From Gemmatimonadota bacterium (GTDB taxonomy: Bacteria; JAAXHH01), in assembly GCA_009837395.1 (NCBI GenBank), contig VXTP01000044.1, positions 17,062 through 81,061 on the forward strand: 64,000 nt of DNA, given 5' to 3'. The translations under genes and the position numbers were made by a program. Each line of letters opens with the position of its first letter. Positions within the stretch are counted from its first letter, which is position 1. Positions 1 through 64,000 of the stretch are shown here, piece by piece. Below the pieces are notes generated by a model that did no database searches, was not told the origin of the DNA, and saw only the letters and a list, made by a program, of their open reading frames with translations.

Positions 1-72
1 TTTCGGCTGTATCCCGGGTGTGGCGACTTGATCCGCCGTTACCTTTCTCCGGAACAGTCCGTCCGTTCCAGA

Positions 73-107
73 CCACGAGGTGAAGGGACGCCACGAGGTG
101 AAGGGAC
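73..107. repeat. 18-bp-period tandem duplication (CCACGAGGTGAAGGGAC x2)
   Basis: Identical 17-mers at 73-89 and 91-107. Confidence 0.9.
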
Positions 108-141
108 ACCTCGCATCGTGAACCGGCCCTACTTGACCAGG

Positions 142-170
142 CGTGGCCCCGTGGATGGCGCGGGGCCACG
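142..170. terminator. GC-rich hairpin, possible terminator
   Basis: Perfect 10-bp inverted repeat CGTGGCCCCG (142-151) / CGGGGCCACG (161-170), downstream of the minus-strand gene run; no clear U-tract. Confidence 0.45.
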
Positions 171-200
171 TTATCCATGAACTCCACAGAAGAGTAGGTG

Positions 201-380
201 CTAGATTTTGCCGACGATCTCGACGGACAGCACCAGCGTCCGCTGTACCGATTTCCAAGTTTCCGGATTCGTCGCACACAGCAGCCCCTTGCGGTCATCC
301 ACAGGGGTGTACTCGGTGTCGTCCAACCTTCGCACGAAACCGCCCGCCTCCTGCGCAATCAGGACGCCTGGTCCGTGATT
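201..380 (-). pseudogene. 3' remnant of an inositol monophosphatase gene (diverged copy of the end of 1188..2012)
   Basis: Manual translation NHGPGVLIAQEAGGFVRRLDDTEYTPVDDRKGLLCATNPETWKSVQRTLVLSVEIVGKI*; 45 of 57 aligned residues match the C-terminus of 1188..2012; no start codon. Confidence 0.9.
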
Positions 381-388
381 ATTTGCGC

Positions 389-628
389 CTATCCGCGACG
401 CCCGGGCTCTGCATCGACGAACTGAAACACTTTTTCGAGCGGCTCCCCGAATACGTGGGCTATCCGGAACGCGACCTCGAGCGACGGCGAGTATTTGCCG
501 CCCTCGATCGCGTTGACCGTCTGCCGGGTGACACCGACCTGGTCGGCGAGTTGCTGCTGCGTCATCTCGCCGTGGCGGAACCGCAGGATCCGGATCTGGT
601 TGCGGATGCTCACTCTCGATCTAGCCAC
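389..628 (-). CDS. XRE-family helix-turn-helix transcriptional regulator
   Basis: MTQQQLADQVGVTRQTVNAIEGGKYSPSLEVAFRIA is a typical HTH_3 motif; GTG start at 628 lies just after the upstream stop. Confidence 0.9.
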   Translation of the reverse strand: MARSRVSIRNQIRILRFRHGEMTQQQLADQVGVTRQTVNAIEGGKYSPSLEVAFRIAHVFGEPLEKVFQFVDAEPGRRG

Positions 629-630
629 GT

Positions 631-1050
631 TCAGATCCCCCGGCGGTAGTAGACGATCTGCAACACGTTCTTCGTCACCTCGGATACGAACAACGAGATG
701 AGAAGCAGGTGAGCCACCCAGACGCTGCCGACCGAAAAGATCAGCGCAGTGATCGCGCCGATGACGCCGAAGCCCAGGATCCACGACGACCCACTTTCCG
801 CGCGCCAACCGATGAGCCGATCACGCTCGTCGACCTCGTCCGACCGGCTGGTGGCTGCCGCGACGATGTGTCCTACGATATTTACGGCCACGATGAAGAC
901 GACCGCCACGGCGAAGACCGGCACGTAGGGTGGCAAGGCACTGACACCGTTTGACAGCATGCGGCCGGCGACAATCAGGTAGCCGCCCAGGCCGATGAAG
1001 TAACTGACGAATTCAACCCAGACACTCTTCTCTTCGAAGGACATGTTCAT
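631..1050 (-). CDS. Hypothetical 4-TM membrane protein (DUF2178-like DERD motif)
   Basis: Four hydrophobic segments, DEVDERDRLI loop, C-terminal YYRRG; adjacent to an XRE gene. Confidence 0.8.
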   Translation of the reverse strand: MNMSFEEKSVWVEFVSYFIGLGGYLIVAGRMLSNGVSALPPYVPVFAVAVVFIVAVNIVGHIVAAATSRSDEVDERDRLIGWRAESGSSWILGFGVIGAITALIFSVGSVWVAHLLLISLFVSEVTKNVLQIVYYRRGI

Positions 1051-1072
1051 GCGTCTCCCAATGCGGATTAGA

Positions 1073-1139
1073 TGACTGATATACTTGACATGGTGTAAAA
1101 AATACTAGACATTAACTGGCGTGTCAAGAATTTTTGACA
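1073..1139. promoter_or_regulatory. Three 18-bp imperfect palindromes (TGTMAA-N6-TTKACA), putative XRE operators
   Basis: TGTCAA-gaattt-TTGACA (1122-1139), TGTAAA-aaatac-TAGACA (1094-1111), TGACTG-atatac-TTGACA (1073-1090), in AT-rich DNA upstream of 631..1050. Confidence 0.7.
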
Positions 1140-1187
1140 TCAGTATTTGTCCGGCACCTAAAGTCGTAGCAGAGCCTTACGCGGAGC

Positions 1188-2012
1188 CTAACCGACTACC
1201 GATACTGACGGCACCAGCGTCCGCTGTATCGACAACCACATTTCCGGATTCGTCGCGCACAGCAGCCCCTTGCGGTCATCCACCGGCGAATACTCCCTCC
1301 CATCCAGTCTGCGCACGAAACCGCCGGCCTCTTGCGCGATCAACGCGCCCGGCGCGTGATCCCAGACCAGGGTGCGATAGAAGAACAGGAAGTGCAGTTC
1401 GTTCTTCGCGAAGGAAGGATAGTTATAGCCGGCGCACCGGGTACGTTCGATGTACAGGAAGGAACCCAGTACCGCTTCGGCGGTGGGTCGCAAGGAATCA
1501 GGCAGGTACCATGTCGCCACCACGCCGCGCATACGATCCAGGGGAACGGAGGATGGGTCAACGGTCAGGGGCCTGTCTCCCTGGAAGGCCCCGCACCCCC
1601 GTTCCGCACTCGTCAACTGACCGTCTATCGGGTTGAGTATCCACGCTCCTATCGTCAAGCCCGACTGAATGAGGCAAACCATGATAGCAAACTCCGGTTG
1701 GCCTGCCGCGAAGTACTTTGTGCCATCCAGGGGATCGATTACCCAGACAGGCGCATCCGTCTGCAGCGCGGCCAACAGGTCGGGATCGTCATAGACGCTC
1801 TCCTCGCCCAGGACCAGCGAGCCTTCGATCAAACCGGGAAGACGAGATGACAGGAAAGCCTCGCACCGGGTATCGGCCGACGTGGTCACATCGCCCGCGC
1901 TCTTCTCGGTGACGTCGTCCCGACCCAGATTCCTCCAGAACGGCATGACAATTTGCGTGGCCGCTTCGCGAAGGAGGGCCTCGACCTGGGCGTGGGGGAT
2001 ATTCACGTACAT
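1188..2012 (-). CDS. Inositol monophosphatase family protein
   Basis: GEE, WVIDPLDGT and WDHAPG motifs. Confidence 0.92.
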   Translation of the reverse strand: MYVNIPHAQVEALLREAATQIVMPFWRNLGRDDVTEKSAGDVTTSADTRCEAFLSSRLPGLIEGSLVLGEESVYDDPDLLAALQTDAPVWVIDPLDGTKYFAAGQPEFAIMVCLIQSGLTIGAWILNPIDGQLTSAERGCGAFQGDRPLTVDPSSVPLDRMRGVVATWYLPDSLRPTAEAVLGSFLYIERTRCAGYNYPSFAKNELHFLFFYRTLVWDHAPGALIAQEAGGFVRRLDGREYSPVDDRKGLLCATNPEMWLSIQRTLVPSVSVVG

Positions 2013-2048
2013 CGTCTCCCGTCGTGGTGTCGTTCGCGTGCCAATTTC

Positions 2049-2861
2049 TTATCGAAAAATAAACTCGAACACGCTCTGCCAGGTTCCCATTTTCTCCCGG
2101 TCGGGATGCTCGAGGCCATAGGCGCGGAAAAACGGGGAGATCCACTCCTCGCCCAGGTTTCTCTGTATCGTCCAGCTCGCGGACACGAAATCCAGGTACC
2201 TGTCGCCGACACCTGCGAAACCAAGGTCTATGAATCCGGTCAGTTCGCCGTCCTTGAACAGGACGTTGGGCAGGCAGTAGTCGCCGTGTGTGAAGACCAG
2301 GTCCTCCTCCTCGGGCAGAGCGGCTTTGATCGCGTCGAGTTCTTCCCTTAGACCGTCTCTGGTACCGCCTGCCGGGATCCGATCGTCGAACACACCACCG
2401 TCGATCAGGTCCGCCGACCACTGAAAGAACCGCGACATGCGCCAATCCATGGGACAAGATCCGATGTCCAGTGCGTGTATTTCGCGCAGGCCCCGTGCGA
2501 ACTCTCGCACGAGATGTGCTGGATCGTCGGTCACGTCCGGATGTATCCCTGTTACGCCTTCCAACTGTGTCATGAGCAGGTACTGGATATCGCCTTCCAC
2601 GTGAAAACACCGGTACTCGGGTACGGGCAGTTTGTCTTGCAACCACGTCAGGGCCACGGTCTCCGCCAGCAGGTCCGGTTCTTGTGGCCTCAATCGGACG
2701 TCCCGTGTCTTCAGGATCAGGCCGCTCTTCAGGGGGTGCGTATAGAGGAAGACGTCCGAACAGGATTCGGTCCTCTGATTGCGGCCGTCGGAAATGTATC
2801 CCCTCAGGCGATCACGGATGGGTTCGGGAAGGTTATTCGGAGTAGGCGGATGGGAACGCAT
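2049..2861 (-). CDS. APH(3')-like aminoglycoside phosphotransferase
   Basis: LVFTHGDYCLPNVL and GFIDLGFAGVGDRYLD motifs; LREIHALDIGSCPMD. Confidence 0.85.
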   Translation of the reverse strand: MRSHPPTPNNLPEPIRDRLRGYISDGRNQRTESCSDVFLYTHPLKSGLILKTRDVRLRPQEPDLLAETVALTWLQDKLPVPEYRCFHVEGDIQYLLMTQLEGVTGIHPDVTDDPAHLVREFARGLREIHALDIGSCPMDWRMSRFFQWSADLIDGGVFDDRIPAGGTRDGLREELDAIKAALPEEEDLVFTHGDYCLPNVLFKDGELTGFIDLGFAGVGDRYLDFVSASWTIQRNLGEEWISPFFRAYGLEHPDREKMGTWQSVFEFIFR

Positions 2862-2932
2862 GGTTTTCTCTTAAAACTGCAGGCAATCGATGCAGGAGGC
2901 TGCAGGAGGTTATTACGATTCGGCACAGGGAG

Positions 2933-3619
2933 TCAGTTAGCTAGCGAGTTTACCGCGTCCGAAACTTCACGCACATCGGCCACGGTCGTATCAGGAGCCT
3001 CATCCGGTGTGCGAGGTTCCATCATACGATAACGCCCCCATCGTAACCAGATCGTTTTCATGCCGATTCGCCTGGCCGGTATGATGTCGTTGTCGAGCCG
3101 GTCTCCGATCATGATTGCTTCGGACGCCTTCGTGTCCGCATTCGCGAGGATGGTCTCAAAGAAGCGTTGATCCGGTTTCTTTACTCCGATACTCCCGGAT
3201 ACGTCGGTGTGGGTGAACCGGTGCAATATGCCAAGTTCCACCAGAAGTTCTCGAACCGATGCAGGCGCGTTTCCGGCAAGACCAAGCGTATAAGCGTCGG
3301 CCAACTTTTCCAGTAGCCTATCTACGCCGGGATTGAGTCTGATTTCAATCTGCCTGATCTCATCATAATGCGAACGTATCTTGCGGGTAATGTCGTCGTG
3401 CAGGCCTTTATCCGCTTTCGCAAAATGCCACGTAATCGCATGCATCGCACTGGGCACGAAGGACCTTATCATCGCATCATCCAGCTGCCGGTATTCGTCC
3501 TGCGATATGGAAAAACCGAAGTCCTCCAGGACGTTTCGATGCACTTCCATCAACGCGTCCATCTGTGGTCCGGCGTCCAGGATGGTTTCACCGATATCGA
3601 AGAACAACGTTGTAGTCAT
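2933..3619 (-). CDS. HAD-family hydrolase
   Basis: FFDIGETI, KKPD and IGDRLDND motifs; ATG start at 3619 chosen. Confidence 0.88.
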   Translation of the reverse strand: MTTTLFFDIGETILDAGPQMDALMEVHRNVLEDFGFSISQDEYRQLDDAMIRSFVPSAMHAITWHFAKADKGLHDDITRKIRSHYDEIRQIEIRLNPGVDRLLEKLADAYTLGLAGNAPASVRELLVELGILHRFTHTDVSGSIGVKKPDQRFFETILANADTKASEAIMIGDRLDNDIIPARRIGMKTIWLRWGRYRMMEPRTPDEAPDTTVADVREVSDAVNSLAN

Positions 3620-3679
3620 CAAGGTCCAACCGGGGATCACCGATCAGGATTCGTCTGCGAGGCGGAATCTGGTCGCACG

Positions 3680-4546
3680 TCAGCCGTGCCTGGATGCGTC
3701 CGCTGTTTCCTCCGCCCTCCATTCCCCGTCGAAACCCGTATATCCGTCGGTGAAATGCTTGAGGCGATCGGGAAGCCGTTCGGCGAGGGCGGCGGCGGAA
3801 GCGGGAAGGGGCCATGGCGCGTCGATGCGCCACGCTTTCGGGCGGAAACCGATTCCGCAGGAGTAGCGTCTTTCGCGGGTGGCCATGTTGGCATGCCAGG
3901 TGAGTGCGGCGAAGCAGATCAGGTCTCCGGGGTCGGCGAGGACCGGGACGCAGCCGGGCACGGACATGGGGTCGTAGGGCGTATCGGGCGTACCACCTTC
4001 GGGGTACAGACCGACCCGGTTCGGTCCCATTACGAACCCATCGGGGCCGTCCCACTCGAGATGGTGGGATTTCTCGATGACCGCGATGCCGCTGCGGTCC
4101 GGATGGCTTCCGTTGAGATAGAACCAGCAGCCGCTGGGGATGGGATAGCGGTTGAGGACGTCATTGGCCCGTTGCGGGTTGTCGATGTGTCCCCGGTGGT
4201 CCTGGTGCCAGCGGCCCATGCCCTCGCCCGGTGTGCGCAGGATGGCCGCGGACCGATGCAGGCAGAGGTCGTCGGTGCCGTGGATAGTGCGAATGAATCC
4301 CATGTAGGCCGGGTGGTCGACCAGGTCCCAGACAGGTTCGCTGTCCTCGGCGAAGGACATGTGGTACCGGTTGGACGCCGGGGCCAGGTCACCCTCCGGA
4401 TCCAGGTGCCGGTCGATGGAATCCTTCAATGCGGTGACCATGTCCCGGTCGATCAGCTGCCGGATGACGCAGAAGCCGTACTCATCCAGGCAGGCCAGGG
4501 CCGCCTCTATGTCGTCTCGATCAAAATGATAGTTGTAATCGGGCAT
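3680..4546 (-). CDS. Phytanoyl-CoA dioxygenase (PhyH) family Fe(II)/2OG dioxygenase
   Basis: LDEYGFCVI, WHQD, GDLICF...WHA; the ORF could extend to GTG 4618 through a 15-bp repeat. Confidence 0.85.
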   Translation of the reverse strand: MPDYNYHFDRDDIEAALACLDEYGFCVIRQLIDRDMVTALKDSIDRHLDPEGDLAPASNRYHMSFAEDSEPVWDLVDHPAYMGFIRTIHGTDDLCLHRSAAILRTPGEGMGRWHQDHRGHIDNPQRANDVLNRYPIPSGCWFYLNGSHPDRSGIAVIEKSHHLEWDGPDGFVMGPNRVGLYPEGGTPDTPYDPMSVPGCVPVLADPGDLICFAALTWHANMATRERRYSCGIGFRPKAWRIDAPWPLPASAAALAERLPDRLKHFTDGYTGFDGEWRAEETADASRHG

Positions 4547-4617
4547 GGTGTGCTCCGTCGCGGTTTCCTCCGTCTCGGTTTCCTCCGTCGGGGTCTGTTT
4601 CAACGTAGCGTGCTCCA

Positions 4618-5316
4618 CTACAATTCCGCCCCCGGACGGTAACCGCCCTGTCGCCTTCCAGCGTCATATACCATCTGTACAACCTTCCCCGGATGGTCCA
4701 CGCCTGCATACGGGCCGATCCCGGCAGCGGCCTGCTCGAAAGCCAGCGTATCCGATTCGGATTTCGACCACAGGGCCGCATAGAAAGAGACCCCCGCGGC
4801 CGTCGCGGCTTCCAGGTCATCGACGGAATCGCCGACGTAGACGGTATCAGAAGGTGAAGCGCCCAGATTGCTCATCGCCTTCACGAGACCTTCGCAATCC
4901 GGTTTGGGCGCGGATACATCGTCATCGAAGACCAGCGTATCGAATGGGCCCAACCGGGCGTGTTCGCGGGTGATCGCCCAGGCGCCCCGGCTCTTGCCGG
5001 AAACGATACCCATCTTGATACCGCGACTACGCAGCGATGTCAACAGTCCGTCGACGCCGGGATACACGCCATCGAAGTAACTGGCGTGTAGGCCTCGGTA
5101 GTTTTCCAGGAATCGTCGATGGGCGCCTTCAACTTCATCCGACGGATAGAAATGGGCCATCAGGCGCGGTTCGGAATTCAGGCGGAGCGACAGCACTTCT
5201 TCCAGGGACAACAGGTTGTGTCCGGTCGCCTGCAGCGTCTGGACGACCGACTGTACGTACAGGTTCAACGTGTCGATCAGCGTTCCATCCAGATCGAAGA
5301 GGACAAACCGGGTCAT
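4618..5316 (-). CDS. HAD-family hydrolase (phosphoglycolate phosphatase-like)
   Basis: LFDLDGTLIDT, PKPD, YVGDSVDD; ATG at 5316. Confidence 0.9.
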   Translation of the reverse strand: MTRFVLFDLDGTLIDTLNLYVQSVVQTLQATGHNLLSLEEVLSLRLNSEPRLMAHFYPSDEVEGAHRRFLENYRGLHASYFDGVYPGVDGLLTSLRSRGIKMGIVSGKSRGAWAITREHARLGPFDTLVFDDDVSAPKPDCEGLVKAMSNLGASPSDTVYVGDSVDDLEAATAAGVSFYAALWSKSESDTLAFEQAAAGIGPYAGVDHPGKVVQMVYDAGRRQGGYRPGAEL

Positions 5317-5453
5317 TACTTGTTGGATCTCCGCCTTGCGAGCAGGGCCTCGATGGCGCGGGCCGTGTACCGGTCGATAGGAAGTGTCAGCGCTTCTTCC
5401 GTCGTCTCGCCGAGTTCGATATGCCCGCCAGGTATGGTGTACAGGTTCCAATG
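5316..5453 (-). pseudogene. Internally deleted NUDIX hydrolase remnant
   Basis: Manual translation HWNLYTIPGGHIELGETTEEALTLPIDRYTARAIEALLARRRSNK*: the first half of a Nudix box joined to a C-terminal helix; the stop overlaps the next ATG (TAATG). Confidence 0.75.
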
Positions 5454-5498
5454 AGAAAGCGATAGAAGGGAAACAATTAGATCGAGCTGTGAGAAGAC

Positions 5499-7199
5499 TT
5501 ACGCCGCGTTGCGATCGACGAACTGCGAGACTTTCGCGAAGATCTCGGCCCGATGTTTCGCGAGGCCGTGGGTATCGTCAGGGTAGACCACCAGGGAACA
5601 GTCGCCGCCCGATTCGTTGATGCTTTCATGCAACCGGCGCATGTCACTCGTCGATGCTACGGTATCCAGCTCTCCGTGAAAGAGCAATACAGGTACTCTG
5701 ATCCTTTCGACGTTACGCCGTACGGATCTTTCCTCCAGCGCCCTCTCCCGCTCGATTGCGCCTGGCGGAAGCAACGTGCCGTGGCGACCAGGCAGCACAC
5801 GGAGATTCATGCAGCAACAGGTCGCTACGACGCACGAAAATGGCGATTCAGGATGCTTGACAGCCATCATGCCGAGATACCCGCCGTAGCTGTTTCCGAA
5901 CAGCGCCAGATCGCGGCCTGCGCCGAAATGATTATGCCATGCAATCCCGGTATCGATCACATCCTGGACGTCTTTGACTCCCGCGACGCCCCGGTTTGCC
6001 TGGAACAGATTGTCGCCGAATCCTCGCGATCCGCGATACGCCACGCGGACCACTTCAAACCCTTCGCGCACAAGACACATCGCCCACGAGTCGGTCCGGT
6101 TCAGGTCACCCCCCGGGCCTCCGTGGACGTATACTACGGCCACATTGCGCGGAGAGGCGGGTACCAGGCGCTGCGCGGGCAATTCCAGCCCGTCGGACGC
6201 GGTGACGACGAACTCCTGCAGGCTGTATTCCGGCGCCGGTTCATCGTATTCGGCGAATACGGCGCACCCGGCTCCTTTCTCCCCGAAATAAACCTTGCCG
6301 TCCGTACCGATAAAATACACACACCGGCCATGATCCCCGAAGGCGACCTTGTGCCAGGTCAATTCCTTCGCTACTTCGACTCCTGGCGGGAGCTGGATTG
6401 ACGCGCACTTTCGCCCGGAGGGAACCTCGTGCCAGGCCACCTCGCCCGTGTCAATGCAAAGCAGCTCGGTCGAACCCGGTTCGGACGAAAAAACACCCTC
6501 CCTCCCGGGAAATTTCAGGCAATCGGCAGCCTGCCCGGAAAGATCGACGACGCGGGTGCGGTATCCCGATTCGGTACGTTCGCTGAGTGAGAACCATCTC
6601 TCGTCGGTGGACCAGGGAGACAGGCCGAAATGCTGACTGGTGGTTCCTTTCAGAACGGGCCGGACCGATTTCCGTGTCCGGTCATAAATACAGGCCTCCT
6701 GGGGCTTCTCGTCTTCATCAAGGTCTCCCCGGTGAAATGCGATCTGTCTGCCGGAAGGCGACCATGCGGGAAACCGGTCCACGAAGTTGTCCGAATTAGT
6801 CAGCCTCTCTGTAACTCCCGTCGCGATTTCATGGCGGAACAGGTCCGGAGGCCGGGTGAAACCGTGCTCCGTGATATGCCGGCCATACGCGGTGAAGGCA
6901 AGATGCGACCCATCGGGTGACCACCTGCTGAAACCCGCTTGCATTCGATTGTCGTCGTATATGATCGTGGTTTCGTCCCTGGAAACGTCATGTACGGCAA
7001 TACGGCCGTCGTTACCCGAGAAGGTCAGCTTCTTGCCGTCCGGAGACCAACGCGGGTGATGGGGCAGATAGTTCGGCGGGATCCGGCGAATTGCCTCGCC
7101 GGCCGAATTTCGTATCTCGATCCACCGCTCACCGGTGACGCCCCGGCACAGCAGCGCGATGCGTCCTGATCCCGGATCGAAATCGAAATCGTCAATCAT
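5499..7199 (-). CDS. S9-family peptidase with N-terminal TolB/PD40-like beta-propeller
   Basis: Repeated WSPDG motifs; VHGGP, GNSYGG nucleophile, HGELD and DTHG. Confidence 0.9.
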   Translation of the reverse strand: MIDDFDFDPGSGRIALLCRGVTGERWIEIRNSAGEAIRRIPPNYLPHHPRWSPDGKKLTFSGNDGRIAVHDVSRDETTIIYDDNRMQAGFSRWSPDGSHLAFTAYGRHITEHGFTRPPDLFRHEIATGVTERLTNSDNFVDRFPAWSPSGRQIAFHRGDLDEDEKPQEACIYDRTRKSVRPVLKGTTSQHFGLSPWSTDERWFSLSERTESGYRTRVVDLSGQAADCLKFPGREGVFSSEPGSTELLCIDTGEVAWHEVPSGRKCASIQLPPGVEVAKELTWHKVAFGDHGRCVYFIGTDGKVYFGEKGAGCAVFAEYDEPAPEYSLQEFVVTASDGLELPAQRLVPASPRNVAVVYVHGGPGGDLNRTDSWAMCLVREGFEVVRVAYRGSRGFGDNLFQANRGVAGVKDVQDVIDTGIAWHNHFGAGRDLALFGNSYGGYLGMMAVKHPESPFSCVVATCCCMNLRVLPGRHGTLLPPGAIERERALEERSVRRNVERIRVPVLLFHGELDTVASTSDMRRLHESINESGGDCSLVVYPDDTHGLAKHRAEIFAKVSQFVDRNAA

Positions 7200-7211
7200 C
7201 TTCAGCTTCCC

Positions 7212-8717
7212 TCATGCTTTCCGTTCACGGTCATCATTACAGAAAGGTACCGCGGGTGAAGGCCTTACCGCGATGTCTTCCGACTTCACCAGTTCCAGCA
7301 TCCGTGACATCTCCCGGACGAGTTCCGGATGGTCGCCGTACCGGTTTACCCGTTCCGAGATGTCCTTGTCGAGATCGAAGAGCTCGCCGGGGAAGTCGTG
7401 GGCGATATAACCCCGCTCATCCTTGAACCAGTCGGGTTCGCGGTTGTCGTCTCCGTCCGGAGCATCGATGAAGACCCAGTTGTCTCTACGGATGGCGAAG
7501 GTGCCGTGGCAACTGTGGTGAACGGCAAAGTCCCGCACCGGAGCCTGCGTCTCGCCTTGCAACAGCGGCAGCATGCTCACGCTGTCCTCGCCTTCGTCCT
7601 CCCGCAGGTCGACGCCGGTCTGGTCGGCGCAGGTCGCCATGAAGTCGCCCAGGGTGGTGAGCTGGTCGCAGACCGATCCGGCGGGCACAACACCCGGCCA
7701 CCGAGCGAGGAAGGGGACGCGGTGCCCGCCCTCCCACACGTCGCGCTTGACGCCGCGCAGGTTCCCCATGCTGTAGTGGCCATGAATTCGTGCGTGTTCG
7801 TAGCTCCCGCCGTCCGCGGCCGGGGCGCACTCCGGTCCGTTGTCGCTCGTGAAGATCAGCAAGGTGTCGTCGGCGATCCCGCGGCGCTCCAGGGCCGCCA
7901 TGATCTGGCCCACTACCCAGTCCACTTCGCACACGAAGTCGCCGTAAAGCCCCGAACCGCTCCGTCCGATGAACGGCGCGTTGGGCACGATGGGCGTGTG
8001 GGGCGACGTGAGCGGGAAGTAGAGGAAGAACGGATCGGGCCCGGACGATTCGATGTAGTTCACCGCGCGGCGTATGAACGCGGGGATCATCTCCTCGAGC
8101 GACCAGCCCGGTTTCATGACGCCGGGCCATCCGAACATGTCGTCGGGCTTTGGTACGGTCGGCTCCCCGGCGAGCCGGTCCTGCTCGAACCAGGTGTAGG
8201 GCGGGAAATTCGGCACATCCACGCCGAAGTACGTGTCGAATCCGCAGTCGACCGGCCCCCCGCGCATGGGCGCACTGAAATCGACCTGCCGTTCCCGTTC
8301 CTCCCGCAGTTCCCGGTCCAGTCTGCCCACCGCCGTCCCCTCGTGGGCGGGCTTCCCGTCCAGGGTAGCCCATTCCCATCCCAGGTGCCATTTTCCGATG
8401 CACGCGGTGCGGTAACCCTGCTCGCGAAGCAATTCCGCCGCGGTAAGGCGGCCGGGCTCGATCAGGGGCGGGTCGTAGGGCCAGAGGACGCTGTTCTGCA
8501 GGGGCGTGCGCCAGCAGTAGCGGCCGGTCAGCAGGGCATACCGGCTCGGTGTGCACACGCTCGAAGGAGCATGGGCGTCGGTAAAGCGCATGCCTTCGCC
8601 AGCGAGCATGTCCAGGTGGGGCGTCGGGATCTTGGAACCGGGGTTGTTGCACCCCATGTCGCCGTATCCCATGTCGTCGGCGAGGATGTAGATGATGTTG
8701 GGCGTGGAATTGGGCAT
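7212..8717 (-). CDS. Arylsulfatase (formylglycine-dependent sulfatase)
   Basis: PNIIYILADDMGYGD, CTPSRYALLTG, GKWHLG, SDNG. Confidence 0.95.
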   Translation of the reverse strand: MPNSTPNIIYILADDMGYGDMGCNNPGSKIPTPHLDMLAGEGMRFTDAHAPSSVCTPSRYALLTGRYCWRTPLQNSVLWPYDPPLIEPGRLTAAELLREQGYRTACIGKWHLGWEWATLDGKPAHEGTAVGRLDRELREERERQVDFSAPMRGGPVDCGFDTYFGVDVPNFPPYTWFEQDRLAGEPTVPKPDDMFGWPGVMKPGWSLEEMIPAFIRRAVNYIESSGPDPFFLYFPLTSPHTPIVPNAPFIGRSGSGLYGDFVCEVDWVVGQIMAALERRGIADDTLLIFTSDNGPECAPAADGGSYEHARIHGHYSMGNLRGVKRDVWEGGHRVPFLARWPGVVPAGSVCDQLTTLGDFMATCADQTGVDLREDEGEDSVSMLPLLQGETQAPVRDFAVHHSCHGTFAIRRDNWVFIDAPDGDDNREPDWFKDERGYIAHDFPGELFDLDKDISERVNRYGDHPELVREMSRMLELVKSEDIAVRPSPAVPFCNDDRERKA

Positions 8718-8884
8718 GGTTAGGTTCTGGCGATAAGGGAAGCGGTCCGGGGCCACCTGCTTCCGGTTGATACGGTAGTAGCAGGCACCGGTGCAGACCC
8801 TGTCAGTGACGTTGACGAAAATGTTGGCGGATTCATCCTGTACCTAATATGTCGATCGATTAAGTTAATGACAAGTTGCAAGGT

Positions 8885-8929
8885 CCCAAACCGTGTCGCG
8901 GGAGACCCAAACCGTGTCGCTGGAGACCC
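8885..8929. repeat. 21-bp tandem duplication including the RBS
   Basis: CCCAAACCGTGTCGC(G/T)GGAGA x2 immediately before ATG 8934. Confidence 0.85.
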
Positions 8930-8933
8930 GGAC

Positions 8934-9779
8934 ATGAGACTCAAACACGATGACGGTTGGAACATTCCGGCGGGGAGCCCCTTCTATCCCCCGCTTCCGG
9001 CGGTCTATCGAAACGTGCGATTCCAGTTTGTCTTCTTCCACGCCGCGCCGTCCGCTGTGCAGGACTTTCTCCCTGAGCCCTTGAAGGCGGCGGAGGACGG
9101 AATGTGCGTGGCTTCCGGGCTGGAGGTGCCAGATTGTAAAAACTACGGCCCCTTCGAAGAGTCTTTCATCGTGATGAAGTGTCATTTCCGGGATCAGACC
9201 GGGTTCTATTGCTCCCATGTCTTCCACAACGGTCCCGCAGGCATCGCCGCGGGCCGGGAGATCTACGGGACGCCGAAGGTTTGCGCGGAAATGAAGGTAA
9301 CCCATGGGGACCGGTCCATGGTGACGGAGACCTCCTATGGCGGGGTGCCGGTATTGCGCATTGCCTCAAGTGTGGAAACCGGCGTTCCCCGGGATGCCGT
9401 TGCCGGCCAGGCTGCCGGCGCTTCGCAGGATGCCGGCACCGCGCCCGGCACTTGTCCCGCACCCGATGCCGGTGCTGGCCTCGACGCGATGCCGGCCCTT
9501 ACTCCGGCCTGGCGCTTGAAGATCATACCCCGGGCCGACGGTCCGGGGCCTGCCATCAAACAGTTGATCGACTGCACCAAAACGGCTCGGGACGTGGAAG
9601 TGCATTCTTTCGCGCAGGGGAAGGGCACCATCGAACTCGACGCTTCCCCTCGGTGCGACCTCACCCCGCTGAAGCCGCTCGAATACGGCGACGCCTTCCA
9701 CATGGAGAGTAGCTATACCGAAGGATATGCGCGGGTTGTTTACGACTATTTGCGCGATGGACCGTCCGAGAAACCGTAA
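8934..9779 (+). CDS. Acetoacetate decarboxylase family protein
   Basis: GIAAGREIYGTPK Schiff-base lysine motif, LPEPL, LKIIPRADG; carries a low-complexity Ala/Gly/Pro insert. Confidence 0.85.
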   Translation: MRLKHDDGWNIPAGSPFYPPLPAVYRNVRFQFVFFHAAPSAVQDFLPEPLKAAEDGMCVASGLEVPDCKNYGPFEESFIVMKCHFRDQTGFYCSHVFHNGPAGIAAGREIYGTPKVCAEMKVTHGDRSMVTETSYGGVPVLRIASSVETGVPRDAVAGQAAGASQDAGTAPGTCPAPDAGAGLDAMPALTPAWRLKIIPRADGPGPAIKQLIDCTKTARDVEVHSFAQGKGTIELDASPRCDLTPLKPLEYGDAFHMESSYTEGYARVVYDYLRDGPSEKP

Positions 9780-9782
9780 CCG

Positions 9783-10508
9783 ATGAGCGACACACTAAAG
9801 GTCGGCATTCTATACCCGCTCTATTCCGCGGAGGATGACTACCCTCGCCTTGCAGCCGCGCTGAAGCCTGCGGTGGATGTCCGGATGGTCCATACCGACA
9901 GTCCCAACCTGCATCGTATCGACGAGACGCAGATCACCGGCAGCCGGGAATTCCTGTTGGCGGGCGCGGACGAACTGCGTTCTCACGACGTCGACGTCTG
10001 TATGTGGGCGTGCACGAGCGGGAGTTTCGTCTTCGGGGTGGAAGGTGCCCGACGCCAGGCGCAGGATCTTGCCGATGCACTCGGCGTTCCGTCATCGAGT
10101 ACGTCGCTGGCGTTCTTGAGTGCCTGCAAAGCCCTCGGGCTCAGAAAGGTCGCCGTCGCCGCGACCTACCCGGAAGAACTGTCGAAAGCCTTTCGCTCTT
10201 TTCTCGAGGCAGACGGCCTCGAAGTAGTCCACATGGGATGTCTTGGTGTATGGACGGGGGATGAGTCCGCGCTCATTGAACGCGACGAGGTCCTGCGCTT
10301 CGCACGAGCTAACGATCATCCAGACGCGGAAGCAGTCCTGATTCCCGACACCGCATTGCACACTGTGGGTTTCCAGTCTGAACTCGAGACGGCGGTCGGC
10401 AAGACGGTGCTGACGGCAAACCAGGTGACGATGTGGGAAGCCCTGCGGCTTGCGAACCGTCTGACACAGCAGTCCGGTTTGGGACAGTTGATGGAAGTCA
10501 CCGCTTGA
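9783..10508 (+). CDS. Maleate cis-trans isomerase / Asp-Glu racemase family protein
   Basis: WACTSGSF, VAATYP, PDTALHT, VLTANQ. Confidence 0.88.
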   Translation: MSDTLKVGILYPLYSAEDDYPRLAAALKPAVDVRMVHTDSPNLHRIDETQITGSREFLLAGADELRSHDVDVCMWACTSGSFVFGVEGARRQAQDLADALGVPSSSTSLAFLSACKALGLRKVAVAATYPEELSKAFRSFLEADGLEVVHMGCLGVWTGDESALIERDEVLRFARANDHPDAEAVLIPDTALHTVGFQSELETAVGKTVLTANQVTMWEALRLANRLTQQSGLGQLMEVTA

Positions 10509-10536
10509 CGTTTGACGGAAACCTAAGGAGACCGGC

Positions 10537-11022
10537 ATGGATCGTTTTATTGAAGTGACCTTGAAGAAACGCGGTGTGAGCTGCATAGCGCGATTGCTGG
10601 ACGACCTCGCGCCCAGAACATGCGAGGCGATGTGGAACGCCCTCCCGCAGGAGGGAGATGCCTTTCACGCCAAGTATGCGAGCAACGAAGTCTATACCCT
10701 CGTCCCATCCTTCGCGCCAAGCGAGATCGGTATGGAGAATCCCACAGTTACGCCGATCACCGGCGATCTGCTTTACTTCTTCTTTCCCCCCGGCGCCGTT
10801 AATGTGCCATCGTTGCGCGAGGCCGCGGTCAGTACGGGTCTGGTCGATCTTGCGATCTTCTACGGACGGGACAATCTGATCCTGTCGCCCAACATGGGCC
10901 TGGTCCCCGGTAATCGCTTTGGCGAGGTTACGGAGAATCTCGAGGAGATGGTGGAGGCGTGCACGAGCGTCTGGCGCGAGGGATTCGCCGGAGAGCGGCT
11001 GGCGTTCAGCCGGGTGGAGTAG
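10537..11022 (+). CDS. DUF3830 family protein (cyclophilin-like fold)
   Basis: LLDDLAPRTC, HAKYASNEVY, ENPTVTPITGD, LAIFYGR. Confidence 0.85.
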   Translation: MDRFIEVTLKKRGVSCIARLLDDLAPRTCEAMWNALPQEGDAFHAKYASNEVYTLVPSFAPSEIGMENPTVTPITGDLLYFFFPPGAVNVPSLREAAVSTGLVDLAIFYGRDNLILSPNMGLVPGNRFGEVTENLEEMVEACTSVWREGFAGERLAFSRVE

Positions 11023-11077
11023 ATCGGATCAGTTCACCCATCGTATCGCTCTTTAGGGTTCTTTCGTTGAGCCTGCC

Positions 11078-11659
11078 TTATGGATTCTGATTGGGATGAA
11101 TCGGGCGTTGCCGGACGTATTCCGATCGCGTGATCTCGAAATCCAGCTTTCTGTCCGACGATTCGCCTGCGATTCTCAGTCCACAGGCCCGCCATAGCGC
11201 GACGGAACGGGCGTTGTTCACGGAAACATCTATGGGACGAAGCCGGTCGATTTCCAGCACCTCAAACGCGTACTCCATCAAACAGCATACTACTTCCCTG
11301 CCATATCCTCGGCCCCACAAGGACTTGTCCCAAATCCCGATCGGCATGCGCATCACCTTCTCGTCCGGAATCTTTGCGCGGTCCAGATTCATCCACTGAA
11401 GGCATACCTCGCCGATCGTCCTGCCGCTCGCCTTTTCCACGATGGCAAAAAGAAACCCTTGCTCTGCCATGATCCTGCCCACCCGTGTGAGCGAATCCGC
11501 CGTCGGCGGATCGGCCGGCGGTTCTCCTTCCATGGCATTCAGGAATTCGGAATCCCGGTAGTAGGCCTCCGCGATCTCGAAATCTGCCTCCCGGAAAGGA
11601 CGAAGTTGCAGGCGCGCGGTTTGCAGATGGACCTGGTGCCCGGCAAAGTGATCTTGCAT
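11078..11659 (-). CDS. GNAT N-acetyltransferase (RimJ/RimL-like)
   Basis: LQTARLQLRPF, WGRGYG, NARSVAL. Confidence 0.85.
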   Translation of the reverse strand: MQDHFAGHQVHLQTARLQLRPFREADFEIAEAYYRDSEFLNAMEGEPPADPPTADSLTRVGRIMAEQGFLFAIVEKASGRTIGEVCLQWMNLDRAKIPDEKVMRMPIGIWDKSLWGRGYGREVVCCLMEYAFEVLEIDRLRPIDVSVNNARSVALWRACGLRIAGESSDRKLDFEITRSEYVRQRPIHPNQNP

Positions 11660-11713
11660 GTCCGAATGATGTTCCTTGACCGTGATTTCACGTGAATACG
11701 TTTTGAATCAGGC

Positions 11714-12406
11714 TCAATCCAGACTTAACAGGGCAGGGAGGTCGGTCAATGTAGCGATTTGGCAATCGGGTTCTATTCCCGTATCATTGAATGCGCCATT
11801 GCGATTCAACCACACCGCACGCACACCAACGGCCTGCGCGCCTCCGACGTCCGTTTCCAGCGAATCGCCCACGTGTAACAGTTGGTCCAGGCCACAGCCT
11901 GCCCTCTGTGCCGCGATCTGAAAGGTTTCCGGATCCGGTTTCTCGATTCCGATATCCTGTGCGTAGACGGCGAAGTCGAAACGTCCGTCGAGTCCGAAGT
12001 ACTCCGGGTAGTTGTTGCCATTCGACAGCAGGCCGAGTTTGAAACGCGGGGCAAGGGCATCGAGCATGGGCACGACGTCCTCGTAGGGTTCGATGTCGTT
12101 GTACCGGTGTTCCAGGTATACTTCGTTAAGACGTGTCGAGAGATCGGGTCCCGTGTATCCTACGTAATCAAGCATTTTGTAGAAGGACCTCCGCCGGATC
12201 TCGTCGAAGTCTCTTACCTTTCCCACGTAATATTTCTCTTCCCGGTCACGAATAGACCACATCTGCTCAACCGTCAGGCTCTGGGATCGCTTGCCCGGTA
12301 CGCGCTTTATCAGTTCCTCACGAACGGATTCCATGGATCGCATGATGACCAGGTCTGTGTCGATCAGGGTCTGGTCGACGTCGAAGGAAATTGCGGTGAT
12401 GTTCAC
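11714..12406 (-). CDS. HAD-family hydrolase
   Basis: FDVDQTL, LSNGN, EKPD, HVGDSLETD. Confidence 0.9.
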   Translation of the reverse strand: MNITAISFDVDQTLIDTDLVIMRSMESVREELIKRVPGKRSQSLTVEQMWSIRDREEKYYVGKVRDFDEIRRRSFYKMLDYVGYTGPDLSTRLNEVYLEHRYNDIEPYEDVVPMLDALAPRFKLGLLSNGNNYPEYFGLDGRFDFAVYAQDIGIEKPDPETFQIAAQRAGCGLDQLLHVGDSLETDVGGAQAVGVRAVWLNRNGAFNDTGIEPDCQIATLTDLPALLSLD

Positions 12407-12515
12407 GGTTTACCCCAGGTAGCTTCGGTGAAAGCCATACAGACAGATTTAGACCGGAAAATTGCACTTCAGCATAAAGTACAGTATTAGGAAGTAGTGA
12501 TCACCCTGTAAATAA

Positions 12516-12575
12516 TGTATATAAAACTTGATAAAATGATTATATATATTTACATTATGTCATAATAACTCGACA
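12516..12575. promoter_or_regulatory. Three 18-bp imperfect palindromes at 21-bp period, putative XRE operators
   Basis: TGTATA-N6-TTGATA (12516), TGATTA-N6-TTTACA (12537), TGTCAT-N6-TCGACA (12558). Confidence 0.7.
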
Positions 12576-12631
12576 CGGCGATTACTTCAGTACATTACAA
12601 ATTCAATCTTCGAGTGAGGAGGCAGCACACG

Positions 12632-13012
12632 ATGAGACAAACTACAATACGTTATTTGCTGGAATTCGGCGGCTCCATGCTGGCCTATGTAGTCGTACAG
12701 GTAGCGTCGCTGATGTTTCTGAGAGAGAACCTCGATTCACCCTGGCGGATCCCGGTTACGGTGGCGCCGGTGATCCCCTTCGTGTTCATGATGCTGGCCG
12801 TGGTTCGTTTCGTTCGGCGTATGGATGAAATGCTCAGGCACTTACATCTTGAAGCGGTTGTGATCGCGTACATTGCCACCCTGATATTCTGTTTGAGCTA
12901 CGGGTTGCTGGAAAACGTGGGATTTCCTTCCTTCAACACGATGTGGGTTGGCTTTGTCATGATTCTGCTTTGGAGTATGGGGCAACTCGTCGCCGGCAGG
13001 AAGTACCGATGA
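12632..13012 (+). CDS. Hypothetical 4-TM membrane protein
   Basis: GAGGAGG RBS, four hydrophobic segments, RRMDE loop; ATGA overlap with the XRE gene. Confidence 0.8.
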   Translation: MRQTTIRYLLEFGGSMLAYVVVQVASLMFLRENLDSPWRIPVTVAPVIPFVFMMLAVVRFVRRMDEMLRHLHLEAVVIAYIATLIFCLSYGLLENVGFPSFNTMWVGFVMILLWSMGQLVAGRKYR

Positions 13013-13221
13013 GAAACCGTCTGAAGGTATTGCGCGCCGAAAGGGACTGGACCCAGGCCGAACTGGCGGATCGTTTGAAAGTCTCGAGGCAGACAGTGAA
13101 TGCCATTGAGAAAGGCAAGTATGACCCGAGCCTGTCCCTGGCCTTCAAGATCTCCAGGTTATTTGATATGCCGATTGAGCAGGTGTTTGTTGAAGAGAAG
13201 ATTACGAATCTTGAGCAGTAA
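13009..13221 (+). CDS. XRE-family helix-turn-helix transcriptional regulator
   Basis: MRNRLKVLRAERDWTQAELADRLKVSRQTVNAIEKGKYDPSL. Confidence 0.93.
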   Translation: MRNRLKVLRAERDWTQAELADRLKVSRQTVNAIEKGKYDPSLSLAFKISRLFDMPIEQVFVEEKITNLEQ

Positions 13222-13374
13222 ACCGTAGAGATTGACCATTGCTGGCACATCAAGTCCTCAGGCCTTTGTCACCAACTTAGTCCCTGGATGAGGCCGAACT
13301 TCGTGCTCCAGGCGACCTGCTGAATGTCGCCTTGCTACTTATGGTCTCTTACTTGTGTATGAATGGCTGAGACG

Positions 13375-15036
13375 CTACGCACGTTCCGGCAGCCACTCTT
13401 CCCGGATCCACTCATTCCATCGGCGCGCAAGATCCAGCCGCGATGCACGGAGGTCGTCGGAGTAGAACGGCTCTCCATGCCTGTAAGGCGGCGTCATTTC
13501 CAGCCGGTGAGCCGTTATTGCTTCCAGCGCATTCCTTCGAGTTGCAAAGCTCGAAATTCGATTCGCCCGGGCGTCCTCCTCCAGGCCGGCCAGGATTGCA
13601 CAGGCCATTCGCGGATCCGCCATCTGTACGGCAAGCTGGAGGGCCGCGTAGCGGACATCCGGGTTCGTATCATTGAAGAGGTCGGGTAACGCCGTGGTGC
13701 ATTCTGTCCAGAGATCCGAATGTTTACGCAGCAGAGATATGATGGCGGCGCGGACGAAAGGAGAATCGTCCCTGAACGCTTCGATGATCTCGGAAGCGTT
13801 TATCGAGGAGCGTCCCATGGCCAGGGCACACGACGCAGCGGCTCGGACGCGGGGATCCGTATGTCGCAAACACGTCCGGAAGGGTATCAATACATTGTCA
13901 GGGAGCGCGTTCTCGTCTCCGACAAAAGAGAGAATGGCTGCTTTAACGTGTTCCGGATCGCTATCTCCCAGCATCCCCAGTCTGGACGCTACGGATAGCG
14001 AGCGTAACACGGTCCAGGGCTGGCGGGGCCAGATTCCGTGGTCACGACGGGTTGCCGATGGCGTTGAGCCCAGGGCGGCGCGGACCGAAACGAGACCGGC
14101 GCGCAGGTCGGTCCATCCCGGCTGTTGTATGGACGATTCGATGAGGGCCGACTTCATTTCCTGGCTCGTCCATTCGGGTCGCGCCTGCCACAGACAGGCC
14201 GCGACGCCAAGGACTATCGGTCCGGCGAACGAGGTGCCGTGCAGTCGCGCGTATCGACGGGGCAGATCGTCGATCTTCCCGTAGTAGTGGTGCTCAATCT
14301 CTTTATCGGTTCCATGCGGCAGCACGATGTTCGCTGCGGGCGCCAGGATTTCGGGTATCCACTTCCCTTCGAAGGTCGTTCCCCGGCATCCGGGAAAAAC
14401 ATCCGCGCTCCCAGGATCTCCATTCGATGGAATCACGACCCCGCCGACAGAAAGAGCGGAAGGAGCCGCTGCTTCTGCCAAAGCGGCCGTCCGGTCAGAT
14501 AGGTTTCCCGAACCGGATACGACAAGAACCCCCTCGGACGCGATTTCCTCGCACAATACCCTGACTGGGTCCGACTGCCAGGGTAGAAGGCTTGCGTCCA
14601 AAGCGCTTTTTCTAGCCGTTAAAACTCCGCGAATCTCATACTTCCGCCAATTGTCCCGGATCCATTCCAGGGACCTGAGATGCGCTTCATCTATTTTTCC
14701 CGGTTGCCGGCTCTGTCCGGGAAAATAACGGGCGACGAGAAACAGATCCGCATCGTGGGCCACACCCTTGTACAGCCCCCTGGATTCGGCGCCGGAACTT
14801 GCCGCGGCGGCCGCGGCCCAGAGACCGTGGGCACCGCCTTTCCACGGTCCGGATTCAACGTTAAACTCCTTCGGAACCAGATCTGGATCCATCACCATTA
14901 CTTTGTGGGAAGTACGGTGTTGGTTCGTAGTGATATCTGGATGATTCGGAAAATCGCCGTCGACAATCGCGATACGGACACCTTTTCCGGTCAATTCATC
15001 GGGAACGTTCAGAAAGTCCCGCAACGCTGGCCACAT
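13375..15036 (-). CDS. S8 (subtilisin-like) serine peptidase with C-terminal HEAT repeats
   Basis: GKGVRIAIVD, AHG, SGN and GTSFAGP; repeats DPRVRAAA, SPFVRAA, NPDVRYAA; no signal peptide. Confidence 0.88.
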   Translation of the reverse strand: MWPALRDFLNVPDELTGKGVRIAIVDGDFPNHPDITTNQHRTSHKVMVMDPDLVPKEFNVESGPWKGGAHGLWAAAAAASSGAESRGLYKGVAHDADLFLVARYFPGQSRQPGKIDEAHLRSLEWIRDNWRKYEIRGVLTARKSALDASLLPWQSDPVRVLCEEIASEGVLVVSGSGNLSDRTAALAEAAAPSALSVGGVVIPSNGDPGSADVFPGCRGTTFEGKWIPEILAPAANIVLPHGTDKEIEHHYYGKIDDLPRRYARLHGTSFAGPIVLGVAACLWQARPEWTSQEMKSALIESSIQQPGWTDLRAGLVSVRAALGSTPSATRRDHGIWPRQPWTVLRSLSVASRLGMLGDSDPEHVKAAILSFVGDENALPDNVLIPFRTCLRHTDPRVRAAASCALAMGRSSINASEIIEAFRDDSPFVRAAIISLLRKHSDLWTECTTALPDLFNDTNPDVRYAALQLAVQMADPRMACAILAGLEEDARANRISSFATRRNALEAITAHRLEMTPPYRHGEPFYSDDLRASRLDLARRWNEWIREEWLPERA

Positions 15037-15203
15037 AGTTCCTCCTGGCGGAGTCTCGTACGGTGGAATGATCAGTCACGACAGCATGATTGCCGCGTCC
15101 CGCACTGTATTGACTTGCCTGGCTGAGTTTTGGTTTCGTCTACTCGAATTTACATTCTTTTTTCAAACGGTTCCTCATCGTGGATCGTCGTAGATAGTAG
15201 ACG

Positions 15204-15322
15204 GCCACCCGCGGCGGGGCGCCACCCGTGAGAGGCCGTCACCCGCGGTGGAGCGTTATCCGTGACAGAACATCACCCGCGGCAGCGAGGCACCAACGGA
15301 GGAGTGCTACCCGCGGCAGCGC
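15204..15322. repeat. Degenerate 17-bp tandem array, 7 units
   Basis: Units start at 15204, 15221, 15238, 15255, 15272, 15289 and 15306; core ACCCGCGG in the odd units. Confidence 0.8.
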
Positions 15323-15400
15323 GCCCTGGACGCCAGACCGCCATAGGCATGAGAACCGCTTCGATTTTATTTGCTCTCAGGTTGATGATCGGATCCGCGC

Positions 15401-15913
15401 ATGACTGTCGGTGATCTTTATGAAACGTATGCCGCTCAACTGATGAAGCACGCTCGACGGCTGACAGCGGACGAAGACAACGCGGATGATCTGCTGCAGG
15501 AAACGTTCATGAGAGCCATGAGAAACCTGGGTCTGCTCAAATCGCTGTCGTCCCACCGGAGGCGTGCCTGGATGTTCAGGACCATGGGCAATCTGTTCGT
15601 GGACAAGCAACGTGCCCGGCGGAGAGAAAGGGCATTCCTCGGGACACTACACCAAATCCTAAAGGAGGAGTCGATCCATAAAACCGCCGGATGGCGGTCT
15701 GATACGGATGCACACATTTTCGAAACGATCAGCATACCGGAGATGATGAGGCACATACCGGAGAAAGATCACGATCTCTTTCATATGCGTTTCGTAACGG
15801 GAATGACCAGCGAGGAAATCGCCAGTCGGACGGGAATTCCGGCTTCGACGGTCCGTTTTCGCCTGCACGTGGCCATCAGGAAACTGCGTGCGCGAAAATC
15901 CCGGTTCGCCTGA
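15401..15913 (+). CDS. ECF-type RNA polymerase sigma factor
   Basis: ADDLLQETFMRA (region 2), AWMFRTMGN, TSEEIA...STVRFRLH (region 4). Confidence 0.92.
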   Translation: MTVGDLYETYAAQLMKHARRLTADEDNADDLLQETFMRAMRNLGLLKSLSSHRRRAWMFRTMGNLFVDKQRARRRERAFLGTLHQILKEESIHKTAGWRSDTDAHIFETISIPEMMRHIPEKDHDLFHMRFVTGMTSEEIASRTGIPASTVRFRLHVAIRKLRARKSRFA

Positions 15914-16015
15914 CGATGCGTCGGTATCGAATCCCCGAGAGCACGATGCCGAGTCACCTCAGTTACTGGTTCCCGGTTGCGGATGCACGCCACACCAAAG
16001 GACAGGAGGAAGACC

Positions 16016-17287
16016 ATGAAACTCGAAGAGCGCGCCCCCCGTTCGGTTCGAATCAATTGCGGCACACTGGACATGCGGGAAACCACGGAACAGGTAGCGT
16101 CCAGGATCTTGCATGTCAATGCCGGCACCGTACTGGTGACGCCTGAAACCAGAGATTTCCTTTCGATGTTTTCCAATAACATGGGAACCCTGATCGAAGT
16201 CCCCAAAGAGGTCAGGCTGAAGACGGTCATGGCAGATGAGATCCTGGGCAGGGATGCGTTTTCAGGTGAACCAGAGCCGTTTCTTATCCTGAATATGAGC
16301 AATATCACACTGGAACCGGATGTCACCGCTGAAGGAGTGGAAGGTTCATGGAGTGAAATCATCAACATGGGGAACATCCTGTACCCGGAACACGTGGCCG
16401 GACCGATCACGAACAAACTGACGTCCAATATGGGCGGTCTCGCTTCGTACAGGACCTCCGCGCAACTTATCAACGGCGACGTTGTGCTGGATGAAGTCTA
16501 TCTGGCGACACTGCCCGACGGCGTGGACCTGGTCATCACCGGGAATCTCAGGATTCCGGAGCCCGTGCCGAACGACGCCCTCGACCGGAAGCTCAATACG
16601 GTCCACGTCAGGGGCGATGTCCTCTGCCGCGCGGGAAACGTTCGCATGCTTCGCTCCAAATATGATCCCGGGGCCGGTACTCCGCAGACGACCGTTGTGC
16701 CCGACGACCATGAACTGGTCGAACGCGACCTGTCCCTGACCGCCGGAAGCATCCGATCATGGAAGGGGAGGAAGATCTATGCTAACGGGGACGTCACGAT
16801 TCATGACGACATAGACGCAGACGCAATGGAAAGGGCGCTCGACAGTCTCGTATGCACGGGCAGGGTCCTGTGCCCGGAACCGCTGAGCGAAGTCTTTTCG
16901 GGCACCTGCGATACTTTGAACACCGATGTCGCCTTCTATGAGGGCGCCCTCTGGGTCGTGGAAACCGACCTCACGCTTCGCCAGTCGCGCCTGGATCTGA
17001 TCGAAGGGGCCGCCACACTGTACAATTCGGGAAACCTGACCATTGAAGAAGACGTAGACGCCGGGCAACTTCATGATCGTCTGGCCGCAGTTTACAATTG
17101 GGGTACGATAACCTGCTTTCCGGACCAGATGAGCGCGGTTGAAGCCAGAATGGTCGTCAATGAAGGCACGATGCACGATGCGGCCGAAGGGACGGAAAGT
17201 AACGAAGAGGAGCAGGAGGAACACGAGGAGCACGAGGAACACGAAGACGGAACGCTCACCATCAACGCCGGGAACTACAAGCTGTAG
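16016..17287 (+). CDS. Hypothetical soluble acidic protein with internal repeats
   Basis: Strong AGGAGG RBS, long ORF, recurring GxVxI..D/E..L..V...GxVLCP units. Confidence 0.8.
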   Translation: MKLEERAPRSVRINCGTLDMRETTEQVASRILHVNAGTVLVTPETRDFLSMFSNNMGTLIEVPKEVRLKTVMADEILGRDAFSGEPEPFLILNMSNITLEPDVTAEGVEGSWSEIINMGNILYPEHVAGPITNKLTSNMGGLASYRTSAQLINGDVVLDEVYLATLPDGVDLVITGNLRIPEPVPNDALDRKLNTVHVRGDVLCRAGNVRMLRSKYDPGAGTPQTTVVPDDHELVERDLSLTAGSIRSWKGRKIYANGDVTIHDDIDADAMERALDSLVCTGRVLCPEPLSEVFSGTCDTLNTDVAFYEGALWVVETDLTLRQSRLDLIEGAATLYNSGNLTIEEDVDAGQLHDRLAAVYNWGTITCFPDQMSAVEARMVVNEGTMHDAAEGTESNEEEQEEHEEHEEHEDGTLTINAGNYKL

Positions 17288-17471
17288 CCGGGGTGAAGGG
17301 CTGCCGGGTGTGATTCGCGGATAGACGCCACGAGTCGTTTGAGTTTATATTTGAAATGTGTTCGATGAGAATCGTCTACCAGACGGGACTACGCCAGTTT
17401 GAACCCTTCCGCATCATTTTACTCGAAATACCCGGAACGCCCGGGATAGCCGAGAATGTCAGCATAGCGCC

Positions 17472-19874
17472 ATGTTCAGAAACTACTTGAACACCGCCAT
17501 AAGGCACCTGCTCCAGTACAGAGGCTATTCGGCGATCAACGTGCTCGGATTGGCTATCGGTATAGCCGCCTGCGTGTTGATCATGCTCTATGTGCAGGAC
17601 GAACTCAGCTACGACCAGCACCACGAGAAGAAGGAACGGATTTATCGCCTGGCGATCTCCGAGATGGCGGGTGGCAAACCGGATGAATGGGCGATGTCGC
17701 CTCCGTCCTGGGCCCCTGTACTGGCGTCGGAATTCCCGGAAATCGAACACTTCACGCGGATAAAGCCGCCGAACACCGGTTGGCTCGTTCGCTACGGCGA
17801 AAAGCGGTCCTATGAGAAGTATTTCGTCTTCGCGGATTCGTCGGTCTTTGACATTTTCACTGTCCCCCTTGTTCAGGGAAATCCAAAGACAGCCCTGGCG
17901 GGACCGCACGCCGTGGTGGTTTCGGAAGCGATGGTGGAGAAGTATTTCGGGGATGAAAATCCGATTGGCAAAGTCATCGCCGCTGACGACCAGTACAACT
18001 TTACGGTTACGGGGATCATGCGGGACATGCCTGCAAATTCGCATTTCCACGCCGACTTCCTGGCCTCCTTCGCCACCATGGCGGTGGATGGCATATACTT
18101 CGAGCCGACCACGATGAGGAACCTGAACTCCTCCATGTACACGTATCTTCTGCTCAAGGAAGGACGTGCCGCCGAAGATCTGGAGAAGAAACTTCCTCAG
18201 TTTCTGGATAGACATGTGGGTGAGCAACTGAAGGCACTGGGCATGGAAATGAGACCGTTCCTGCAGTCTCTTACCGATATACATCTGCACTCCCATCTGA
18301 AGCTCGAGATCGAAGCGAACAGCGACGTACGGTATGTTTACATCTTCTCCTCGCTGGCCGCTTTCATCTTGCTGATTGCCTGCGTAAATTTCATGAACCT
18401 GGCCACCGCCCGTGCCGTCAGAAGGGCGCAGGAGGTCGGCATCCGGAAAGTACTGGGCGCCCACCGGGTCCAACTGATCAAGCAGTTTATCGGAGAGACG
18501 GTATTCTTTTCCCTGATCGCGCTGATCGTCGCACTCGCACTGGTCCACCTGTTCCTGCCGCAGTTCAACCAGTTGTCCGGTAAAGCGCTGGAAATGGACT
18601 ATCAGTCAACATGGCTGGTGCCGACCCTCGGGGCGATAATCCTTTTTACGGGAATCGCTGCCGGCGGATATCCCGCGCTCGTCCTTTCGTCCTTCAGGCC
18701 GGTTGCCGTACTGAGTGGCGAGTTGAAAGCGGGAGGCTCCCTGTCCTTTCTGAGAATAGCGCTGATCACCTTTCAGTTCATCGTCTCGATTGTCGTGATT
18801 ATCGGAACGGCTACCGTGCTCGGGCAGGTGGAGTACATGCGGAACAAGAAGCTGGGATTCGATAAAGAACACGTGGTAGTCATACGACTTCCCGATAGAG
18901 AGGCTGTGCTTGGCTATCCGGTATTCAAGCGCGAGGTCATGCAGTATCCGGAAATCTTAAACGTGAGTTCATCGGCCAGCGTACCCGGGACGGCACCCTC
19001 GCTCAATTCGATTCAACCAGAAGGATTCCCGGAGGATCAGACGCCTTTGGTCGCCACGATCTGGGCGGACTTCGACTTCCTGGAAACACTGGACATCGAG
19101 ATCAAGTCCGGCCGTTCGTTTTCGCGGACTTTCACCTCCGATAACAACGCCGTCGTGATCAACGAAACTGCCGCACGGACTTTTGGATGGATAGACCCGA
19201 TCGGAAAGACCTTCAGGCAGCCGGGCGCACCAGATACTGCTCCATCCAGGAACGTCATCGGCCTGATGGCGGATTTTCACCACCAATCGCTGCATCAACG
19301 CATTGAGCCCTTGATCGTAATGTACTGGCGAGAAGGCAGGTTTATGGTGGTCAGGCTGCAGGGACAGGACCTTCCCCGCGGACTTGAAATCCTTCAGGAC
19401 CAGTGGCGGACAACGTATCCAAGCCATCCCGACATGGATTTCTACTTCCTGGACCAGGAACTCGAGCGACTGTACGATGCCGAGCAAAGGCTGGGATCCG
19501 TCTTCGTCGCCGGCGCGGTGCTTTCCATTCTGATCGCGTGCCTGGGACTTCTGGGACTGGCATCCTACATGGCGGAGCAGCGGACCAGGGAAATCGGCGT
19601 ACGCAAGGTCCTCGGCGCTACGATTTCGAACGTCATACTGCTGTTGTCCGGGAACTACACTAAGCTGGTCCTGCTCGCATTCGTGATTGGCGCTCCGGCA
19701 GGTTTCTTCGGTATGCAGGCGTGGCTGGAAAACTTTCCCTATCGTATCGAACTGAGCCTGTGGGTTTTCGTGTTTGCCGGCCTTGCAACGCTTCTTGTTA
19801 CCTGGTTGACGGTGGGATACCACGCGTTGAAGGCCGCCACGGCCAATCCAGTCGACGCGTTGCGTACCGGGTGA
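17472..19874 (+). CDS. ABC transporter permease (duplicated MacB-PCD/FtsX, ~800 aa)
   Basis: INVLGLAIG, ACVNFMNLATAR, EVGIRKVLGA, REIGVRKVLGA, ANPVDALR. Confidence 0.95.
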   Translation: MFRNYLNTAIRHLLQYRGYSAINVLGLAIGIAACVLIMLYVQDELSYDQHHEKKERIYRLAISEMAGGKPDEWAMSPPSWAPVLASEFPEIEHFTRIKPPNTGWLVRYGEKRSYEKYFVFADSSVFDIFTVPLVQGNPKTALAGPHAVVVSEAMVEKYFGDENPIGKVIAADDQYNFTVTGIMRDMPANSHFHADFLASFATMAVDGIYFEPTTMRNLNSSMYTYLLLKEGRAAEDLEKKLPQFLDRHVGEQLKALGMEMRPFLQSLTDIHLHSHLKLEIEANSDVRYVYIFSSLAAFILLIACVNFMNLATARAVRRAQEVGIRKVLGAHRVQLIKQFIGETVFFSLIALIVALALVHLFLPQFNQLSGKALEMDYQSTWLVPTLGAIILFTGIAAGGYPALVLSSFRPVAVLSGELKAGGSLSFLRIALITFQFIVSIVVIIGTATVLGQVEYMRNKKLGFDKEHVVVIRLPDREAVLGYPVFKREVMQYPEILNVSSSASVPGTAPSLNSIQPEGFPEDQTPLVATIWADFDFLETLDIEIKSGRSFSRTFTSDNNAVVINETAARTFGWIDPIGKTFRQPGAPDTAPSRNVIGLMADFHHQSLHQRIEPLIVMYWREGRFMVVRLQGQDLPRGLEILQDQWRTTYPSHPDMDFYFLDQELERLYDAEQRLGSVFVAGAVLSILIACLGLLGLASYMAEQRTREIGVRKVLGATISNVILLLSGNYTKLVLLAFVIGAPAGFFGMQAWLENFPYRIELSLWVFVFAGLATLLVTWLTVGYHALKAATANPVDALRTG

Positions 19875-19916
19875 GGCCGTACAAGGGTGAGGCCGTACAA
19901 GGGTGAGGTCGAACAG
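19869..19916. repeat. 16-bp tandem repeat x3 over the permease stop codon
   Basis: GGGTGAGGCCGTACAA x2 plus GGGTGAGGTCGAACAG. Confidence 0.85.
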
Positions 19917-19960
19917 GGGAACTCACAAATCCGATAACTGGTCTGATTCCTGCCTGCCAT

Positions 19961-20275
19961 TTACGCTTCGACGCCTATGCGCCGAGGCTCGATCGCCGCC
20001 AACTCGCGGGCTTCTGACCGCATAGCGTGATACAAGTCCCAACGTAGCTGTAGATTCAGCCAGAATGAGGGCGACACGTCGAAGTACTTGGCCAGGCGCA
20101 GCGCTGTGCTGGGTGTAATACCGCGACGGGCGTTTACCAGTTCGTTCACGCGCTGGTAGGGAACGTTAAGTGCGTCTGCCAATTCACGCTGCGTCAACTT
20201 CATAGGTATCAGGAACTCTTCCAGCAGCATTTCACCCGGATGGGTTGGAATGCGATTTGTAGGAACACGTACCAT
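19961..20275 (-). CDS. higA: HigA-family antitoxin
   Basis: PTHPGEMLLEEFL, RRGITPSTALRLA, FWLNLQ; GAGG RBS. Confidence 0.93.
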   Translation of the reverse strand: MVRVPTNRIPTHPGEMLLEEFLIPMKLTQRELADALNVPYQRVNELVNARRGITPSTALRLAKYFDVSPSFWLNLQLRWDLYHAMRSEARELAAIEPRRIGVEA

Positions 20276-20296
20276 AATAAACACCTCTAACTTGTT

Positions 20297-20590
20297 TTAA
20301 TGATAGTCGACGATTTCAACATCCCGCGGTCCAGCATCCGACCAGACGAAACACACGCGGTATTGGTTGTTGATTCGAATGCTGTACTGCCCGGAACGCG
20401 CACCTCGCAAGGGCTGGAGACGATTGCCTGGGGGCTTGTTCATGTCACGTAGTTTATCAACCGAATCCAACTGTTCAAGTTTAAGTACAGCAACAGACCA
20501 TAGTGAGGACGGACATGTGGAGCGCGCAGCACGTGTTTCGCGTCCATCGAAGATATCTTCAGTTCCTTTACTGCGGAACGACATTATCAT
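20297..20590 (-). CDS. higB: HigB/RelE-family toxin
   Basis: PPGNRL..LRG.RSGQYSIRINNQYRVCF, VEIVDYH; toxin-first gene order. Confidence 0.93.
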   Translation of the reverse strand: MIMSFRSKGTEDIFDGRETRAARSTCPSSLWSVAVLKLEQLDSVDKLRDMNKPPGNRLQPLRGARSGQYSIRINNQYRVCFVWSDAGPRDVEIVDYH

Positions 20591-20596
20591 TATAGC

Positions 20597-20625
20597 ATAA
20601 TAGCCCCGCATCCATGCTACGTCAA
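20597..20625 (-). promoter_or_regulatory. Sigma70-like promoter of higBA with overlapping inverted repeat
   Basis: Minus strand TTGACG-17 nt-TATTAT, 6 nt before the ATG; the TAGCAT...ATGCTA inverted repeat overlaps it. Confidence 0.7.
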
Positions 20626-20817
20626 CAGGTCAGATTGTAATCTACCTGGACGGAGTTATTGCCCGGAGATGGACAGCAGCGTTAAGCCTGGTTCTGTGTT
20701 GTATAGTTTAAGACTGTTCTGGGCTCATTTTGACCAAATCGCCAGATACATTGCCGCTCCTTCTGATGACCACACTCTCCAGAGAAGAAAGGCGGATCGA
20801 TCATACAGTACCCGTTT

Positions 20818-21747
20818 GTGACAATCTGTGATGTTAAAAACCTGCTCATCAGCCTCGGACTGGATCACGGACGGGTCCATCCCATCGCGGGAGGCTGGTC
20901 GTACTGGACCTTCGAAGTCGAGCACAGGGGCCACGATGAGCAGGCCGTGTCCTCGACTCCGGGCTGGATCTTTCGATTTCCAAAAAACAGTGTCGTCGCT
21001 GAAAACCTGAAAAAAGAGCAAACGGTTCTGTCAGTAGTCGCTCCACAGGTCGAGTTCGCCGTACCGTGTTTCGAGTATGTGGGAACCTGGCGTGATCAAC
21101 CCTATGCGGGGTATTGGCGGATTCCGGGTCGTCCTCTGTCCAGCCTCCAAATGTCCGGCGTCAAGCTCGCTGCTGAATTGGCCGGATCCATAGCGGCCGC
21201 GCTCTCCTCACTTCATGCCATTCCCGCCTCGCTGGTCGCTGAGGCCTGTGGCGTTGAAGCCACCGTCGAGGCATGGCGGCAGCGCTACCAAGAGTTGAGG
21301 GAAACGGTACGCGCCACGGTTTCGCCCTTACTGGATACACGCACACTCAACGCGGTCGAACGCGGTTTCAACCGGTTTCTCGACGAGGAACTCACGACGC
21401 TTGATTACGTCGCCCTGGTGCACTGCGACCTGGGTTGCGAGCATATCCTGATCGTCGAGGACGGGATGGCCGTGACCGGGCTGATTGACTTCGAAGACGC
21501 GACCATCGGCGATCCGGCGATCGATTTCGTCGGTATTTATGTTACTTACGGCATGGAGGCCGTTGAGAGGATACGAACCGGTTATCAGCACGCACTGGAC
21601 GTCAACTTTGTGAACAGGCTCCGGTTCTACACCTGGATGGCTTCCTGTCACGAGGTCATCTACGGTTTGGAGGAAGGAAGAGCGGATCTGGTGGAGGAAG
21701 GTATTGCGGGCTTGCAGGCCCGACTCGGCCACGCCGGATTGCTTTGA
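20818..21747 (+). CDS. Aminoglycoside phosphotransferase family kinase (APH(2'')-like)
   Basis: WIFRFPK, LVHCDLGCEHIL, GLIDFEDATIGDPAIDF. Confidence 0.85.
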   Translation: MTICDVKNLLISLGLDHGRVHPIAGGWSYWTFEVEHRGHDEQAVSSTPGWIFRFPKNSVVAENLKKEQTVLSVVAPQVEFAVPCFEYVGTWRDQPYAGYWRIPGRPLSSLQMSGVKLAAELAGSIAAALSSLHAIPASLVAEACGVEATVEAWRQRYQELRETVRATVSPLLDTRTLNAVERGFNRFLDEELTTLDYVALVHCDLGCEHILIVEDGMAVTGLIDFEDATIGDPAIDFVGIYVTYGMEAVERIRTGYQHALDVNFVNRLRFYTWMASCHEVIYGLEEGRADLVEEGIAGLQARLGHAGLL

Positions 21748-21754
21748 AGCCGCC

Positions 21755-24157
21755 CTACTCATACCGCAGCGTGTCCACCGGGTTCGCCCGGGCCACGCCG
21801 ACGACACGGAAACTCACCGTAATCAAGGCAATGGCCAGGACGACCGCGCCGGCAGCAAAGAAGGCGGCGGGACCGACGTCCGCCCGGTAGGAGAACAGCT
21901 GAAGCCATTGGCGCATGGTGAAGTAGGCGATGGGCGCGGCCATTACCGTAGCGATCAGGACCAGGTAGACGAATTCCTTCAGGAGCAGACCCGCCGTCTG
22001 GACGACCGTGGCACCGAGTATCCTCCGCATGCCCACTTCCCTCGTACGCTGTGCCGTCATGAATGAGGCCAGGCCGAACAGCCCGGCGCAGGCCATGAAG
22101 ACCGCGACAGACGAGAAAACGCCGAAGACCTCGCGGAGTGTCGCCTCGGCCGCGTAAAGCCGGCCGTAATCCTCATCGAGAAACGAATACACCATGGGGA
22201 CGTCCGGCATCTGTCGCTTCCAGGTTTCCTGGATCCATGAGACCGTGCCGGTCACGTCCTCGGATTGGATCCGGATCGCGTAGAAGGGCAGGTTTTCCCT
22301 GGGCCAATGCCGAATGATCATCGGTTCGATGCGATGGTGCAGGGACCGCATGTGAAAATCCGCGATCACCCCGATGATCCGGCGATCGTGCGCCCAGGGA
22401 TGGCCGATGTGGATCAGCACCTCCTGATCGATGGCCTCTTCGGGCGCGTTCCATCCCAGCTGCCGCATGGCGGTTTCGTTGATCATCACGGCTTCCCTCC
22501 GATCCGCCAGGCGCGAACTCGACAGACTCCGGCCGGCCAGCAGTTCCATCCCGAATACTTCGACGAAATCGTCGGTGATCGCCCAGTCGAGCATGTTCTG
22601 CGGGTCCGCCTGCGGCCGGTCGGTCCTCCGCGTTCCCGTGGTGGCGAGCAGGCCCTTGCGTCCCGTGCGGCCGGGCAGCATGAGGGTGGTACCGACGCTT
22701 TCGATCCGGGGATACTGCTCGAGCGTTTCCCTGAAAACCGGGTACTGATCCACGAAGGTCGGGAAACTGGAGGGCCCCACGAGCACCCGTTCCGGCTGCA
22801 GGCCCAGCCGTTTGCCCTGGATGTAGTCCAGTTGCGCGGTGAACACCCAGGTGCTGCCGAGCAGCAGGATCACCATCATGCACTGGCCCATGACAAGCAG
22901 CCTTCGCACCAGGTGGCGTGTTAGGCCGGTCCCGGTCCGGCCCTTCAAGTGTTCCGCCGGCGTGAAGGCCGCCGTGAAGAACGCGGGATAGCTGCCGGAA
23001 ACGAACCCAACCAGGAGGGTTACGGCGGCGATGCCCATCCAGAACTGCCAGGACCGGAAGATATCGAGCGCGATGGTCTTTCCCGTGAGCTCCTGGAAGA
23101 ACGGCAGACTGAGCGCGACGAGGATCAGTGCGGTCACGATGGCGACGCAGGTGATCCCGAAGGATTCACCCATGAACTGGCGGACCAGCTGCCCCCGGAT
23201 CGCGCCGAAGGCCTTCCGAAGCGCGACCTCGCGGTTACGCGTGAGCGAGCGGGCGGTCGCCATGTTCATGAAGTTGAAACAGGCCAGCAGGACGATGACG
23301 ACGGCCAGGGCGCCGAGGAGCAGCAGGTACGTGCCGTTGCCGTTCTCGCCAGCCTCGTTCTCGAGTTGGGAGTAAAGGTAGATGTCGGTCAGCGGCTGCA
23401 GCCGGAGGTCCATCGTGATGTTCTCGGCTTCCCACCGCGCGCCAAACCTTTCTTCGAGCACATCCGGCATTTTCTGCGCGAAGGCGATGGGATCCACGTC
23501 CGGTGACAGCAACAGGTAGGTATAAAACGAAGGCCAATCCCATTGCTCCAGGTAATCATCTCCCAGGATATCGAGCGACCCCTCGATCCCAAGGAAAAAG
23601 TCCGCCTGGAAATGCGAGTGATCGGGCATATCCCGCATCACCCCGGTGACGGTGAAGGGATACGTATCCAGCGATACCGTCTCGCCGACGGGGTCGGCGC
23701 TTCCGAAGTACTTGCGCGCCATGGACTCGGTGATGACGACCGTCCCCGGATCCTGCAGCGCCTGTGCGGGATTGCCCCGCACCAGCGGAAAGGAGAAAAC
23801 CTCGAAGAGCTCGGGATCCGCCCAGAACACGCGGTCTTCGAAGTACGATTGGTCTTCATAGCGTATGATCCACCCGCCGAAGGGCGGACTTATGCGGGCG
23901 TATGACTGGACTTCCGGTAGGAGTTCATGGATGGCGGGACCGAGGGCGGGGGTCGTCTTCGCATTGGTCCCGTTTACGACGCGGTAGATTCGGTCCGCAT
24001 TCTCATGGTACCGGTCATAGGCCCGTTCGTCTTGTATATACAGGCCGATGAGGACCGCACAGGCCATGCCGACGGCCAGGTTCAGGATATTGAGCGCGGC
24101 ATAGGGCTTATGCCTGAGCAGATGTCTCGCACTGATCGTGTAGTAGTGTTTCAGCAA
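21755..24157 (-). CDS. ABC transporter permease (duplicated MacB-PCD/FtsX, ~800 aa)
   Basis: ACFNFMNMATAR, EVALRKAFGA, REVGMRRILGA, ANPVDTLRYE. Confidence 0.95.
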   Translation of the reverse strand: MLKHYYTISARHLLRHKPYAALNILNLAVGMACAVLIGLYIQDERAYDRYHENADRIYRVVNGTNAKTTPALGPAIHELLPEVQSYARISPPFGGWIIRYEDQSYFEDRVFWADPELFEVFSFPLVRGNPAQALQDPGTVVITESMARKYFGSADPVGETVSLDTYPFTVTGVMRDMPDHSHFQADFFLGIEGSLDILGDDYLEQWDWPSFYTYLLLSPDVDPIAFAQKMPDVLEERFGARWEAENITMDLRLQPLTDIYLYSQLENEAGENGNGTYLLLLGALAVVIVLLACFNFMNMATARSLTRNREVALRKAFGAIRGQLVRQFMGESFGITCVAIVTALILVALSLPFFQELTGKTIALDIFRSWQFWMGIAAVTLLVGFVSGSYPAFFTAAFTPAEHLKGRTGTGLTRHLVRRLLVMGQCMMVILLLGSTWVFTAQLDYIQGKRLGLQPERVLVGPSSFPTFVDQYPVFRETLEQYPRIESVGTTLMLPGRTGRKGLLATTGTRRTDRPQADPQNMLDWAITDDFVEVFGMELLAGRSLSSSRLADRREAVMINETAMRQLGWNAPEEAIDQEVLIHIGHPWAHDRRIIGVIADFHMRSLHHRIEPMIIRHWPRENLPFYAIRIQSEDVTGTVSWIQETWKRQMPDVPMVYSFLDEDYGRLYAAEATLREVFGVFSSVAVFMACAGLFGLASFMTAQRTREVGMRRILGATVVQTAGLLLKEFVYLVLIATVMAAPIAYFTMRQWLQLFSYRADVGPAAFFAAGAVVLAIALITVSFRVVGVARANPVDTLRYE

Positions 24158-24169
24158 AGCGCGACTCCG

Positions 24170-24874
24170 TTAACGAGCATGCAGCATCTCCATGAATACA
24201 TTCTGGTTCGAAAAGTCTTCGACCCAGCATGTACACCTGCCCTTAAGCCGCGGTCCGACGCCGATGAAATGCCATCCCAGTTCCCGGGTCGCCCGAACAT
24301 CCCATTCGGCATCGCCTACGTATACGATTCGCTGGAAGGAGTTCCCCTTGGCATCCAGCGTATCCAGGCACTTCTGCATGATACCCGTGCGCTCCTCACT
24401 GTCATCGCTGGAAGCCAGGACGGCGTGCTCAAGGTTGAATCCAGCATGTTCGAGTTTCATTCGGGCGGTATGACCCCATCCACCGGTGGCGAATCCGACG
24501 GCAAAGCCGGGGGCTGCACGAAGCTCGTCGATCAGGTCGATCGCCCCATCTATCGGATTGCATTCGCCGCCGTCTCGGAGGTACTTTCTGACCAAGTCGC
24601 CGAATCTGGCGCGGACTTCCCGGACCAATCCCTCGCCTCGAATCCGGTGCTCGCCCCGCCTCCTGTCCTGGCCGCGAATCCGGTGCTCTTCCATGATTTG
24701 ACGCAGAATGCCCGTGTCGGTTACGTGTCTGTATGTATTCCACGCTTTGCGGATGCACACATCCCCCAGCACGTCTCTTACCGCGGCGATGTACAAGTCG
24801 TCTTCGAATCCGGAACTCTCGACCAGGGTCCCGTCGATATCGAATATCACGGCGGTGTTTGTTGTTGATTTCAT
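24170..24874 (-). CDS. HAD-family hydrolase
   Basis: FDIDGTL, ATGG, YVGDAEWD; internal 12-aa-period duplication (EHRIRG x2). Confidence 0.88.
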   Translation of the reverse strand: MKSTTNTAVIFDIDGTLVESSGFEDDLYIAAVRDVLGDVCIRKAWNTYRHVTDTGILRQIMEEHRIRGQDRRRGEHRIRGEGLVREVRARFGDLVRKYLRDGGECNPIDGAIDLIDELRAAPGFAVGFATGGWGHTARMKLEHAGFNLEHAVLASSDDSEERTGIMQKCLDTLDAKGNSFQRIVYVGDAEWDVRATRELGWHFIGVGPRLKGRCTCWVEDFSNQNVFMEMLHAR

Positions 24875-25055
24875 TTGTTCGAATGATGCGGCGTCAGCGT
24901 GAAGAGGTGATCAATCCCGATTGGGTGCTGATTTCAATAGTAATGGACATTCCCGGCGGGTCGTGCTATTTTCAGGCGGTTTTGAAATCCCTGAGACATA
25001 TTGGAAGGTAACAAAGGGAATCGATCCCTACAAGAGTCACGAGGAGCATACTAAG

Positions 25056-25925
25056 ATGTTAGTCAAACTGGCGCTGCCGAAAGGAAGCCTGCAGGAATCC
25101 ACCTTTGAGCTCATGCGCAAGGCGGGTTTTCATTGCACGGTCAGCAGCCGGTCCTATTCCCCCTGGGTGGACGACGAAGAGCTGGAGATCATGCTGATCC
25201 GGGCGCAGGAGATCGGCCGTTACGTCGAGGACGAGGTCTTCGACGCGGGGCTAACGGGCAAGGACTGGATCGTGGAGACCGGGGCGGACGTGGTGGAGGT
25301 GGCGGAGCTGGTCTATGCCAAGCATACCCGGCAGCCCCTGCGATGGGTGCTGGCCGCGCCCGAGGCTTCGGACATCCACAGCGTCCAGGACCTGGAAGGA
25401 AAACGCATCGCCACGGAAGTCGTTAACATCACGGAAGACTACCTGAAGAAACACGGCGTGAACGCGAAGGTGGAGTTTTCCTGGGGCGCCACGGAGGCCA
25501 AGGCCCCGGAACTGGCGGACGCGATCGTGGAAATCACCGAAACGGGCGGCTCGATCCGGGCCAACAAGCTTCGGATCCTCGATACCCTGATGGTGTCCAC
25601 CAATCGGCTCATCGCGAACAAGACGAGCTGGCAGGATCCGGACAAGCGGCGCAAGATCGAGAACATCGCCCTGCTGCTCAAGGGCGCCATGCTCGCCGAG
25701 GAGATGGTCGGCCTTAAAATGAACGTGAAGCGCGCCGACCTGGATGCCGTGGCCGACCTGCTGCCCGCGTTGCAGAACCCGACCATATCCCCCCTGGCCG
25801 ACCATGAGTGGGTGGCCATCGAGGTGATGATCGAGGAGCACACCATCCGGCAGTTGATTCCCGCGCTCAAGCGGGCCGGCGCCCAGGGCCTGGTGGAATA
25901 TCCGCTGAACAAGGTGATTTATTGA
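25056..25925 (+). CDS. hisG: ATP phosphoribosyltransferase (long form)
   Basis: [31 protein letters not shown] and a C-terminal regulatory domain. Confidence 0.96.
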
Positions 25926-25938
25926 CGGTGGCCGCACC

Positions 25939-27030
25939 ATGGATCAGAAGCTTCGAAACGCCGACGCTCCCGGGGTGAAGTCAGCCGTCCGCGCCATGTC
26001 CGGTTACACGCTGGTCCAGCCGGACTGCCCGGTCAAGCTCAACCAGAACGAATGCCCCTTCGACGTGCCTGCGGAACTCAAGCGGGAGATCGTGGACGAG
26101 GCCCTGGCAAGCAACTGGGGCCGATATCCAAGTTTTGTGCCCGGCGAGGTCAAGGCGGCCATCGGCGAGCGGCACGGGCTGGGTCCCGAGCACGTCCTGA
26201 TCGGTAACGGCTCCAACGAACTGATCCAGTCGATCTTCCAGGCTGCAGTCTCGACGGGCGATGCGGTGGTGTTGCCCGCACCGACCTTCACCCTGTACGC
26301 GCTCATGGGCAGGATCTCGGGCGCCGAGATCCGGACGGTACACCTCAAGCGCGATTTGAGCTTCGACGTCGATCGGCTAGAGGAAGAAAGCGCCCAATCG
26401 GACGTCAGGCTGGTGGTGCTGTGTTCGCCGAACAACCCGACCGGCTCGATGATTTCACCGGAAGATACGGCGCGGATCGCCGACGCGACCGCGGGCCTGG
26501 TCGTGGTGGACGAGGCCTATTTCGAGTTCGTCGGTGTGTCGTGCATTGAACTGCTGGAACGCCATCCCAACCTGGTGATTACGCGCACCTTCTCGAAAGC
26601 CCTCGGCGCGGCCGGCCTTCGGCTGGGATATCTCGTCGCCGATCCTGCCGTGGCGCGAGAGCTCGAGAAAGTCAAACTTCCGTACAACGTAAACATCATC
26701 TCCCTGATCGCCGCGCGGAAGTTGATCGGCCAGGATGCACTGATCGAGGAACGTGCGTCGATGATCCGGTCTGAAAGGCAACGGGTCTTCGAGGCCCTGC
26801 GGGGCCTTCCGGGCATCAAGCCCCATCCCTCTCACGCCAACTTCATTCTGTTCGAGGCGGAACGACCGGTCGCCGGGATCTTCCACGGTCTCATCGAACG
26901 GGGCGTGCTCATCCGCGACGTCAGCCGCTATCCCATGCTGGAACGGGGCATGCGCGTGACGATCGGCTTGCCGGAAGAGAACGACGCCTTTCTCGAAGCG
27001 TTGCGGGAAGTGCTGGCCACGCAGGATTGA
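25939..27030 (+). CDS. hisC: Histidinol-phosphate aminotransferase
   Basis: KLNQNE, GNGSNE, SPNNPTG, DEAY, RTFSKA..AGLRLGY; follows hisG. Confidence 0.95.
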   Translation: MDQKLRNADAPGVKSAVRAMSGYTLVQPDCPVKLNQNECPFDVPAELKREIVDEALASNWGRYPSFVPGEVKAAIGERHGLGPEHVLIGNGSNELIQSIFQAAVSTGDAVVLPAPTFTLYALMGRISGAEIRTVHLKRDLSFDVDRLEEESAQSDVRLVVLCSPNNPTGSMISPEDTARIADATAGLVVVDEAYFEFVGVSCIELLERHPNLVITRTFSKALGAAGLRLGYLVADPAVARELEKVKLPYNVNIISLIAARKLIGQDALIEERASMIRSERQRVFEALRGLPGIKPHPSHANFILFEAERPVAGIFHGLIERGVLIRDVSRYPMLERGMRVTIGLPEENDAFLEALREVLATQD

Positions 27031-27512
27031 GTGCGTTCACCGAAGTCGGACGATTCCACATGCACGTCAGACAAGCCGTTCCAGAAGACACCGATCGCCT
27101 GCTCGAACTCATGAAGGGACTGGCGCGGTACGAAGACTACATCGACCAGTTCGCCGTGATGCGGGAGAGCATCCTCGAGCACGGATTCGGAGATGAGCGG
27201 TTGTTCACCGCCTTCGTCGCCGAACACGAAGACGATCTCGTCGGAATGGCGGTTACCTATCCGATCCTTTGGACCTACACGTTGCGGCCGAAGCTCGTGC
27301 TCAAAGAACTGTTTGTTGCCGAGGCTGCCCGGAATATGGGCGTGGGAAAGGCTTTAATGGTGTCGGTGACCGCGCATGCCCGGTCCATGGGTGCGACCGA
27401 AGTCATCTGGACGGTCATGTCCGGGAATGCCGACGCCGAGGCGTTCTACCGGTCACTGGGTGGCCTGCCGGATCTGAAGTGGAACAACTGGACGTTGCGT
27501 CTCGATACGTAG
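27027..27512 (+). CDS. GNAT N-acetyltransferase (spermidine acetyltransferase-like)
   Basis: LARYE, LFVAEAARNMGVGKAL, AFYRSLG. Confidence 0.87.
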   Translation: MSAFTEVGRFHMHVRQAVPEDTDRLLELMKGLARYEDYIDQFAVMRESILEHGFGDERLFTAFVAEHEDDLVGMAVTYPILWTYTLRPKLVLKELFVAEAARNMGVGKALMVSVTAHARSMGATEVIWTVMSGNADAEAFYRSLGGLPDLKWNNWTLRLDT

Positions 27513-27618
27513 TGGTCGGCGGATCGGTGATCGCCAGCCCAAGATCGCCAAGATCGTCAGCACAGGACGCCAGTCCAGGGTCGCCAGTCCAGGGCCGTCA
27601 ACCTCTGACATACAGCAG

Positions 27619-27822
27619 TCACTTCTTCCGCGACCTTAGCCTGGCCTGAACGATGTAAATCACGAGCGCCAGCACCCCACCGTAGATCGCGAAGGCAGGC
27701 GTATCCGCGCCTTGCTCGCCCAACATGAAATTGAATGCGCCGCCGGCCAGGATGCCGAACATCATGGCGACCAATGCCTTCACGAATGCGGGCATTTGGG
27801 GACGGGGTCTGCGTTCTGTCAC
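27619..27822 (-). CDS. Small 2-TM membrane protein
   Basis: AAGGAGG RBS before the GTG start, two hydrophobic helices, basic tail. Confidence 0.65.
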   Translation of the reverse strand: MTERRPRPQMPAFVKALVAMMFGILAGGAFNFMLGEQGADTPAFAIYGGVLALVIYIVQARLRSRKK

Positions 27823-27959
27823 TTTGCGTCCTCCTTTTTAACACCCTCCAGTTCCGCCAGCCGTTCCCGCAGGGCTTTCTCCAGCAGTGCCTCCGGAAGC
27901 GAAGCCAGGTACGCGTCCACCTCGTACGGGGCGTGTCGAGTCGGCTTCGGTTTACTCAC
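27819..27959 (-). pseudogene. 46-aa mini-ORF, probably an internally deleted DUF1801/YdhG-like gene
   Basis: Manual translation MSKPKPTRHAPYEVDAYLASLPEALLEKALRERLAELEGVKKEDAK*; overlaps both neighbouring genes. Confidence 0.65.
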
Positions 27960-28428
27960 CGCGGAAGGCCCTATCCAGTTCGGCGATGTCGAGCTTGCTC
28001 ATCTCCATAAATGCCGCCGTTACTCGTTCGACCGCCGCCGGATCATCGCTGGCCAGCATTTCGCCGAGTCGGGCGGGCACGATCTGCCAGGACACGCCGA
28101 AGCGATCGACCAGCCAGCCGCAGCGGCTTTCCTGGCCACCGCCGGAAACTAGCCCCTCCCACAACCTGTCCACCTCGTCCTGGTCGGCACAGCTGACGCA
28201 GAGCGACATGGCCGGACTGTGCTTAAAGTGGGGGCCGCCATTGATGATCGTGAATGTCTGCCCAGCCAGTTCGAAGTGCGCGGTCATAATGTCTCCCGGG
28301 GTGCCCATGCCGGCTTCATTGTGCCGGGTGATGCCAAGGACGCGCGAATCAGGCAAGAGGGAGGTGTAGAGATCCAGCGCTTCTTCAACGCGCCCGTCGA
28401 ACCAGAGATTGGTTACGATCTTTTGCAT
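27952..28428 (-). CDS. VOC family protein (PhnB / 3-demethylubiquinone-9 methyltransferase-like)
   Basis: QKIVTNLWF, INGGPHF, CGWLVDRFGVSWQI. Confidence 0.92.
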   Translation of the reverse strand: MQKIVTNLWFDGRVEEALDLYTSLLPDSRVLGITRHNEAGMGTPGDIMTAHFELAGQTFTIINGGPHFKHSPAMSLCVSCADQDEVDRLWEGLVSGGGQESRCGWLVDRFGVSWQIVPARLGEMLASDDPAAVERVTAAFMEMSKLDIAELDRAFRGE

Positions 28429-28431
28429 GGA

Positions 28432-28821
28432 TCACCGACCCTCGTCTACGGCGATCGAGTACGAGGTCATGGTCTTTATCTTCATGCTCGACGCACTGGT
28501 GAACTGAACCACATCGCAGAAGGCGTGGGCCTGGCCCGAGTTCGACCGGATCACGCCGTTGACGGCCGCTTCCCGACCATGAGTGATGATGGATTCGATG
28601 ACCAGGTCACTCGTTCCGACACCCTGCATCGCTTCCAGCAATGCGCGGACATTATCTTTTCCCTCGATCACGCTGTCACCCACCAGGTTCCAGACGATAT
28701 CGTCGCTCATCGGCAACAGGATGCCGTCGATGTCGGCGTGCGCGAAGGCAGAGATGAAGTCCCGCAACAAAGCCTTCTTCGGCGCGTTCTTGCAGTCGGG
28801 TTTAACAGTGATGTTGGGCAT
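28432..28821 (-). CDS. SnoaL/NTF2-like protein
   Basis: DCKNAPKK, DDIVWNLVG, ITHGREAAVNG, FCDV. Confidence 0.85.
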   Translation of the reverse strand: MPNITVKPDCKNAPKKALLRDFISAFAHADIDGILLPMSDDIVWNLVGDSVIEGKDNVRALLEAMQGVGTSDLVIESIITHGREAAVNGVIRSNSGQAHAFCDVVQFTSASSMKIKTMTSYSIAVDEGR

Positions 28822-28929
28822 GACCTGGCCTTTCGATTATGGACCTGACTTACCTGCGGTTGTAAGCCGGACCTGCAGACAGTCATAGACCAGACCTGAA
28901 AACCATCCAGACTGGACCTGCAGGCCATC

Positions 28930-29811
28930 TCAGGTTTCGAGTAGCGAATGCACGGCCTGGCGTACGGCGGGCCACGTCACGGAGCCCGGTACCATGAACT
29001 CGTGGTGGCCGGCGTTCGGGATGACGACGTGTTCGACAGGGTCACCGGCCGCGCGGCACGCCGCCGCGTAGGCTACTCCCAGTTCGGGCGGCACGACCCA
29101 GTCGTGTTCCGCGCTGATCATGACCTGTGGAAGACCCAGGGGCAGCAATGCTACGGGCGATCCGCATCGATATCGACTTTCCGCACGCCCCTCGGGCTCT
29201 TCGGATGATACGCCAGGATCGCCAAGCAGTTCCGAAACGACGTCCTGCCGGCATTCCGCATCCGCGTGAGGTGTGAAACCTCTCAGATCGCCCGGTCCGC
29301 CCAGTACGACGGTCCCTCGCAACGGCAACGGATCCGCGGTCCAGAGCGGGCTTTCACCGGGCAGGCGGTGGCGCGCTGCCGTCCAGAGGGCCAGGTGGCC
29401 TCCCGCCGAGTGGCCGATGGTGATGACGCGATCCAGGTCGAGATCGTGATCGCCAGCCAGCGTGCGCAGGTAGTCTGTCGCGCTCCCGGCGTCGAGAAAG
29501 GTCCCCGGCCATCCGCCGCCCTCCTGATCCACGCACCGGTATTCCACGTTCCAGGTAGCGATGCCCTCGTCCCGTAGGGCGTCGGCCAGCGCATCCGCGT
29601 TGCGCAGGTCCGCGTAGATCGACAGCCAGCAGCCTCCGTGCAGGACCACGGCCACCGGATGGGGACCTTGGCCGGCCGGCAACCGCAATTCCCCAAATTG
29701 AGACAGCGCTGGTCCATATGACGATCTGACGTCCGCGGGTTTGCTGGGCAGCGCGTTGACGATGTCGGGGGTCGCGAAGGGATGATTATCGGAGGTGAAT
29801 CTGGCAGTCAT
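28930..29811 (-). CDS. Alpha/beta hydrolase (esterase/lipase)
   Basis: LHGGCW, WNVEYR, GHSAGG, DWVVP, GHH. Confidence 0.9.
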   Translation of the reverse strand: MTARFTSDNHPFATPDIVNALPSKPADVRSSYGPALSQFGELRLPAGQGPHPVAVVLHGGCWLSIYADLRNADALADALRDEGIATWNVEYRCVDQEGGGWPGTFLDAGSATDYLRTLAGDHDLDLDRVITIGHSAGGHLALWTAARHRLPGESPLWTADPLPLRGTVVLGGPGDLRGFTPHADAECRQDVVSELLGDPGVSSEEPEGRAESRYRCGSPVALLPLGLPQVMISAEHDWVVPPELGVAYAAACRAAGDPVEHVVIPNAGHHEFMVPGSVTWPAVRQAVHSLLET

Positions 29812-29897
29812 GATGTGAGGGTCGCGAAGAGCGTGACGACACAAGACGGACGTTCAGGACATAAACCGTTGTTCGGAACTTCAACCGTTGTCGCCCG

Positions 29898-30389
29898 TCA
29901 CAGCAGAAACCGACCGCGCTCTTCGGGCGTGGGCAGCCTGCACGCGTCCCGTCTGCCGAACCAGCGGTACCGGTTACGTGCGACAGTGCGATAGACACAA
30001 TCGCGCAGTGGACGTGGAAAAACATACAGCACGGCGATCAGCCGCCATGCGCCGCCCAGTCGTGCCATGGCGTGCAGGACAGCGTCGGATTGTTCGAAAC
30101 GCCCGTCTGTATCGAGGAAAATGAAAGATCGGGGTTCGTCGGACGGAAGATCGCCCGCCTGGGAATCTCTTGACGTTGGATCGTCCGGCTCGTCGTCCCC
30201 GGCCTCGTCCTCCACCCCCAGCAATCGTCGCGCCGTTTCGCCCTGCAGCGGCGCAAACCGGAACCGGTGCTGGCTATCGGTCCGTAGCATAAAATCGACG
30301 AAGCGGTTGCAGAGGCCGCACACGCCATCGAAAAACAGGATTGGCTGCCTGTGTTCCGCTTCACTGTGGGCCGAGTCGTTCACCGCCAC
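29898..30389 (-). CDS. DCC1-like thiol-disulfide oxidoreductase (DUF393)
   Basis: FDGVCGLC, FAPLQ, ARNRYRWFG; carries an acidic insert. Confidence 0.92.
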   Translation of the reverse strand: MAVNDSAHSEAEHRQPILFFDGVCGLCNRFVDFMLRTDSQHRFRFAPLQGETARRLLGVEDEAGDDEPDDPTSRDSQAGDLPSDEPRSFIFLDTDGRFEQSDAVLHAMARLGGAWRLIAVLYVFPRPLRDCVYRTVARNRYRWFGRRDACRLPTPEERGRFLL

Positions 30390-30430
30390 GCGTCCTTCAC
30401 CGGGCCGAATCCGTTACCGCACCGGGCTGG

Positions 30431-31285
30431 TTACCGGGCCCAGGTCTTGTTCTCGAGAACCGACTGGGTCTCGTAGATCGAACCGCCTCGTTCCGGTCCG
30501 GGCAGCGGCATGCGTACGGGCAGGTCGGCCATGCGCGGCACGTTGGTCGGTTCGCCCCGGAGGAGGTTGCCGTTGAAGACGTCCCAGTCGCCCGCTCCCG
30601 TGAGCGGCCAGGCGTCGGCGGCAGCCATCTGGAACAAGAGCAAGCGCCGTGGTGCGCCCGAATAGTTCGGCGCTGAACCATGCAGTGTTCGGACGTGATG
30701 GATCGAAATCCCACCCGCGGGCACTTCGAGCGCTACGACGTTATCCGGGGTGAAGTCGGGATCGTTCACCGCGCCGCAGAACCGGCCGTCCTGGTGATGG
30801 TTGTAGGTGGGGCCTTTGTGGGAACCGGGAATCACCAGCAGGGCGCCGTTGGCTTCGTTCATCTCATCGATGCAGACGCCCACGGCGAGAATGTCGTCGT
30901 TGGTGTGGGGATAAAAGGACCAGTCCTGGTGCCACTCCACCGGGCTGCCGTAGTCGGCGGACTTCATGTTCAGCTTGTTGCCGTTGGTCCGGATGTTGTC
31001 GCCGATCAGCTGCGCCACGATGTCGAGGATGCCGTCGTGCTCTATGGTGCTCCGGTACACGTCGTGGTGGTCGATCGGGCTCTTCAGGCGGCGCACCTGT
31101 GGATCATCCGCCGAGTGACCGGGTTCGAGGTCGTAGAAGTCCGTATGTTCGGTGATGACCCGGGCCTTATCTACGAATTCGTCTGTCACCCGCTGCAGGT
31201 CCGCGACCTCCGCGTCGGAAAGCACCTTGTCGACAGTCATGTAACCGTTCTCGTGGTAGAACTCAACCTGCTCCTGGGATAACAT
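30431..31285 (-). CDS. Phytanoyl-CoA dioxygenase (PhyH) family protein
   Basis: FYHENGY, WHQDW, NGALLVIPGSH, LHGSAPN; true start MLSQEQ. Confidence 0.93.
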   Translation of the reverse strand: MLSQEQVEFYHENGYMTVDKVLSDAEVADLQRVTDEFVDKARVITEHTDFYDLEPGHSADDPQVRRLKSPIDHHDVYRSTIEHDGILDIVAQLIGDNIRTNGNKLNMKSADYGSPVEWHQDWSFYPHTNDDILAVGVCIDEMNEANGALLVIPGSHKGPTYNHHQDGRFCGAVNDPDFTPDNVVALEVPAGGISIHHVRTLHGSAPNYSGAPRRLLLFQMAAADAWPLTGAGDWDVFNGNLLRGEPTNVPRMADLPVRMPLPGPERGGSIYETQSVLENKTWAR

Positions 31286-31314
31286 CTGTACCTCCGTGAT
31301 GGGACTGCTTGCCC

Positions 31315-32394
31315 TCAGCCGTACCGCTCCTCGTTCGGCCGCGGCAGGCGTTCTTCCACCGGCAGCAGGACCGGACCGCCGCGCCGAGGCTCGGAGAGGT
31401 AGTAATAGGCCGTGCTGGCGTAGTCGTTGCTCAGCTTGTTCGCATGGCCATGCTCGATGGACATGCGGAAACTTTTCCGGAACCGGATCGGATCTTCTAT
31501 GTGATACCGGTAAACGGTGTTCTTGCCCTTGAACCTCCAGTCCGGGTTGCCGCTGTAGAGAATGATCCCGTGGTACGGCGCCTGGAACTCCGTCGTCGGG
31601 CCGTATGCGCCGTGATACCAGTCTTCGGTGCCCGTGCCGTGCAGCGACGGGGGCCACGCCTCGCCGTCGATGAACATCATGTCGTCGCCTTCGCCGTACC
31701 AGTCGTTCGGGTTCCGCTGAAAGCAGTCGATGTCCAGGTGGGCGCCGCAGTAGATGCCGTCGCCCTCGACGTCGCAGATGACGTAGTTGTCCTTGTCGCT
31801 CGTGTTCAGCCAGCGCGGGTCGTTCCGGTATTCGTCGGGTTTGAGCCCTTCCTCGAAGGCCCAGCCCTTCGTATCGGCCTCCCGGCGCCACTGTACGTGA
31901 AAATACGCCTGATCCGCCACCGCGTCAACGGTGGGATAGGCCTCGCAGTCGATGTAGAAGTAGTGGAAGTAGCCTTCGTCGCCCTGGTTTTCCACTTCCA
32001 CCACGGCCTTCTCACTGAATGGCATGGGCCACCACGCGTTGAATCCCTTGCCGTCCTGGGGGCTCATCTGCAGCGGGGCGGTGATGAAATCCTTGCGCAT
32101 GCCGTGCCCCAGGCCGAAGAAATCGCCGATGGGACACTCCACGCTCGGCTCCGCGCAACCGTCCCAGTACATGCGCAGCACGATGCGACGGCAGTAGTCC
32201 TCAGACGGGATCCCGAGCGTCATCCAGATGTGCTTGATGCAGCCCGGACCGTCGATCTGTCCGATGACGCGTTTCTCACCGGCCTCGATCCGCCAGGCGT
32301 CGGTGTTGGCGCCCGTCGTGTCCCAGCTCGAAATCCGGTGGCTTTTATACGTGCGCAGCGTGGGCAGCGACGCCAGGCTGGTCTGACCGATCAT
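31315..32394 (-). CDS. DUF2961 / glycoside hydrolase family 172 protein (copy 2)
   Basis: GPGCIKHIW, PIGDFFG, WYGEGDDM, GTGTEDW, YRYHIEDPI. Confidence 0.9.
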   Translation of the reverse strand: MIGQTSLASLPTLRTYKSHRISSWDTTGANTDAWRIEAGEKRVIGQIDGPGCIKHIWMTLGIPSEDYCRRIVLRMYWDGCAEPSVECPIGDFFGLGHGMRKDFITAPLQMSPQDGKGFNAWWPMPFSEKAVVEVENQGDEGYFHYFYIDCEAYPTVDAVADQAYFHVQWRREADTKGWAFEEGLKPDEYRNDPRWLNTSDKDNYVICDVEGDGIYCGAHLDIDCFQRNPNDWYGEGDDMMFIDGEAWPPSLHGTGTEDWYHGAYGPTTEFQAPYHGIILYSGNPDWRFKGKNTVYRYHIEDPIRFRKSFRMSIEHGHANKLSNDYASTAYYYLSEPRRGGPVLLPVEERLPRPNEERYG

Positions 32395-32432
32395 GGATCC
32401 TCCCTTGCAGGTTGGTGGACGCGGTCCGTCCG

Positions 32433-33515
32433 TCACTCTCCGTAGTGCGGTTCGTCCGGACGCGGAATCCGGTCCTCGACTGGCAGCAGGGGCGGTCCGC
32501 TGCGCCGCGGTTCGGACAGGTAGTAGTACGCCGTGCTCGAGTAGTCGTTGCTCAGCTTGTTCGCGTGGCCGTGCTCGATGGAGATGTGAAAGCTCTTCCG
32601 AAACCGGATCGGATCCTCGATATGGTAGCGGTAGACCGTGTTCTTGCCCTTCCACCGCCACTCGTCGTTACCACTGTACAGGATGATGCCGTGATAGGGC
32701 GCATTGTACTCGTCGGTCGGGCAGTAGGCGCAGTGGTACCAATCCTCGGTGCCGGTTCCGTGCAGCGACGGCGGCCACGCCTCGCCGTCGATGAACATCA
32801 TGTCGTCGCCTTCGCCGTACCAGTCGTTCGGGTTACGCTGAAAGCAGTCGATGTCCAGGTGGGCGCCGCAGTAGACGCCGTTTCCTTCGACGTCGCAGAT
32901 GACGTAGTTTTCTCGCTCGCTCAAATTCGCCCAGCGCGGGTCGTTCCGGTAGGCTTCCGGCTTGAGTCCTTCCTCGTAGGCCCATCCCCGGGTGTTGGCT
33001 TCCCGCCGCCACTGCGTGTGAAAATACGCCTGGTCCGCTACCGCTTCGGCCGTGGGATACGTCTCGTAATCGATGTAGAAGTAGTGGTTATATCCGTCGG
33101 TCCCCTGGTTCTCCACTTCGATCACGGCCTTGTCCCTGAAGGGCATGGGCCACCAGGAGTTGAACCCCTTACCGTCCTGCGGGCTCATCTGCAACGGCGC
33201 CGTGATGAAATCCTTGCGCATGCCGTGACCCAGGCCGAAGAAATCCCCGATGGGGCACTCCACGCTCGGCTGCGCGCTGCCGTCCCAGTACATGCGCATT
33301 ACGATGCGGCGGCAATAGTCCTCCGCCGGGAGCCCGAGCGTCATCCACAGGTGCTTGATGCATCCCGGTCCGTTGATCTCACCGATCACCCGTTTCTCGC
33401 CGGCTTCGATGCGCCAGAAATCGGCATTCTCGCCGGAGGTATTCCAACTGGAAATCCGGCGGCTGTCATAAGCGCGCAGCGAGGGCAGCGACGCCAGGCT
33501 GGTCTGACCGATCAT
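32433..33515 (-). CDS. DUF2961 / glycoside hydrolase family 172 protein (copy 1)
   Basis: Same motifs; tandem paralogue of 31315..32394. Confidence 0.9.
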   Translation of the reverse strand: MIGQTSLASLPSLRAYDSRRISSWNTSGENADFWRIEAGEKRVIGEINGPGCIKHLWMTLGLPAEDYCRRIVMRMYWDGSAQPSVECPIGDFFGLGHGMRKDFITAPLQMSPQDGKGFNSWWPMPFRDKAVIEVENQGTDGYNHYFYIDYETYPTAEAVADQAYFHTQWRREANTRGWAYEEGLKPEAYRNDPRWANLSERENYVICDVEGNGVYCGAHLDIDCFQRNPNDWYGEGDDMMFIDGEAWPPSLHGTGTEDWYHCAYCPTDEYNAPYHGIILYSGNDEWRWKGKNTVYRYHIEDPIRFRKSFHISIEHGHANKLSNDYSSTAYYYLSEPRRSGPPLLPVEDRIPRPDEPHYGE

Positions 33516-33657
33516 GGATTATTCCTTTCGGATTGTTGACGATACCAGTTATAATTTTCGTGAATATCAGCTATAATTTATTGAAATAACGGAACTTTAT
33601 ACACGACCGCCTCGGCAGCTTCACCACATCGCCGCGCTTCGATCCGGCACGCCGGAC

Positions 33658-35517
33658 CTACCACTTCGGCATGCCAACCGTCACCAGAGCCTCGGTCACC
33701 TGCCCGAAGGGCCGCCCGCCCACGGTCAGGTTCAGCGCCACGGGCTGCCGCCGGCATTGCGTGTCCTCCGGAACGTGCAGCACCAGGCGGATCTCCTTCT
33801 GTTCCCGTGGACCCAGGAACAGGGTCGCCGTCTCGCTCTGCCAGCCATCGGGCCCCACCAGCCGGATGCGGGCCGGCTGCTCCGTGGGAAAGGGATTGAG
33901 CACCCATCCGCTGAACTCGATCGGTCCGCCCTCGGGCGCGTGGGCCCGGTACGGCACCAGCTTGCCGCCCTGGGACTCGGCGCCGAAGTGGGCGTCGTCG
34001 TCATCCAGCAGCATGAGGGTGGTGTGCACGTCGTCGAAGGCTTCCGCGGCCCGGCCGATCTCGGCGTACCATTCGGGTGATGTGCGGTAGGGGCGTGTAT
34101 GGCCCGTGATGACCAGTTCCGGCTCGAAACGTTTCAGATCTTTCAGGAACCGTTTGTAGCACCCCAGGTCGAGCCCGTTCTTGTAGACGTGGTTGGTGAA
34201 CATGCGCGCGCCGGCCTCGTAGCCCACGCCGCCCCCCGTGTTGAAGAAGGCCTGGTCGCCCGTGTGGGCTACGCGGGTCCCGTCGATCTCCATGCAGATC
34301 AACGTGGCGAAACGGGTGTGACCCGACATGGGATAGAGCGTGATGGGGATGTTCTCCCAGTGGACGGTTGTCCCGTTGGGGATGTGCCGGCCCACCCGGA
34401 TCGGCTCGTGCCAGAGACAGGGCCGGTCGTATTTCACCGGGTGCTCGAGCAGGTCACTGAACTGTTCGCCCGCCAGGACCTCCGTCCCGTAGAGACGCTG
34501 GAGCATGGGGATGCCGTTGACGTGGTCGTCGTGGAAATGGGAGACGAGCGTCGCGTCGATCCGGTCGATCCCGAAGCGCTTTCGGAGCCCGTTGATCCCG
34601 TGAAGGATCGGCCTTCGGTTGGATACATGTGACTTGCCGGGCTGGAACCCGGTCTTCACGTTGTAGCCGTAGTCGATGGACATGACCTTGCCCGTGTCGC
34701 TCAGGACGAAGTGGGTCTCCGCGCCGGCGTACTTCGAGCGGTACAGGTGGGGCAGGATCTCTTCAATATCGTCCCCGTCCGGGTCCTCCATCGGTTCGGC
34801 GACGCCGGGCTGGATCTCCTCGAGGCGTTTCAGGTTCGCCTTGAAGGCCGCGATGGCGCCGGCCGGGTCGTCCACCGGGTCCCCCAGGCTCGGGAGCAGA
34901 CGGTCCGCCTCGGCAGCAAGCAGGCGGTTGACAGCGTGGTACAGGTTCCACGCGCCGGTATAGTCGTTGTAGTTGTACTGCAGCGGCGCCAGGCGGGTCG
35001 TCTTCCCGGTCCCGCAGATCACTTCTCCCACGAATCCGATGCGCCGGCCGCCAACAGTGACAACGTAGCTGCTCGCGCCGTTGGTCATGCCGGGCGTGGG
35101 CACGACCTCCCACGACAGCCCCGCGATGCCGCGCGTCTCGTAATCCATCAGCCAGCCGTCGACCGGAACGGGACGGACAGGCGAGAAGCGGTCCCACCGG
35201 TTGTCGTAGGAGTTCCAGTGCTGCCGTTCGCGGAAGTGCTGCTCCGGATCGACGAGATACTCCTGGTCCCAGTAGGGTCCAAGTATTCGGGCCCCCTTCT
35301 CGCGCAGCCTGATGGCGCCGTCCGTGTGGTCTCGGAAGTGGTGGGTGAGCAGGACCGTCACCGGCCTGCCGCCCGCGAGCTCGTCGAGGTAATCTGCGGC
35401 CTCGCCGGTGCCGGCGTTGACCAGCACGACCCCCTCCGGCCCTTCGACGGCGTAGACGATGCAGCTGTCCTGAAATCGGTAGATACCTTCTTCGAGTCGT
35501 TCCCAGTGGGAAGGCAT
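33658..35517 (-). CDS. MBL-fold metallo-hydrolase with two MBL domains
   Basis: THHFRDH and SHFHDDH motifs, SGHT, HTGD; C-terminal Ig-like region. Confidence 0.87.
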   Translation of the reverse strand: MPSHWERLEEGIYRFQDSCIVYAVEGPEGVVLVNAGTGEAADYLDELAGGRPVTVLLTHHFRDHTDGAIRLREKGARILGPYWDQEYLVDPEQHFRERQHWNSYDNRWDRFSPVRPVPVDGWLMDYETRGIAGLSWEVVPTPGMTNGASSYVVTVGGRRIGFVGEVICGTGKTTRLAPLQYNYNDYTGAWNLYHAVNRLLAAEADRLLPSLGDPVDDPAGAIAAFKANLKRLEEIQPGVAEPMEDPDGDDIEEILPHLYRSKYAGAETHFVLSDTGKVMSIDYGYNVKTGFQPGKSHVSNRRPILHGINGLRKRFGIDRIDATLVSHFHDDHVNGIPMLQRLYGTEVLAGEQFSDLLEHPVKYDRPCLWHEPIRVGRHIPNGTTVHWENIPITLYPMSGHTRFATLICMEIDGTRVAHTGDQAFFNTGGGVGYEAGARMFTNHVYKNGLDLGCYKRFLKDLKRFEPELVITGHTRPYRTSPEWYAEIGRAAEAFDDVHTTLMLLDDDDAHFGAESQGGKLVPYRAHAPEGGPIEFSGWVLNPFPTEQPARIRLVGPDGWQSETATLFLGPREQKEIRLVLHVPEDTQCRRQPVALNLTVGGRPFGQVTEALVTVGMPKW

Positions 35518-35881
35518 GGGGGAAAATCGCTCCTTGGTTGGTCTCGGCCGATCGTCCCGGTCGTCGGCCGGGTCGTCTTCCGAGCCTGTGGTCTCGGTCA
35601 GTGGTTGGCCGGTTTGACGGGATTCTGGCCAGTTTGACCGGTTCCCGGGTCACGCGGCGGAAACGCCACGCACAACCTCGTCCATTATGCATGGGAACGA
35701 ACCCGCGGGCAACCCTTACCGCATGACACCGGTACAAATGTATTGTAATCCGTCCCGGAAACGTATAAGTTCAATGCAGCGATTGCTTTATTCCCCCGGA
35801 ATCTGATGCTCGCCCGTACGGATTCCGGGTCGCATTCGTACGGAAACCGATACGTGTTCCCGCCACTGCCGGGGTCCGATC

Positions 35882-38062
35882 TTGGCCGACGTCGAAACCC
35901 TATACGACCGCTACTTCCTCGAATACGCCACCTACGTCGTCAAGAACCGGGCGATTCCGGAGATCGACGACGGCCTGAAGCCCGTTCAGCGCCGCATCCT
36001 GCATACCCTCTTCGAGATCGACGACGGTAAGTACCACAAGGTAGCCAACGTCGTCGGCCAGACCATGCGGTTCCATCCCCACGGGGACCAGTCCATCTTC
36101 GGCGCCCTGGTCTCGCTCGCCAACAAGGACCTGTTCATCGACAAGCAGGGCAATTTCGGCTCGGTGCTCACGGGCGGCCAGGCCTCGGCCGCGCGCTACA
36201 TCGAATGCCGGCTCACGCCCCTCGCCCGGGAAGTGCTGCTCAGCCCGGAGATCACGGAGTACGTCGACTCCTACGACGGGCGTGCCCGCGAACCCGTGGT
36301 CTTCCCGGCCAAGGTCCCGGTCGCTCTCATCCTCGGCGCCGAAGGCATCGCCGTGGGCATGTCCACCCGCATCCTGCCTCACAACCCCATCGAGGTCATG
36401 GAAGCCCAGGTGTCCTGCCTCAAGGGTGAGCCCTTCCACCTGTATCCGGACTTCCCCGCCGGTGGGCTCATGGACGTGAGTGAATACGAGGACGGAAACG
36501 GGTGCGTATATACCCGCGCGCGGCTGGAGCCCCGGGACGACGGCGTGGTCATGGTCCGCGCGCTACCCTTCGGCGAGACGACCGAAAGCCTGATGAAATC
36601 TATCGAGGAGGCGGCCCGGGCGAAGCGCATCGCGGTGTCCGGAATGACCGACTACACCACCGGCGACGTGGAGATCGAGATCCGGACGGACCCCGGCGCG
36701 GAAACCGCGGACATCAACGACATCCTGCAGGGCCTCTACGCCTTCACGTCCTGCGAGGTCGCCCTCGCCGCCAACCTGCTGGTCATCTCAGGCGGTCATC
36801 CCCGCGTGATGACCGTGACGGACATGATCCGGCACAGCACGACCCGGCTGCGGGAGATCCTCGAAGCGGAACTGAAGATCGAGGAGCGGGACCTGCGCGC
36901 CCAGCTCCGCGCCCGCAGGCTCGAGCAGGTCTTCATCGAGAACCGGATATACAAAGATATCGAGGATATCGACCACATCGAAGGTGTATACGCCGCCGTG
37001 CGCGAGGCTATCGCGAAGTATAGCCCGGTTTCGACCACGGCCCGCGCCGTGGACCGGGGCATGATCGAACTCAACGACGCGCCGCTGGAGATCCGCGACG
37101 CGGCCCGCAGTCTGCTGACGACGGTATACCGCAGCCTGGATTTCGAGCACTACGGTCCGAGCCGCGAGATGATCGCCCGGAACCTGGACGCGGTCGGCCA
37201 CGGACCGGAGCCGCACAGGCGCCTGGTGCGGTCGCTGCTGGCGGCGATCCGGCACGAACTGACCGCGACGCGACGCATGGCCGCCGTGGAAGACATCATC
37301 ACGGCCGACAGCCTGACGAAGGAGGACCTGGACCGGCTCCTCGACATCCCTATCCACCGTATCACCCGGTACGGCATCGACCGGGCCGAAGCCGAGATGC
37401 GGGAGATCGAAGGCCAGCTCCGGACGGTGCTCCACAACCTCCATCACCTGACGGATTTCGCCATCGATTTCCTGGAGCAGCTCATCCGCACCTACCGCGA
37501 CGAGCATCCCCGCCGCTCGGAGGTCAAGCCCTTCACGCCGGTGCAGGAACGCGACGCCGCGGCCCGCGACCTGGTGCTCCGTTACGACACCGAATCCGGG
37601 TACATGGGCTACACCATCGAGAGCGGCCGGCCACTCTTCAACGTCTCCCTCTACGACCGGGTCGTGATCGTGCGTTCCGGGGGTGTCGCGGGCGTCCACA
37701 ATACCCTTGACAAAATGTACGTCGATCTCGATATCCTGTACTGCGCCATGGAGGAACCGGGCCGCGTGTTCACCGTCGCCTACCGCGATCTCGAAGGCTA
37801 CGCCTGCATCAAGCGCTGCACCATGGACCGCTGCCGGATCAACCAGCTCTACGAACTCGTTCCGGGGGATTCGGAGTTACTGGATTTCACGCCGGAGGCC
37901 GATCCGGAGATTGTGTTGAGTGTTTTGGGTGCGAAGGCCGGGGAGGAGACCCGCGAGATCCTCAAGGCGGACGATTTCTCCATCCGAAGCCACCGTGCGA
38001 GAGGCGACCGGATCGAGCGGACCGATGTCGTGGGTGTGAAGTTTGTGATACAGGACGATTAA
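35882..38062 (+). CDS. parC: DNA topoisomerase IV subunit A (Bacteroidetes/spirochaete-like ParC)
   Basis: RAIPEIDDGLKPVQRRIL, HPHGD, QGNFG, AARYIE (catalytic Tyr), GIAVGM, FIENRIY; no GyrA-box seen. Confidence 0.88.
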   Translation: MADVETLYDRYFLEYATYVVKNRAIPEIDDGLKPVQRRILHTLFEIDDGKYHKVANVVGQTMRFHPHGDQSIFGALVSLANKDLFIDKQGNFGSVLTGGQASAARYIECRLTPLAREVLLSPEITEYVDSYDGRAREPVVFPAKVPVALILGAEGIAVGMSTRILPHNPIEVMEAQVSCLKGEPFHLYPDFPAGGLMDVSEYEDGNGCVYTRARLEPRDDGVVMVRALPFGETTESLMKSIEEAARAKRIAVSGMTDYTTGDVEIEIRTDPGAETADINDILQGLYAFTSCEVALAANLLVISGGHPRVMTVTDMIRHSTTRLREILEAELKIEERDLRAQLRARRLEQVFIENRIYKDIEDIDHIEGVYAAVREAIAKYSPVSTTARAVDRGMIELNDAPLEIRDAARSLLTTVYRSLDFEHYGPSREMIARNLDAVGHGPEPHRRLVRSLLAAIRHELTATRRMAAVEDIITADSLTKEDLDRLLDIPIHRITRYGIDRAEAEMREIEGQLRTVLHNLHHLTDFAIDFLEQLIRTYRDEHPRRSEVKPFTPVQERDAAARDLVLRYDTESGYMGYTIESGRPLFNVSLYDRVVIVRSGGVAGVHNTLDKMYVDLDILYCAMEEPGRVFTVAYRDLEGYACIKRCTMDRCRINQLYELVPGDSELLDFTPEADPEIVLSVLGAKAGEETREILKADDFSIRSHRARGDRIERTDVVGVKFVIQDD

Positions 38063-38173
38063 GAAAACGGTGGGCAGGCCACGGACGGTCAGAAACCGAA
38101 CGATCGGGTTTTGGACGACAAGGCATTAGGCGACCAGAACGCTTCAAGCCAATAACGGCATCAACCAGGAAAG

Positions 38174-38980
38174 GTGATCTTCATGTCTTCATGGAATCTG
38201 TTGAGCTGGAACGTGAACGGGGTAAGGGCGGTGGCGAAGAAGGGATTCATCGAGTGGCTCCAGGGGGAGGCGCCGGACATCCTGTGCATCCAGGAAACCA
38301 AATCCCAGGAGTCGCAGCTGGACGCCAAGATCACGGATGTCGACGGATACACGAGCTACTGGTCGGAAGCGGAGAAAAAAGGATACAGCGGCGTAGGTGT
38401 CTATACGCGCCACGAACCCATCAGCGTCGAGAAGGGGTTCGGCGAAGAGCGGTTCGATTCAGAAGGCCGGACCCTGGTGCTGGAGTATCCCGATTTCACC
38501 CTGTTCAACGTGTACTTCCCGAATGGCAAGCAGAACGCCCAGCGGCTGCAGTACAAGATGGACTTCTACGACACGATCCTCGCACACTGGGAATCCCTTC
38601 GCGCCGACGGCAAGAAACTGGTCATCTGCGGCGACGTAAATACAGCCCATAAAGCGATCGACCTCGCCCGGCCCAAGGACAACGAGAAGATCTCCGGGTT
38701 CCTGCCCATGGAGCGCGAGTGGATCGACAAGATCGTAGATATGGGTTACGTAGATACTTTCCGACAATACGACGAAGGGCCGGACAACTACACCTGGTGG
38801 CACCTCATGTCCGGAGCGAGAAAGCGGAACGTGGGCTGGCGCATTGATTACTTCTACGTAACCGAGGACCTGATGCCCTCAGTCTCCAACGCGTGGATCA
38901 TGCCGGACGTCATGGGATCGGATCACTGTCCGATCGGGATTGAGGTGGGGGTGGGTTTGGTGACATTGTCCTCAGTGTGA
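38174..38980 (+). CDS. xth: Exodeoxyribonuclease III
   Basis: SWNVNG, CIQETK, YFPNG, GDVNTAH, GWRIDY, SDHCP. Confidence 0.96.
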   Translation: MIFMSSWNLLSWNVNGVRAVAKKGFIEWLQGEAPDILCIQETKSQESQLDAKITDVDGYTSYWSEAEKKGYSGVGVYTRHEPISVEKGFGEERFDSEGRTLVLEYPDFTLFNVYFPNGKQNAQRLQYKMDFYDTILAHWESLRADGKKLVICGDVNTAHKAIDLARPKDNEKISGFLPMEREWIDKIVDMGYVDTFRQYDEGPDNYTWWHLMSGARKRNVGWRIDYFYVTEDLMPSVSNAWIMPDVMGSDHCPIGIEVGVGLVTLSSV

Positions 38981-39131
38981 AATTGGCTTGAATTCGATGC
39001 AGTTTATCTGAGTGTGTTTACTTGCCGATGCTGAGTAACGTATATCTTAATGCAAAACAGTAGCGATCTGGTATCTGGATCTGACTGAATATCCATGAAA
39101 GATCAATTGGATCAGAGAACGAAAGAGTCAT

Positions 39132-42100
39132 ATGACACTGGAAGACCTTCAGGCCAACTCCTCGGTAAGTGGAGTGCTCCCCGATAGTTACGTCACAGTA
39201 GTCAGCGTTCAGTGGTATGGTACGGATGCGCTAGAGTTGACCTACAAGACACCGACTGGTAAGGTCGCAAATGAGCTACTGTACCGTGACGATGAACAAC
39301 GTCTCGAAATCGTAGAAGAAGGTCGACCTTGGAGTTTCGACGGCGACGGTAAGCTTTTTCGCTTGGTCTCGGAAGCTCAGCGTATCCGCCTTGCTCACCT
39401 TTTTGATCCAGTATTAGCCGTACATACCTCTGTAGTTGAGCCATTACCCCATCAGATTACAGCAGTCTACGAATCCATGTTGCCAAGGCAACCACTGCGC
39501 TTTCTGCTCGCCGATGATCCAGGCGCAGGGAAGACCATCATGGCGGGACTGCTTATGAAGGAGTTGATTGCCCGAGGCGATCTTCAGCGCTGTCTTGTTG
39601 TATGTCCCGGCAGCTTAGCAGAGCAGTGGCAAGATGAGCTCAATCGTAGGTTTCATTTGCCCTTCGAAATCCTAACGAACGACAAACTTGAAGCAGCCCG
39701 AACGGGGAACTGGTTTCTTGAAGCGAACCTCGTAATAGCCAGACTGGACAAGCTATCACGCAATGAGGACGTGAAGCAGAAGCTACAAGCGCCGGACTGT
39801 CGCTGGGACCTTGTTGTATGCGACGAGGCGCATAAGATGTCTGCTTCGTTCTTCGGCCGAGAGATCAAGTACACGAAGCGCTACCAACTGGGTCAACTGT
39901 TATCGGGCTTAACCCGTCATTTTCTTTTGATGACAGCCACCCCGCACAACGGGAAAGAAGAAGATTTTCAGCTTTTCATGGCACTTATCGATGGTGATCG
40001 TTTCGAAGGACGGTTTCGTGATGGCGTTCATGTCGCGGATGTTTCTGACCTGATGCGGCGCATGGTAAAAGAGAATCTGCTTAAGTTCGATGGAACCCCA
40101 CTTTTTCCTGAACGAATCGCTTACACGGTACCTTACAAACTGTCCGATGAGGAAGCCCATCTTTACCGGGCCGTTACCGAGTACGTACGTGAGGAGTTTA
40201 ACCGCGCTGAAGCGCTTAAAAACGATAAGCGAGCCGGCACCGTCGGCTTCGCCTTGACAATCCTGCAACGCCGATTGGCCTCTTCGCCAGAAGCAATCCA
40301 CCAGTCCCTACGTCGACGTCGTGAACGTTTGGAAAGTCGATTGAGGGAGCTAGAATTGCTGCAGCGAGGTAGTCAGACCGATTTCCCATTTGATTCTGCC
40401 GGACCGGAACTTGACGCAGAAGATGTCGAGGACCTCGACGAAGCGCCTGACAGTGAGGTCGAAGCGGCCGAGGAGGAAGTTCTAGACCAGGCAACCGCAG
40501 CGCGATCAATCGACGAATTGAAGGCCGAGATAAATACACTCAAGAAACTGGAAAGTCTTGCCCTTGGCGTACGACAAAGCGGGTCCGACACCAAATGGCG
40601 GGAGCTAGCAGATCTCTTAGGTGAGATATTCACCACGGGCGGGTCTACAGGACGAATTGCCGAGCCGGATTTACCGTACCGGGCTGGGGAAATCCCCAAA
40701 CCCACCTCGTCTGCAAGACAAAAACTGGTCATCTTTACCGAACATAGGGATACGTTGCGTTATCTGCAGGGACGAATAACGACTCTGCTGGGACGTGAGG
40801 AGTCCGTCGTGCTGATACACGGAGGCGTGGGACGTGAGGAACGACTTAAAGCACAGGAAGCTTTCCGTCACGACCCCGATGTGCAGGTGCTGCTTGCCAC
40901 CGACGCGGCGGGAGAAGGTATAAATCTGCAACGTGCGCATTTAATGGTGAATTACGATCTGCCTTGGAACCCCAATCGATTGGAACAACGCTTCGGGCGA
41001 ATACACCGTATCGGTCAGACCGAAGTTTGTCATCTTTGGAACTTGGTCGCGAACGAAACGCGCGAGGGCGACGTATATAGCACACTCCTCGAGAAGCTGG
41101 AGCAAGCCCGTCAAACTCTCGGTGGTCAAGTGTTCGACGTACTTGGAAAGCTGCAATTTGAGGGGCGGCCCCTACGCGATTTATTAGTCGAGGCGGTACG
41201 ATACGGGGAGAGACCGGAGGTTCGAGCCCGGTTGACTACCGCGGTCGATCATGCCCTTGACCGTGATCGGCTTCAGGATCTATTGGATGAGCGTGCTCTT
41301 GCGCACGATGCTATGGATTCAAGCGGTGTACACCGAATACGTGAGGACATGGAACGGGCCGAAGCACGCCGTCTGCAACCCCACTACGTCGAGTCGTTCT
41401 TCAGTGAGTCGTTCAAATTGCTGGGAGGAACAGTAAAACAACGCGAAGCTCGTCGATACGAGATCACCCATGTTCCCTCGTCAGTTCGGAACAGGGACAG
41501 ATTGATTGGTATCGTTGAACCGATACTGCCACGGTATGAACGTATAACCTTCGAGAAATCGCTGGTCGCACCTCAGGGTCAGCCGCTGGCTGCATTTGTT
41601 TGCCCAGGACACCCTTTGCTCGATGCAGTAATCGACCTGACGCTGGAACGAAATCGTAATCTCTTGAAACGTGGAACAGTTTTAGTCGACGAAAGTGATT
41701 TTGGTGATAAGCCCCATGTACTTTTTTATCTCGAGCATGCAATCCAGGATGCGAGCCAGACGCGCTCGGAGGAACGCCGAGTCGTCTCCAGACGCATGCT
41801 GTATGTCGAGATTGATTCGGAGGGTGTGGCACGGCCTGTGCATCACGCGCCTTATCTAGACCTTAGACCACTTTCCGAAGATGAACCCAGCTTGGAAGCC
41901 GTACTGGGCCGACCGGAGTGTGCTTGGATCAACCGGGAGTTGGAAAAGAAGGCACAAAGCTATGCCGTTGCTAATGTGGTTCACGAGCATTTGACAGAGA
42001 TTCGCGATTCAAAACTAGCCCTGATATCTAAGACTGTAGCCGCGGTAAAGGACCGACTCACAAAGGAGATCACCTACTGGGATCATCGAGCAGAACAGCT

Positions 42101-42710
42101 CAAGCTACAGGAGCAGGCCGGAAAGACCGGCGTCCGTCTGAATTCCGGCGAGGCACGTAAAAGGGCCGACATGCTACAAGCGCGCCTGCAGAAGCGGCTG
42201 GAGGAACTTGAACTCGAAGCACAGATCTCTCCTCTGCCTCCGGTTGTATTGGGAGGACTACTGGTTGTGCCTAAAGGACTCATCGATGAGATGGTCGGGC
42301 GTGATTCGACGGATAGAGTTTCAGCTTTAGATACGCAGGAATCTGCCGCACGTGCTCGTAACATTGTCATGGAAGTCGAGCGGAGTTTAGGATATGAACC
42401 AGTCGACCGAGAGTTCGAGAAACTGGGTTACGACATCGAAAGCGTAGTACCTGAAAGCGGAAAGTTAAGGTTTATCGAGGTAAAGGGTCGTATCAGCGGG
42501 GCATCAACGATAACGGTGACCCGTAACGAAATCCTCTGTTCCCTCAATAAACCGGATGACTATATCCTAGCCATCGTGGAATTCAAGGATGGAACAGACT
42601 ATCAGGTTCACTACGTACGCGAACCTTTCAAACGTGAACCAGACTTTGGGGTAACGAGTGTCAATTATGATTTTGGCGAGTTGCTCGATCGGACACAAGA
42701 TCCGTCTTAA
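39132..42710 (+). CDS. SNF2-family helicase with C-terminal DUF3883 (NOV_C) nuclease-like domain
   Basis: LADDPGAGKT, DEAH, TATPH, QRFGRIHRIGQ; C-terminal GYDIES...RFIEVKG. Confidence 0.93.
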   Translation: MTLEDLQANSSVSGVLPDSYVTVVSVQWYGTDALELTYKTPTGKVANELLYRDDEQRLEIVEEGRPWSFDGDGKLFRLVSEAQRIRLAHLFDPVLAVHTSVVEPLPHQITAVYESMLPRQPLRFLLADDPGAGKTIMAGLLMKELIARGDLQRCLVVCPGSLAEQWQDELNRRFHLPFEILTNDKLEAARTGNWFLEANLVIARLDKLSRNEDVKQKLQAPDCRWDLVVCDEAHKMSASFFGREIKYTKRYQLGQLLSGLTRHFLLMTATPHNGKEEDFQLFMALIDGDRFEGRFRDGVHVADVSDLMRRMVKENLLKFDGTPLFPERIAYTVPYKLSDEEAHLYRAVTEYVREEFNRAEALKNDKRAGTVGFALTILQRRLASSPEAIHQSLRRRRERLESRLRELELLQRGSQTDFPFDSAGPELDAEDVEDLDEAPDSEVEAAEEEVLDQATAARSIDELKAEINTLKKLESLALGVRQSGSDTKWRELADLLGEIFTTGGSTGRIAEPDLPYRAGEIPKPTSSARQKLVIFTEHRDTLRYLQGRITTLLGREESVVLIHGGVGREERLKAQEAFRHDPDVQVLLATDAAGEGINLQRAHLMVNYDLPWNPNRLEQRFGRIHRIGQTEVCHLWNLVANETREGDVYSTLLEKLEQARQTLGGQVFDVLGKLQFEGRPLRDLLVEAVRYGERPEVRARLTTAVDHALDRDRLQDLLDERALAHDAMDSSGVHRIREDMERAEARRLQPHYVESFFSESFKLLGGTVKQREARRYEITHVPSSVRNRDRLIGIVEPILPRYERITFEKSLVAPQGQPLAAFVCPGHPLLDAVIDLTLERNRNLLKRGTVLVDESDFGDKPHVLFYLEHAIQDASQTRSEERRVVSRRMLYVEIDSEGVARPVHHAPYLDLRPLSEDEPSLEAVLGRPECAWINRELEKKAQSYAVANVVHEHLTEIRDSKLALISKTVAAVKDRLTKEITYWDHRAEQLKLQEQAGKTGVRLNSGEARKRADMLQARLQKRLEELELEAQISPLPPVVLGGLLVVPKGLIDEMVGRDSTDRVSALDTQESAARARNIVMEVERSLGYEPVDREFEKLGYDIESVVPESGKLRFIEVKGRISGASTITVTRNEILCSLNKPDDYILAIVEFKDGTDYQVHYVREPFKREPDFGVTSVNYDFGELLDRTQDPS

Positions 42711-42956
42711 ATCTGTCAAAGAACCCAAGAAACAATAAAAACAGTGCACCTCAACGAAGACTATCTTACAAATTGACCGATTAACTTTGCAACTGAAATG
42801 GTTGAGTCCATTCGATACTGGCAATCGGATACATTGAGTTTTGGTTTACACAGCGGTAATTTGTAGCAACACGGTCGATACCGAAATCCAACACTAACAA
42901 GCCGGAAACTTGCGAGTATAGTAACCGTAATAGATTACCCGAATGGAGAATACACC

Positions 42957-44474
42957 ATGAACGGTTTAAACATCGAAGAACCTCTCGACCTCGAAGTGAC
43001 TGATTTCGGTCCGATCGTTGAGGCAAAGATCGATCTGCGCCCATTGACTGTATTCGTTGGACCAAGCAATACAGGGAAATCCTATCTGGCGATACTTATC
43101 TATGCACTACATCGAGTTTTCAGTGGCGATGAAATGTGGAGATCTTCTAGGCACTTTGCCTCAAGGCATCGAATGTTGCGACGTAACAGATCAAAGAATC
43201 TGTCGCAAAAAGCAATCACTGCTATTTGGGAATTGCTGGATAAACTGGTTGCAGACAAAAATAGACTTAAATCTGGAGGAAACTTTGTTCTCCATCCCCC
43301 AGTATTAGATGCGATTCATTCTGCGTATGCGGTAAGCGGTAACCAACTTGGCAATGAATTTGATCGATGCTACGGCATTGACGCAGGCACACTGATTCGT
43401 AAGGGAAGCAGAAAGGGCACACGTCTTGCTTTTCGAAAACCACTATCTAACGATTCGGCACCTATTGAATACGAGCTAGAAATTAGAGCGAACAACATCG
43501 AATACGGAATGACAATCCCCCAAGATGCATCGATACAGATTGATGTCGAGAAGGGGAACATGCTGATGGAGAACTTTCTATTTGATTCCAACGAGCTTGT
43601 AGCCATGGGGCGCCAAGGATCCGAAGAGAGACACGAAATAGCTTGGTACCTGATGGATGCTCTTTGTGATCTCGCCTGGCCTCAACTTACAGGTCCTCTA
43701 TATCGACCTGCATTTTATCTTCCTGCCGATCGGACTGGAGTAATGCACGCACACCGTGTAGTCGTAAGCGCCATGATCGGAAGCGCGCGGATGACAGGAT
43801 TGCGTCCTACAGGACAAACGCCCATGCTCTCTGGAGTTCTGGCAGATTTTCTTCAGCAATTAATCGATATCGACCATCCGCCTAGTGGACGCCGAAAGAA
43901 ACAAGGTGATCTCGGCAGCAGTATCGAAGAGTCGATTCTTGGAGGATCAGTACGAGTCGATAGATCAGAGATGATCGATTACCCTCACTTTACCTATAAA
44001 CCTAGGGGATGGAAGGAACCGCTACATTTGATGAATGCTTCGTCTATGGTTTCGGAACTTGCACCGGTGGTGCTGTACCTGCGACATGTAGTGGAACGCG
44101 GCAATCTCCTAATTGTCGAGGAACCGGAATCGCATCTACATCCGGCAATGCAGGTCGAGTTTACCCGCCAACTCGCATTGCTTGTACAAAAAGGGGTCAG
44201 GGTGATAATAACGACGCACAGCGAATGGATACTGGAGGAACTCGCCAATGTAGTACGGCGCTCTGAACTGCCTGATACTCGACGTCAAGAAGTCTCACAA
44301 GGCAATTACTCATTAAGTTCGGATCAGGTAGGTGTGTGGTTATTCAAACCACAGTTAAAGCCCAAGGGATCGTTGGTAGAGGAAATCCCTATTGACGATT
44401 CGGGTCTATATCCATCTGGTTTCGAAGTGGTAGCGACCGCACTACATAATGATTGGGCCGAAATTTCTAGATAG
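42957..44474 (+). CDS. ABC-type ATPase (AAA_15/AAA_21 family)
   Basis: DFGPI, Walker A GPSNTGKS, ASSMVSEL, Walker B IVEEPESHLHP, ITTHS; no TM segments. Confidence 0.92.
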   Translation: MNGLNIEEPLDLEVTDFGPIVEAKIDLRPLTVFVGPSNTGKSYLAILIYALHRVFSGDEMWRSSRHFASRHRMLRRNRSKNLSQKAITAIWELLDKLVADKNRLKSGGNFVLHPPVLDAIHSAYAVSGNQLGNEFDRCYGIDAGTLIRKGSRKGTRLAFRKPLSNDSAPIEYELEIRANNIEYGMTIPQDASIQIDVEKGNMLMENFLFDSNELVAMGRQGSEERHEIAWYLMDALCDLAWPQLTGPLYRPAFYLPADRTGVMHAHRVVVSAMIGSARMTGLRPTGQTPMLSGVLADFLQQLIDIDHPPSGRRKKQGDLGSSIEESILGGSVRVDRSEMIDYPHFTYKPRGWKEPLHLMNASSMVSELAPVVLYLRHVVERGNLLIVEEPESHLHPAMQVEFTRQLALLVQKGVRVIITTHSEWILEELANVVRRSELPDTRRQEVSQGNYSLSSDQVGVWLFKPQLKPKGSLVEEIPIDDSGLYPSGFEVVATALHNDWAEISR

Positions 44475-44488
44475 AGTGGAGAGGTCAA

Positions 44489-44968
44489 ATGAACGGGTTG
44501 GTGGCAATGGTTCGCAATAAAGTCCACGAATCGTGTTTGACAAACGGACGCATCAGAAAAAGCGGATGCTCTGCGAATCTAAATGGAGCACCGCAGCCGC
44601 GTTTAATTATAGATTTCGATAGACCCGGCGCACCAATTGGTCCTAGCCAGGGACGCTGCGACTATCTGTTCGTGGCGACTGGCGAAGAGAGTTGGGATTG
44701 GGTCGCACCTTTAGAATTAAAAAGGGGTGACTTTGACGCCAGCCAAATAGTCGGACAGCTTAAAGCAGGTGCTCGTTCCGCAGAGAACCTAATCCCTCAG
44801 AATGCACCGGTAGAATTCCGACCTGTCGCTGTATTTGGCGGAGGAATACGTAAAGCAGAACGAAACGCACTAAAGATAAGGTCCAACCGCGTGCGGTTCC
44901 ATTTAACTTACGAATCCATAAGGTTAATAAAGTGTGGTGGCCTATTGACCGGAGGCCTTCATCCGTGA
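44489..44968 (+). CDS. Hypothetical protein, putative PD-(D/E)XK nuclease fold
   Basis: GGAGAGG RBS; RCDYL...LELK...QL pattern; stop overlaps the next GTG. Confidence 0.7.
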   Translation: MNGLVAMVRNKVHESCLTNGRIRKSGCSANLNGAPQPRLIIDFDRPGAPIGPSQGRCDYLFVATGEESWDWVAPLELKRGDFDASQIVGQLKAGARSAENLIPQNAPVEFRPVAVFGGGIRKAERNALKIRSNRVRFHLTYESIRLIKCGGLLTGGLHP

Positions 44969-47877
44969 ATTCGATTGTAGCTAAAACTCGAAAAAAGCTC
45001 ATCGAGGTAGCTCTCCCTCTCGACGCCATCAACATAGCCTCGGCACGAGAGAAGTCTATCCGGCACGGGCATCCTAGCACGTTACACTTGTGGTGGGCAC
45101 GGCGGCCATTGGCAGCCGCGAGGGCTGTCATTTTCGCGCAAATGGTCGACGATCCTTCGAGCTCGCCTGATTTATTCACAACAGGAAAGGCGCAAGAAAA
45201 GGAGCGTCGTCGACTATTTCGCATTATTGAAGAACTGGTGAAGTGGGAAAACACCAACAATGAGCAGTTACTACAGCAGGCTCGCGACGAGATCTGGCAG
45301 AGTTGGCGGCGAGCTTGCGCAGAGAATTCCGATCATCCACAGGCCAGGGAACTGTTTGAGCGGTACGAACTTCCTGCGTTTCACGATCCCTTTGCCGGTG
45401 GTGGTGCACTGCCACTTGAAGCGCAGCGGCTTGGTCTCAAAGCCCATGCCAGCGACCTAAATCCAGTAGCAGTACTTATTAACAAAGCAATGATCGAAAT
45501 CCCACCGAAGTTCGCTGGTAGAACACCGGTGAATCCGGAAACTCGACCTGGTGGTGTTTCCGATAAGGGAACTCTAATAGAGCACGACTGGATGGGCGCG
45601 AAGGGTCTAGCCGAGGACATACGCTACTACGGTCAGTGGATGCACCGCGAAGCCGAGAAACGGATCGGTCATTTGTATCCGAAAGTTGAGATCACCGATG
45701 AAATGGTCCAGGAAAGGTCTGATCTTGAACGATTCAAAGGTAACAAACTGACAGTAATTGCGTGGCTATGGGCTCGAACTGTGAGAAGTCCGAATCCTGC
45801 GTTTGCTGATGTTGATGTACCGTTGGCTTCCTCATTTATGCTTTCAACAAAAAAAGGCAAAGAGGTCTATGTTGAGCCCGTGATTGAAGGAAAGGAATAC
45901 CGGTTTGTGGTAAAGATAGGTAAGCCGAAGGATGTAGATGCCAAAAAGAGAGGGACCACGTTAGGTAAGCGCCAGGCATTTCGATGCTTGATGTCTAACA
46001 CACCAGTAACATATGACCATATCCGAGCAGAAGGTAAAGCCGGACGTTTGGGTAGGCGATTGATGGCCATTGTTGCAGAAAGTGATCGTGGTCGTATATA
46101 CCTTACTTCAACATCCGAACATGAAATAGCGGCGTCAACAGCAACACCGAACTGGAAGCCCAATATCCAACTACCCATAAACCCAAGAGATTTTATGACC
46201 CCTAATTATGGCATAGATACCTTCGCCGATCTCTTTACTGATCGTCAACTTGTTGCACTTACCACCTTCTCTAATTTGGTATCTGAAGCGATGGAGCGTG
46301 TAAAGCGGGATGCCAGTATCGATATAGCACAGGACAAGCGACCACTGCGGGAAGGAGGTGGTGGTGTGACGGCGTATGCTGAGGCGGTAGGAGTGTATTT
46401 GGCGATGGCGGTGAATCGTATGGCAAATACTCTATGTACAGTTGCACGTTGGACCACGGGACGTGAGCAAACAGTTACTGCATTTGCGCGACAAGCAATT
46501 CCAATGACCTGGGATTATCCTGACGTTAATCCATTTGCTGGTGCTGCTGGTGACTATGCTGTGTCCGTAAAGGGAGTAGTTAAGGGAATAACAAGTGTCA
46601 CTGATGTCGATGGCAGTGCAAACCTCGAAGATGCATCAGTTCAAACCGTCAGTGTCTCAAAAGTCATCTCCACCGACCCACCATACTATGATAACATTAA
46701 TTACGCTGACCTCTCCGACTTCTTCTACGTTTGGTTGCGACGTGCTCTACGTCCTATTTTCCCTAACCTCTTTTCCACCGTCGTCGTCCCCAAGACTGAA
46801 GAATTGGTTGCCACTCCCTATCGGCACGGTAGCAAGGAAAAGGCGGAGACGTTCTTTCTCGACGGTATGACACGAGCAATGGGGCGTCTCGCAACGCAAT
46901 CACATCCATGTTTTCCAGTCACGATTTACTATGCATTCAAACAGTCCGAGACCAAAGAGAGTGGGGGTACTTCAAGTACAGGATGGGAGACTTTTCTCGA
47001 TGCAGTAATCCGCGCTGGCTTCAGAATTACGGGTACGTGGCCCATGCGGACTGAACTTGGTAATCGCATGATCGGAGCTGGCACGAACGTCCTAGCCTCT
47101 AGCATAGTTCTTGTCTGCCGTCAGTCGCCTTCCAGCTCACCGTTAGCAACCCGACGCGATTTCATCAACGCACTAAGGACCGAACTACCAACCTCCCTTC
47201 TCCATCTGCAATCCGGCAACGTCGCACCGGTCGATCTCGCCCAAGCCTCCATTGGACCGGGTATGTCTATATACACACGCTACGCCAAGGTACTAGACTC
47301 CGAAGGCAAGCCTGTCTCTGTGCATGACGCCCTAGCGTTAATCAACCGGATTCTTGACGAAGTACTGGCAGAGCAGGAAGGCGATTTCGATGCCGACAGT
47401 CGCTGGGCACTTGCTTGGTTCGAGCAATACGGTTTTGAGGTTGGTGAATACGGAGTCGCTGAGACATTATCCAAGGCCAAGAATACCAGCATTGATGGAA
47501 TCGCCGAGGGTGGTATCCTTGTATCAAAATCTGGCAAAGTAAGGCTGCTGAGACCTGAGGAGTTAGACGACGAATGGGATCCAATGTCCGATACACGGAT
47601 CTCCGTAAGGGAGGCTGTCCACCGTCTAATCAGCGCGCAGGAGACCTATGGCGAAGAAGGAGCAGCTCGGTTGGCGGCTCGTTTAGGAAGCTGGGCCGAT
47701 GTCGCTCGCGAAATGGCTTATCGTCTTTATACAATTTGCGAACGCAAGAATCGCGCCGCGGAAGCGCTCACCTACAATAGTTTGGTGCAGAGCTGGCCAG
47801 AGATTGCCCGCCTATCACAACAGGAAGACTCGGGTGTACAGGATAACCTGTTCGGTGACAGAATCGATCATTCATAG
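44965..47877 (+). CDS. DUF1156 domain adenine DNA methyltransferase
   Basis: KKLIEVALPL, LHLWWARRPL, DPFAGGG (motif I), TDPPYYDN (motif IV). Confidence 0.93.
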   Translation: MNSIVAKTRKKLIEVALPLDAINIASAREKSIRHGHPSTLHLWWARRPLAAARAVIFAQMVDDPSSSPDLFTTGKAQEKERRRLFRIIEELVKWENTNNEQLLQQARDEIWQSWRRACAENSDHPQARELFERYELPAFHDPFAGGGALPLEAQRLGLKAHASDLNPVAVLINKAMIEIPPKFAGRTPVNPETRPGGVSDKGTLIEHDWMGAKGLAEDIRYYGQWMHREAEKRIGHLYPKVEITDEMVQERSDLERFKGNKLTVIAWLWARTVRSPNPAFADVDVPLASSFMLSTKKGKEVYVEPVIEGKEYRFVVKIGKPKDVDAKKRGTTLGKRQAFRCLMSNTPVTYDHIRAEGKAGRLGRRLMAIVAESDRGRIYLTSTSEHEIAASTATPNWKPNIQLPINPRDFMTPNYGIDTFADLFTDRQLVALTTFSNLVSEAMERVKRDASIDIAQDKRPLREGGGGVTAYAEAVGVYLAMAVNRMANTLCTVARWTTGREQTVTAFARQAIPMTWDYPDVNPFAGAAGDYAVSVKGVVKGITSVTDVDGSANLEDASVQTVSVSKVISTDPPYYDNINYADLSDFFYVWLRRALRPIFPNLFSTVVVPKTEELVATPYRHGSKEKAETFFLDGMTRAMGRLATQSHPCFPVTIYYAFKQSETKESGGTSSTGWETFLDAVIRAGFRITGTWPMRTELGNRMIGAGTNVLASSIVLVCRQSPSSSPLATRRDFINALRTELPTSLLHLQSGNVAPVDLAQASIGPGMSIYTRYAKVLDSEGKPVSVHDALALINRILDEVLAEQEGDFDADSRWALAWFEQYGFEVGEYGVAETLSKAKNTSIDGIAEGGILVSKSGKVRLLRPEELDDEWDPMSDTRISVREAVHRLISAQETYGEEGAARLAARLGSWADVAREMAYRLYTICERKNRAAEALTYNSLVQSWPEIARLSQQEDSGVQDNLFGDRIDHS

Positions 47878-47912
47878 CATGCGAAACTTAGCTTTGATAC
47901 AAAGAGGATAGA

Positions 47913-50900
47913 ATGGCAATCACTAACCAGGAACGCGTCGGCAATGCTCTGAAGTTGCTCCAAAAGGGCTTGGCACCTTTTGTAGTGCGTGAGTTTGAGA
48001 GTTCGCTCGGAGCGCAATGGTTTTCCGAAGCCAGAAGCTATCTAGGTGATGATCGTCTGCGCGATAGCGAGTCAATCGAAGAGTGGGACGTTGCGGCGCT
48101 TCTAAAGCTTATGTGGGAATCCTGGAACGTCGTTTTTCGCCAGACTCTGGGTCGCACTGAGCGTAGTCTGGTCAGTGAGCTACGTGATCAACGAAACCAA
48201 TGGGCGCATCAACGGACGTTCTCAAGCGATGATGCCTACCGGGTGTTAGATTCAGCTGATCGGCTACTGGCTGCCGTATCGGCACCACAAACAGTCGAGC
48301 TAGAGAAGCTCAAGATGGAATTGCTGCGAGTGCGATTCGATGAACAAGCGCGCACAGAGCGCCGCAAGCAGTCCAGTTTGGCCATTGAGAGTGCCACAGT
48401 TACAGATTTGAAGCCATGGCGGGAAGTAGTCACACCACACAAGGATGTCGCAAGTGGGCAGTATCAGCAGGCAGAATTTGCAGCTGATCTGTGGCAAGTG
48501 CACCTGGGTGAAGGTACAAACGAATATAGAGATCCGGTCGAGTTCTTTCGTCGCACATACCTTACGGAGAGTTTGAAAGGCTTGATGACTGGCGCAATTC
48601 AGCGCCTCTCAGGTAAAGGAGGCGACCCGGTCGTCAATCTCCAGACTAACTTCGGAGGTGGCAAGACCCACTCGATGCTGGCGTTGTATCATCTATTTTC
48701 GGGTACAGTTTCTGGGGAACTGGATGAAGTTGGTGAGGTAATGAAGGAAGCTGATGAAGAAGAGCTCGTTAGTGCCCGTCGAGTAGTACTTGTGGGAAAC
48801 AAAATCTCACCCGGAAACCCAACCACGAAATCAGATGGTACGGTCATACGTACACTTTGGGGCGAGTTGGCGTGGCAGTTAGGTGGCAAGCCGGCTTTTG
48901 ATAGGGTCGCAGATGACGACGAAAACGCTACGAATCCTGGAGATGTACTTCGAGAACTCTTCAACGAATATGGTCCATGCCTTGTCCTCATAGATGAATG
49001 GGTTGCCTATGCCCGTCAACTGCATAGTCAAAGTGATCTACCTGCCGGAAGTTTTGAGACTCAATTCACTTTTGCCCAAGCTCTCACGGAATCTGCCAAA
49101 CTCGCGGATAAGTGTCTGCTGGTTATCAGCTTACCGGCGTCGGATACTACAGGATCACCTCACACTACAGCCGACGATACCGAGGTTGGTGGTCAACGCG
49201 GACGGGAAGCCCTGATTCGGCTGCAGAATGTCGTAGGGCGGATTGCATCGTCCTGGCGACCGGCCAGTGCCGAGGAGAGTTTTGAGATTGTTCGCCGACG
49301 GCTTTTCGAACCGTTCTCGGAGCCAGTTCAGTTCAGGGATCGGGATGTAATTGCCCGAGCGTTTGCAGATCTCTATCGAACTCAGCACCAGGAGTTTCCT
49401 CCCGAATGTCGAAACGCAGACTACGAGAAGCGAATCAAGGCGGCCTATCCAATCCATCCGGAGATTTTTGATCGCCTTTACACGGATTGGTCCACTCTGG
49501 TGAAGTTCCAGCGCACCCGTGGTGTCTTGCGATTGATGGCAGCAGTCATTCACAGTCTGTGGGAGAAAGGGGACCGTAATCCGCTGATTCTGCCAGCTAA
49601 CATCGCGATTGACGATCGGTATGTACAATTCGAACTGACCCGGTATCTCACGGACAACTGGGTACCAGTTATTGAGAAGGACGTAGATGGCCCTGGGTCG
49701 CTTCCTGTCCAACTTGACGGCCAAGTCACTAACCTTGGCAAATTCAGTGCTTCCAGACGGGTTGCTCGTACAATCTACCTCGGATCCGCCCCCACAGCCG
49801 ATGCATCACATCGAGGTCTTGAGGACCGGCGTGTCAAGCTTGGTTGTGTGATGCCTGGGGAGTCTTCAGCAGTATTCGGTGATGCGCTGAGACGGCTTGC
49901 AGGAGCGGCGACCTATCTTTATCAGGACGGTCCCCGGTATTGGTACTCTACACAACCAACCGTCACGAAACTTGCAGAAGATCGCGCCGAACAATTGAAG
50001 CGACATCCCGAAATGGTTGCTGAAGAACTCGGTTCACGCCTTCGATCCGATCTCCGTAATGCGGGAGACTTCAGTCGTGTACATCCTCTCCCTGAATCTG
50101 GTCAAGATGTCCCTGATGATAGGGATGCTCGATTGGTAGTGCTAGGTATTGCCCAAGCCTACAGCAAGGAAACAGAAAACCTCGCAGAAACAACCGCGAA
50201 CGCAATATTGGAATCGAGAGGTAGCACACCTCGGGTTTTTCGAAATTCGCTCGTTTTTCTTGCCGCGGACAACATCAGGTTGCAGGATCTCGATGAAGCA
50301 GTTCGGCAGTATTTAGCTTGGAAATCGATTCTTACAGAACGCGAGCAGCACAATCTTTCATCGCATCAGGTCAAACAGGCCGAGACTCAAAAAGAAGCAG
50401 CATCCGACGCGATTACTGCCCGACTTCCAGAGACGTACCAGTGGCTTTTGGTTCCTGTGCAGTTGCGCCCTGACGCCACGATCGAATGGCAGGCCATGCG
50501 ACTGTCAGGAAGGGATTCGTTGGCTGTAAGAGCAAGCAATAAACTGAAAGCCGATGAGTTGTTGATAAGCAGTTTTGCCTCAACAAGACTTCGGATGGAG
50601 CTTGATCGTGTGCCCCTCTGGCGCGGCGACCGTGTGTCGATCAAACAGGTCATAGATGATTTTGCCAAGTATCTTTATCTGCCCCGAGTCAGGGATTCTA
50701 GCGTACTATTGAATTCGATTGCCGACGGAATCGCTTTGCTCACTTGGGAGCAGGATTCGTATGCTATTGCGGACAGTTACGACGATGTAGCGAAGAGGTT
50801 TCGGGGCCTGCGTGGTGGACAAGCGGTTACGTTATCGGACGTTGACATACAAGGGTTGCTCGTTAAACCCGAAACTGCACGTATTCAACTCGATGCTGAG

Positions 50901-51254
50901 AGTAAGTCGACCACCGGAAGCGGAGAAGATACTGAGAAGGAAACCAATGGAGAAAGCCCAAGCACTGGAGAGGATTCGAGCACAGGAGAAGATCCGAAAG
51001 AGACTCCATCAGCAACACAGCCTAAGCGATTCCACGGGACCGTTGCCCTTGATTCAGCACGTGTGGGAAGGGACGCAAGCCAGATTGCTGACGAGGTCAT
51101 TTCACATCTTTCAAGCCTGGTTGGAGCCACGGTCACGGTAACCCTCGAAATCTCAGCGGAAGTACCGGAAGGCGCACCTGAACATGTCGTTCGTACGGTC
51201 ACTGAAAACAGTCGGACGCTTAAGTTTACCAATCAAGATTTCGAAATGGAATAG
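47913..51254 (+). CDS. DUF499 AAA+ ATPase with N-terminal Swt1-like HEPN domain
   Basis: RNQWAH (Rx4H), PWREVVTPH, EFAADL, TNFGGGKTH, LIDE, FQRTRGVLR. Confidence 0.93.
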   Translation: MAITNQERVGNALKLLQKGLAPFVVREFESSLGAQWFSEARSYLGDDRLRDSESIEEWDVAALLKLMWESWNVVFRQTLGRTERSLVSELRDQRNQWAHQRTFSSDDAYRVLDSADRLLAAVSAPQTVELEKLKMELLRVRFDEQARTERRKQSSLAIESATVTDLKPWREVVTPHKDVASGQYQQAEFAADLWQVHLGEGTNEYRDPVEFFRRTYLTESLKGLMTGAIQRLSGKGGDPVVNLQTNFGGGKTHSMLALYHLFSGTVSGELDEVGEVMKEADEEELVSARRVVLVGNKISPGNPTTKSDGTVIRTLWGELAWQLGGKPAFDRVADDDENATNPGDVLRELFNEYGPCLVLIDEWVAYARQLHSQSDLPAGSFETQFTFAQALTESAKLADKCLLVISLPASDTTGSPHTTADDTEVGGQRGREALIRLQNVVGRIASSWRPASAEESFEIVRRRLFEPFSEPVQFRDRDVIARAFADLYRTQHQEFPPECRNADYEKRIKAAYPIHPEIFDRLYTDWSTLVKFQRTRGVLRLMAAVIHSLWEKGDRNPLILPANIAIDDRYVQFELTRYLTDNWVPVIEKDVDGPGSLPVQLDGQVTNLGKFSASRRVARTIYLGSAPTADASHRGLEDRRVKLGCVMPGESSAVFGDALRRLAGAATYLYQDGPRYWYSTQPTVTKLAEDRAEQLKRHPEMVAEELGSRLRSDLRNAGDFSRVHPLPESGQDVPDDRDARLVVLGIAQAYSKETENLAETTANAILESRGSTPRVFRNSLVFLAADNIRLQDLDEAVRQYLAWKSILTEREQHNLSSHQVKQAETQKEAASDAITARLPETYQWLLVPVQLRPDATIEWQAMRLSGRDSLAVRASNKLKADELLISSFASTRLRMELDRVPLWRGDRVSIKQVIDDFAKYLYLPRVRDSSVLLNSIADGIALLTWEQDSYAIADSYDDVAKRFRGLRGGQAVTLSDVDIQGLLVKPETARIQLDAESKSTTGSGEDTEKETNGESPSTGEDSSTGEDPKETPSATQPKRFHGTVALDSARVGRDASQIADEVISHLSSLVGATVTVTLEISAEVPEGAPEHVVRTVTENSRTLKFTNQDFEME

Positions 51255-51292
51255 GATCAACTTTAGATCAATACAAGGAAGGCTTTCCACAA

Positions 51293-53278
51293 GTGAAAAT
51301 TTCCACCATTCTCGACCACATTGACAGCGGTCATGTCGCATTACCTGAGTTTCAACGCGGCTACGTTTGGAATCGTGACCAAGTCCGTGGACTATTTGAC
51401 TCCCTCTATCGTCGCCATCCAGTAGGCGGATTGCTTGTGTGGGTAACCGCATCGGAGGGTGCCGACCACCGTGGTGATGGCCAACTCGCACCGGGTGTGG
51501 TAAAGCTCCTTCTGGATGGACAGCAGCGCATGACCTCGCTTTATGGCGTAGTACGTGGCCACGCCCCAAAGTTCTTCGACGGAAACGAGAGGACATTCAC
51601 CGGCCTTTACTTTCATCTGGAAGAAGAGAGCTTTTCCTTCTATCAGCCTATGAAAATGGCAGATGACACGTTGTGGATCGACGTATCCGAACTTATGGCA
51701 ATAGGTAATGCGGGAATGGGGGCATACATCACCCGGCTGTCAGCTCATCCAGAGCATTCGCAGCGTGTGGGTGACTATGTGTCACGTCTTTCGCAGCTTA
51801 TATCAATCATCGATATCGAACTACACATTGACGAGGTTACCGGCTCAGACAAATCACTGGATGTCGTCGTTGATATCTTTAACCGGGTCAACAGTGGTGG
51901 AACTAAGTTGTCGAAGGGTGACCTAGCCCTGGCCAAGATCTGTGCTGAATGGCCGGAGGCTCGCGGAGAGATGAAAAGTCGTATAAAGACCTGGCATGAT
52001 GCAGGTTACGATTTCGATCTAGACTGGCTACTGAGGTCGGTGAATACCGTGGTCACGGGAGAAGCCAGATTCATCTACCTACATGACAGAGGCACACAGG
52101 AGATCAAAGACGGCCTTTCCCGAGCTACCAAGAACATAAACAAGGCGCTCAACATGATAAGCGGGCGACTTGGCCTAGACCATGATCGTGTGTTATTTGG
52201 TCGTTACGCTATTCCCGTGATGGCCCGGTACCTTGATCAGCGTAGCGAACCCTTGAATGAGTTCGAGCGTGACAAACTACTGTTCTGGTATCTACAATCG
52301 GGCATGTGGGGGAGATTTTCGGGTTCGACAGAGTCCTTTATAGATCAGGACCTGTCCGCTATTGAGCAGATTCCAGGCGGGTTGGACAGGCTGTTAGAGC
52401 AACTTCGAGTTTGGCACGGTAGTCTAGATGTCGAGCCGGCACATTTTGACAGTTGGAGTCTCGGAGCGCGGTTTTATCCTGTGCTTTATATGCTAACTCG
52501 CATGGGTGAGTCCAAGGACTGGGGCACAGGTTTACCGCTTAAGGCGGGATTGTTGGGGCAAATGAATACCTTGGAAGTGCATCATATCTTCCCCAAATCG
52601 AAACTCTATAGTGCTAATTTCTCACGAGCCGAAGTCAATGCACTGGCCAATTTCTGCTTCCTGACCAAAGATACAAACCTCGCTATAAGCAACCGTTTAC
52701 CGGAACGTTATTTCCCAGAAGTCGAGGCAGCACAATCAGGATCTCTCGAATCGCAGTGGATCCCGTCAGATCCACATCTTTGGAAAGTTGAGAACTACCT
52801 CGATTTTCTTGAAGCTAGAAAGGATTTGCTAGCGCAAGAGACGAATCGTAGACTCGCAGATCTGCTTCATGGAGATCGCCGCTGGCTGGAAGGACGGCGT
52901 AAGGTGGACAGCAGACCGGCACCCGATAGCCAAATTAAAGTGCTCGGAGGTATTTCCGATGATGTAGAGGAGAGAGTACTGGAAGATCTCCAGCGGTGGG
53001 TTGAAGAGCAAGGGCTGCCGCGAGGCAATCTAGCATACGACTTTGCTGATGAGTTAACCGGTGAACAGAAAGCAGTATTCGATCTTGCGTGGCCCCAAGG
53101 TATACAGCAGGAATTGAGCCAGCCGGTGGCCGTACTTCTAAACGAGTCTATGGAAGTTGTCATTCTCGCTAGCAGTGCGGGTTACCGATGCTTCACAGAA
53201 ACCACGGATTTCAAGAGATACGTGGAAGCCGAGGTCCTGTCACAGGCGCAGCCAGTATATGAAGTTGGCCCGGTCTAG
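51293..53278 (+). CDS. GmrSD-like DUF262 + HNH (DUF1524-like) protein, putative type IV restriction endonuclease
   Basis: PEFQRGYVW, DGQQR, FNRVNSGG; EVHHIFP...LANFCFL...N; extra C-terminal domain. Confidence 0.88.
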   Translation: MKISTILDHIDSGHVALPEFQRGYVWNRDQVRGLFDSLYRRHPVGGLLVWVTASEGADHRGDGQLAPGVVKLLLDGQQRMTSLYGVVRGHAPKFFDGNERTFTGLYFHLEEESFSFYQPMKMADDTLWIDVSELMAIGNAGMGAYITRLSAHPEHSQRVGDYVSRLSQLISIIDIELHIDEVTGSDKSLDVVVDIFNRVNSGGTKLSKGDLALAKICAEWPEARGEMKSRIKTWHDAGYDFDLDWLLRSVNTVVTGEARFIYLHDRGTQEIKDGLSRATKNINKALNMISGRLGLDHDRVLFGRYAIPVMARYLDQRSEPLNEFERDKLLFWYLQSGMWGRFSGSTESFIDQDLSAIEQIPGGLDRLLEQLRVWHGSLDVEPAHFDSWSLGARFYPVLYMLTRMGESKDWGTGLPLKAGLLGQMNTLEVHHIFPKSKLYSANFSRAEVNALANFCFLTKDTNLAISNRLPERYFPEVEAAQSGSLESQWIPSDPHLWKVENYLDFLEARKDLLAQETNRRLADLLHGDRRWLEGRRKVDSRPAPDSQIKVLGGISDDVEERVLEDLQRWVEEQGLPRGNLAYDFADELTGEQKAVFDLAWPQGIQQELSQPVAVLLNESMEVVILASSAGYRCFTETTDFKRYVEAEVLSQAQPVYEVGPV

Positions 53279-53322
53279 TGGGCGTAGGCGTCCTTGTGGA
53301 ATCAGTCTACTGTGTGAATTTA

Positions 53323-53433
53323 TCAAGGCAATTGATAGGGGATCGTCATCACGACCGGACCACCAGTCTTGAAGTCTCGCGTGTTTCGAGTGAACGAAAA
53401 CGGTCCTACCTTAGAAAGTATGTCCGCCCTCAT
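53323..53433 (-). pseudogene. Collapsed PIN/VapC toxin remnant
   Basis: MRADILSKVGPFSFTRNTRDFKTGGPVVMTIPYQLP*: the TRNTRDF...IPY C-terminus is typical of PIN toxins; ATGA overlap with the upstream antitoxin. Confidence 0.7.
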
Positions 53434-53678
53434 TGCCATTCCTTGCGGATTCGCACCTGGTACTCGAGGCCGTCGCCTGACCGCCAGATGCCTGACGTCT
53501 GTTCTAGTGCCTGATGCAGTGAAACATCAGAGCCCCGCCTCTCCTTAACCTGGTATTCGCTGACTGCCTGACGAATCAACGAGGCCCTGGAGACACGTCG
53601 CTGTGCGGCCTTGCTGTCCAGCCACGCCTTCTGCTTGGCTTCCAGGTTGATTACTGTTCTAACTAGTCTTTTGCTCAT
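53430..53678 (-). CDS. CopG/ribbon-helix-helix antitoxin
   Basis: RTVINL...VSRASLIRQAVSEY...GIW...YQVRIRKEW; GAGG RBS. Confidence 0.85.
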   Translation of the reverse strand: MSKRLVRTVINLEAKQKAWLDSKAAQRRVSRASLIRQAVSEYQVKERRGSDVSLHQALEQTSGIWRSGDGLEYQVRIRKEWQ

Positions 53679-53843
53679 GGATACCTCTTTGGCAGTGTTT
53701 GGAGTATGTCTACAATCAAATAACCTTCAAACGGACACTCCATGTAAGTAAATGCCATAATCGTGGATCGCGTTCGGAATCATGATGTACACACAATCGG
53801 TACGGCACATACGCCAAATATGCCACAATTAACTCATCAACCA

Positions 53844-54046
53844 CTACAGATTCTGCTCGCAATCGATTAGGTCCGCCCGGCTCGCACGATACCCCCGGCC
53901 AGCCAACGTCCACACCGTTTCCGCGAGTACCACGTCCGTAATGAGCACGCGCTCGCTGCCTTCAATCACGCGACGCGCACGTTCAGTCTGCCCTCGTCGT
54001 CTCTCAGAAGATAGCGCAGCAGGAAATTGGTGCCGATTGCAATCAA
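53844..54046 (-). pseudogene. Frameshifted, truncated VapC/PIN toxin
   Basis: MIAIGTNFLLRYLLRDDE then, after a frameshift near 53990, QTERARRVIEGSERVLITDVVLAETVWTL...; TTGA overlap with the antitoxin. Confidence 0.85.
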
Positions 54047-54279
54047 GGCGTCTGGTCCCGCTTTCCTTCTATCGCGTACTGACGCGATTCCTCATCTGAA
54101 ATCTTAGGATCGTCTACGAGATGCGTCAGGCATCCCCAGGCGCTGCCGGGCTCTTGGCGGACTATGGTAATTCGTCCGTCGGCCACGAAGCTCAGACACT
54201 CGTCGCCTGGCTTGATGCCGACTAAACGGCACTGATCCGCCGGAAGCGTGATCTGTCGCTTGGCGCTGACTTTAGGCAC
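54043..54279 (-). CDS. AbrB/MazE/SpoVT-family antitoxin
   Basis: KVSAKRQITLP...GIKPGD. Confidence 0.88.
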   Translation of the reverse strand: MPKVSAKRQITLPADQCRLVGIKPGDECLSFVADGRITIVRQEPGSAWGCLTHLVDDPKISDEESRQYAIEGKRDQTP

Positions 54280-54466
54280 GTTACGCTCCAGTGATGTAGA
54301 TCGGTTAATAGACTATCAGAAAGAATAAACACGAGATAACCTGTTTTCACTATGACCATTTACTATAGAGGATTCGAGTTTAAGCGTGTATCGCGCCGCC
54401 GATCTTCCGGTGTGGACGTCCATTTGAGTTAGCCTTTGTAACTCAAACTTGTAAAGGTCATGAAAC

Positions 54467-54718
54467 ATGAACACAGGTAATTCACGAGATACAGAAAAGC
54501 TCTTGGATGAAGTATTCTTCAAAGACGAGAATATAAAGAGCAGGTTATTCGGTCTTGAAAGAACCGAAGTCAGCATATACAAACTGATCGACCATTCCTA
54601 CAAGAGGATGTCGGAGTTTGATGCCGAGTTCCGATTTCTGCGGAGGGTAGTCTATGGACTGGGCACTGCGATAATTGGCGGGTTGTTAACCATCATATTC
54701 CAACTATGGCGGGGTTGA
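54467..54718 (+). CDS. Small hypothetical protein, coiled coil + C-terminal TM helix
   Basis: RLFGLE...EFRFLRRVVYGLGTAIIGGLLTIIFQLW. Confidence 0.6.
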   Translation: MNTGNSRDTEKLLDEVFFKDENIKSRLFGLERTEVSIYKLIDHSYKRMSEFDAEFRFLRRVVYGLGTAIIGGLLTIIFQLWRG

Positions 54719-54731
54719 AAGGGATCTTCTT

Positions 54732-54914
54732 ATGGTAGACGATAAAGGTCGGCTAATCGACCCACGAAAGGCCGAAATACTGAAAAGCAAAATACTGGAT
54801 TTGTTAACCGACGAAGAGATCGAGGTGCTTGGTATTGAGGTCGAGATCAGGTTGAAAAACGGATATCAGGACAAAGTCTGGTACGCCTGGAAAAATCCTC
54901 TTCCTTCTGCGTGA
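54732..54914 (+). CDS. Small hypothetical protein
   Basis: AAAGGGA RBS-like element; follows the previous ORF by 13 nt. Confidence 0.5.
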   Translation: MVDDKGRLIDPRKAEILKSKILDLLTDEEIEVLGIEVEIRLKNGYQDKVWYAWKNPLPSA

Positions 54915-54986
54915 CCGCCCGTGCCGGTGACGCCCGTGCGGCGCAGTCTGCATCTTCTTGAGAATCAGGCTCGCTCGTTCTGTATC

Positions 54987-55457
54987 TCACTCCGACGCAT
55001 TACTCGTGCTGTCCAACTTGTCCAGCGCTTCCTCAAGTGCGGCGGCCAGGACCCTGGGCTCGTCCGTCCCGATGCGGCAGGTCTTGCCGTTCTTCATCTT
55101 CAGTTCCACAGCCTCCAGTCCCGATACGTTGTATAGCCAGCCTCGCGGCGTAAGCCGGATCCCCCAACCATAGAGCCAGGAGTTTCTGACCGACTGGCAG
55201 GACTCGATCTGATCTAGGGGGAACCGCTTCCGGATCAGGCCGATGCCGAAACTGATGCGTAGGTCCCGGCCATCGATTGTGACGGTCAGGCTGTGGAACA
55301 GTGCCAGGACACCGAGCAGGAAAACCAATATCATCCCCGCGAGGGGTGCCGCTCCGGCCAGCCACGCGGGCAGAATGACCAGCGGCAGGATGGCGACTAT
55401 TATGACGACGTTGACCGTGCCGAACTGGGTGTGGCGATAGGTATACACTACGATCAC
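54987..55457 (-). CDS. Hypothetical membrane protein with PH-like C-terminal domain
   Basis: YRHTQ, two TM helices, GWGIR, YNVSG, IGTDEP; start overlaps the upstream stop. Confidence 0.8.
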   Translation of the reverse strand: MIVVYTYRHTQFGTVNVVIIVAILPLVILPAWLAGAAPLAGMILVFLLGVLALFHSLTVTIDGRDLRISFGIGLIRKRFPLDQIESCQSVRNSWLYGWGIRLTPRGWLYNVSGLEAVELKMKNGKTCRIGTDEPRVLAAALEEALDKLDSTSNASE

Positions 55458-56212
55458 ATCTCCGCCGTTCCCACGACCGTATCCGAGAACACCACGTGCC
55501 CCCACATCTCGGGGACGTGCATGTTGATCACGCCCTGCGGCGACCAGACCCAGTTGTCGCAGGGCACGCCTTCTTTCCGCAGATAGCCGTCCTTGTAGCG
55601 CTCGAACTCCCACTCGACCCGCGAGAAGTTGACCCGCCAGCTGTCCCCGGCTTTCGGAGGGCAGTCCACCCCGGCGTACTCGGCCATGCTGGTCCAGGGG
55701 AAAGCGATCTCGGTGGACCAGCCGCGGTCCACGTCGTGGGAACAGTTGACGGTGCCGTCGATGTGGACGGCGTGGCGCACGCCCTCGAAGTCCCAGTCGT
55801 GGTCGGCTTTCCCGCCCTTGTTGTAGGGCTTGGGCAGGTACAGATCCCACACGGCGTTCAGGGGGTTGATCTCGAACTCCATGTAGTGGTTGGTGTCGCC
55901 GTCGGGATCGATGAACACCTCGAAATCGTTGTCGTGGCAGATGATGGAATCGCGTTTGGTCAGCGTGCCCCAGACATCCGGCTCTTCCATGTCGGCCGCC
56001 ACGTAGAAGTACTCGTCGTCCCACAGCATCATGGCGCGCGTGCCGAAGCGCGGGATGGGCTTGAGGTCACCCTCGATATCGACGAAGAGGTCCGTGCGAG
56101 GCGCCCGGATCCAGGACGGGTCGCTCAGCTTTCCGTCGATCGTGATGGGGCCGCAGGCACGGTAACAGGTGTAGGTCTTGGGGACGATATTCTGCGATGG
56201 TGCATCAGACAT
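55454..56212 (-). CDS. Carbohydrate-binding family 9-like protein
   Basis: ITIDGKL, FVDIEG, DNDFEVFIDP, EFEINPL, WRVNFSRVEW, HVPEMWG. Confidence 0.88.
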   Translation of the reverse strand: MSDAPSQNIVPKTYTCYRACGPITIDGKLSDPSWIRAPRTDLFVDIEGDLKPIPRFGTRAMMLWDDEYFYVAADMEEPDVWGTLTKRDSIICHDNDFEVFIDPDGDTNHYMEFEINPLNAVWDLYLPKPYNKGGKADHDWDFEGVRHAVHIDGTVNCSHDVDRGWSTEIAFPWTSMAEYAGVDCPPKAGDSWRVNFSRVEWEFERYKDGYLRKEGVPCDNWVWSPQGVINMHVPEMWGHVVFSDTVVGTAEM

Positions 56213-56304
56213 GATGGTTCTTTCTTTTGGTGATGAAGGTGGTCAAAAAGTTGCGAACTGGACAATGGGCAGCCGGTTCGAGGCCGTGGGTTCAAGTCCG
56301 TGGC

Positions 56305-57039
56305 TCACGCCCGCATTCCCGACTGCGAATCGAATCCCAACAGACGCTTCAAGGTCGGTGTCGCCCGCTCGACGACCTCGGGGCTTGCCAGCCTGAACTG
56401 GTCCTGCTGCGGTTTCATGAACGAGCGGCAGAAGAACCCCAGCAGGATCATCCGCTCCTCCCGGGTTCGATTAGCGCCGCTGCTGTGCCAGGTCGCGCCG
56501 TGGATGATGACGATATCACCCCTGCGGGCGTCCAGCTGGATGACGTCGTCGTACGCCGCCTCCGGATCGGGGGTGTGGCTGCGCTTGTAGCTGCCCGGAA
56601 CGATTCGCGTGGCGCCGTTCTCCGGCGTAAAGTCGTCGAGTACGAAGATCGTGTTGGAACAGAAGGCGAAGGGTGGAGGCGGTTGCGGGAAACGGCCCAG
56701 CGGAAAGTCGACGTGCAGGCCGCCGGCCGGTGCGCCGGGGCCGATGAGATTTACGGTAAAGCTGCTTAAGATACAGTCGTCGCCCAGCAGGTGTTCGTGG
56801 AGCGCAAGTACCTGGGGCAGCTGGATCATTTCCTCGTAGATGCGGCCCTTGTTGACCAGGTTCCACACCCGCTGCGCCTGCCCTTCGAAGTAGACGTGTT
56901 CTCCGCTGCCGGCCTTTTCCTGCGCGGCCAGCTCGGCCGAGCGATCGCGCAGGGCATTGGCCTGCTCCGGGGTCAGCGCCTCTTTGAGCACGACGTAACC
57001 GTGTTCGTCGAGATGGGCTTTGGCGTCCTCCAGCTTCAT
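56305..57039 (-). CDS. Phytanoyl-CoA dioxygenase (PhyH) family protein
   Basis: LDEHGYVV, LHVD, NGATRIVPGS, WHSSGAN. Confidence 0.92.
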   Translation of the reverse strand: MKLEDAKAHLDEHGYVVLKEALTPEQANALRDRSAELAAQEKAGSGEHVYFEGQAQRVWNLVNKGRIYEEMIQLPQVLALHEHLLGDDCILSSFTVNLIGPGAPAGGLHVDFPLGRFPQPPPPFAFCSNTIFVLDDFTPENGATRIVPGSYKRSHTPDPEAAYDDVIQLDARRGDIVIIHGATWHSSGANRTREERMILLGFFCRSFMKPQQDQFRLASPEVVERATPTLKRLLGFDSQSGMRA

Positions 57040-57171
57040 CCGGGATGCTCCTCCGGGTCCATCGGCGATGCCGCGAGCGGCCGCGTGCAATTCCCTAGCA
57101 GTGCTCCGCTCGGTCGCCCGCGATACCTTCGCAATGCCCCGAACGACCTCGAACGGCCTGGTCGGTATCCC

Positions 57172-58104
57172 CTACGCGCTCTCGTACGGCACTGATATAC
57201 CTTCGACGAACTCGGGCTCGTCCATGTCGGCCGTCATGTAGACGTGGCTGCCCTTCCGGTCGCTCGTAGTCCCCGCCATGTGGGCGCCGCTGGCGTCCAG
57301 AGAGATGATCTGCACGCCGCCCACGCGCTGGGAGTCCAGTTCGTTCATGTCCCGCAGCCCTTCGGCCGTGGCCTCTTCGAGCGACATACCCATCTTCATG
57401 TAGGTCACCACGTTCCGGGCCGCGCCGGTCCGGATGGCCAGCTCTCCCGTACCCGTACAGGCCGCGGCGCCGTAGCGGTTGTCCGCGAAGCCGCCCGCGC
57501 TGATGACCGGCGAATCACCCAGCCGGCCCGGGTACTTCCACCCCCAGCCGCTCGTACTGACGCCCACACAGATGTCGCCGTTGCCGTCCTGTGCGATGAA
57601 GTTGGTCGTGCCCCCGGCCTTCTGCGGATCGACGGCCAGGTGGCTCAGCTTCCACAGTTCTTTAGTGTGCTGGAGTTCCTCGGGGTCGTCGATCCCCAGC
57701 TGTTCGCGCACGTGCTTCGCGTAGATCTCGGGCATCTCGGGGTCCACGTAGGTGCTTTTCTCGAAACCCATTTCGCTGGCGAACCGCTCCGCGCCGTCAC
57801 CCACCAGGAAGACGTGGATCAACTTCTCCATGACGCAGCGGGCGATCGAGATCGGGTGGTCGTAGCCCGTAACCGCGCCTACGGCCCCCACGTCGCGCGT
57901 GCGCCCGTCCATGATGAGGGCGTCCAACTGGGGATAACCGAGGATGTTCGGATAGCCGTGCAGGCCGACGCTACGATCGGGACGGTGCACCTCCACCTCC
58001 CGGATGCCGATCTCGATGGCGTCCACCGCGGTCTTGCCTTTCTTGAGCGCGGCCACCGCCTGCCGGATGCCCACGTCGCCGTTGTTCGTAGCCATGACGA
58101 TCAT
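57172..58104 (-). CDS. Isoaspartyl peptidase / glycosylasparaginase family Ntn hydrolase
   Basis: LDALIMDG, HPISIAR, GGTT cleavage site, STSG, PGRLGDSP, TGTGE. Confidence 0.9.
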   Translation of the reverse strand: MIVMATNNGDVGIRQAVAALKKGKTAVDAIEIGIREVEVHRPDRSVGLHGYPNILGYPQLDALIMDGRTRDVGAVGAVTGYDHPISIARCVMEKLIHVFLVGDGAERFASEMGFEKSTYVDPEMPEIYAKHVREQLGIDDPEELQHTKELWKLSHLAVDPQKAGGTTNFIAQDGNGDICVGVSTSGWGWKYPGRLGDSPVISAGGFADNRYGAAACTGTGELAIRTGAARNVVTYMKMGMSLEEATAEGLRDMNELDSQRVGGVQIISLDASGAHMAGTTSDRKGSHVYMTADMDEPEFVEGISVPYESA

Positions 58105-58242
58105 TATGACGGTCCTTTTCACATGATGGTTTTGATTTGTGTTTTATCTACGAGACTGGAAACCTGATTTGCGACTCTTAAGATATCAGCGCGGGATCAG
58201 CGGCGGTAGGCTTATTTGGATGAACTTTGGAAGGCGTCAGAC

Positions 58243-58503
58243 ATGGCCATGATATCCCGTGATCATTGGACCTTCGGCGCCCAGATCATAACCGCCGTCG
58301 GGGTCCTTGTCATTACCGTTTTTGCGTTTGTCAATCAGCTGAACCAGGAATTCAGAAATGAAGTCCGTTCCGACTTCTCGGAAATGCGTGCCGAGTTGGC
58401 TGCTATACGTACCGGGTTATCCTCGATGCGGGAAGAGATACACGACAGGAATACGCGCCTGGGACGGGTAGAAGGATATTTGCGGATTCCCCGTGATCAG
58501 TAA
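58243..58503 (+). CDS. Small hypothetical protein, N-terminal TM + coiled coil
   Basis: IITAVGVLVITVFAFV followed by heptads ending RLGRVEG. Confidence 0.65.
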   Translation: MAMISRDHWTFGAQIITAVGVLVITVFAFVNQLNQEFRNEVRSDFSEMRAELAAIRTGLSSMREEIHDRNTRLGRVEGYLRIPRDQ

Positions 58504-58816
58504 CATGGACCCGGGAGTCCGGTTATAAACAGAAAGGGGGATATATCGAACGGTGAACTTCGGGATCAAACCGGCCTGGAAACTTCGATCTGATGGCATA
58601 GGAGGTGAGAAGGCTGGGATACACAAGTGTTGACGAGTTGCCAACAAAATCGACGTTGACAATCTGCCAACGTTGTGACTTGATTGTTTTGGGATTCATG
58701 TAGTCACCCATGCCAGGTGGCTTGATGGATACAACAGCCGAAACGACGACATACGGGTCGCTCCCGTTCTGTGACGAATCCCTCGAAACAACCACCCCGG
58801 ATAGGTAAGGAACCAG

Positions 58817-59101
58817 ATGATGACTGTAATAGATGATACTCCCGATATGAAACGTCGAATGAGCAGGTTGGAACGTAGGGTTTCCAGTCTTGAAGATACT
58901 TCGAGTTCGATATTGAATCACATCCTCAAAATTGACAACCGTTTGGATGGAATCGAGACTAACGTGGCGGACCAGAAAACCAACTTGGAAGGGATTAAAG
59001 AGAAACTTGATCTTGTTAGTGAAATTGCATCCGCTAACTCAGAATCGTTAGTCCATACAGGGGAAACACTGGATAGGATTTTGAAGATTCTCAAGAAATA
59101 A
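58817..59101 (+). CDS. Small coiled-coil hypothetical protein
   Basis: AAGGA RBS; heptads RMSRLERRVSSLE...RLDGIE; lower GC. Confidence 0.65.
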   Translation: MMTVIDDTPDMKRRMSRLERRVSSLEDTSSSILNHILKIDNRLDGIETNVADQKTNLEGIKEKLDLVSEIASANSESLVHTGETLDRILKILKK

Positions 59102-59284
59102 CCCCATGACGGAGATTGGCATGCCGAAGGCAATTGGTTGCCAAGATACCTTCAAGGCTGAACTGAGAGAACGGTCTACCTCATCCCGATACAACTACGT
59201 AAAGTCAATGAAGGGCTGATCGGGTATCTCGAGTCAAGAAAAGAGGAAGACGCCAAGGGGAAGAAGGTTGACTGTCGATTTAAT

Positions 59285-60013
59285 GTGCGTGTGTGGTCTC
59301 CAAACAGGACGCATGACTACTTGATTATCTGGATTCGAATCGGGACGCTGGATTCCTACAACAGGGATGGCCGAGACTTCCGGCTGAAGCGGAGGCTGGA
59401 AGAGGTTTCCGGGCAGCCGTGCCTGGTGCTGCACCAGGAGCAGATGACGCCGGAGATAGTCGGACCGCTGAACCCCCGGGCCATGCTTCTCAGTGGTTGC
59501 GGGACCTTCTTTCAGCATTTCCGTCCCGAGGTATTCTACGGCTTCGAAGATACGCTGAACGCGATGGCGGACGTGCCCACCATGGGACTGTGCGCCAGCC
59601 ACCAGCTCATGGGGTTCATGTTCAATGACGGCTTCCGCAACCTGACGAAACTCGAAGACGAGATGATGCGGCCTTTGCGGCCCGGTGAACCCGACGTGCT
59701 CGATCCCAATTCCGATGCGCTCGGTTACTTCTGCGAGGAGGGATTTTACCCGGTGCATCAGGTCAGGGCCGATCCGCTGTTCGACGAGCTTCCCGATCCG
59801 GTGGTCGTCCGGCAGTCGCACTACGCGGAGATGAAGACGGTGCCCACGGACTTCGACCTCATCGCCTCGAACGAGAACTGCCGGATCCAGGCGATCAAAC
59901 ACCGGGAGCGGCCCCTGTACGGCACGCAGTTCCACCCGGAATACTACGTCGACGTCTATCCCCACGGCCGGAAGATCCTGGAAAACTTCTTCCGCGTGGC
60001 CGGGGTGCTGTAG
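59285..60013 (+). CDS. Class I glutamine amidotransferase family protein
   Basis: LSG, GLCASHQL (Cys), QSHY, GTQFHPE (His-Glu); true start may be TTG 59321. Confidence 0.88.
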   Translation: MRVWSPNRTHDYLIIWIRIGTLDSYNRDGRDFRLKRRLEEVSGQPCLVLHQEQMTPEIVGPLNPRAMLLSGCGTFFQHFRPEVFYGFEDTLNAMADVPTMGLCASHQLMGFMFNDGFRNLTKLEDEMMRPLRPGEPDVLDPNSDALGYFCEEGFYPVHQVRADPLFDELPDPVVVRQSHYAEMKTVPTDFDLIASNENCRIQAIKHRERPLYGTQFHPEYYVDVYPHGRKILENFFRVAGVL

Positions 60014-60067
60014 CGGCCCGCCTGGCCCGCACACTCCATCCGTCGAGACGACGCAGAGGAGGAGGAA

Positions 60068-60910
60068 ATGTCCAATCAGCATTTCGGCATGAGCGAACTG
60101 GCCCGGTTTGCCGAGGAAGGCTACCTGCGCCTGGGCCGGGTGGCTTCCGACGAACACCTGCAGGCCATGCGCGACCGCATCGACGACATCATGCTGGGCA
60201 ACGTCCGCTACGAGGGCATGCCCATGCAGCGCGACACGGACACGGGCGAGTACGGCGAGCTGCCGACGAGGACGTTCGAGGAAAGCGAGGAAACGCTCGC
60301 TTACCGGCGCATCGACGACCTGCAGCTGGATCCGCTTTTCCTGGGATATATGCAACACCCGTTTTTCCGGGAGGTCACGGAGGCCCTCGTCGGTCCGAAC
60401 GTTTCCATCTTCCGGGCCATGTTCATGAACAAACCGGCCGAACACGGCACCCATCTCCCCTGGCACCAGGACGTCGGCATCGGGTGGGGGCTGGATTCGA
60501 ACCCGGAGACGACCGTCTGGACCGCCCTCGATGCGGCGACGGTCGAAAACGGCTGCATGCAGGTGGTGGTGGGCAGTCACAAGCACGGCGTGATCAATGA
60601 GATGCACTTCCCGTCGGAGGCCGACCAGGCCCGGTACGCGCGGAAGGAAGACTGTATCTACCTCGAGGCGGAGGCGGGTGAGGCCATTCTCCTGAACAAC
60701 CTGCTCCTGCACCGGTCGGCCCGCAATCCCACCGGCAATCCGAGGCGCGCTTTCAGCATCGCGTACATGGACGCCGCCACACGGGCGGTCAAATCGGACG
60801 AGAACTTCCCCGTCATCTTCGGCGAGGGTGCGCTGACCGGCGGCGAGCTGATCGATGGCGTGCTGGCCGAGAGCACCCAGCCGGCGGGCGTGTTGACCGA
60901 TGGCCGCTGA
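60068..60910 (+). CDS. Phytanoyl-CoA dioxygenase (PhyH) family protein
   Basis: FAEEGYL, WHQD, NGCMQVVVGSH, LHRSARN. Confidence 0.92.
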   Translation: MSNQHFGMSELARFAEEGYLRLGRVASDEHLQAMRDRIDDIMLGNVRYEGMPMQRDTDTGEYGELPTRTFEESEETLAYRRIDDLQLDPLFLGYMQHPFFREVTEALVGPNVSIFRAMFMNKPAEHGTHLPWHQDVGIGWGLDSNPETTVWTALDAATVENGCMQVVVGSHKHGVINEMHFPSEADQARYARKEDCIYLEAEAGEAILLNNLLLHRSARNPTGNPRRAFSIAYMDAATRAVKSDENFPVIFGEGALTGGELIDGVLAESTQPAGVLTDGR

Positions 60911-61688
60911 CCCAGAAGGCACTCCGGGAGAACCCGCATTGAAACTGGAAGGGCGTGTCGCGCTCATCACGGGCGGAGGAACGGGGATCGGGGCCGCAAC
61001 GGCGAGGCTCTTTGCCGAGGAAGGCGCGGCCGTCTGCGTCACGGGGCGCAGGAAGGCTCCGCTGGATGAAGTCGTTACCGCCATAGAGGCTACGGGCGGA
61101 CGAGCTTTGGCCGTTTCCGGGGATGTGGCCATCACCGAAGATTGCCAGCGGATGGTCGATCAGACGACGGCCACCTTCGGGCATATCGACGTGCTGGTCA
61201 ACAACGCGGGGACGGGCCCGTTGATGGACGCCGAAAGAACCACCGACGAAATCTGGGACCAGATTATCGGGACGAATTTGTCGGGAGCGTTCCGGCTCAT
61301 CCGCGCGGTCCTGCCGGGCATGATTTCCCGGAACGCCGGGAGTATCGTCAACGTCAGCTCGATCCTCGCGCAATCGGGTATGAAGAAGTCTGCGGCCTAT
61401 GGCGCTTCCAAGGCGGGACTTGACCAGTTGACGCGTGTGCTGGCCGTCGAATTCGCAGATCGCGGGATTCGGGTCAACGCCGTAGCGCCGGGGTGGGTGG
61501 ATACCCCCATGACGGAATCCGTACAGGCTCATTCCCCCATGTACGTGCGGCTGAAGAAAAAGCACCCCATGGACCGTTTCGGTGTGCCCGAAGAAGTGGC
61601 ACAAGCCATCCTGTATCTGGCTTCCGACCAGGCATCCTTTACGACCGGTTCCGTGTTGATGGTCGACGGAGGTTGGAGTGCGGCTTGA
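60900..61688 (+). CDS. SDR-family oxidoreductase
   Basis: TGGGTGIG, NNAG, YGASK, VDGG. Confidence 0.95.
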   Translation: MAADPEGTPGEPALKLEGRVALITGGGTGIGAATARLFAEEGAAVCVTGRRKAPLDEVVTAIEATGGRALAVSGDVAITEDCQRMVDQTTATFGHIDVLVNNAGTGPLMDAERTTDEIWDQIIGTNLSGAFRLIRAVLPGMISRNAGSIVNVSSILAQSGMKKSAAYGASKAGLDQLTRVLAVEFADRGIRVNAVAPGWVDTPMTESVQAHSPMYVRLKKKHPMDRFGVPEEVAQAILYLASDQASFTTGSVLMVDGGWSAA

Positions 61689-61832
61689 CGATATGGGGCG
61701 GACGAAACGCAGTCGGACCGCGCGCGGTCGACGGCAGTTGGAGCGCGACCTGACGGCGGATGACGCGCGACCTGACAATTCGCGTAGCAAAAGGTGTATT
61801 AGTGAAATCATGAAACTGACCGGAGACCGACA

Positions 61833-63272
61833 ATGGGTCTGAGAACGGCTGAACAATACCTGGAAGGATTGCGGGACGGCAGGACGATCTACTTTCGCGG
61901 CGAGCGGGTGCCGGACCTCATGGAGCATCCGGAACTGCGCGTGGGCGCCGAGCATACGGCGTTGGACTATCAACTTGCCGAAGACGAAGCGCACCAGGAC
62001 CTCTTCACCGCGATATGTCCCGAGACGACCGAGCGCGTCAGCCGCTACTTCCTCCCGCCGGCCAACACGGAGGACTTGCTGAAGCGCCGGGAGATGATCG
62101 AGACGAGCACCCGCGAGGGTAGCGGCGTGGTCCTGCTCATCAAGGAAATCGGCACGGACTCCCTGTTCTCGCTACGGCTCGTCGCGCGGCAGATCGACGA
62201 GAAGTATGGCACCAACTATCTGGACCGCGTGAAGAACTACCACGCCGAGTGCCGCGACCGCGACCTGAGCATGGCCGTGGCCCAGACCGACGCCAAGGGG
62301 GACCGCAGCCGCCTGCCGTCCCAGCAGACCCACCCCGACTACTACGTGCGGATCGTGGAACGCCGGCCGGACGGCATCGTGGTCCGAGGCGCCAAGGCCC
62401 ATACCACGGGGACCGCCTTCGTGGACGAAGTGGTCGTACTGCCCACCCGGGCCATCTCGGAAGAGGACAAGGACTACGCCGTGGCCTTCGCCGTGCCCGT
62501 CAACACGCCGGGCGTCCGGCTCATCGCCAGTCCTTTCGGGTTCTCGGGCGAAAGCACCTATCACCACCCGGTGAGCTCGAAGCACCACCTGGTGGAAACC
62601 CTGACCGTCTTCGACGACGTCTTCGTCCCGAACGAGCGCGTCTTCCTGGCCGGAGAATGGGACTTCGCCGGGGTGCTGGCCAACGCCTTCGTGGAGTTCC
62701 ACCGGTTCACGGCGGTGTCCTACAAGCCGCCGCTCCTCGACCTCTTCATCGGCGCGGCCTCGCTGATTGCCGTGTACAACGGGGTGGAGAAAGCGAGCCA
62801 CATACGCGACAAGGCCACGCGGCTCATCACCTACACGGAGACGGTCCGCGCCCTGACCCGCGCGGCCGCCATGGACTGCAAGGTGGTGGACGGCATCGCG
62901 GTGCCGGACACGCTCACGACCAACATCGCCAAGTACCATTTCGCCAACAATTACCACGAGGCGGTGCGGGACGTGCAGGACATCGCCGGGGCACTGCTGG
63001 TCACGGGCCCGTCGGAAGCGGACTGGCACAACGAGGAGACGAAGGGCGACCTGGAGCGCTACCTGGGCGGGCGCAAGGGCGTGCCGACCATGGACCGGAT
63101 GAAGGCCATCAATCTCATCCGCGACCTCACGGCTTCGGATTTCGGCGGGTACCACGAGCTGCTGGCTATCCATGCCGAGGGCTCGCTAGAGGCGCAGAAG
63201 ATAACCATATTTCGCGGATACGACCTGCTGCGGTGCATGGATGTGGCGAAGAAGGCCGCGGGGATCGAGTAG
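61833..63272 (+). CDS. HpaB / 4-hydroxybutyryl-CoA dehydratase family flavoprotein
   Basis: YLEGLRDGR, AQTDAKGDRS, GIVVRGAKAH, FDDVFVP, HAEGS. Confidence 0.88.
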   Translation: MGLRTAEQYLEGLRDGRTIYFRGERVPDLMEHPELRVGAEHTALDYQLAEDEAHQDLFTAICPETTERVSRYFLPPANTEDLLKRREMIETSTREGSGVVLLIKEIGTDSLFSLRLVARQIDEKYGTNYLDRVKNYHAECRDRDLSMAVAQTDAKGDRSRLPSQQTHPDYYVRIVERRPDGIVVRGAKAHTTGTAFVDEVVVLPTRAISEEDKDYAVAFAVPVNTPGVRLIASPFGFSGESTYHHPVSSKHHLVETLTVFDDVFVPNERVFLAGEWDFAGVLANAFVEFHRFTAVSYKPPLLDLFIGAASLIAVYNGVEKASHIRDKATRLITYTETVRALTRAAAMDCKVVDGIAVPDTLTTNIAKYHFANNYHEAVRDVQDIAGALLVTGPSEADWHNEETKGDLERYLGGRKGVPTMDRMKAINLIRDLTASDFGGYHELLAIHAEGSLEAQKITIFRGYDLLRCMDVAKKAAGIE

Positions 63273-63409
63273 GGCCATGCAAGTACCGATTTCGGTAATA
63301 AAGCGATTGATATCTACATAGCTTAAGCAAAATAAAACAGTAGCAGAATAAAACGGTGCTCCAAACGTATTTCTAGAGGCCGTCCGCGTGATTCATCGGA
63401 GGAGATCCC

Positions 63410-63541
63410 ATGCGCACGTTGTACCGCTTGTTGTCCCTGTTTACCCTGTTCAGCGCCCTGTTCAAAGGTGGGCCGTCACGGGCAGGAAAGCATCTGGCCC
63501 GACGCCAGGCCCACAAGACCCTGGCCAGGTGGATGAGGTGA
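63410..63541 (+). CDS. 43-aa basic amphipathic small protein
   Basis: GGAGGAG RBS; MRTLYRLLSLFTLFSALFKGGPSRAGKHLARRQAHKTLARWMR*; ends 4 nt before the folD ATG. Confidence 0.55.
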   Translation: MRTLYRLLSLFTLFSALFKGGPSRAGKHLARRQAHKTLARWMR

Positions 63542-63545
63542 CGGA

Positions 63546-64000
63546 ATGACCTGCAATGGCGGCCCGGTCATCATGAGCGGCCGGAAGCTGGCCGACGAGA
63601 TGCAGGCCGGGCTCACGAATGAAGCGGCCGAAATGCGGAAGCGGGGCGTGGTGCCGGGCCTGGCCACGATCCTGGTCGGAGACGACGGACCCAGCGCGAC
63701 CTACATCTCCATGAAGCACAGGGCGTGCGAGGAGATCGGCATCCGGTCCATCCATACCCACCTGCCCGCCTCCACTTCGCAGAAAGAACTGCTGCAGACC
63801 ATCGGCAGGATGAACGAAGATCCGGAGGTCGACGCGATCCTGGTGCAGATCCCGTTGCCGGATGGACTCGACGAGGACGAGGCGCTGCTCTCCGTGGCGC
63901 CCGACAAGGACGCGGACGGGCTCAATCCCATCAACCTGGGCCGGCTGGTGATCGGCAAGCCTGGGCCCCTGCCCTGCACGCCCAACGGCATCCTCGCCCT
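63546..64000 (+). CDS. folD: Bifunctional methylenetetrahydrofolate dehydrogenase/cyclohydrolase (partial, runs off window)
   Basis: Manual translation: PGLATILVGDD, YISMK, ILVQIPLP, KDADG, PCTP. Confidence 0.95.
   Translation, partial: MTCNGGPVIMSGRKLADEMQAGLTNEAAEMRKRGVVPGLATILVGDDGPSATYISMKHRACEEIGIRSIHTHLPASTSQKELLQTIGRMNEDPEVDAILVQIPLPDGLDEDEALLSVAPDKDADGLNPINLGRLVIGKPGPLPCTPNGILA

Follow-up and report, generated by a model that had tools for sequence, protein, structure and literature searches.

What are a gene for an ABC-type ATPase and a gene for a 159-aa protein doing between two core genes of a restriction-like operon, and do they belong to a defence system that already has a name? 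The original prediction, made from the window (the whole 64,000-nucleotide stretch of DNA analysed here), described a soluble AAA_15/21 ATPase and a small putative nuclease lying between an SNF2 helicase and a methyltransferase, nested in a DUF499/DUF1156 operon, and proposed that the two form an undescribed module guarding that operon. Coordinates and Pfam matches agree with this gene order (Table 1). The operon is a complete Hma (helicase-methylase-ATPase) anti-phage frame, in which HmaA (residues 1-1190), HmaB and HmaC (residues 165-1111) each match their PADLOC models at E=0, near full length and all on the plus strand, so the nested, restriction-like setting stands. The ATPase and small-protein genes lie on the same strand between hmaA and hmaB. 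HmaC also matches Pfam DUF499 and HEPN_Swt1 (1.9e-38, residues 12-123), and the GmrSD-like protein encoded after it matches Pfam GmrSD_N (2.4e-26) and PADLOC HEC-05 (8.5e-48).

Table 1. Features of the Hma island and its embedded cassette (positions in the window)
Feature	Positions	Strand	Description
hmaA	39132..42710	+	SNF2-rel_dom, Helicase_C, C-terminal NOV_C (PD-(D/E)xK-type) by Pfam
Exchangeable cassette	42688..44989	+	Lacks DNA homology with the Hma island of G008, which is otherwise syntenic
Spacer hmaA/ATPase gene	42711..42956	+	246 nt, 40.2% GC
ABC ATPase gene	42957..44474	+	505 aa, ATG start
Small-protein gene	44489..44968	+	159 aa, ATG start; predicted PD-(D/E)xK fold, putative nuclease effector
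hmaB	44965..47877	+	DUF1156 N6-adenine DNA methylase; Pfam DUF1156 1.8e-31, PADLOC HmaB E=0
hmaC	47913..51254	+	DUF499 ATPase, N-terminal Swt1-like HEPN domain
GmrSD-like (DUF262) gene after hmaC	51293..53278	+	HEC-05-like

Both junctions of the pair with the Hma genes are as first described. The AT-rich spacer upstream of the ATPase gene is present, its GC content lying below the 47-52% of the adjacent genes. It holds a single weak sigma-70-like site (42894-42922, 9 of 12 positions), and the promoter scan of the region returned 5 sites, fewer than the shuffle mean of 12.6, and thus gives no support for a promoter. No Rfam match was found at E<=1 in positions 42500-45100. At the downstream end, the stop of the small gene overlaps the start of hmaB in the letters GTGA at 44965-44968, and this GTG start agrees with the HmaB profile, residue 6 corresponding to profile position 5. 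The island is low in GC. No tRNA genes were found between positions 36000 and 57000. Repeats near the cassette are limited to short pairs, probably due to chance, with no direct repeats at its flanks.

The larger protein of the pair belongs to the ABC ATPases, among those of the OLD/PtuA/SMC-head kind. It matches Pfam AAA_15 (2.5e-19) and AAA_21 (4.7e-12), NCBIfam adds weak generic ABC matches only, and the AF2 model (pLDDT 78.4) finds its best Foldseek matches in PtuA (8e-11), OLD (1e-8) and SMC/Rad50 heads (1e-8). The sequence holds G35-PSNTGKS-42, LLIVEEPESHLHP (with E388 and E389) and T419-THS-422, which we take to be the Walker A motif, the Walker B/D-loop and the H-loop, respectively. 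Among 37 sequences the invariant columns are G35, S37-S42 (including K41), E388, E389, P390, E391, H395 and T419-E423. A long insert occupies approximately residues 55-330, and a C-terminal extension is conserved. Among 112 PADLOC families matched, the top match is PD-T4-4_A (PDLC04033, 6.9e-36; 3.1e-23 for PDLC04032), followed by PDC-M47A (PDLC04664, 1.1e-29), NsnB (6.9e-26) and AriA (1.5e-21, partial, with the best stretch at residues 353-426), whereas HEC-01A and HEC-02A match at 1e-10 to 1e-12 in the Walker B region only. The match to PDLC04033 falls into two stretches, the better of which aligns residues 297-479 with profile positions 247-429 of 460; from this split, the long middle insert looks family-specific.

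The smaller protein was originally read as a minimal PD-(D/E)XK-like effector, and its AF2 model (pLDDT 91.5) agrees with that reading. The best 20 rows of a VIA-align comparison are PD-(D/E)xK-type nuclease domains or folds with Z from 6.8 to 4.8, and the neighbours include Can2, Cdn1, VC1899, Can1, NucS, AF1548, Upx, PaqCI and BspD6I, as well as BsmI, FokI, Bse634I, SdaI, Card1, CdiA-CT, Cfr10I and BsaWI. Foldseek, too, places mostly restriction-endonuclease-like nucleases at the top, at E>=8e-3, with no match at E<=1e-3. A Z below 8 can mean a common arrangement only, so the fold call also leans on the conserved motif. A restriction-endonuclease-like fold (alpha-beta-beta-beta-alpha-beta core) is thus supported for the modelled protein, with middling scores.

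The motifs RCDYL...LELK...QL singled out in the original prediction are present as R56-C57-D58-Y59-L60, L75-E76-L77-K78 and Q90-L91, and are conserved among 81 relatives. D58 and E76 are kept in all 81, Q90 in 80 and K78 in 69, the lysine being replaced by T, M, S or Q in the remaining 12. Read from these conserved residues, the D...(D/E)-x-K motif is in place, with D58, E76-x-K78 and additionally Q90 as candidate catalytic residues. Four cysteines (C16, C27, C57 and C149) are conserved as well.

Family databases are silent on this protein. Pfam, NCBIfam and PHROG assign it no family and hence no TOPRIM, HNH or HEPN model match, in line with the motif reading made earlier. A PDB sequence-profile search with the family profile gave no matches at E<=1, and the ESM Atlas returned only clusters of unnamed hypothetical proteins (scores 0.96-0.93). 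Homologs are nonetheless numerous, with 160 at E<=1e-3 in a word-indexed search and 1193 cluster representatives at 50% identity in a profile search at the same threshold; judged by these counts, the 159-aa ORF is a real gene. Taken alone, the small protein has no significant match to a defence model, its only PADLOC match being PDC-M47B (PDLC04665), with E=0.041 for residues 27-94 of its 159. The system would therefore probably escape a standard PADLOC run.

The pairing of the two genes is obligate. In 53 of 54 loci, drawn from many phyla, the small gene is immediately preceded by an ATPase match, and the 54th locus begins within the small gene; 50 of the 54 ATPase matches cover at least 90% of the ATPase. 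Spacing at the junction is identical in 42 of the 53 loci. The junctions of 14 relatives were read, and nine show a stop/start overlap (ATGA, GTGA, TAATG or TGATG), the other five carrying the same ATGA/GTGA/TTGA letters. These counts of pair and Hma genes over loci come from tblastn, longest-ORF calls having been set aside because they are sometimes antisense in GC-rich loci. Fused or longer forms occur in three proteins, including a full read-through from ATPase to small protein (P0269, 687 aa, one contig). P0269 was rejected as a Rosetta-stone fusion: it is too rare, and in overlapping genes a one-base error would yield such a read-through. A complex prediction for the two proteins scored 0.30 against a mark of 0.32 (runs of 0.00, 0.31 and 0.30), with no controls folded alongside, and speaks neither for nor against an interaction.

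Comparison with a sister species shows how the pair relates to its Hma setting. In the congeneric genome G008, the Hma island is otherwise syntenic with that of the window, with amino acid identities of 88% for HmaA, 71% for HmaB, 85.5% for HmaC and 84% for the GmrSD-like protein in the same place. DNA homology nevertheless stops at 42687 and restarts at 44990 (blastn, window against the G008 locus L070), and the same slot in G008 holds a gene for a 1409-aa TmtA (Tiamat; PADLOC 1.3e-50). This is a cassette swap of Tiamat against the ATPase/small-protein pair. The place of embedding varies among Hma loci. As in the window, L004 and L006 have the pair immediately between hmaA and hmaB, but L015 has it between hmaB and hmaC; extra cargo adjoins it in L001, L002, L005 and L008. 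PADLOC matches were found in 7 of 10 cargo ORFs scanned in four Hma loci: HEC-01A/B right after the pair in L005, NsnA in L015, a HEC-04-like protein and RmrA in L001, and a PD-Lambda-2_B-like protein and a PADLOC helicase in L008. In general, the Hma slot acts as a hotspot for the insertion of unrelated systems.

The pair is not dependent on Hma, which in itself neither demonstrates nor rules out a guard trigger. Of 54 loci, only 16 have an Hma sequence at a distance of up to 10 kb from the pair and 38 have none, and the sister Hma island lacks the pair. In 11 of the 54 loci a 5' fragment of hmaB directly follows the small gene, and these fragments are footprints left behind. Among 33 genomes of the window's phylum, the small-protein family is present in four and full-length HmaB in two, and both occur together only in the genome of the window; three congeneric genomes have the pair and no HmaB. 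On the ATPase tree, whose phylogeny is incongruent with taxonomy, there are at least 11 switches of Hma context. The small family is drawn mostly from uncultured bacteria of marine origin, spread over many phyla. No ATPase match was found by tblastn in phage records, and plasmids gave no close copy, only two matches in part, which cover 23-26% of the query at 31-36% identity.

The original prediction had also looked to enrichment near defence genes. Outside Hma, the first 124 of 249 ORFs (>=150 aa, <=5 kb from the pair) from the 38 non-Hma loci were scanned and tallied per family, and no clear defence-island signal appeared, no PADLOC family being matched by more than three ORFs (Type IIG/DrmMI 3, mad3 2, Drt4 1). 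Neighbours outside Hma loci are often housekeeping genes, encoding cupin, luciferase-like monooxygenase, flavin reductase, ABC transporter and ankyrin proteins.

The pair is most likely a defence module. More specifically, we think it probable that it is an autonomous, horizontally mobile anti-phage cassette, combining an ABC-ATPase sensor or regulator with a small PD-(D/E)xK nuclease as effector, and carried as exchangeable cargo in the hmaA-hmaB slot. On the model of WonAB and PD-T4-4, the ATPase would dimerise and bind the nuclease, possibly via its conserved C-terminal extension. Once infection is sensed, binding or hydrolysis of ATP by the ATPase would license the nuclease to cut nucleic acid, which may be phage DNA or, as proposed for WonB in the available part of its description, RNA of the translation apparatus. 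This cutting would then abort the infection.

PARIS and PrrC are second-line back-ups of restriction systems, and the guard role proposed originally would make the pair a counterpart of these, with the ATPase sensing anti-restriction proteins or inhibition of Hma and then releasing the nuclease for an abortive second line of defence. Such a role is the cassette explanation narrowed to a specific trigger, and we regard it as unlikely. Its attraction lies in the 16 Hma-associated loci, a share far above chance given the 1,485 Hma systems in approximately 234,000 genomes counted in the available text of Payne et al. 2024 (10.1101/2024.01.29.577857), in the hmaB 5' fragments, and in the shared strand and GTGA coupling to hmaB in the window, which fit co-expression; related ABC-ATPase systems are also triggered by the anti-defence proteins Ocr and Stp, according to the same portion of that preprint. 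The 38 loci without Hma within 10 kb, the congeneric genomes with the pair and no HmaB, the Tiamat gene in the sister island and the repeated switches of Hma context on the ATPase tree all speak against it, and the hotspot nature of the slot alone can explain the Hma association. A stronger version is unlikely too: the pair clade would be a dedicated Hma partner and true guard that takes the 3' end of hmaA and the 5' end of hmaB along when it moves, is co-translated with hmaB and fires when a phage inhibitor blocks Hma, and its nuclease may carry a metal or Fe-S site formed by the four cysteines. We know of no such four-cysteine site reported for effectors of the PD-T4-4/WonB type.

Three further readings were rejected on the points that count against each. 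That the pair is a toxin-antitoxin-like stabiliser of the island, with the nuclease as toxin, the ATPase as antitoxin and no role in phage defence, is very unlikely: a small nuclease tightly coupled to a larger partner, solitary insertions among housekeeping genes in many genomes and the mention of AbiEii/type IV toxin-antitoxin systems in the Pfam description of AAA_21 would fit, but the catalytic ABC motifs, invariant in the 37 ATPase sequences, suit an active enzyme more than an antitoxin that works by sequestration. In addition, the accessible sections of the WonAB study (PMC12137116) rule out a simple toxin-antitoxin model for this nearest studied analogue by architecture, WonB being toxic only with active WonA present. 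It is highly improbable that the two proteins belong to this Hma variant as integral accessory subunits, such as a missing restriction nuclease and its motor. The shared strand, the stop/start overlap with hmaB and the position directly between hmaA and hmaB in three loci, including the window, are what such subunits would show, but the near-identical Hma of G008 does without them, most pairs have no Hma, the embedding position varies, and Hma has a nuclease domain of its own in the HmaA NOV_C region, required for defence in Halomonas according to the available text of PMC11232893. Hardly credible, finally, is a housekeeping pair for DNA repair or recombination, a Rad50/RecN-like ATPase with a nuclease that reached the island by chance; the resemblance of the ATPase model to SMC/Rad50 heads and of the small protein to NucS/EndoMS (Z 5.9) is set against a patchy distribution within the phylum, a phylogeny at odds with taxonomy, the location in a low-GC island and the fact that the best sequence matches of the ATPase are defence ATPases.

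Read as a mobile defence cassette, this small pair of 2 kb adds to the class of ABC ATPases with small restriction-endonuclease-like partners a large family that has no model of its own in Pfam, NCBIfam or PHROG and no significant one in PADLOC; with a profile built from the small-protein family, annotation tools could call the system. The two congeneric genomes, with Tiamat in one and the pair in the other, also provide a clean natural case of a cassette swap at the hmaA-hmaB hotspot. No new mechanism is opened; the embedded ABC-ATPase concept and the relatives PD-T4-4, PDC-M47 and WonAB are already published, PD-T4-4 and WonAB having been validated.

The closest comparisons lie within ABC-ATPase defence systems. 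PARIS (AriA/AriB), whose trigger is Ocr, Septu (PtuA/PtuB), Gabija and OLD share the same broad ABC-ATPase clade joined to a nuclease but use TOPRIM or HNH effectors and other insert domains, whereas the effector of the pair is PD-(D/E)xK-like; in particular, the TOPRIM effector of PARIS, AriB, has no counterpart here, the small protein matching no TOPRIM model and having a predicted restriction-endonuclease-like fold. PD-T4-4 is a system of two genes (A and B) that Vassallo et al. reportedly validated in E. coli in 2022. It shares with the pair the gene order, in which a small PD-(D/E)xK nuclease comes after an ABC ATPase, and the ATPase of the pair matches its component A model, although in two stretches. 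The small protein of the window differs in having no match to PD-T4-4_B at E<=10. PD-T4-4_B (PDLC04037) is matched weakly by 3 of the 81 relatives (best 0.0028), and the small protein of the congeneric genome G022 matches PD-T4-4_B at 9.9e-5 and PDC-M47B at 4.1e-4 in PADLOC; these matches suggest distant homology with PD-T4-4_B. In the available part of 10.1101/2025.07.10.664194, the nuclease of PD-T4-4 is assigned to the PD-(D/E)xK class.

PDC-M47, a PADLOC candidate, is matched on both sides, by the ATPase in its A model and by the small-protein family in its B models. PDLC04668 is matched by 48 of the 81 relatives (E<=0.1; best 1.7e-7) and the other four PDC-M47B models by 31 (PDLC04665), 16, 11 and 4, while SduA and Cas4 are matched in PADLOC by 4 and 2 of the 81. 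The original prediction could assign the pair to no named system and had treated a match to one as counting against novelty; such matches exist for the ATPase and at the level of the small-protein family, and the window's own small protein reaches only the E=0.041 given above. The PDC-M47B profiles span 186-202 positions against approximately 157 for the small-protein family, and PDLC04668 has no match in 33 genomes of the window's phylum and 14 control genomes. Furthermore, PDC-M47 was derived from embedding in BREX, DISARM or type I RM loci in RefSeq, whereas the sources of the pair clade are largely marine MAGs of uncultured bacteria and Hma loci. The name PDC-M47 does not occur in the main text of Payne et al. 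2024 (10.1101/2024.01.29.577857).

That preprint also bears on the claim that the module is undescribed, which no longer holds: its available text deals chiefly with cassettes of an ABC ATPase and an effector that are embedded in Hma, and such systems conferred phage defence. Its HEC-01 to HEC-04 resemble the pair in being an ABC ATPase and an effector nested on the same strand within hma genes, but their effectors are of the TOPRIM, NERD or PIN type, as opposed to the minimal restriction-endonuclease fold predicted here. Hma loci of Halomonas, compared by description only from the accessible part of Liu et al. 2024 (PMC11232893), hold a pair of an AAA_21 ATPase and an unannotated cognate in the same setting.

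By architecture and protein size, the only levels at which the two were compared, the pair also resembles WonAB, an ABC ATPase with all motifs and an approximately 16-kDa PD-(D/E)xK variant. In the portion of PMC12137116 available, WonAB belongs to the Vibrio cholerae WASA-1 prophage and to operons of the kind 'OLD-ABC ATPase + novel REase'; its defence requires the ATPase motifs and nuclease residue K71, the ATPase is needed to activate the nuclease, the outcome is abortive infection with translation shut-off, and the authors report similarity to PD-T4-4. WonAB is prophage-borne, whereas the pair is absent from the phage records searched and has only the two partial plasmid matches. PD-T4-4 and the candidate PDC-M47, by model matches, and WonAB, by architecture, are thus the named relatives of the pair, and the cassette is a distant relative of the PD-T4-4/PDC-M47/WonAB kind and not a new kind of system.

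The 505-amino-acid protein is an ABC ATPase of a clade common to many defence systems. This assignment follows from Pfam matches to AAA_15 and AAA_21, which confirm the original prediction, together with ABC motifs that are invariant across the protein and 36 aligned relatives (Walker A GPSNTGKS, Walker B/D-loop EEPExxLHP, H-loop TTHSE), and an AF2 model (pLDDT 78.4) whose closest structures in Foldseek are PtuA of Septu and retron I-A complexes (8e-11), OLD (1e-8), and SMC/Rad50 heads. The alignment indicates that the catalytic ABC motifs are intact.

The 159-amino-acid partner has no family in Pfam, NCBIfam, or PHROG. Homology searches clearly point to a real, conserved gene: an indexed search recovered 160 homologs, and 1.84 billion representatives searched with a profile yielded 1193 at E<=1e-3, of which 747 reached E<=1e-10 and 205 reached E<=1e-30. 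The AF2 model is confident (pLDDT 91.5, pTM 0.88). Foldseek returned no match to it at E<=1e-3, and the best rows are nearly all of the restriction-endonuclease fold (BsmI, EcoO109I, FokI, NucC, Mus81, Cas4, Bse634I, and NucS). VIA-align, which is independent of Foldseek, returned 20 consecutive PD-(D/E)xK-type nuclease domains or folds at Z 6.8–4.8, middling by the tool's own caution; these neighbours include Can2, Cdn1, VC1899, Can1, NucS, AF1548, Upx, and PaqCI, as well as BspD6I, BsmI, FokI, Bse634I, SdaI, Card1, and CdiA-CT. Because the Z scores are middling, the fold call depends on the consistent neighbours, the two aligners, and the motif together. Candidate catalytic residues are D58 and E76, found in all 81 relatives, K78 (69/81), and Q90 (80/81). 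Model and alignment indicate a minimal protein of the REase fold that conserves a D...ExK motif, in keeping with the PD-(D/E)XK-like protein originally proposed. Four cysteines are also conserved (C16 in 70, C27 in 81, C57 in 78, and C149 in 76 of the 81 relatives) and may form a putative Zn or Fe-S site; C57 is immediately N-terminal to the putative catalytic D58.

A pattern scan covering one genome per species identified 54 loci, nearly all in MAGs, from Latescibacterota, Chloroflexota, Acidobacteriota, Gemmatimonadota, Nitrospinota, Binatota, and Alpha- and Gammaproteobacteria. Many of the loci are from bins labelled as marine or sponge-type MAGs. In 53 of the 54 loci, the small gene directly follows an ATPase match; the exception (L022) starts within the small gene. 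Of the 54 matches, 50 span 90% or more of the ATPase. The junction between the genes has the same homologous spacing in 42/53 loci. A clear stop/start overlap (ATGA, GTGA, TAATG, or TGATG) is present in nine of the 14 relatives read (L002, L004, L005, L006, L009, L010, L012, L016, and L036), and the other five, with the letters ATGA, GTGA, or TTGA at the homologous spot, may overlap too. In the window, the ATPase gene ends at an earlier TAG, followed by a 14-nt gap with GGAGAGG. At the sequence level, the two genes are tightly coupled genetically. A 687-amino-acid read-through fusion of ATPase and small protein (P0269) is either genuine or the product of a one-base assembly error where stop and start overlap; since it comes from a single contig, it is weak evidence for pairing.

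The pair lies between hmaA and hmaB of a helicase-methylase-ATPase (Hma) anti-phage system, in a low-GC island (~50% GC versus 61–63% on either side) that spans roughly 38/39 to 55 kb of the window and holds six genes on the + strand. The layout originally described was borne out, including the ORFs, the helicase and methyltransferase flanks, the AT-rich spacer of 246 nt (40.2% GC) 5' of the ATPase gene, and the GTG start of hmaB, which shares GTGA with the stop of the small-protein gene. No tRNA genes are found within 36–57 kb of the window. The PADLOC HmaC profile aligns from residue 165, and the Swt1-like HEPN domain falls outside it; this HEPN part, fused to the DUF499 ATPase, may be an RNase module.

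Coordinates of features in the window and in related loci (L handles; L070 is the island locus of the congeneric genome G008)
Feature	Location	Strand	Description
Exonuclease III-like gene	window 38174-38980		At the left edge of the island
HmaA	window 39132-42710	+	1192 aa; SNF2 helicase with NOV_C nuclease domain; Pfam, PADLOC E=0
ATPase	window 42957-44474	+	505 aa
Small protein	window 44489-44968	+	159 aa
Conserved cysteine codons	window 44534-44536, 44567-44569, 44657-44659, 44933-44935		C16, C27, C57, C149
HmaB	window 44965-47877	+	970 aa from GTG; DUF1156 methylase; PADLOC E=0
hmaB stretch without DNA homology to G008	window 46126-46668		Putative target-recognition region
HmaC	window 47913-51254	+	1113 aa; DUF499 ATPase; N-terminal Swt1-like HEPN domain; PADLOC E=0
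HmaC residues 1-164	window 47913-48410		Swt1-like HEPN at 12-123, Pfam 1.9e-38
GmrSD-like DUF262 protein	window 51293-53278	+	661 aa; closest HEC-05 (8.5e-48); trails hmaC
TmtA ORF	L070 (G008:C9:1937000-1956900) 11237..15466	-	4-nt overlap with hmaA, 17-nt overlap with hmaB
hmaB 5' fragment	L007 10489-10707		Directly 3' of small gene
hmaB 5' fragment	L019 10486-10572		Directly 3' of small gene
hmaB 5' fragment	L041 10480-10671		Directly 3' of small gene
hmaB 5' fragment	L046 10471-10563		Directly 3' of small gene
hmaB 5' fragment	L005 10478-10864
Second, complete hmaB	L005 13001-15733		Downstream of the fragment
Internal hmaB fragment	L002 10525-11488		Residues 119-461; after small gene
Complete hmaB	L002 14646-17513
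432-aa ORF, copy 1	L001 7735-9030	-	Cluster c57
432-aa ORF, copy 2	L001 13486-14784	+	Cluster c57
Ankyrin-repeat protein	L003 10541-12715	-	724 aa; adjoins pair in a Latescibacterota MAG

The same island occupies the same place in the congeneric genome G008, with amino acid identities of 88% for HmaA, 71% for HmaB, 85.5% for HmaC, and 84% for the GmrSD-like protein, and the right flank matches too. DNA homology between the window and G008 ends at 42687 and resumes at 44990, and the hmaA-hmaB interval of G008 contains one 1409-amino-acid ORF that matches Tiamat TmtA (1.3e-50). The two genomes represent a direct natural cassette swap, pair versus Tiamat, in this slot. The GmrSD-like protein is kept in G008 at its 84% identity, so it accompanies this Hma island stably and is not variable cargo. 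HmaB is the least conserved Hma protein between the two genomes (71% versus 85–88% for the others), and the only hma-gene stretch lacking DNA homology lies within hmaB, where it could be a putative target-recognition region with a different specificity.

Other Hma loci carry extra cargo beside the pair, known defence genes among it: HEC-01A/B in L005, NsnA in L015, an HEC-04-like gene and RmrA in L001, and a PD-Lambda-2_B-like gene and a PADLOC helicase in L008. Three of the 10 cargo ORFs scanned with PADLOC in these four loci had no match. In L001, a Latescibacterota locus, two copies of a 432-amino-acid ORF disrupt the ATPase gene and hmaB; this ORF is probably a candidate insertion sequence, and PADLOC returned no match for the one copy scanned (7735-9030). 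Short 5' (DUF1156) fragments of hmaB lie immediately 3' of the small gene in 11/54 loci, and the fragment loci without a full hmaB include L007, L019, L041, L046, and L048. Fragments of the hmaA 3' end lie 5' of the ATPase gene in L038 and L048. From such footprints, cassettes would seem to exchange between Hma loci through recombination in the flanking hma ends, and some 'solitary' pairs may be remnants of decayed Hma loci.

Within the phylum, the small-protein family is found in four of 33 genomes (the window genome G000, G005, G016, and G022) and full-length HmaB in two (G000 and G008), and the two coincide only in the window's genome. In loci outside Hma, genes annotated near the pair encode, among others, a cupin, a luciferase-like monooxygenase, a flavin reductase, subunits of ABC transporters, and a protein with ankyrin repeats; among the first 124 of 249 neighbouring ORFs, PADLOC matched Type IIG/DrmMI (three), mad3 (two), and Drt4 (one). 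On a quick ML tree of the 54 ATPases, the state of having Hma or a remnant nearby switches no fewer than 11 times, and the window ATPase clusters with Acidobacteriota and Paracoccaceae copies (SH-aLRT 92, not starred). This pattern fits horizontal transfer.

Hma sequence lies within 10 kb of the pair in 16/54 loci, far above expectation from the rarity of Hma, for which 1,485 systems are reported in about 234,000 genomes (Payne 2024). Such an association speaks for the pair as a specific guard of Hma, a back-up that senses anti-restriction proteins. That role is unlikely, however, given that the Hma slot is a general hotspot for unrelated systems described by two groups: 62.7% of Hma systems contain embedded genes (Payne 2024), and 66.5% of hma systems have insertions, an 'AAA_21 ATPase + unannotated cognate' pair among them (Liu 2024, PMC11232893). 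Most loci, moreover, carry the pair without Hma: 38/54 have no Hma sequence, and all three hma genes are retained to at least 80% only in L004, L005, L006, and L036. Rather than being a component of Hma, the pair is often its cargo, and it is mobile and placed in a defence-cargo hotspot.

Analogy to WonAB and PD-T4-4 suggests an ATPase, probably dimeric, that would hold the nuclease and license it in an ATP-dependent manner upon sensing infection. The licensed nuclease would then cut phage DNA or host RNA, halting infection. The ATPase has a strongly conserved C-terminal extension with invariant L453, V458, G459, W461, F463, G471, V492, A493, N498, and A501, which, by comparison with the predicted WonA-WonB interface (PMC12137116), is a candidate docking site for the nuclease.

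PADLOC matches of both components indicate the same named relatives. The ATPase best matches PD-T4-4_A (6.9e-36), PDC-M47A (1.1e-29), NsnB (6.9e-26), and AriA (1.5e-21). The sole match of the window small protein is a sub-threshold one to PDC-M47B (E=0.041); scanned singly, 48 of 81 family members match PDC-M47B model PDLC04668 (best 1.7e-7), and the remaining four PDC-M47B models match 31, 16, 11, and 4 of the 81. Other matches among these members are to PD-T4-4_B (three), SduA (four), and Cas4 (two). A more distant copy in the congeneric genome G022 matches PD-T4-4_B (9.9e-5) and PDC-M47B (4.1e-4) through its small protein and PD-T4-4_A (1.6e-36) through its ATPase. These matches do not support the original view of a candidate undescribed module assignable to no named system. 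By profile similarity, the pair appears to form a diverged branch within the PD-T4-4/PDC-M47 group, with the window small protein itself below the models' reach.

PD-T4-4 was found by experiment in E. coli, and its effector is classed as PD-(D/E)xK (10.1101/2025.07.10.664194). PDC systems are 145 untested candidates, and the main text of the paper that lists them does not name PDC-M47 (Payne et al. 2024). WonAB, an ABC ATPase with a 16-kDa REase variant, resembles the pair in architecture, both combining an ABC ATPase with a small REase variant. Its authors relate it both to PD-T4-4 and to operons of the 'OLD-ABC ATPase + novel REase' type described by Krishnan et al. 2020. They report that defence requires both the motifs of the ATPase and the lysine of the nuclease, that WonB shows toxicity only when active WonA is present, and that defence works by abortive infection, in which translation is arrested while genomic DNA stays intact (PMC12137116). 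The kind of system (ABC ATPase plus small REase effector), its Hma embedding, and its nearest families (PD-T4-4/PDC-M47/WonAB-like) are already in print. New here are a large clade, mainly from uncultured marine bacteria, that current models miss, and a clear Tiamat-versus-pair swap with hmaB footprints.
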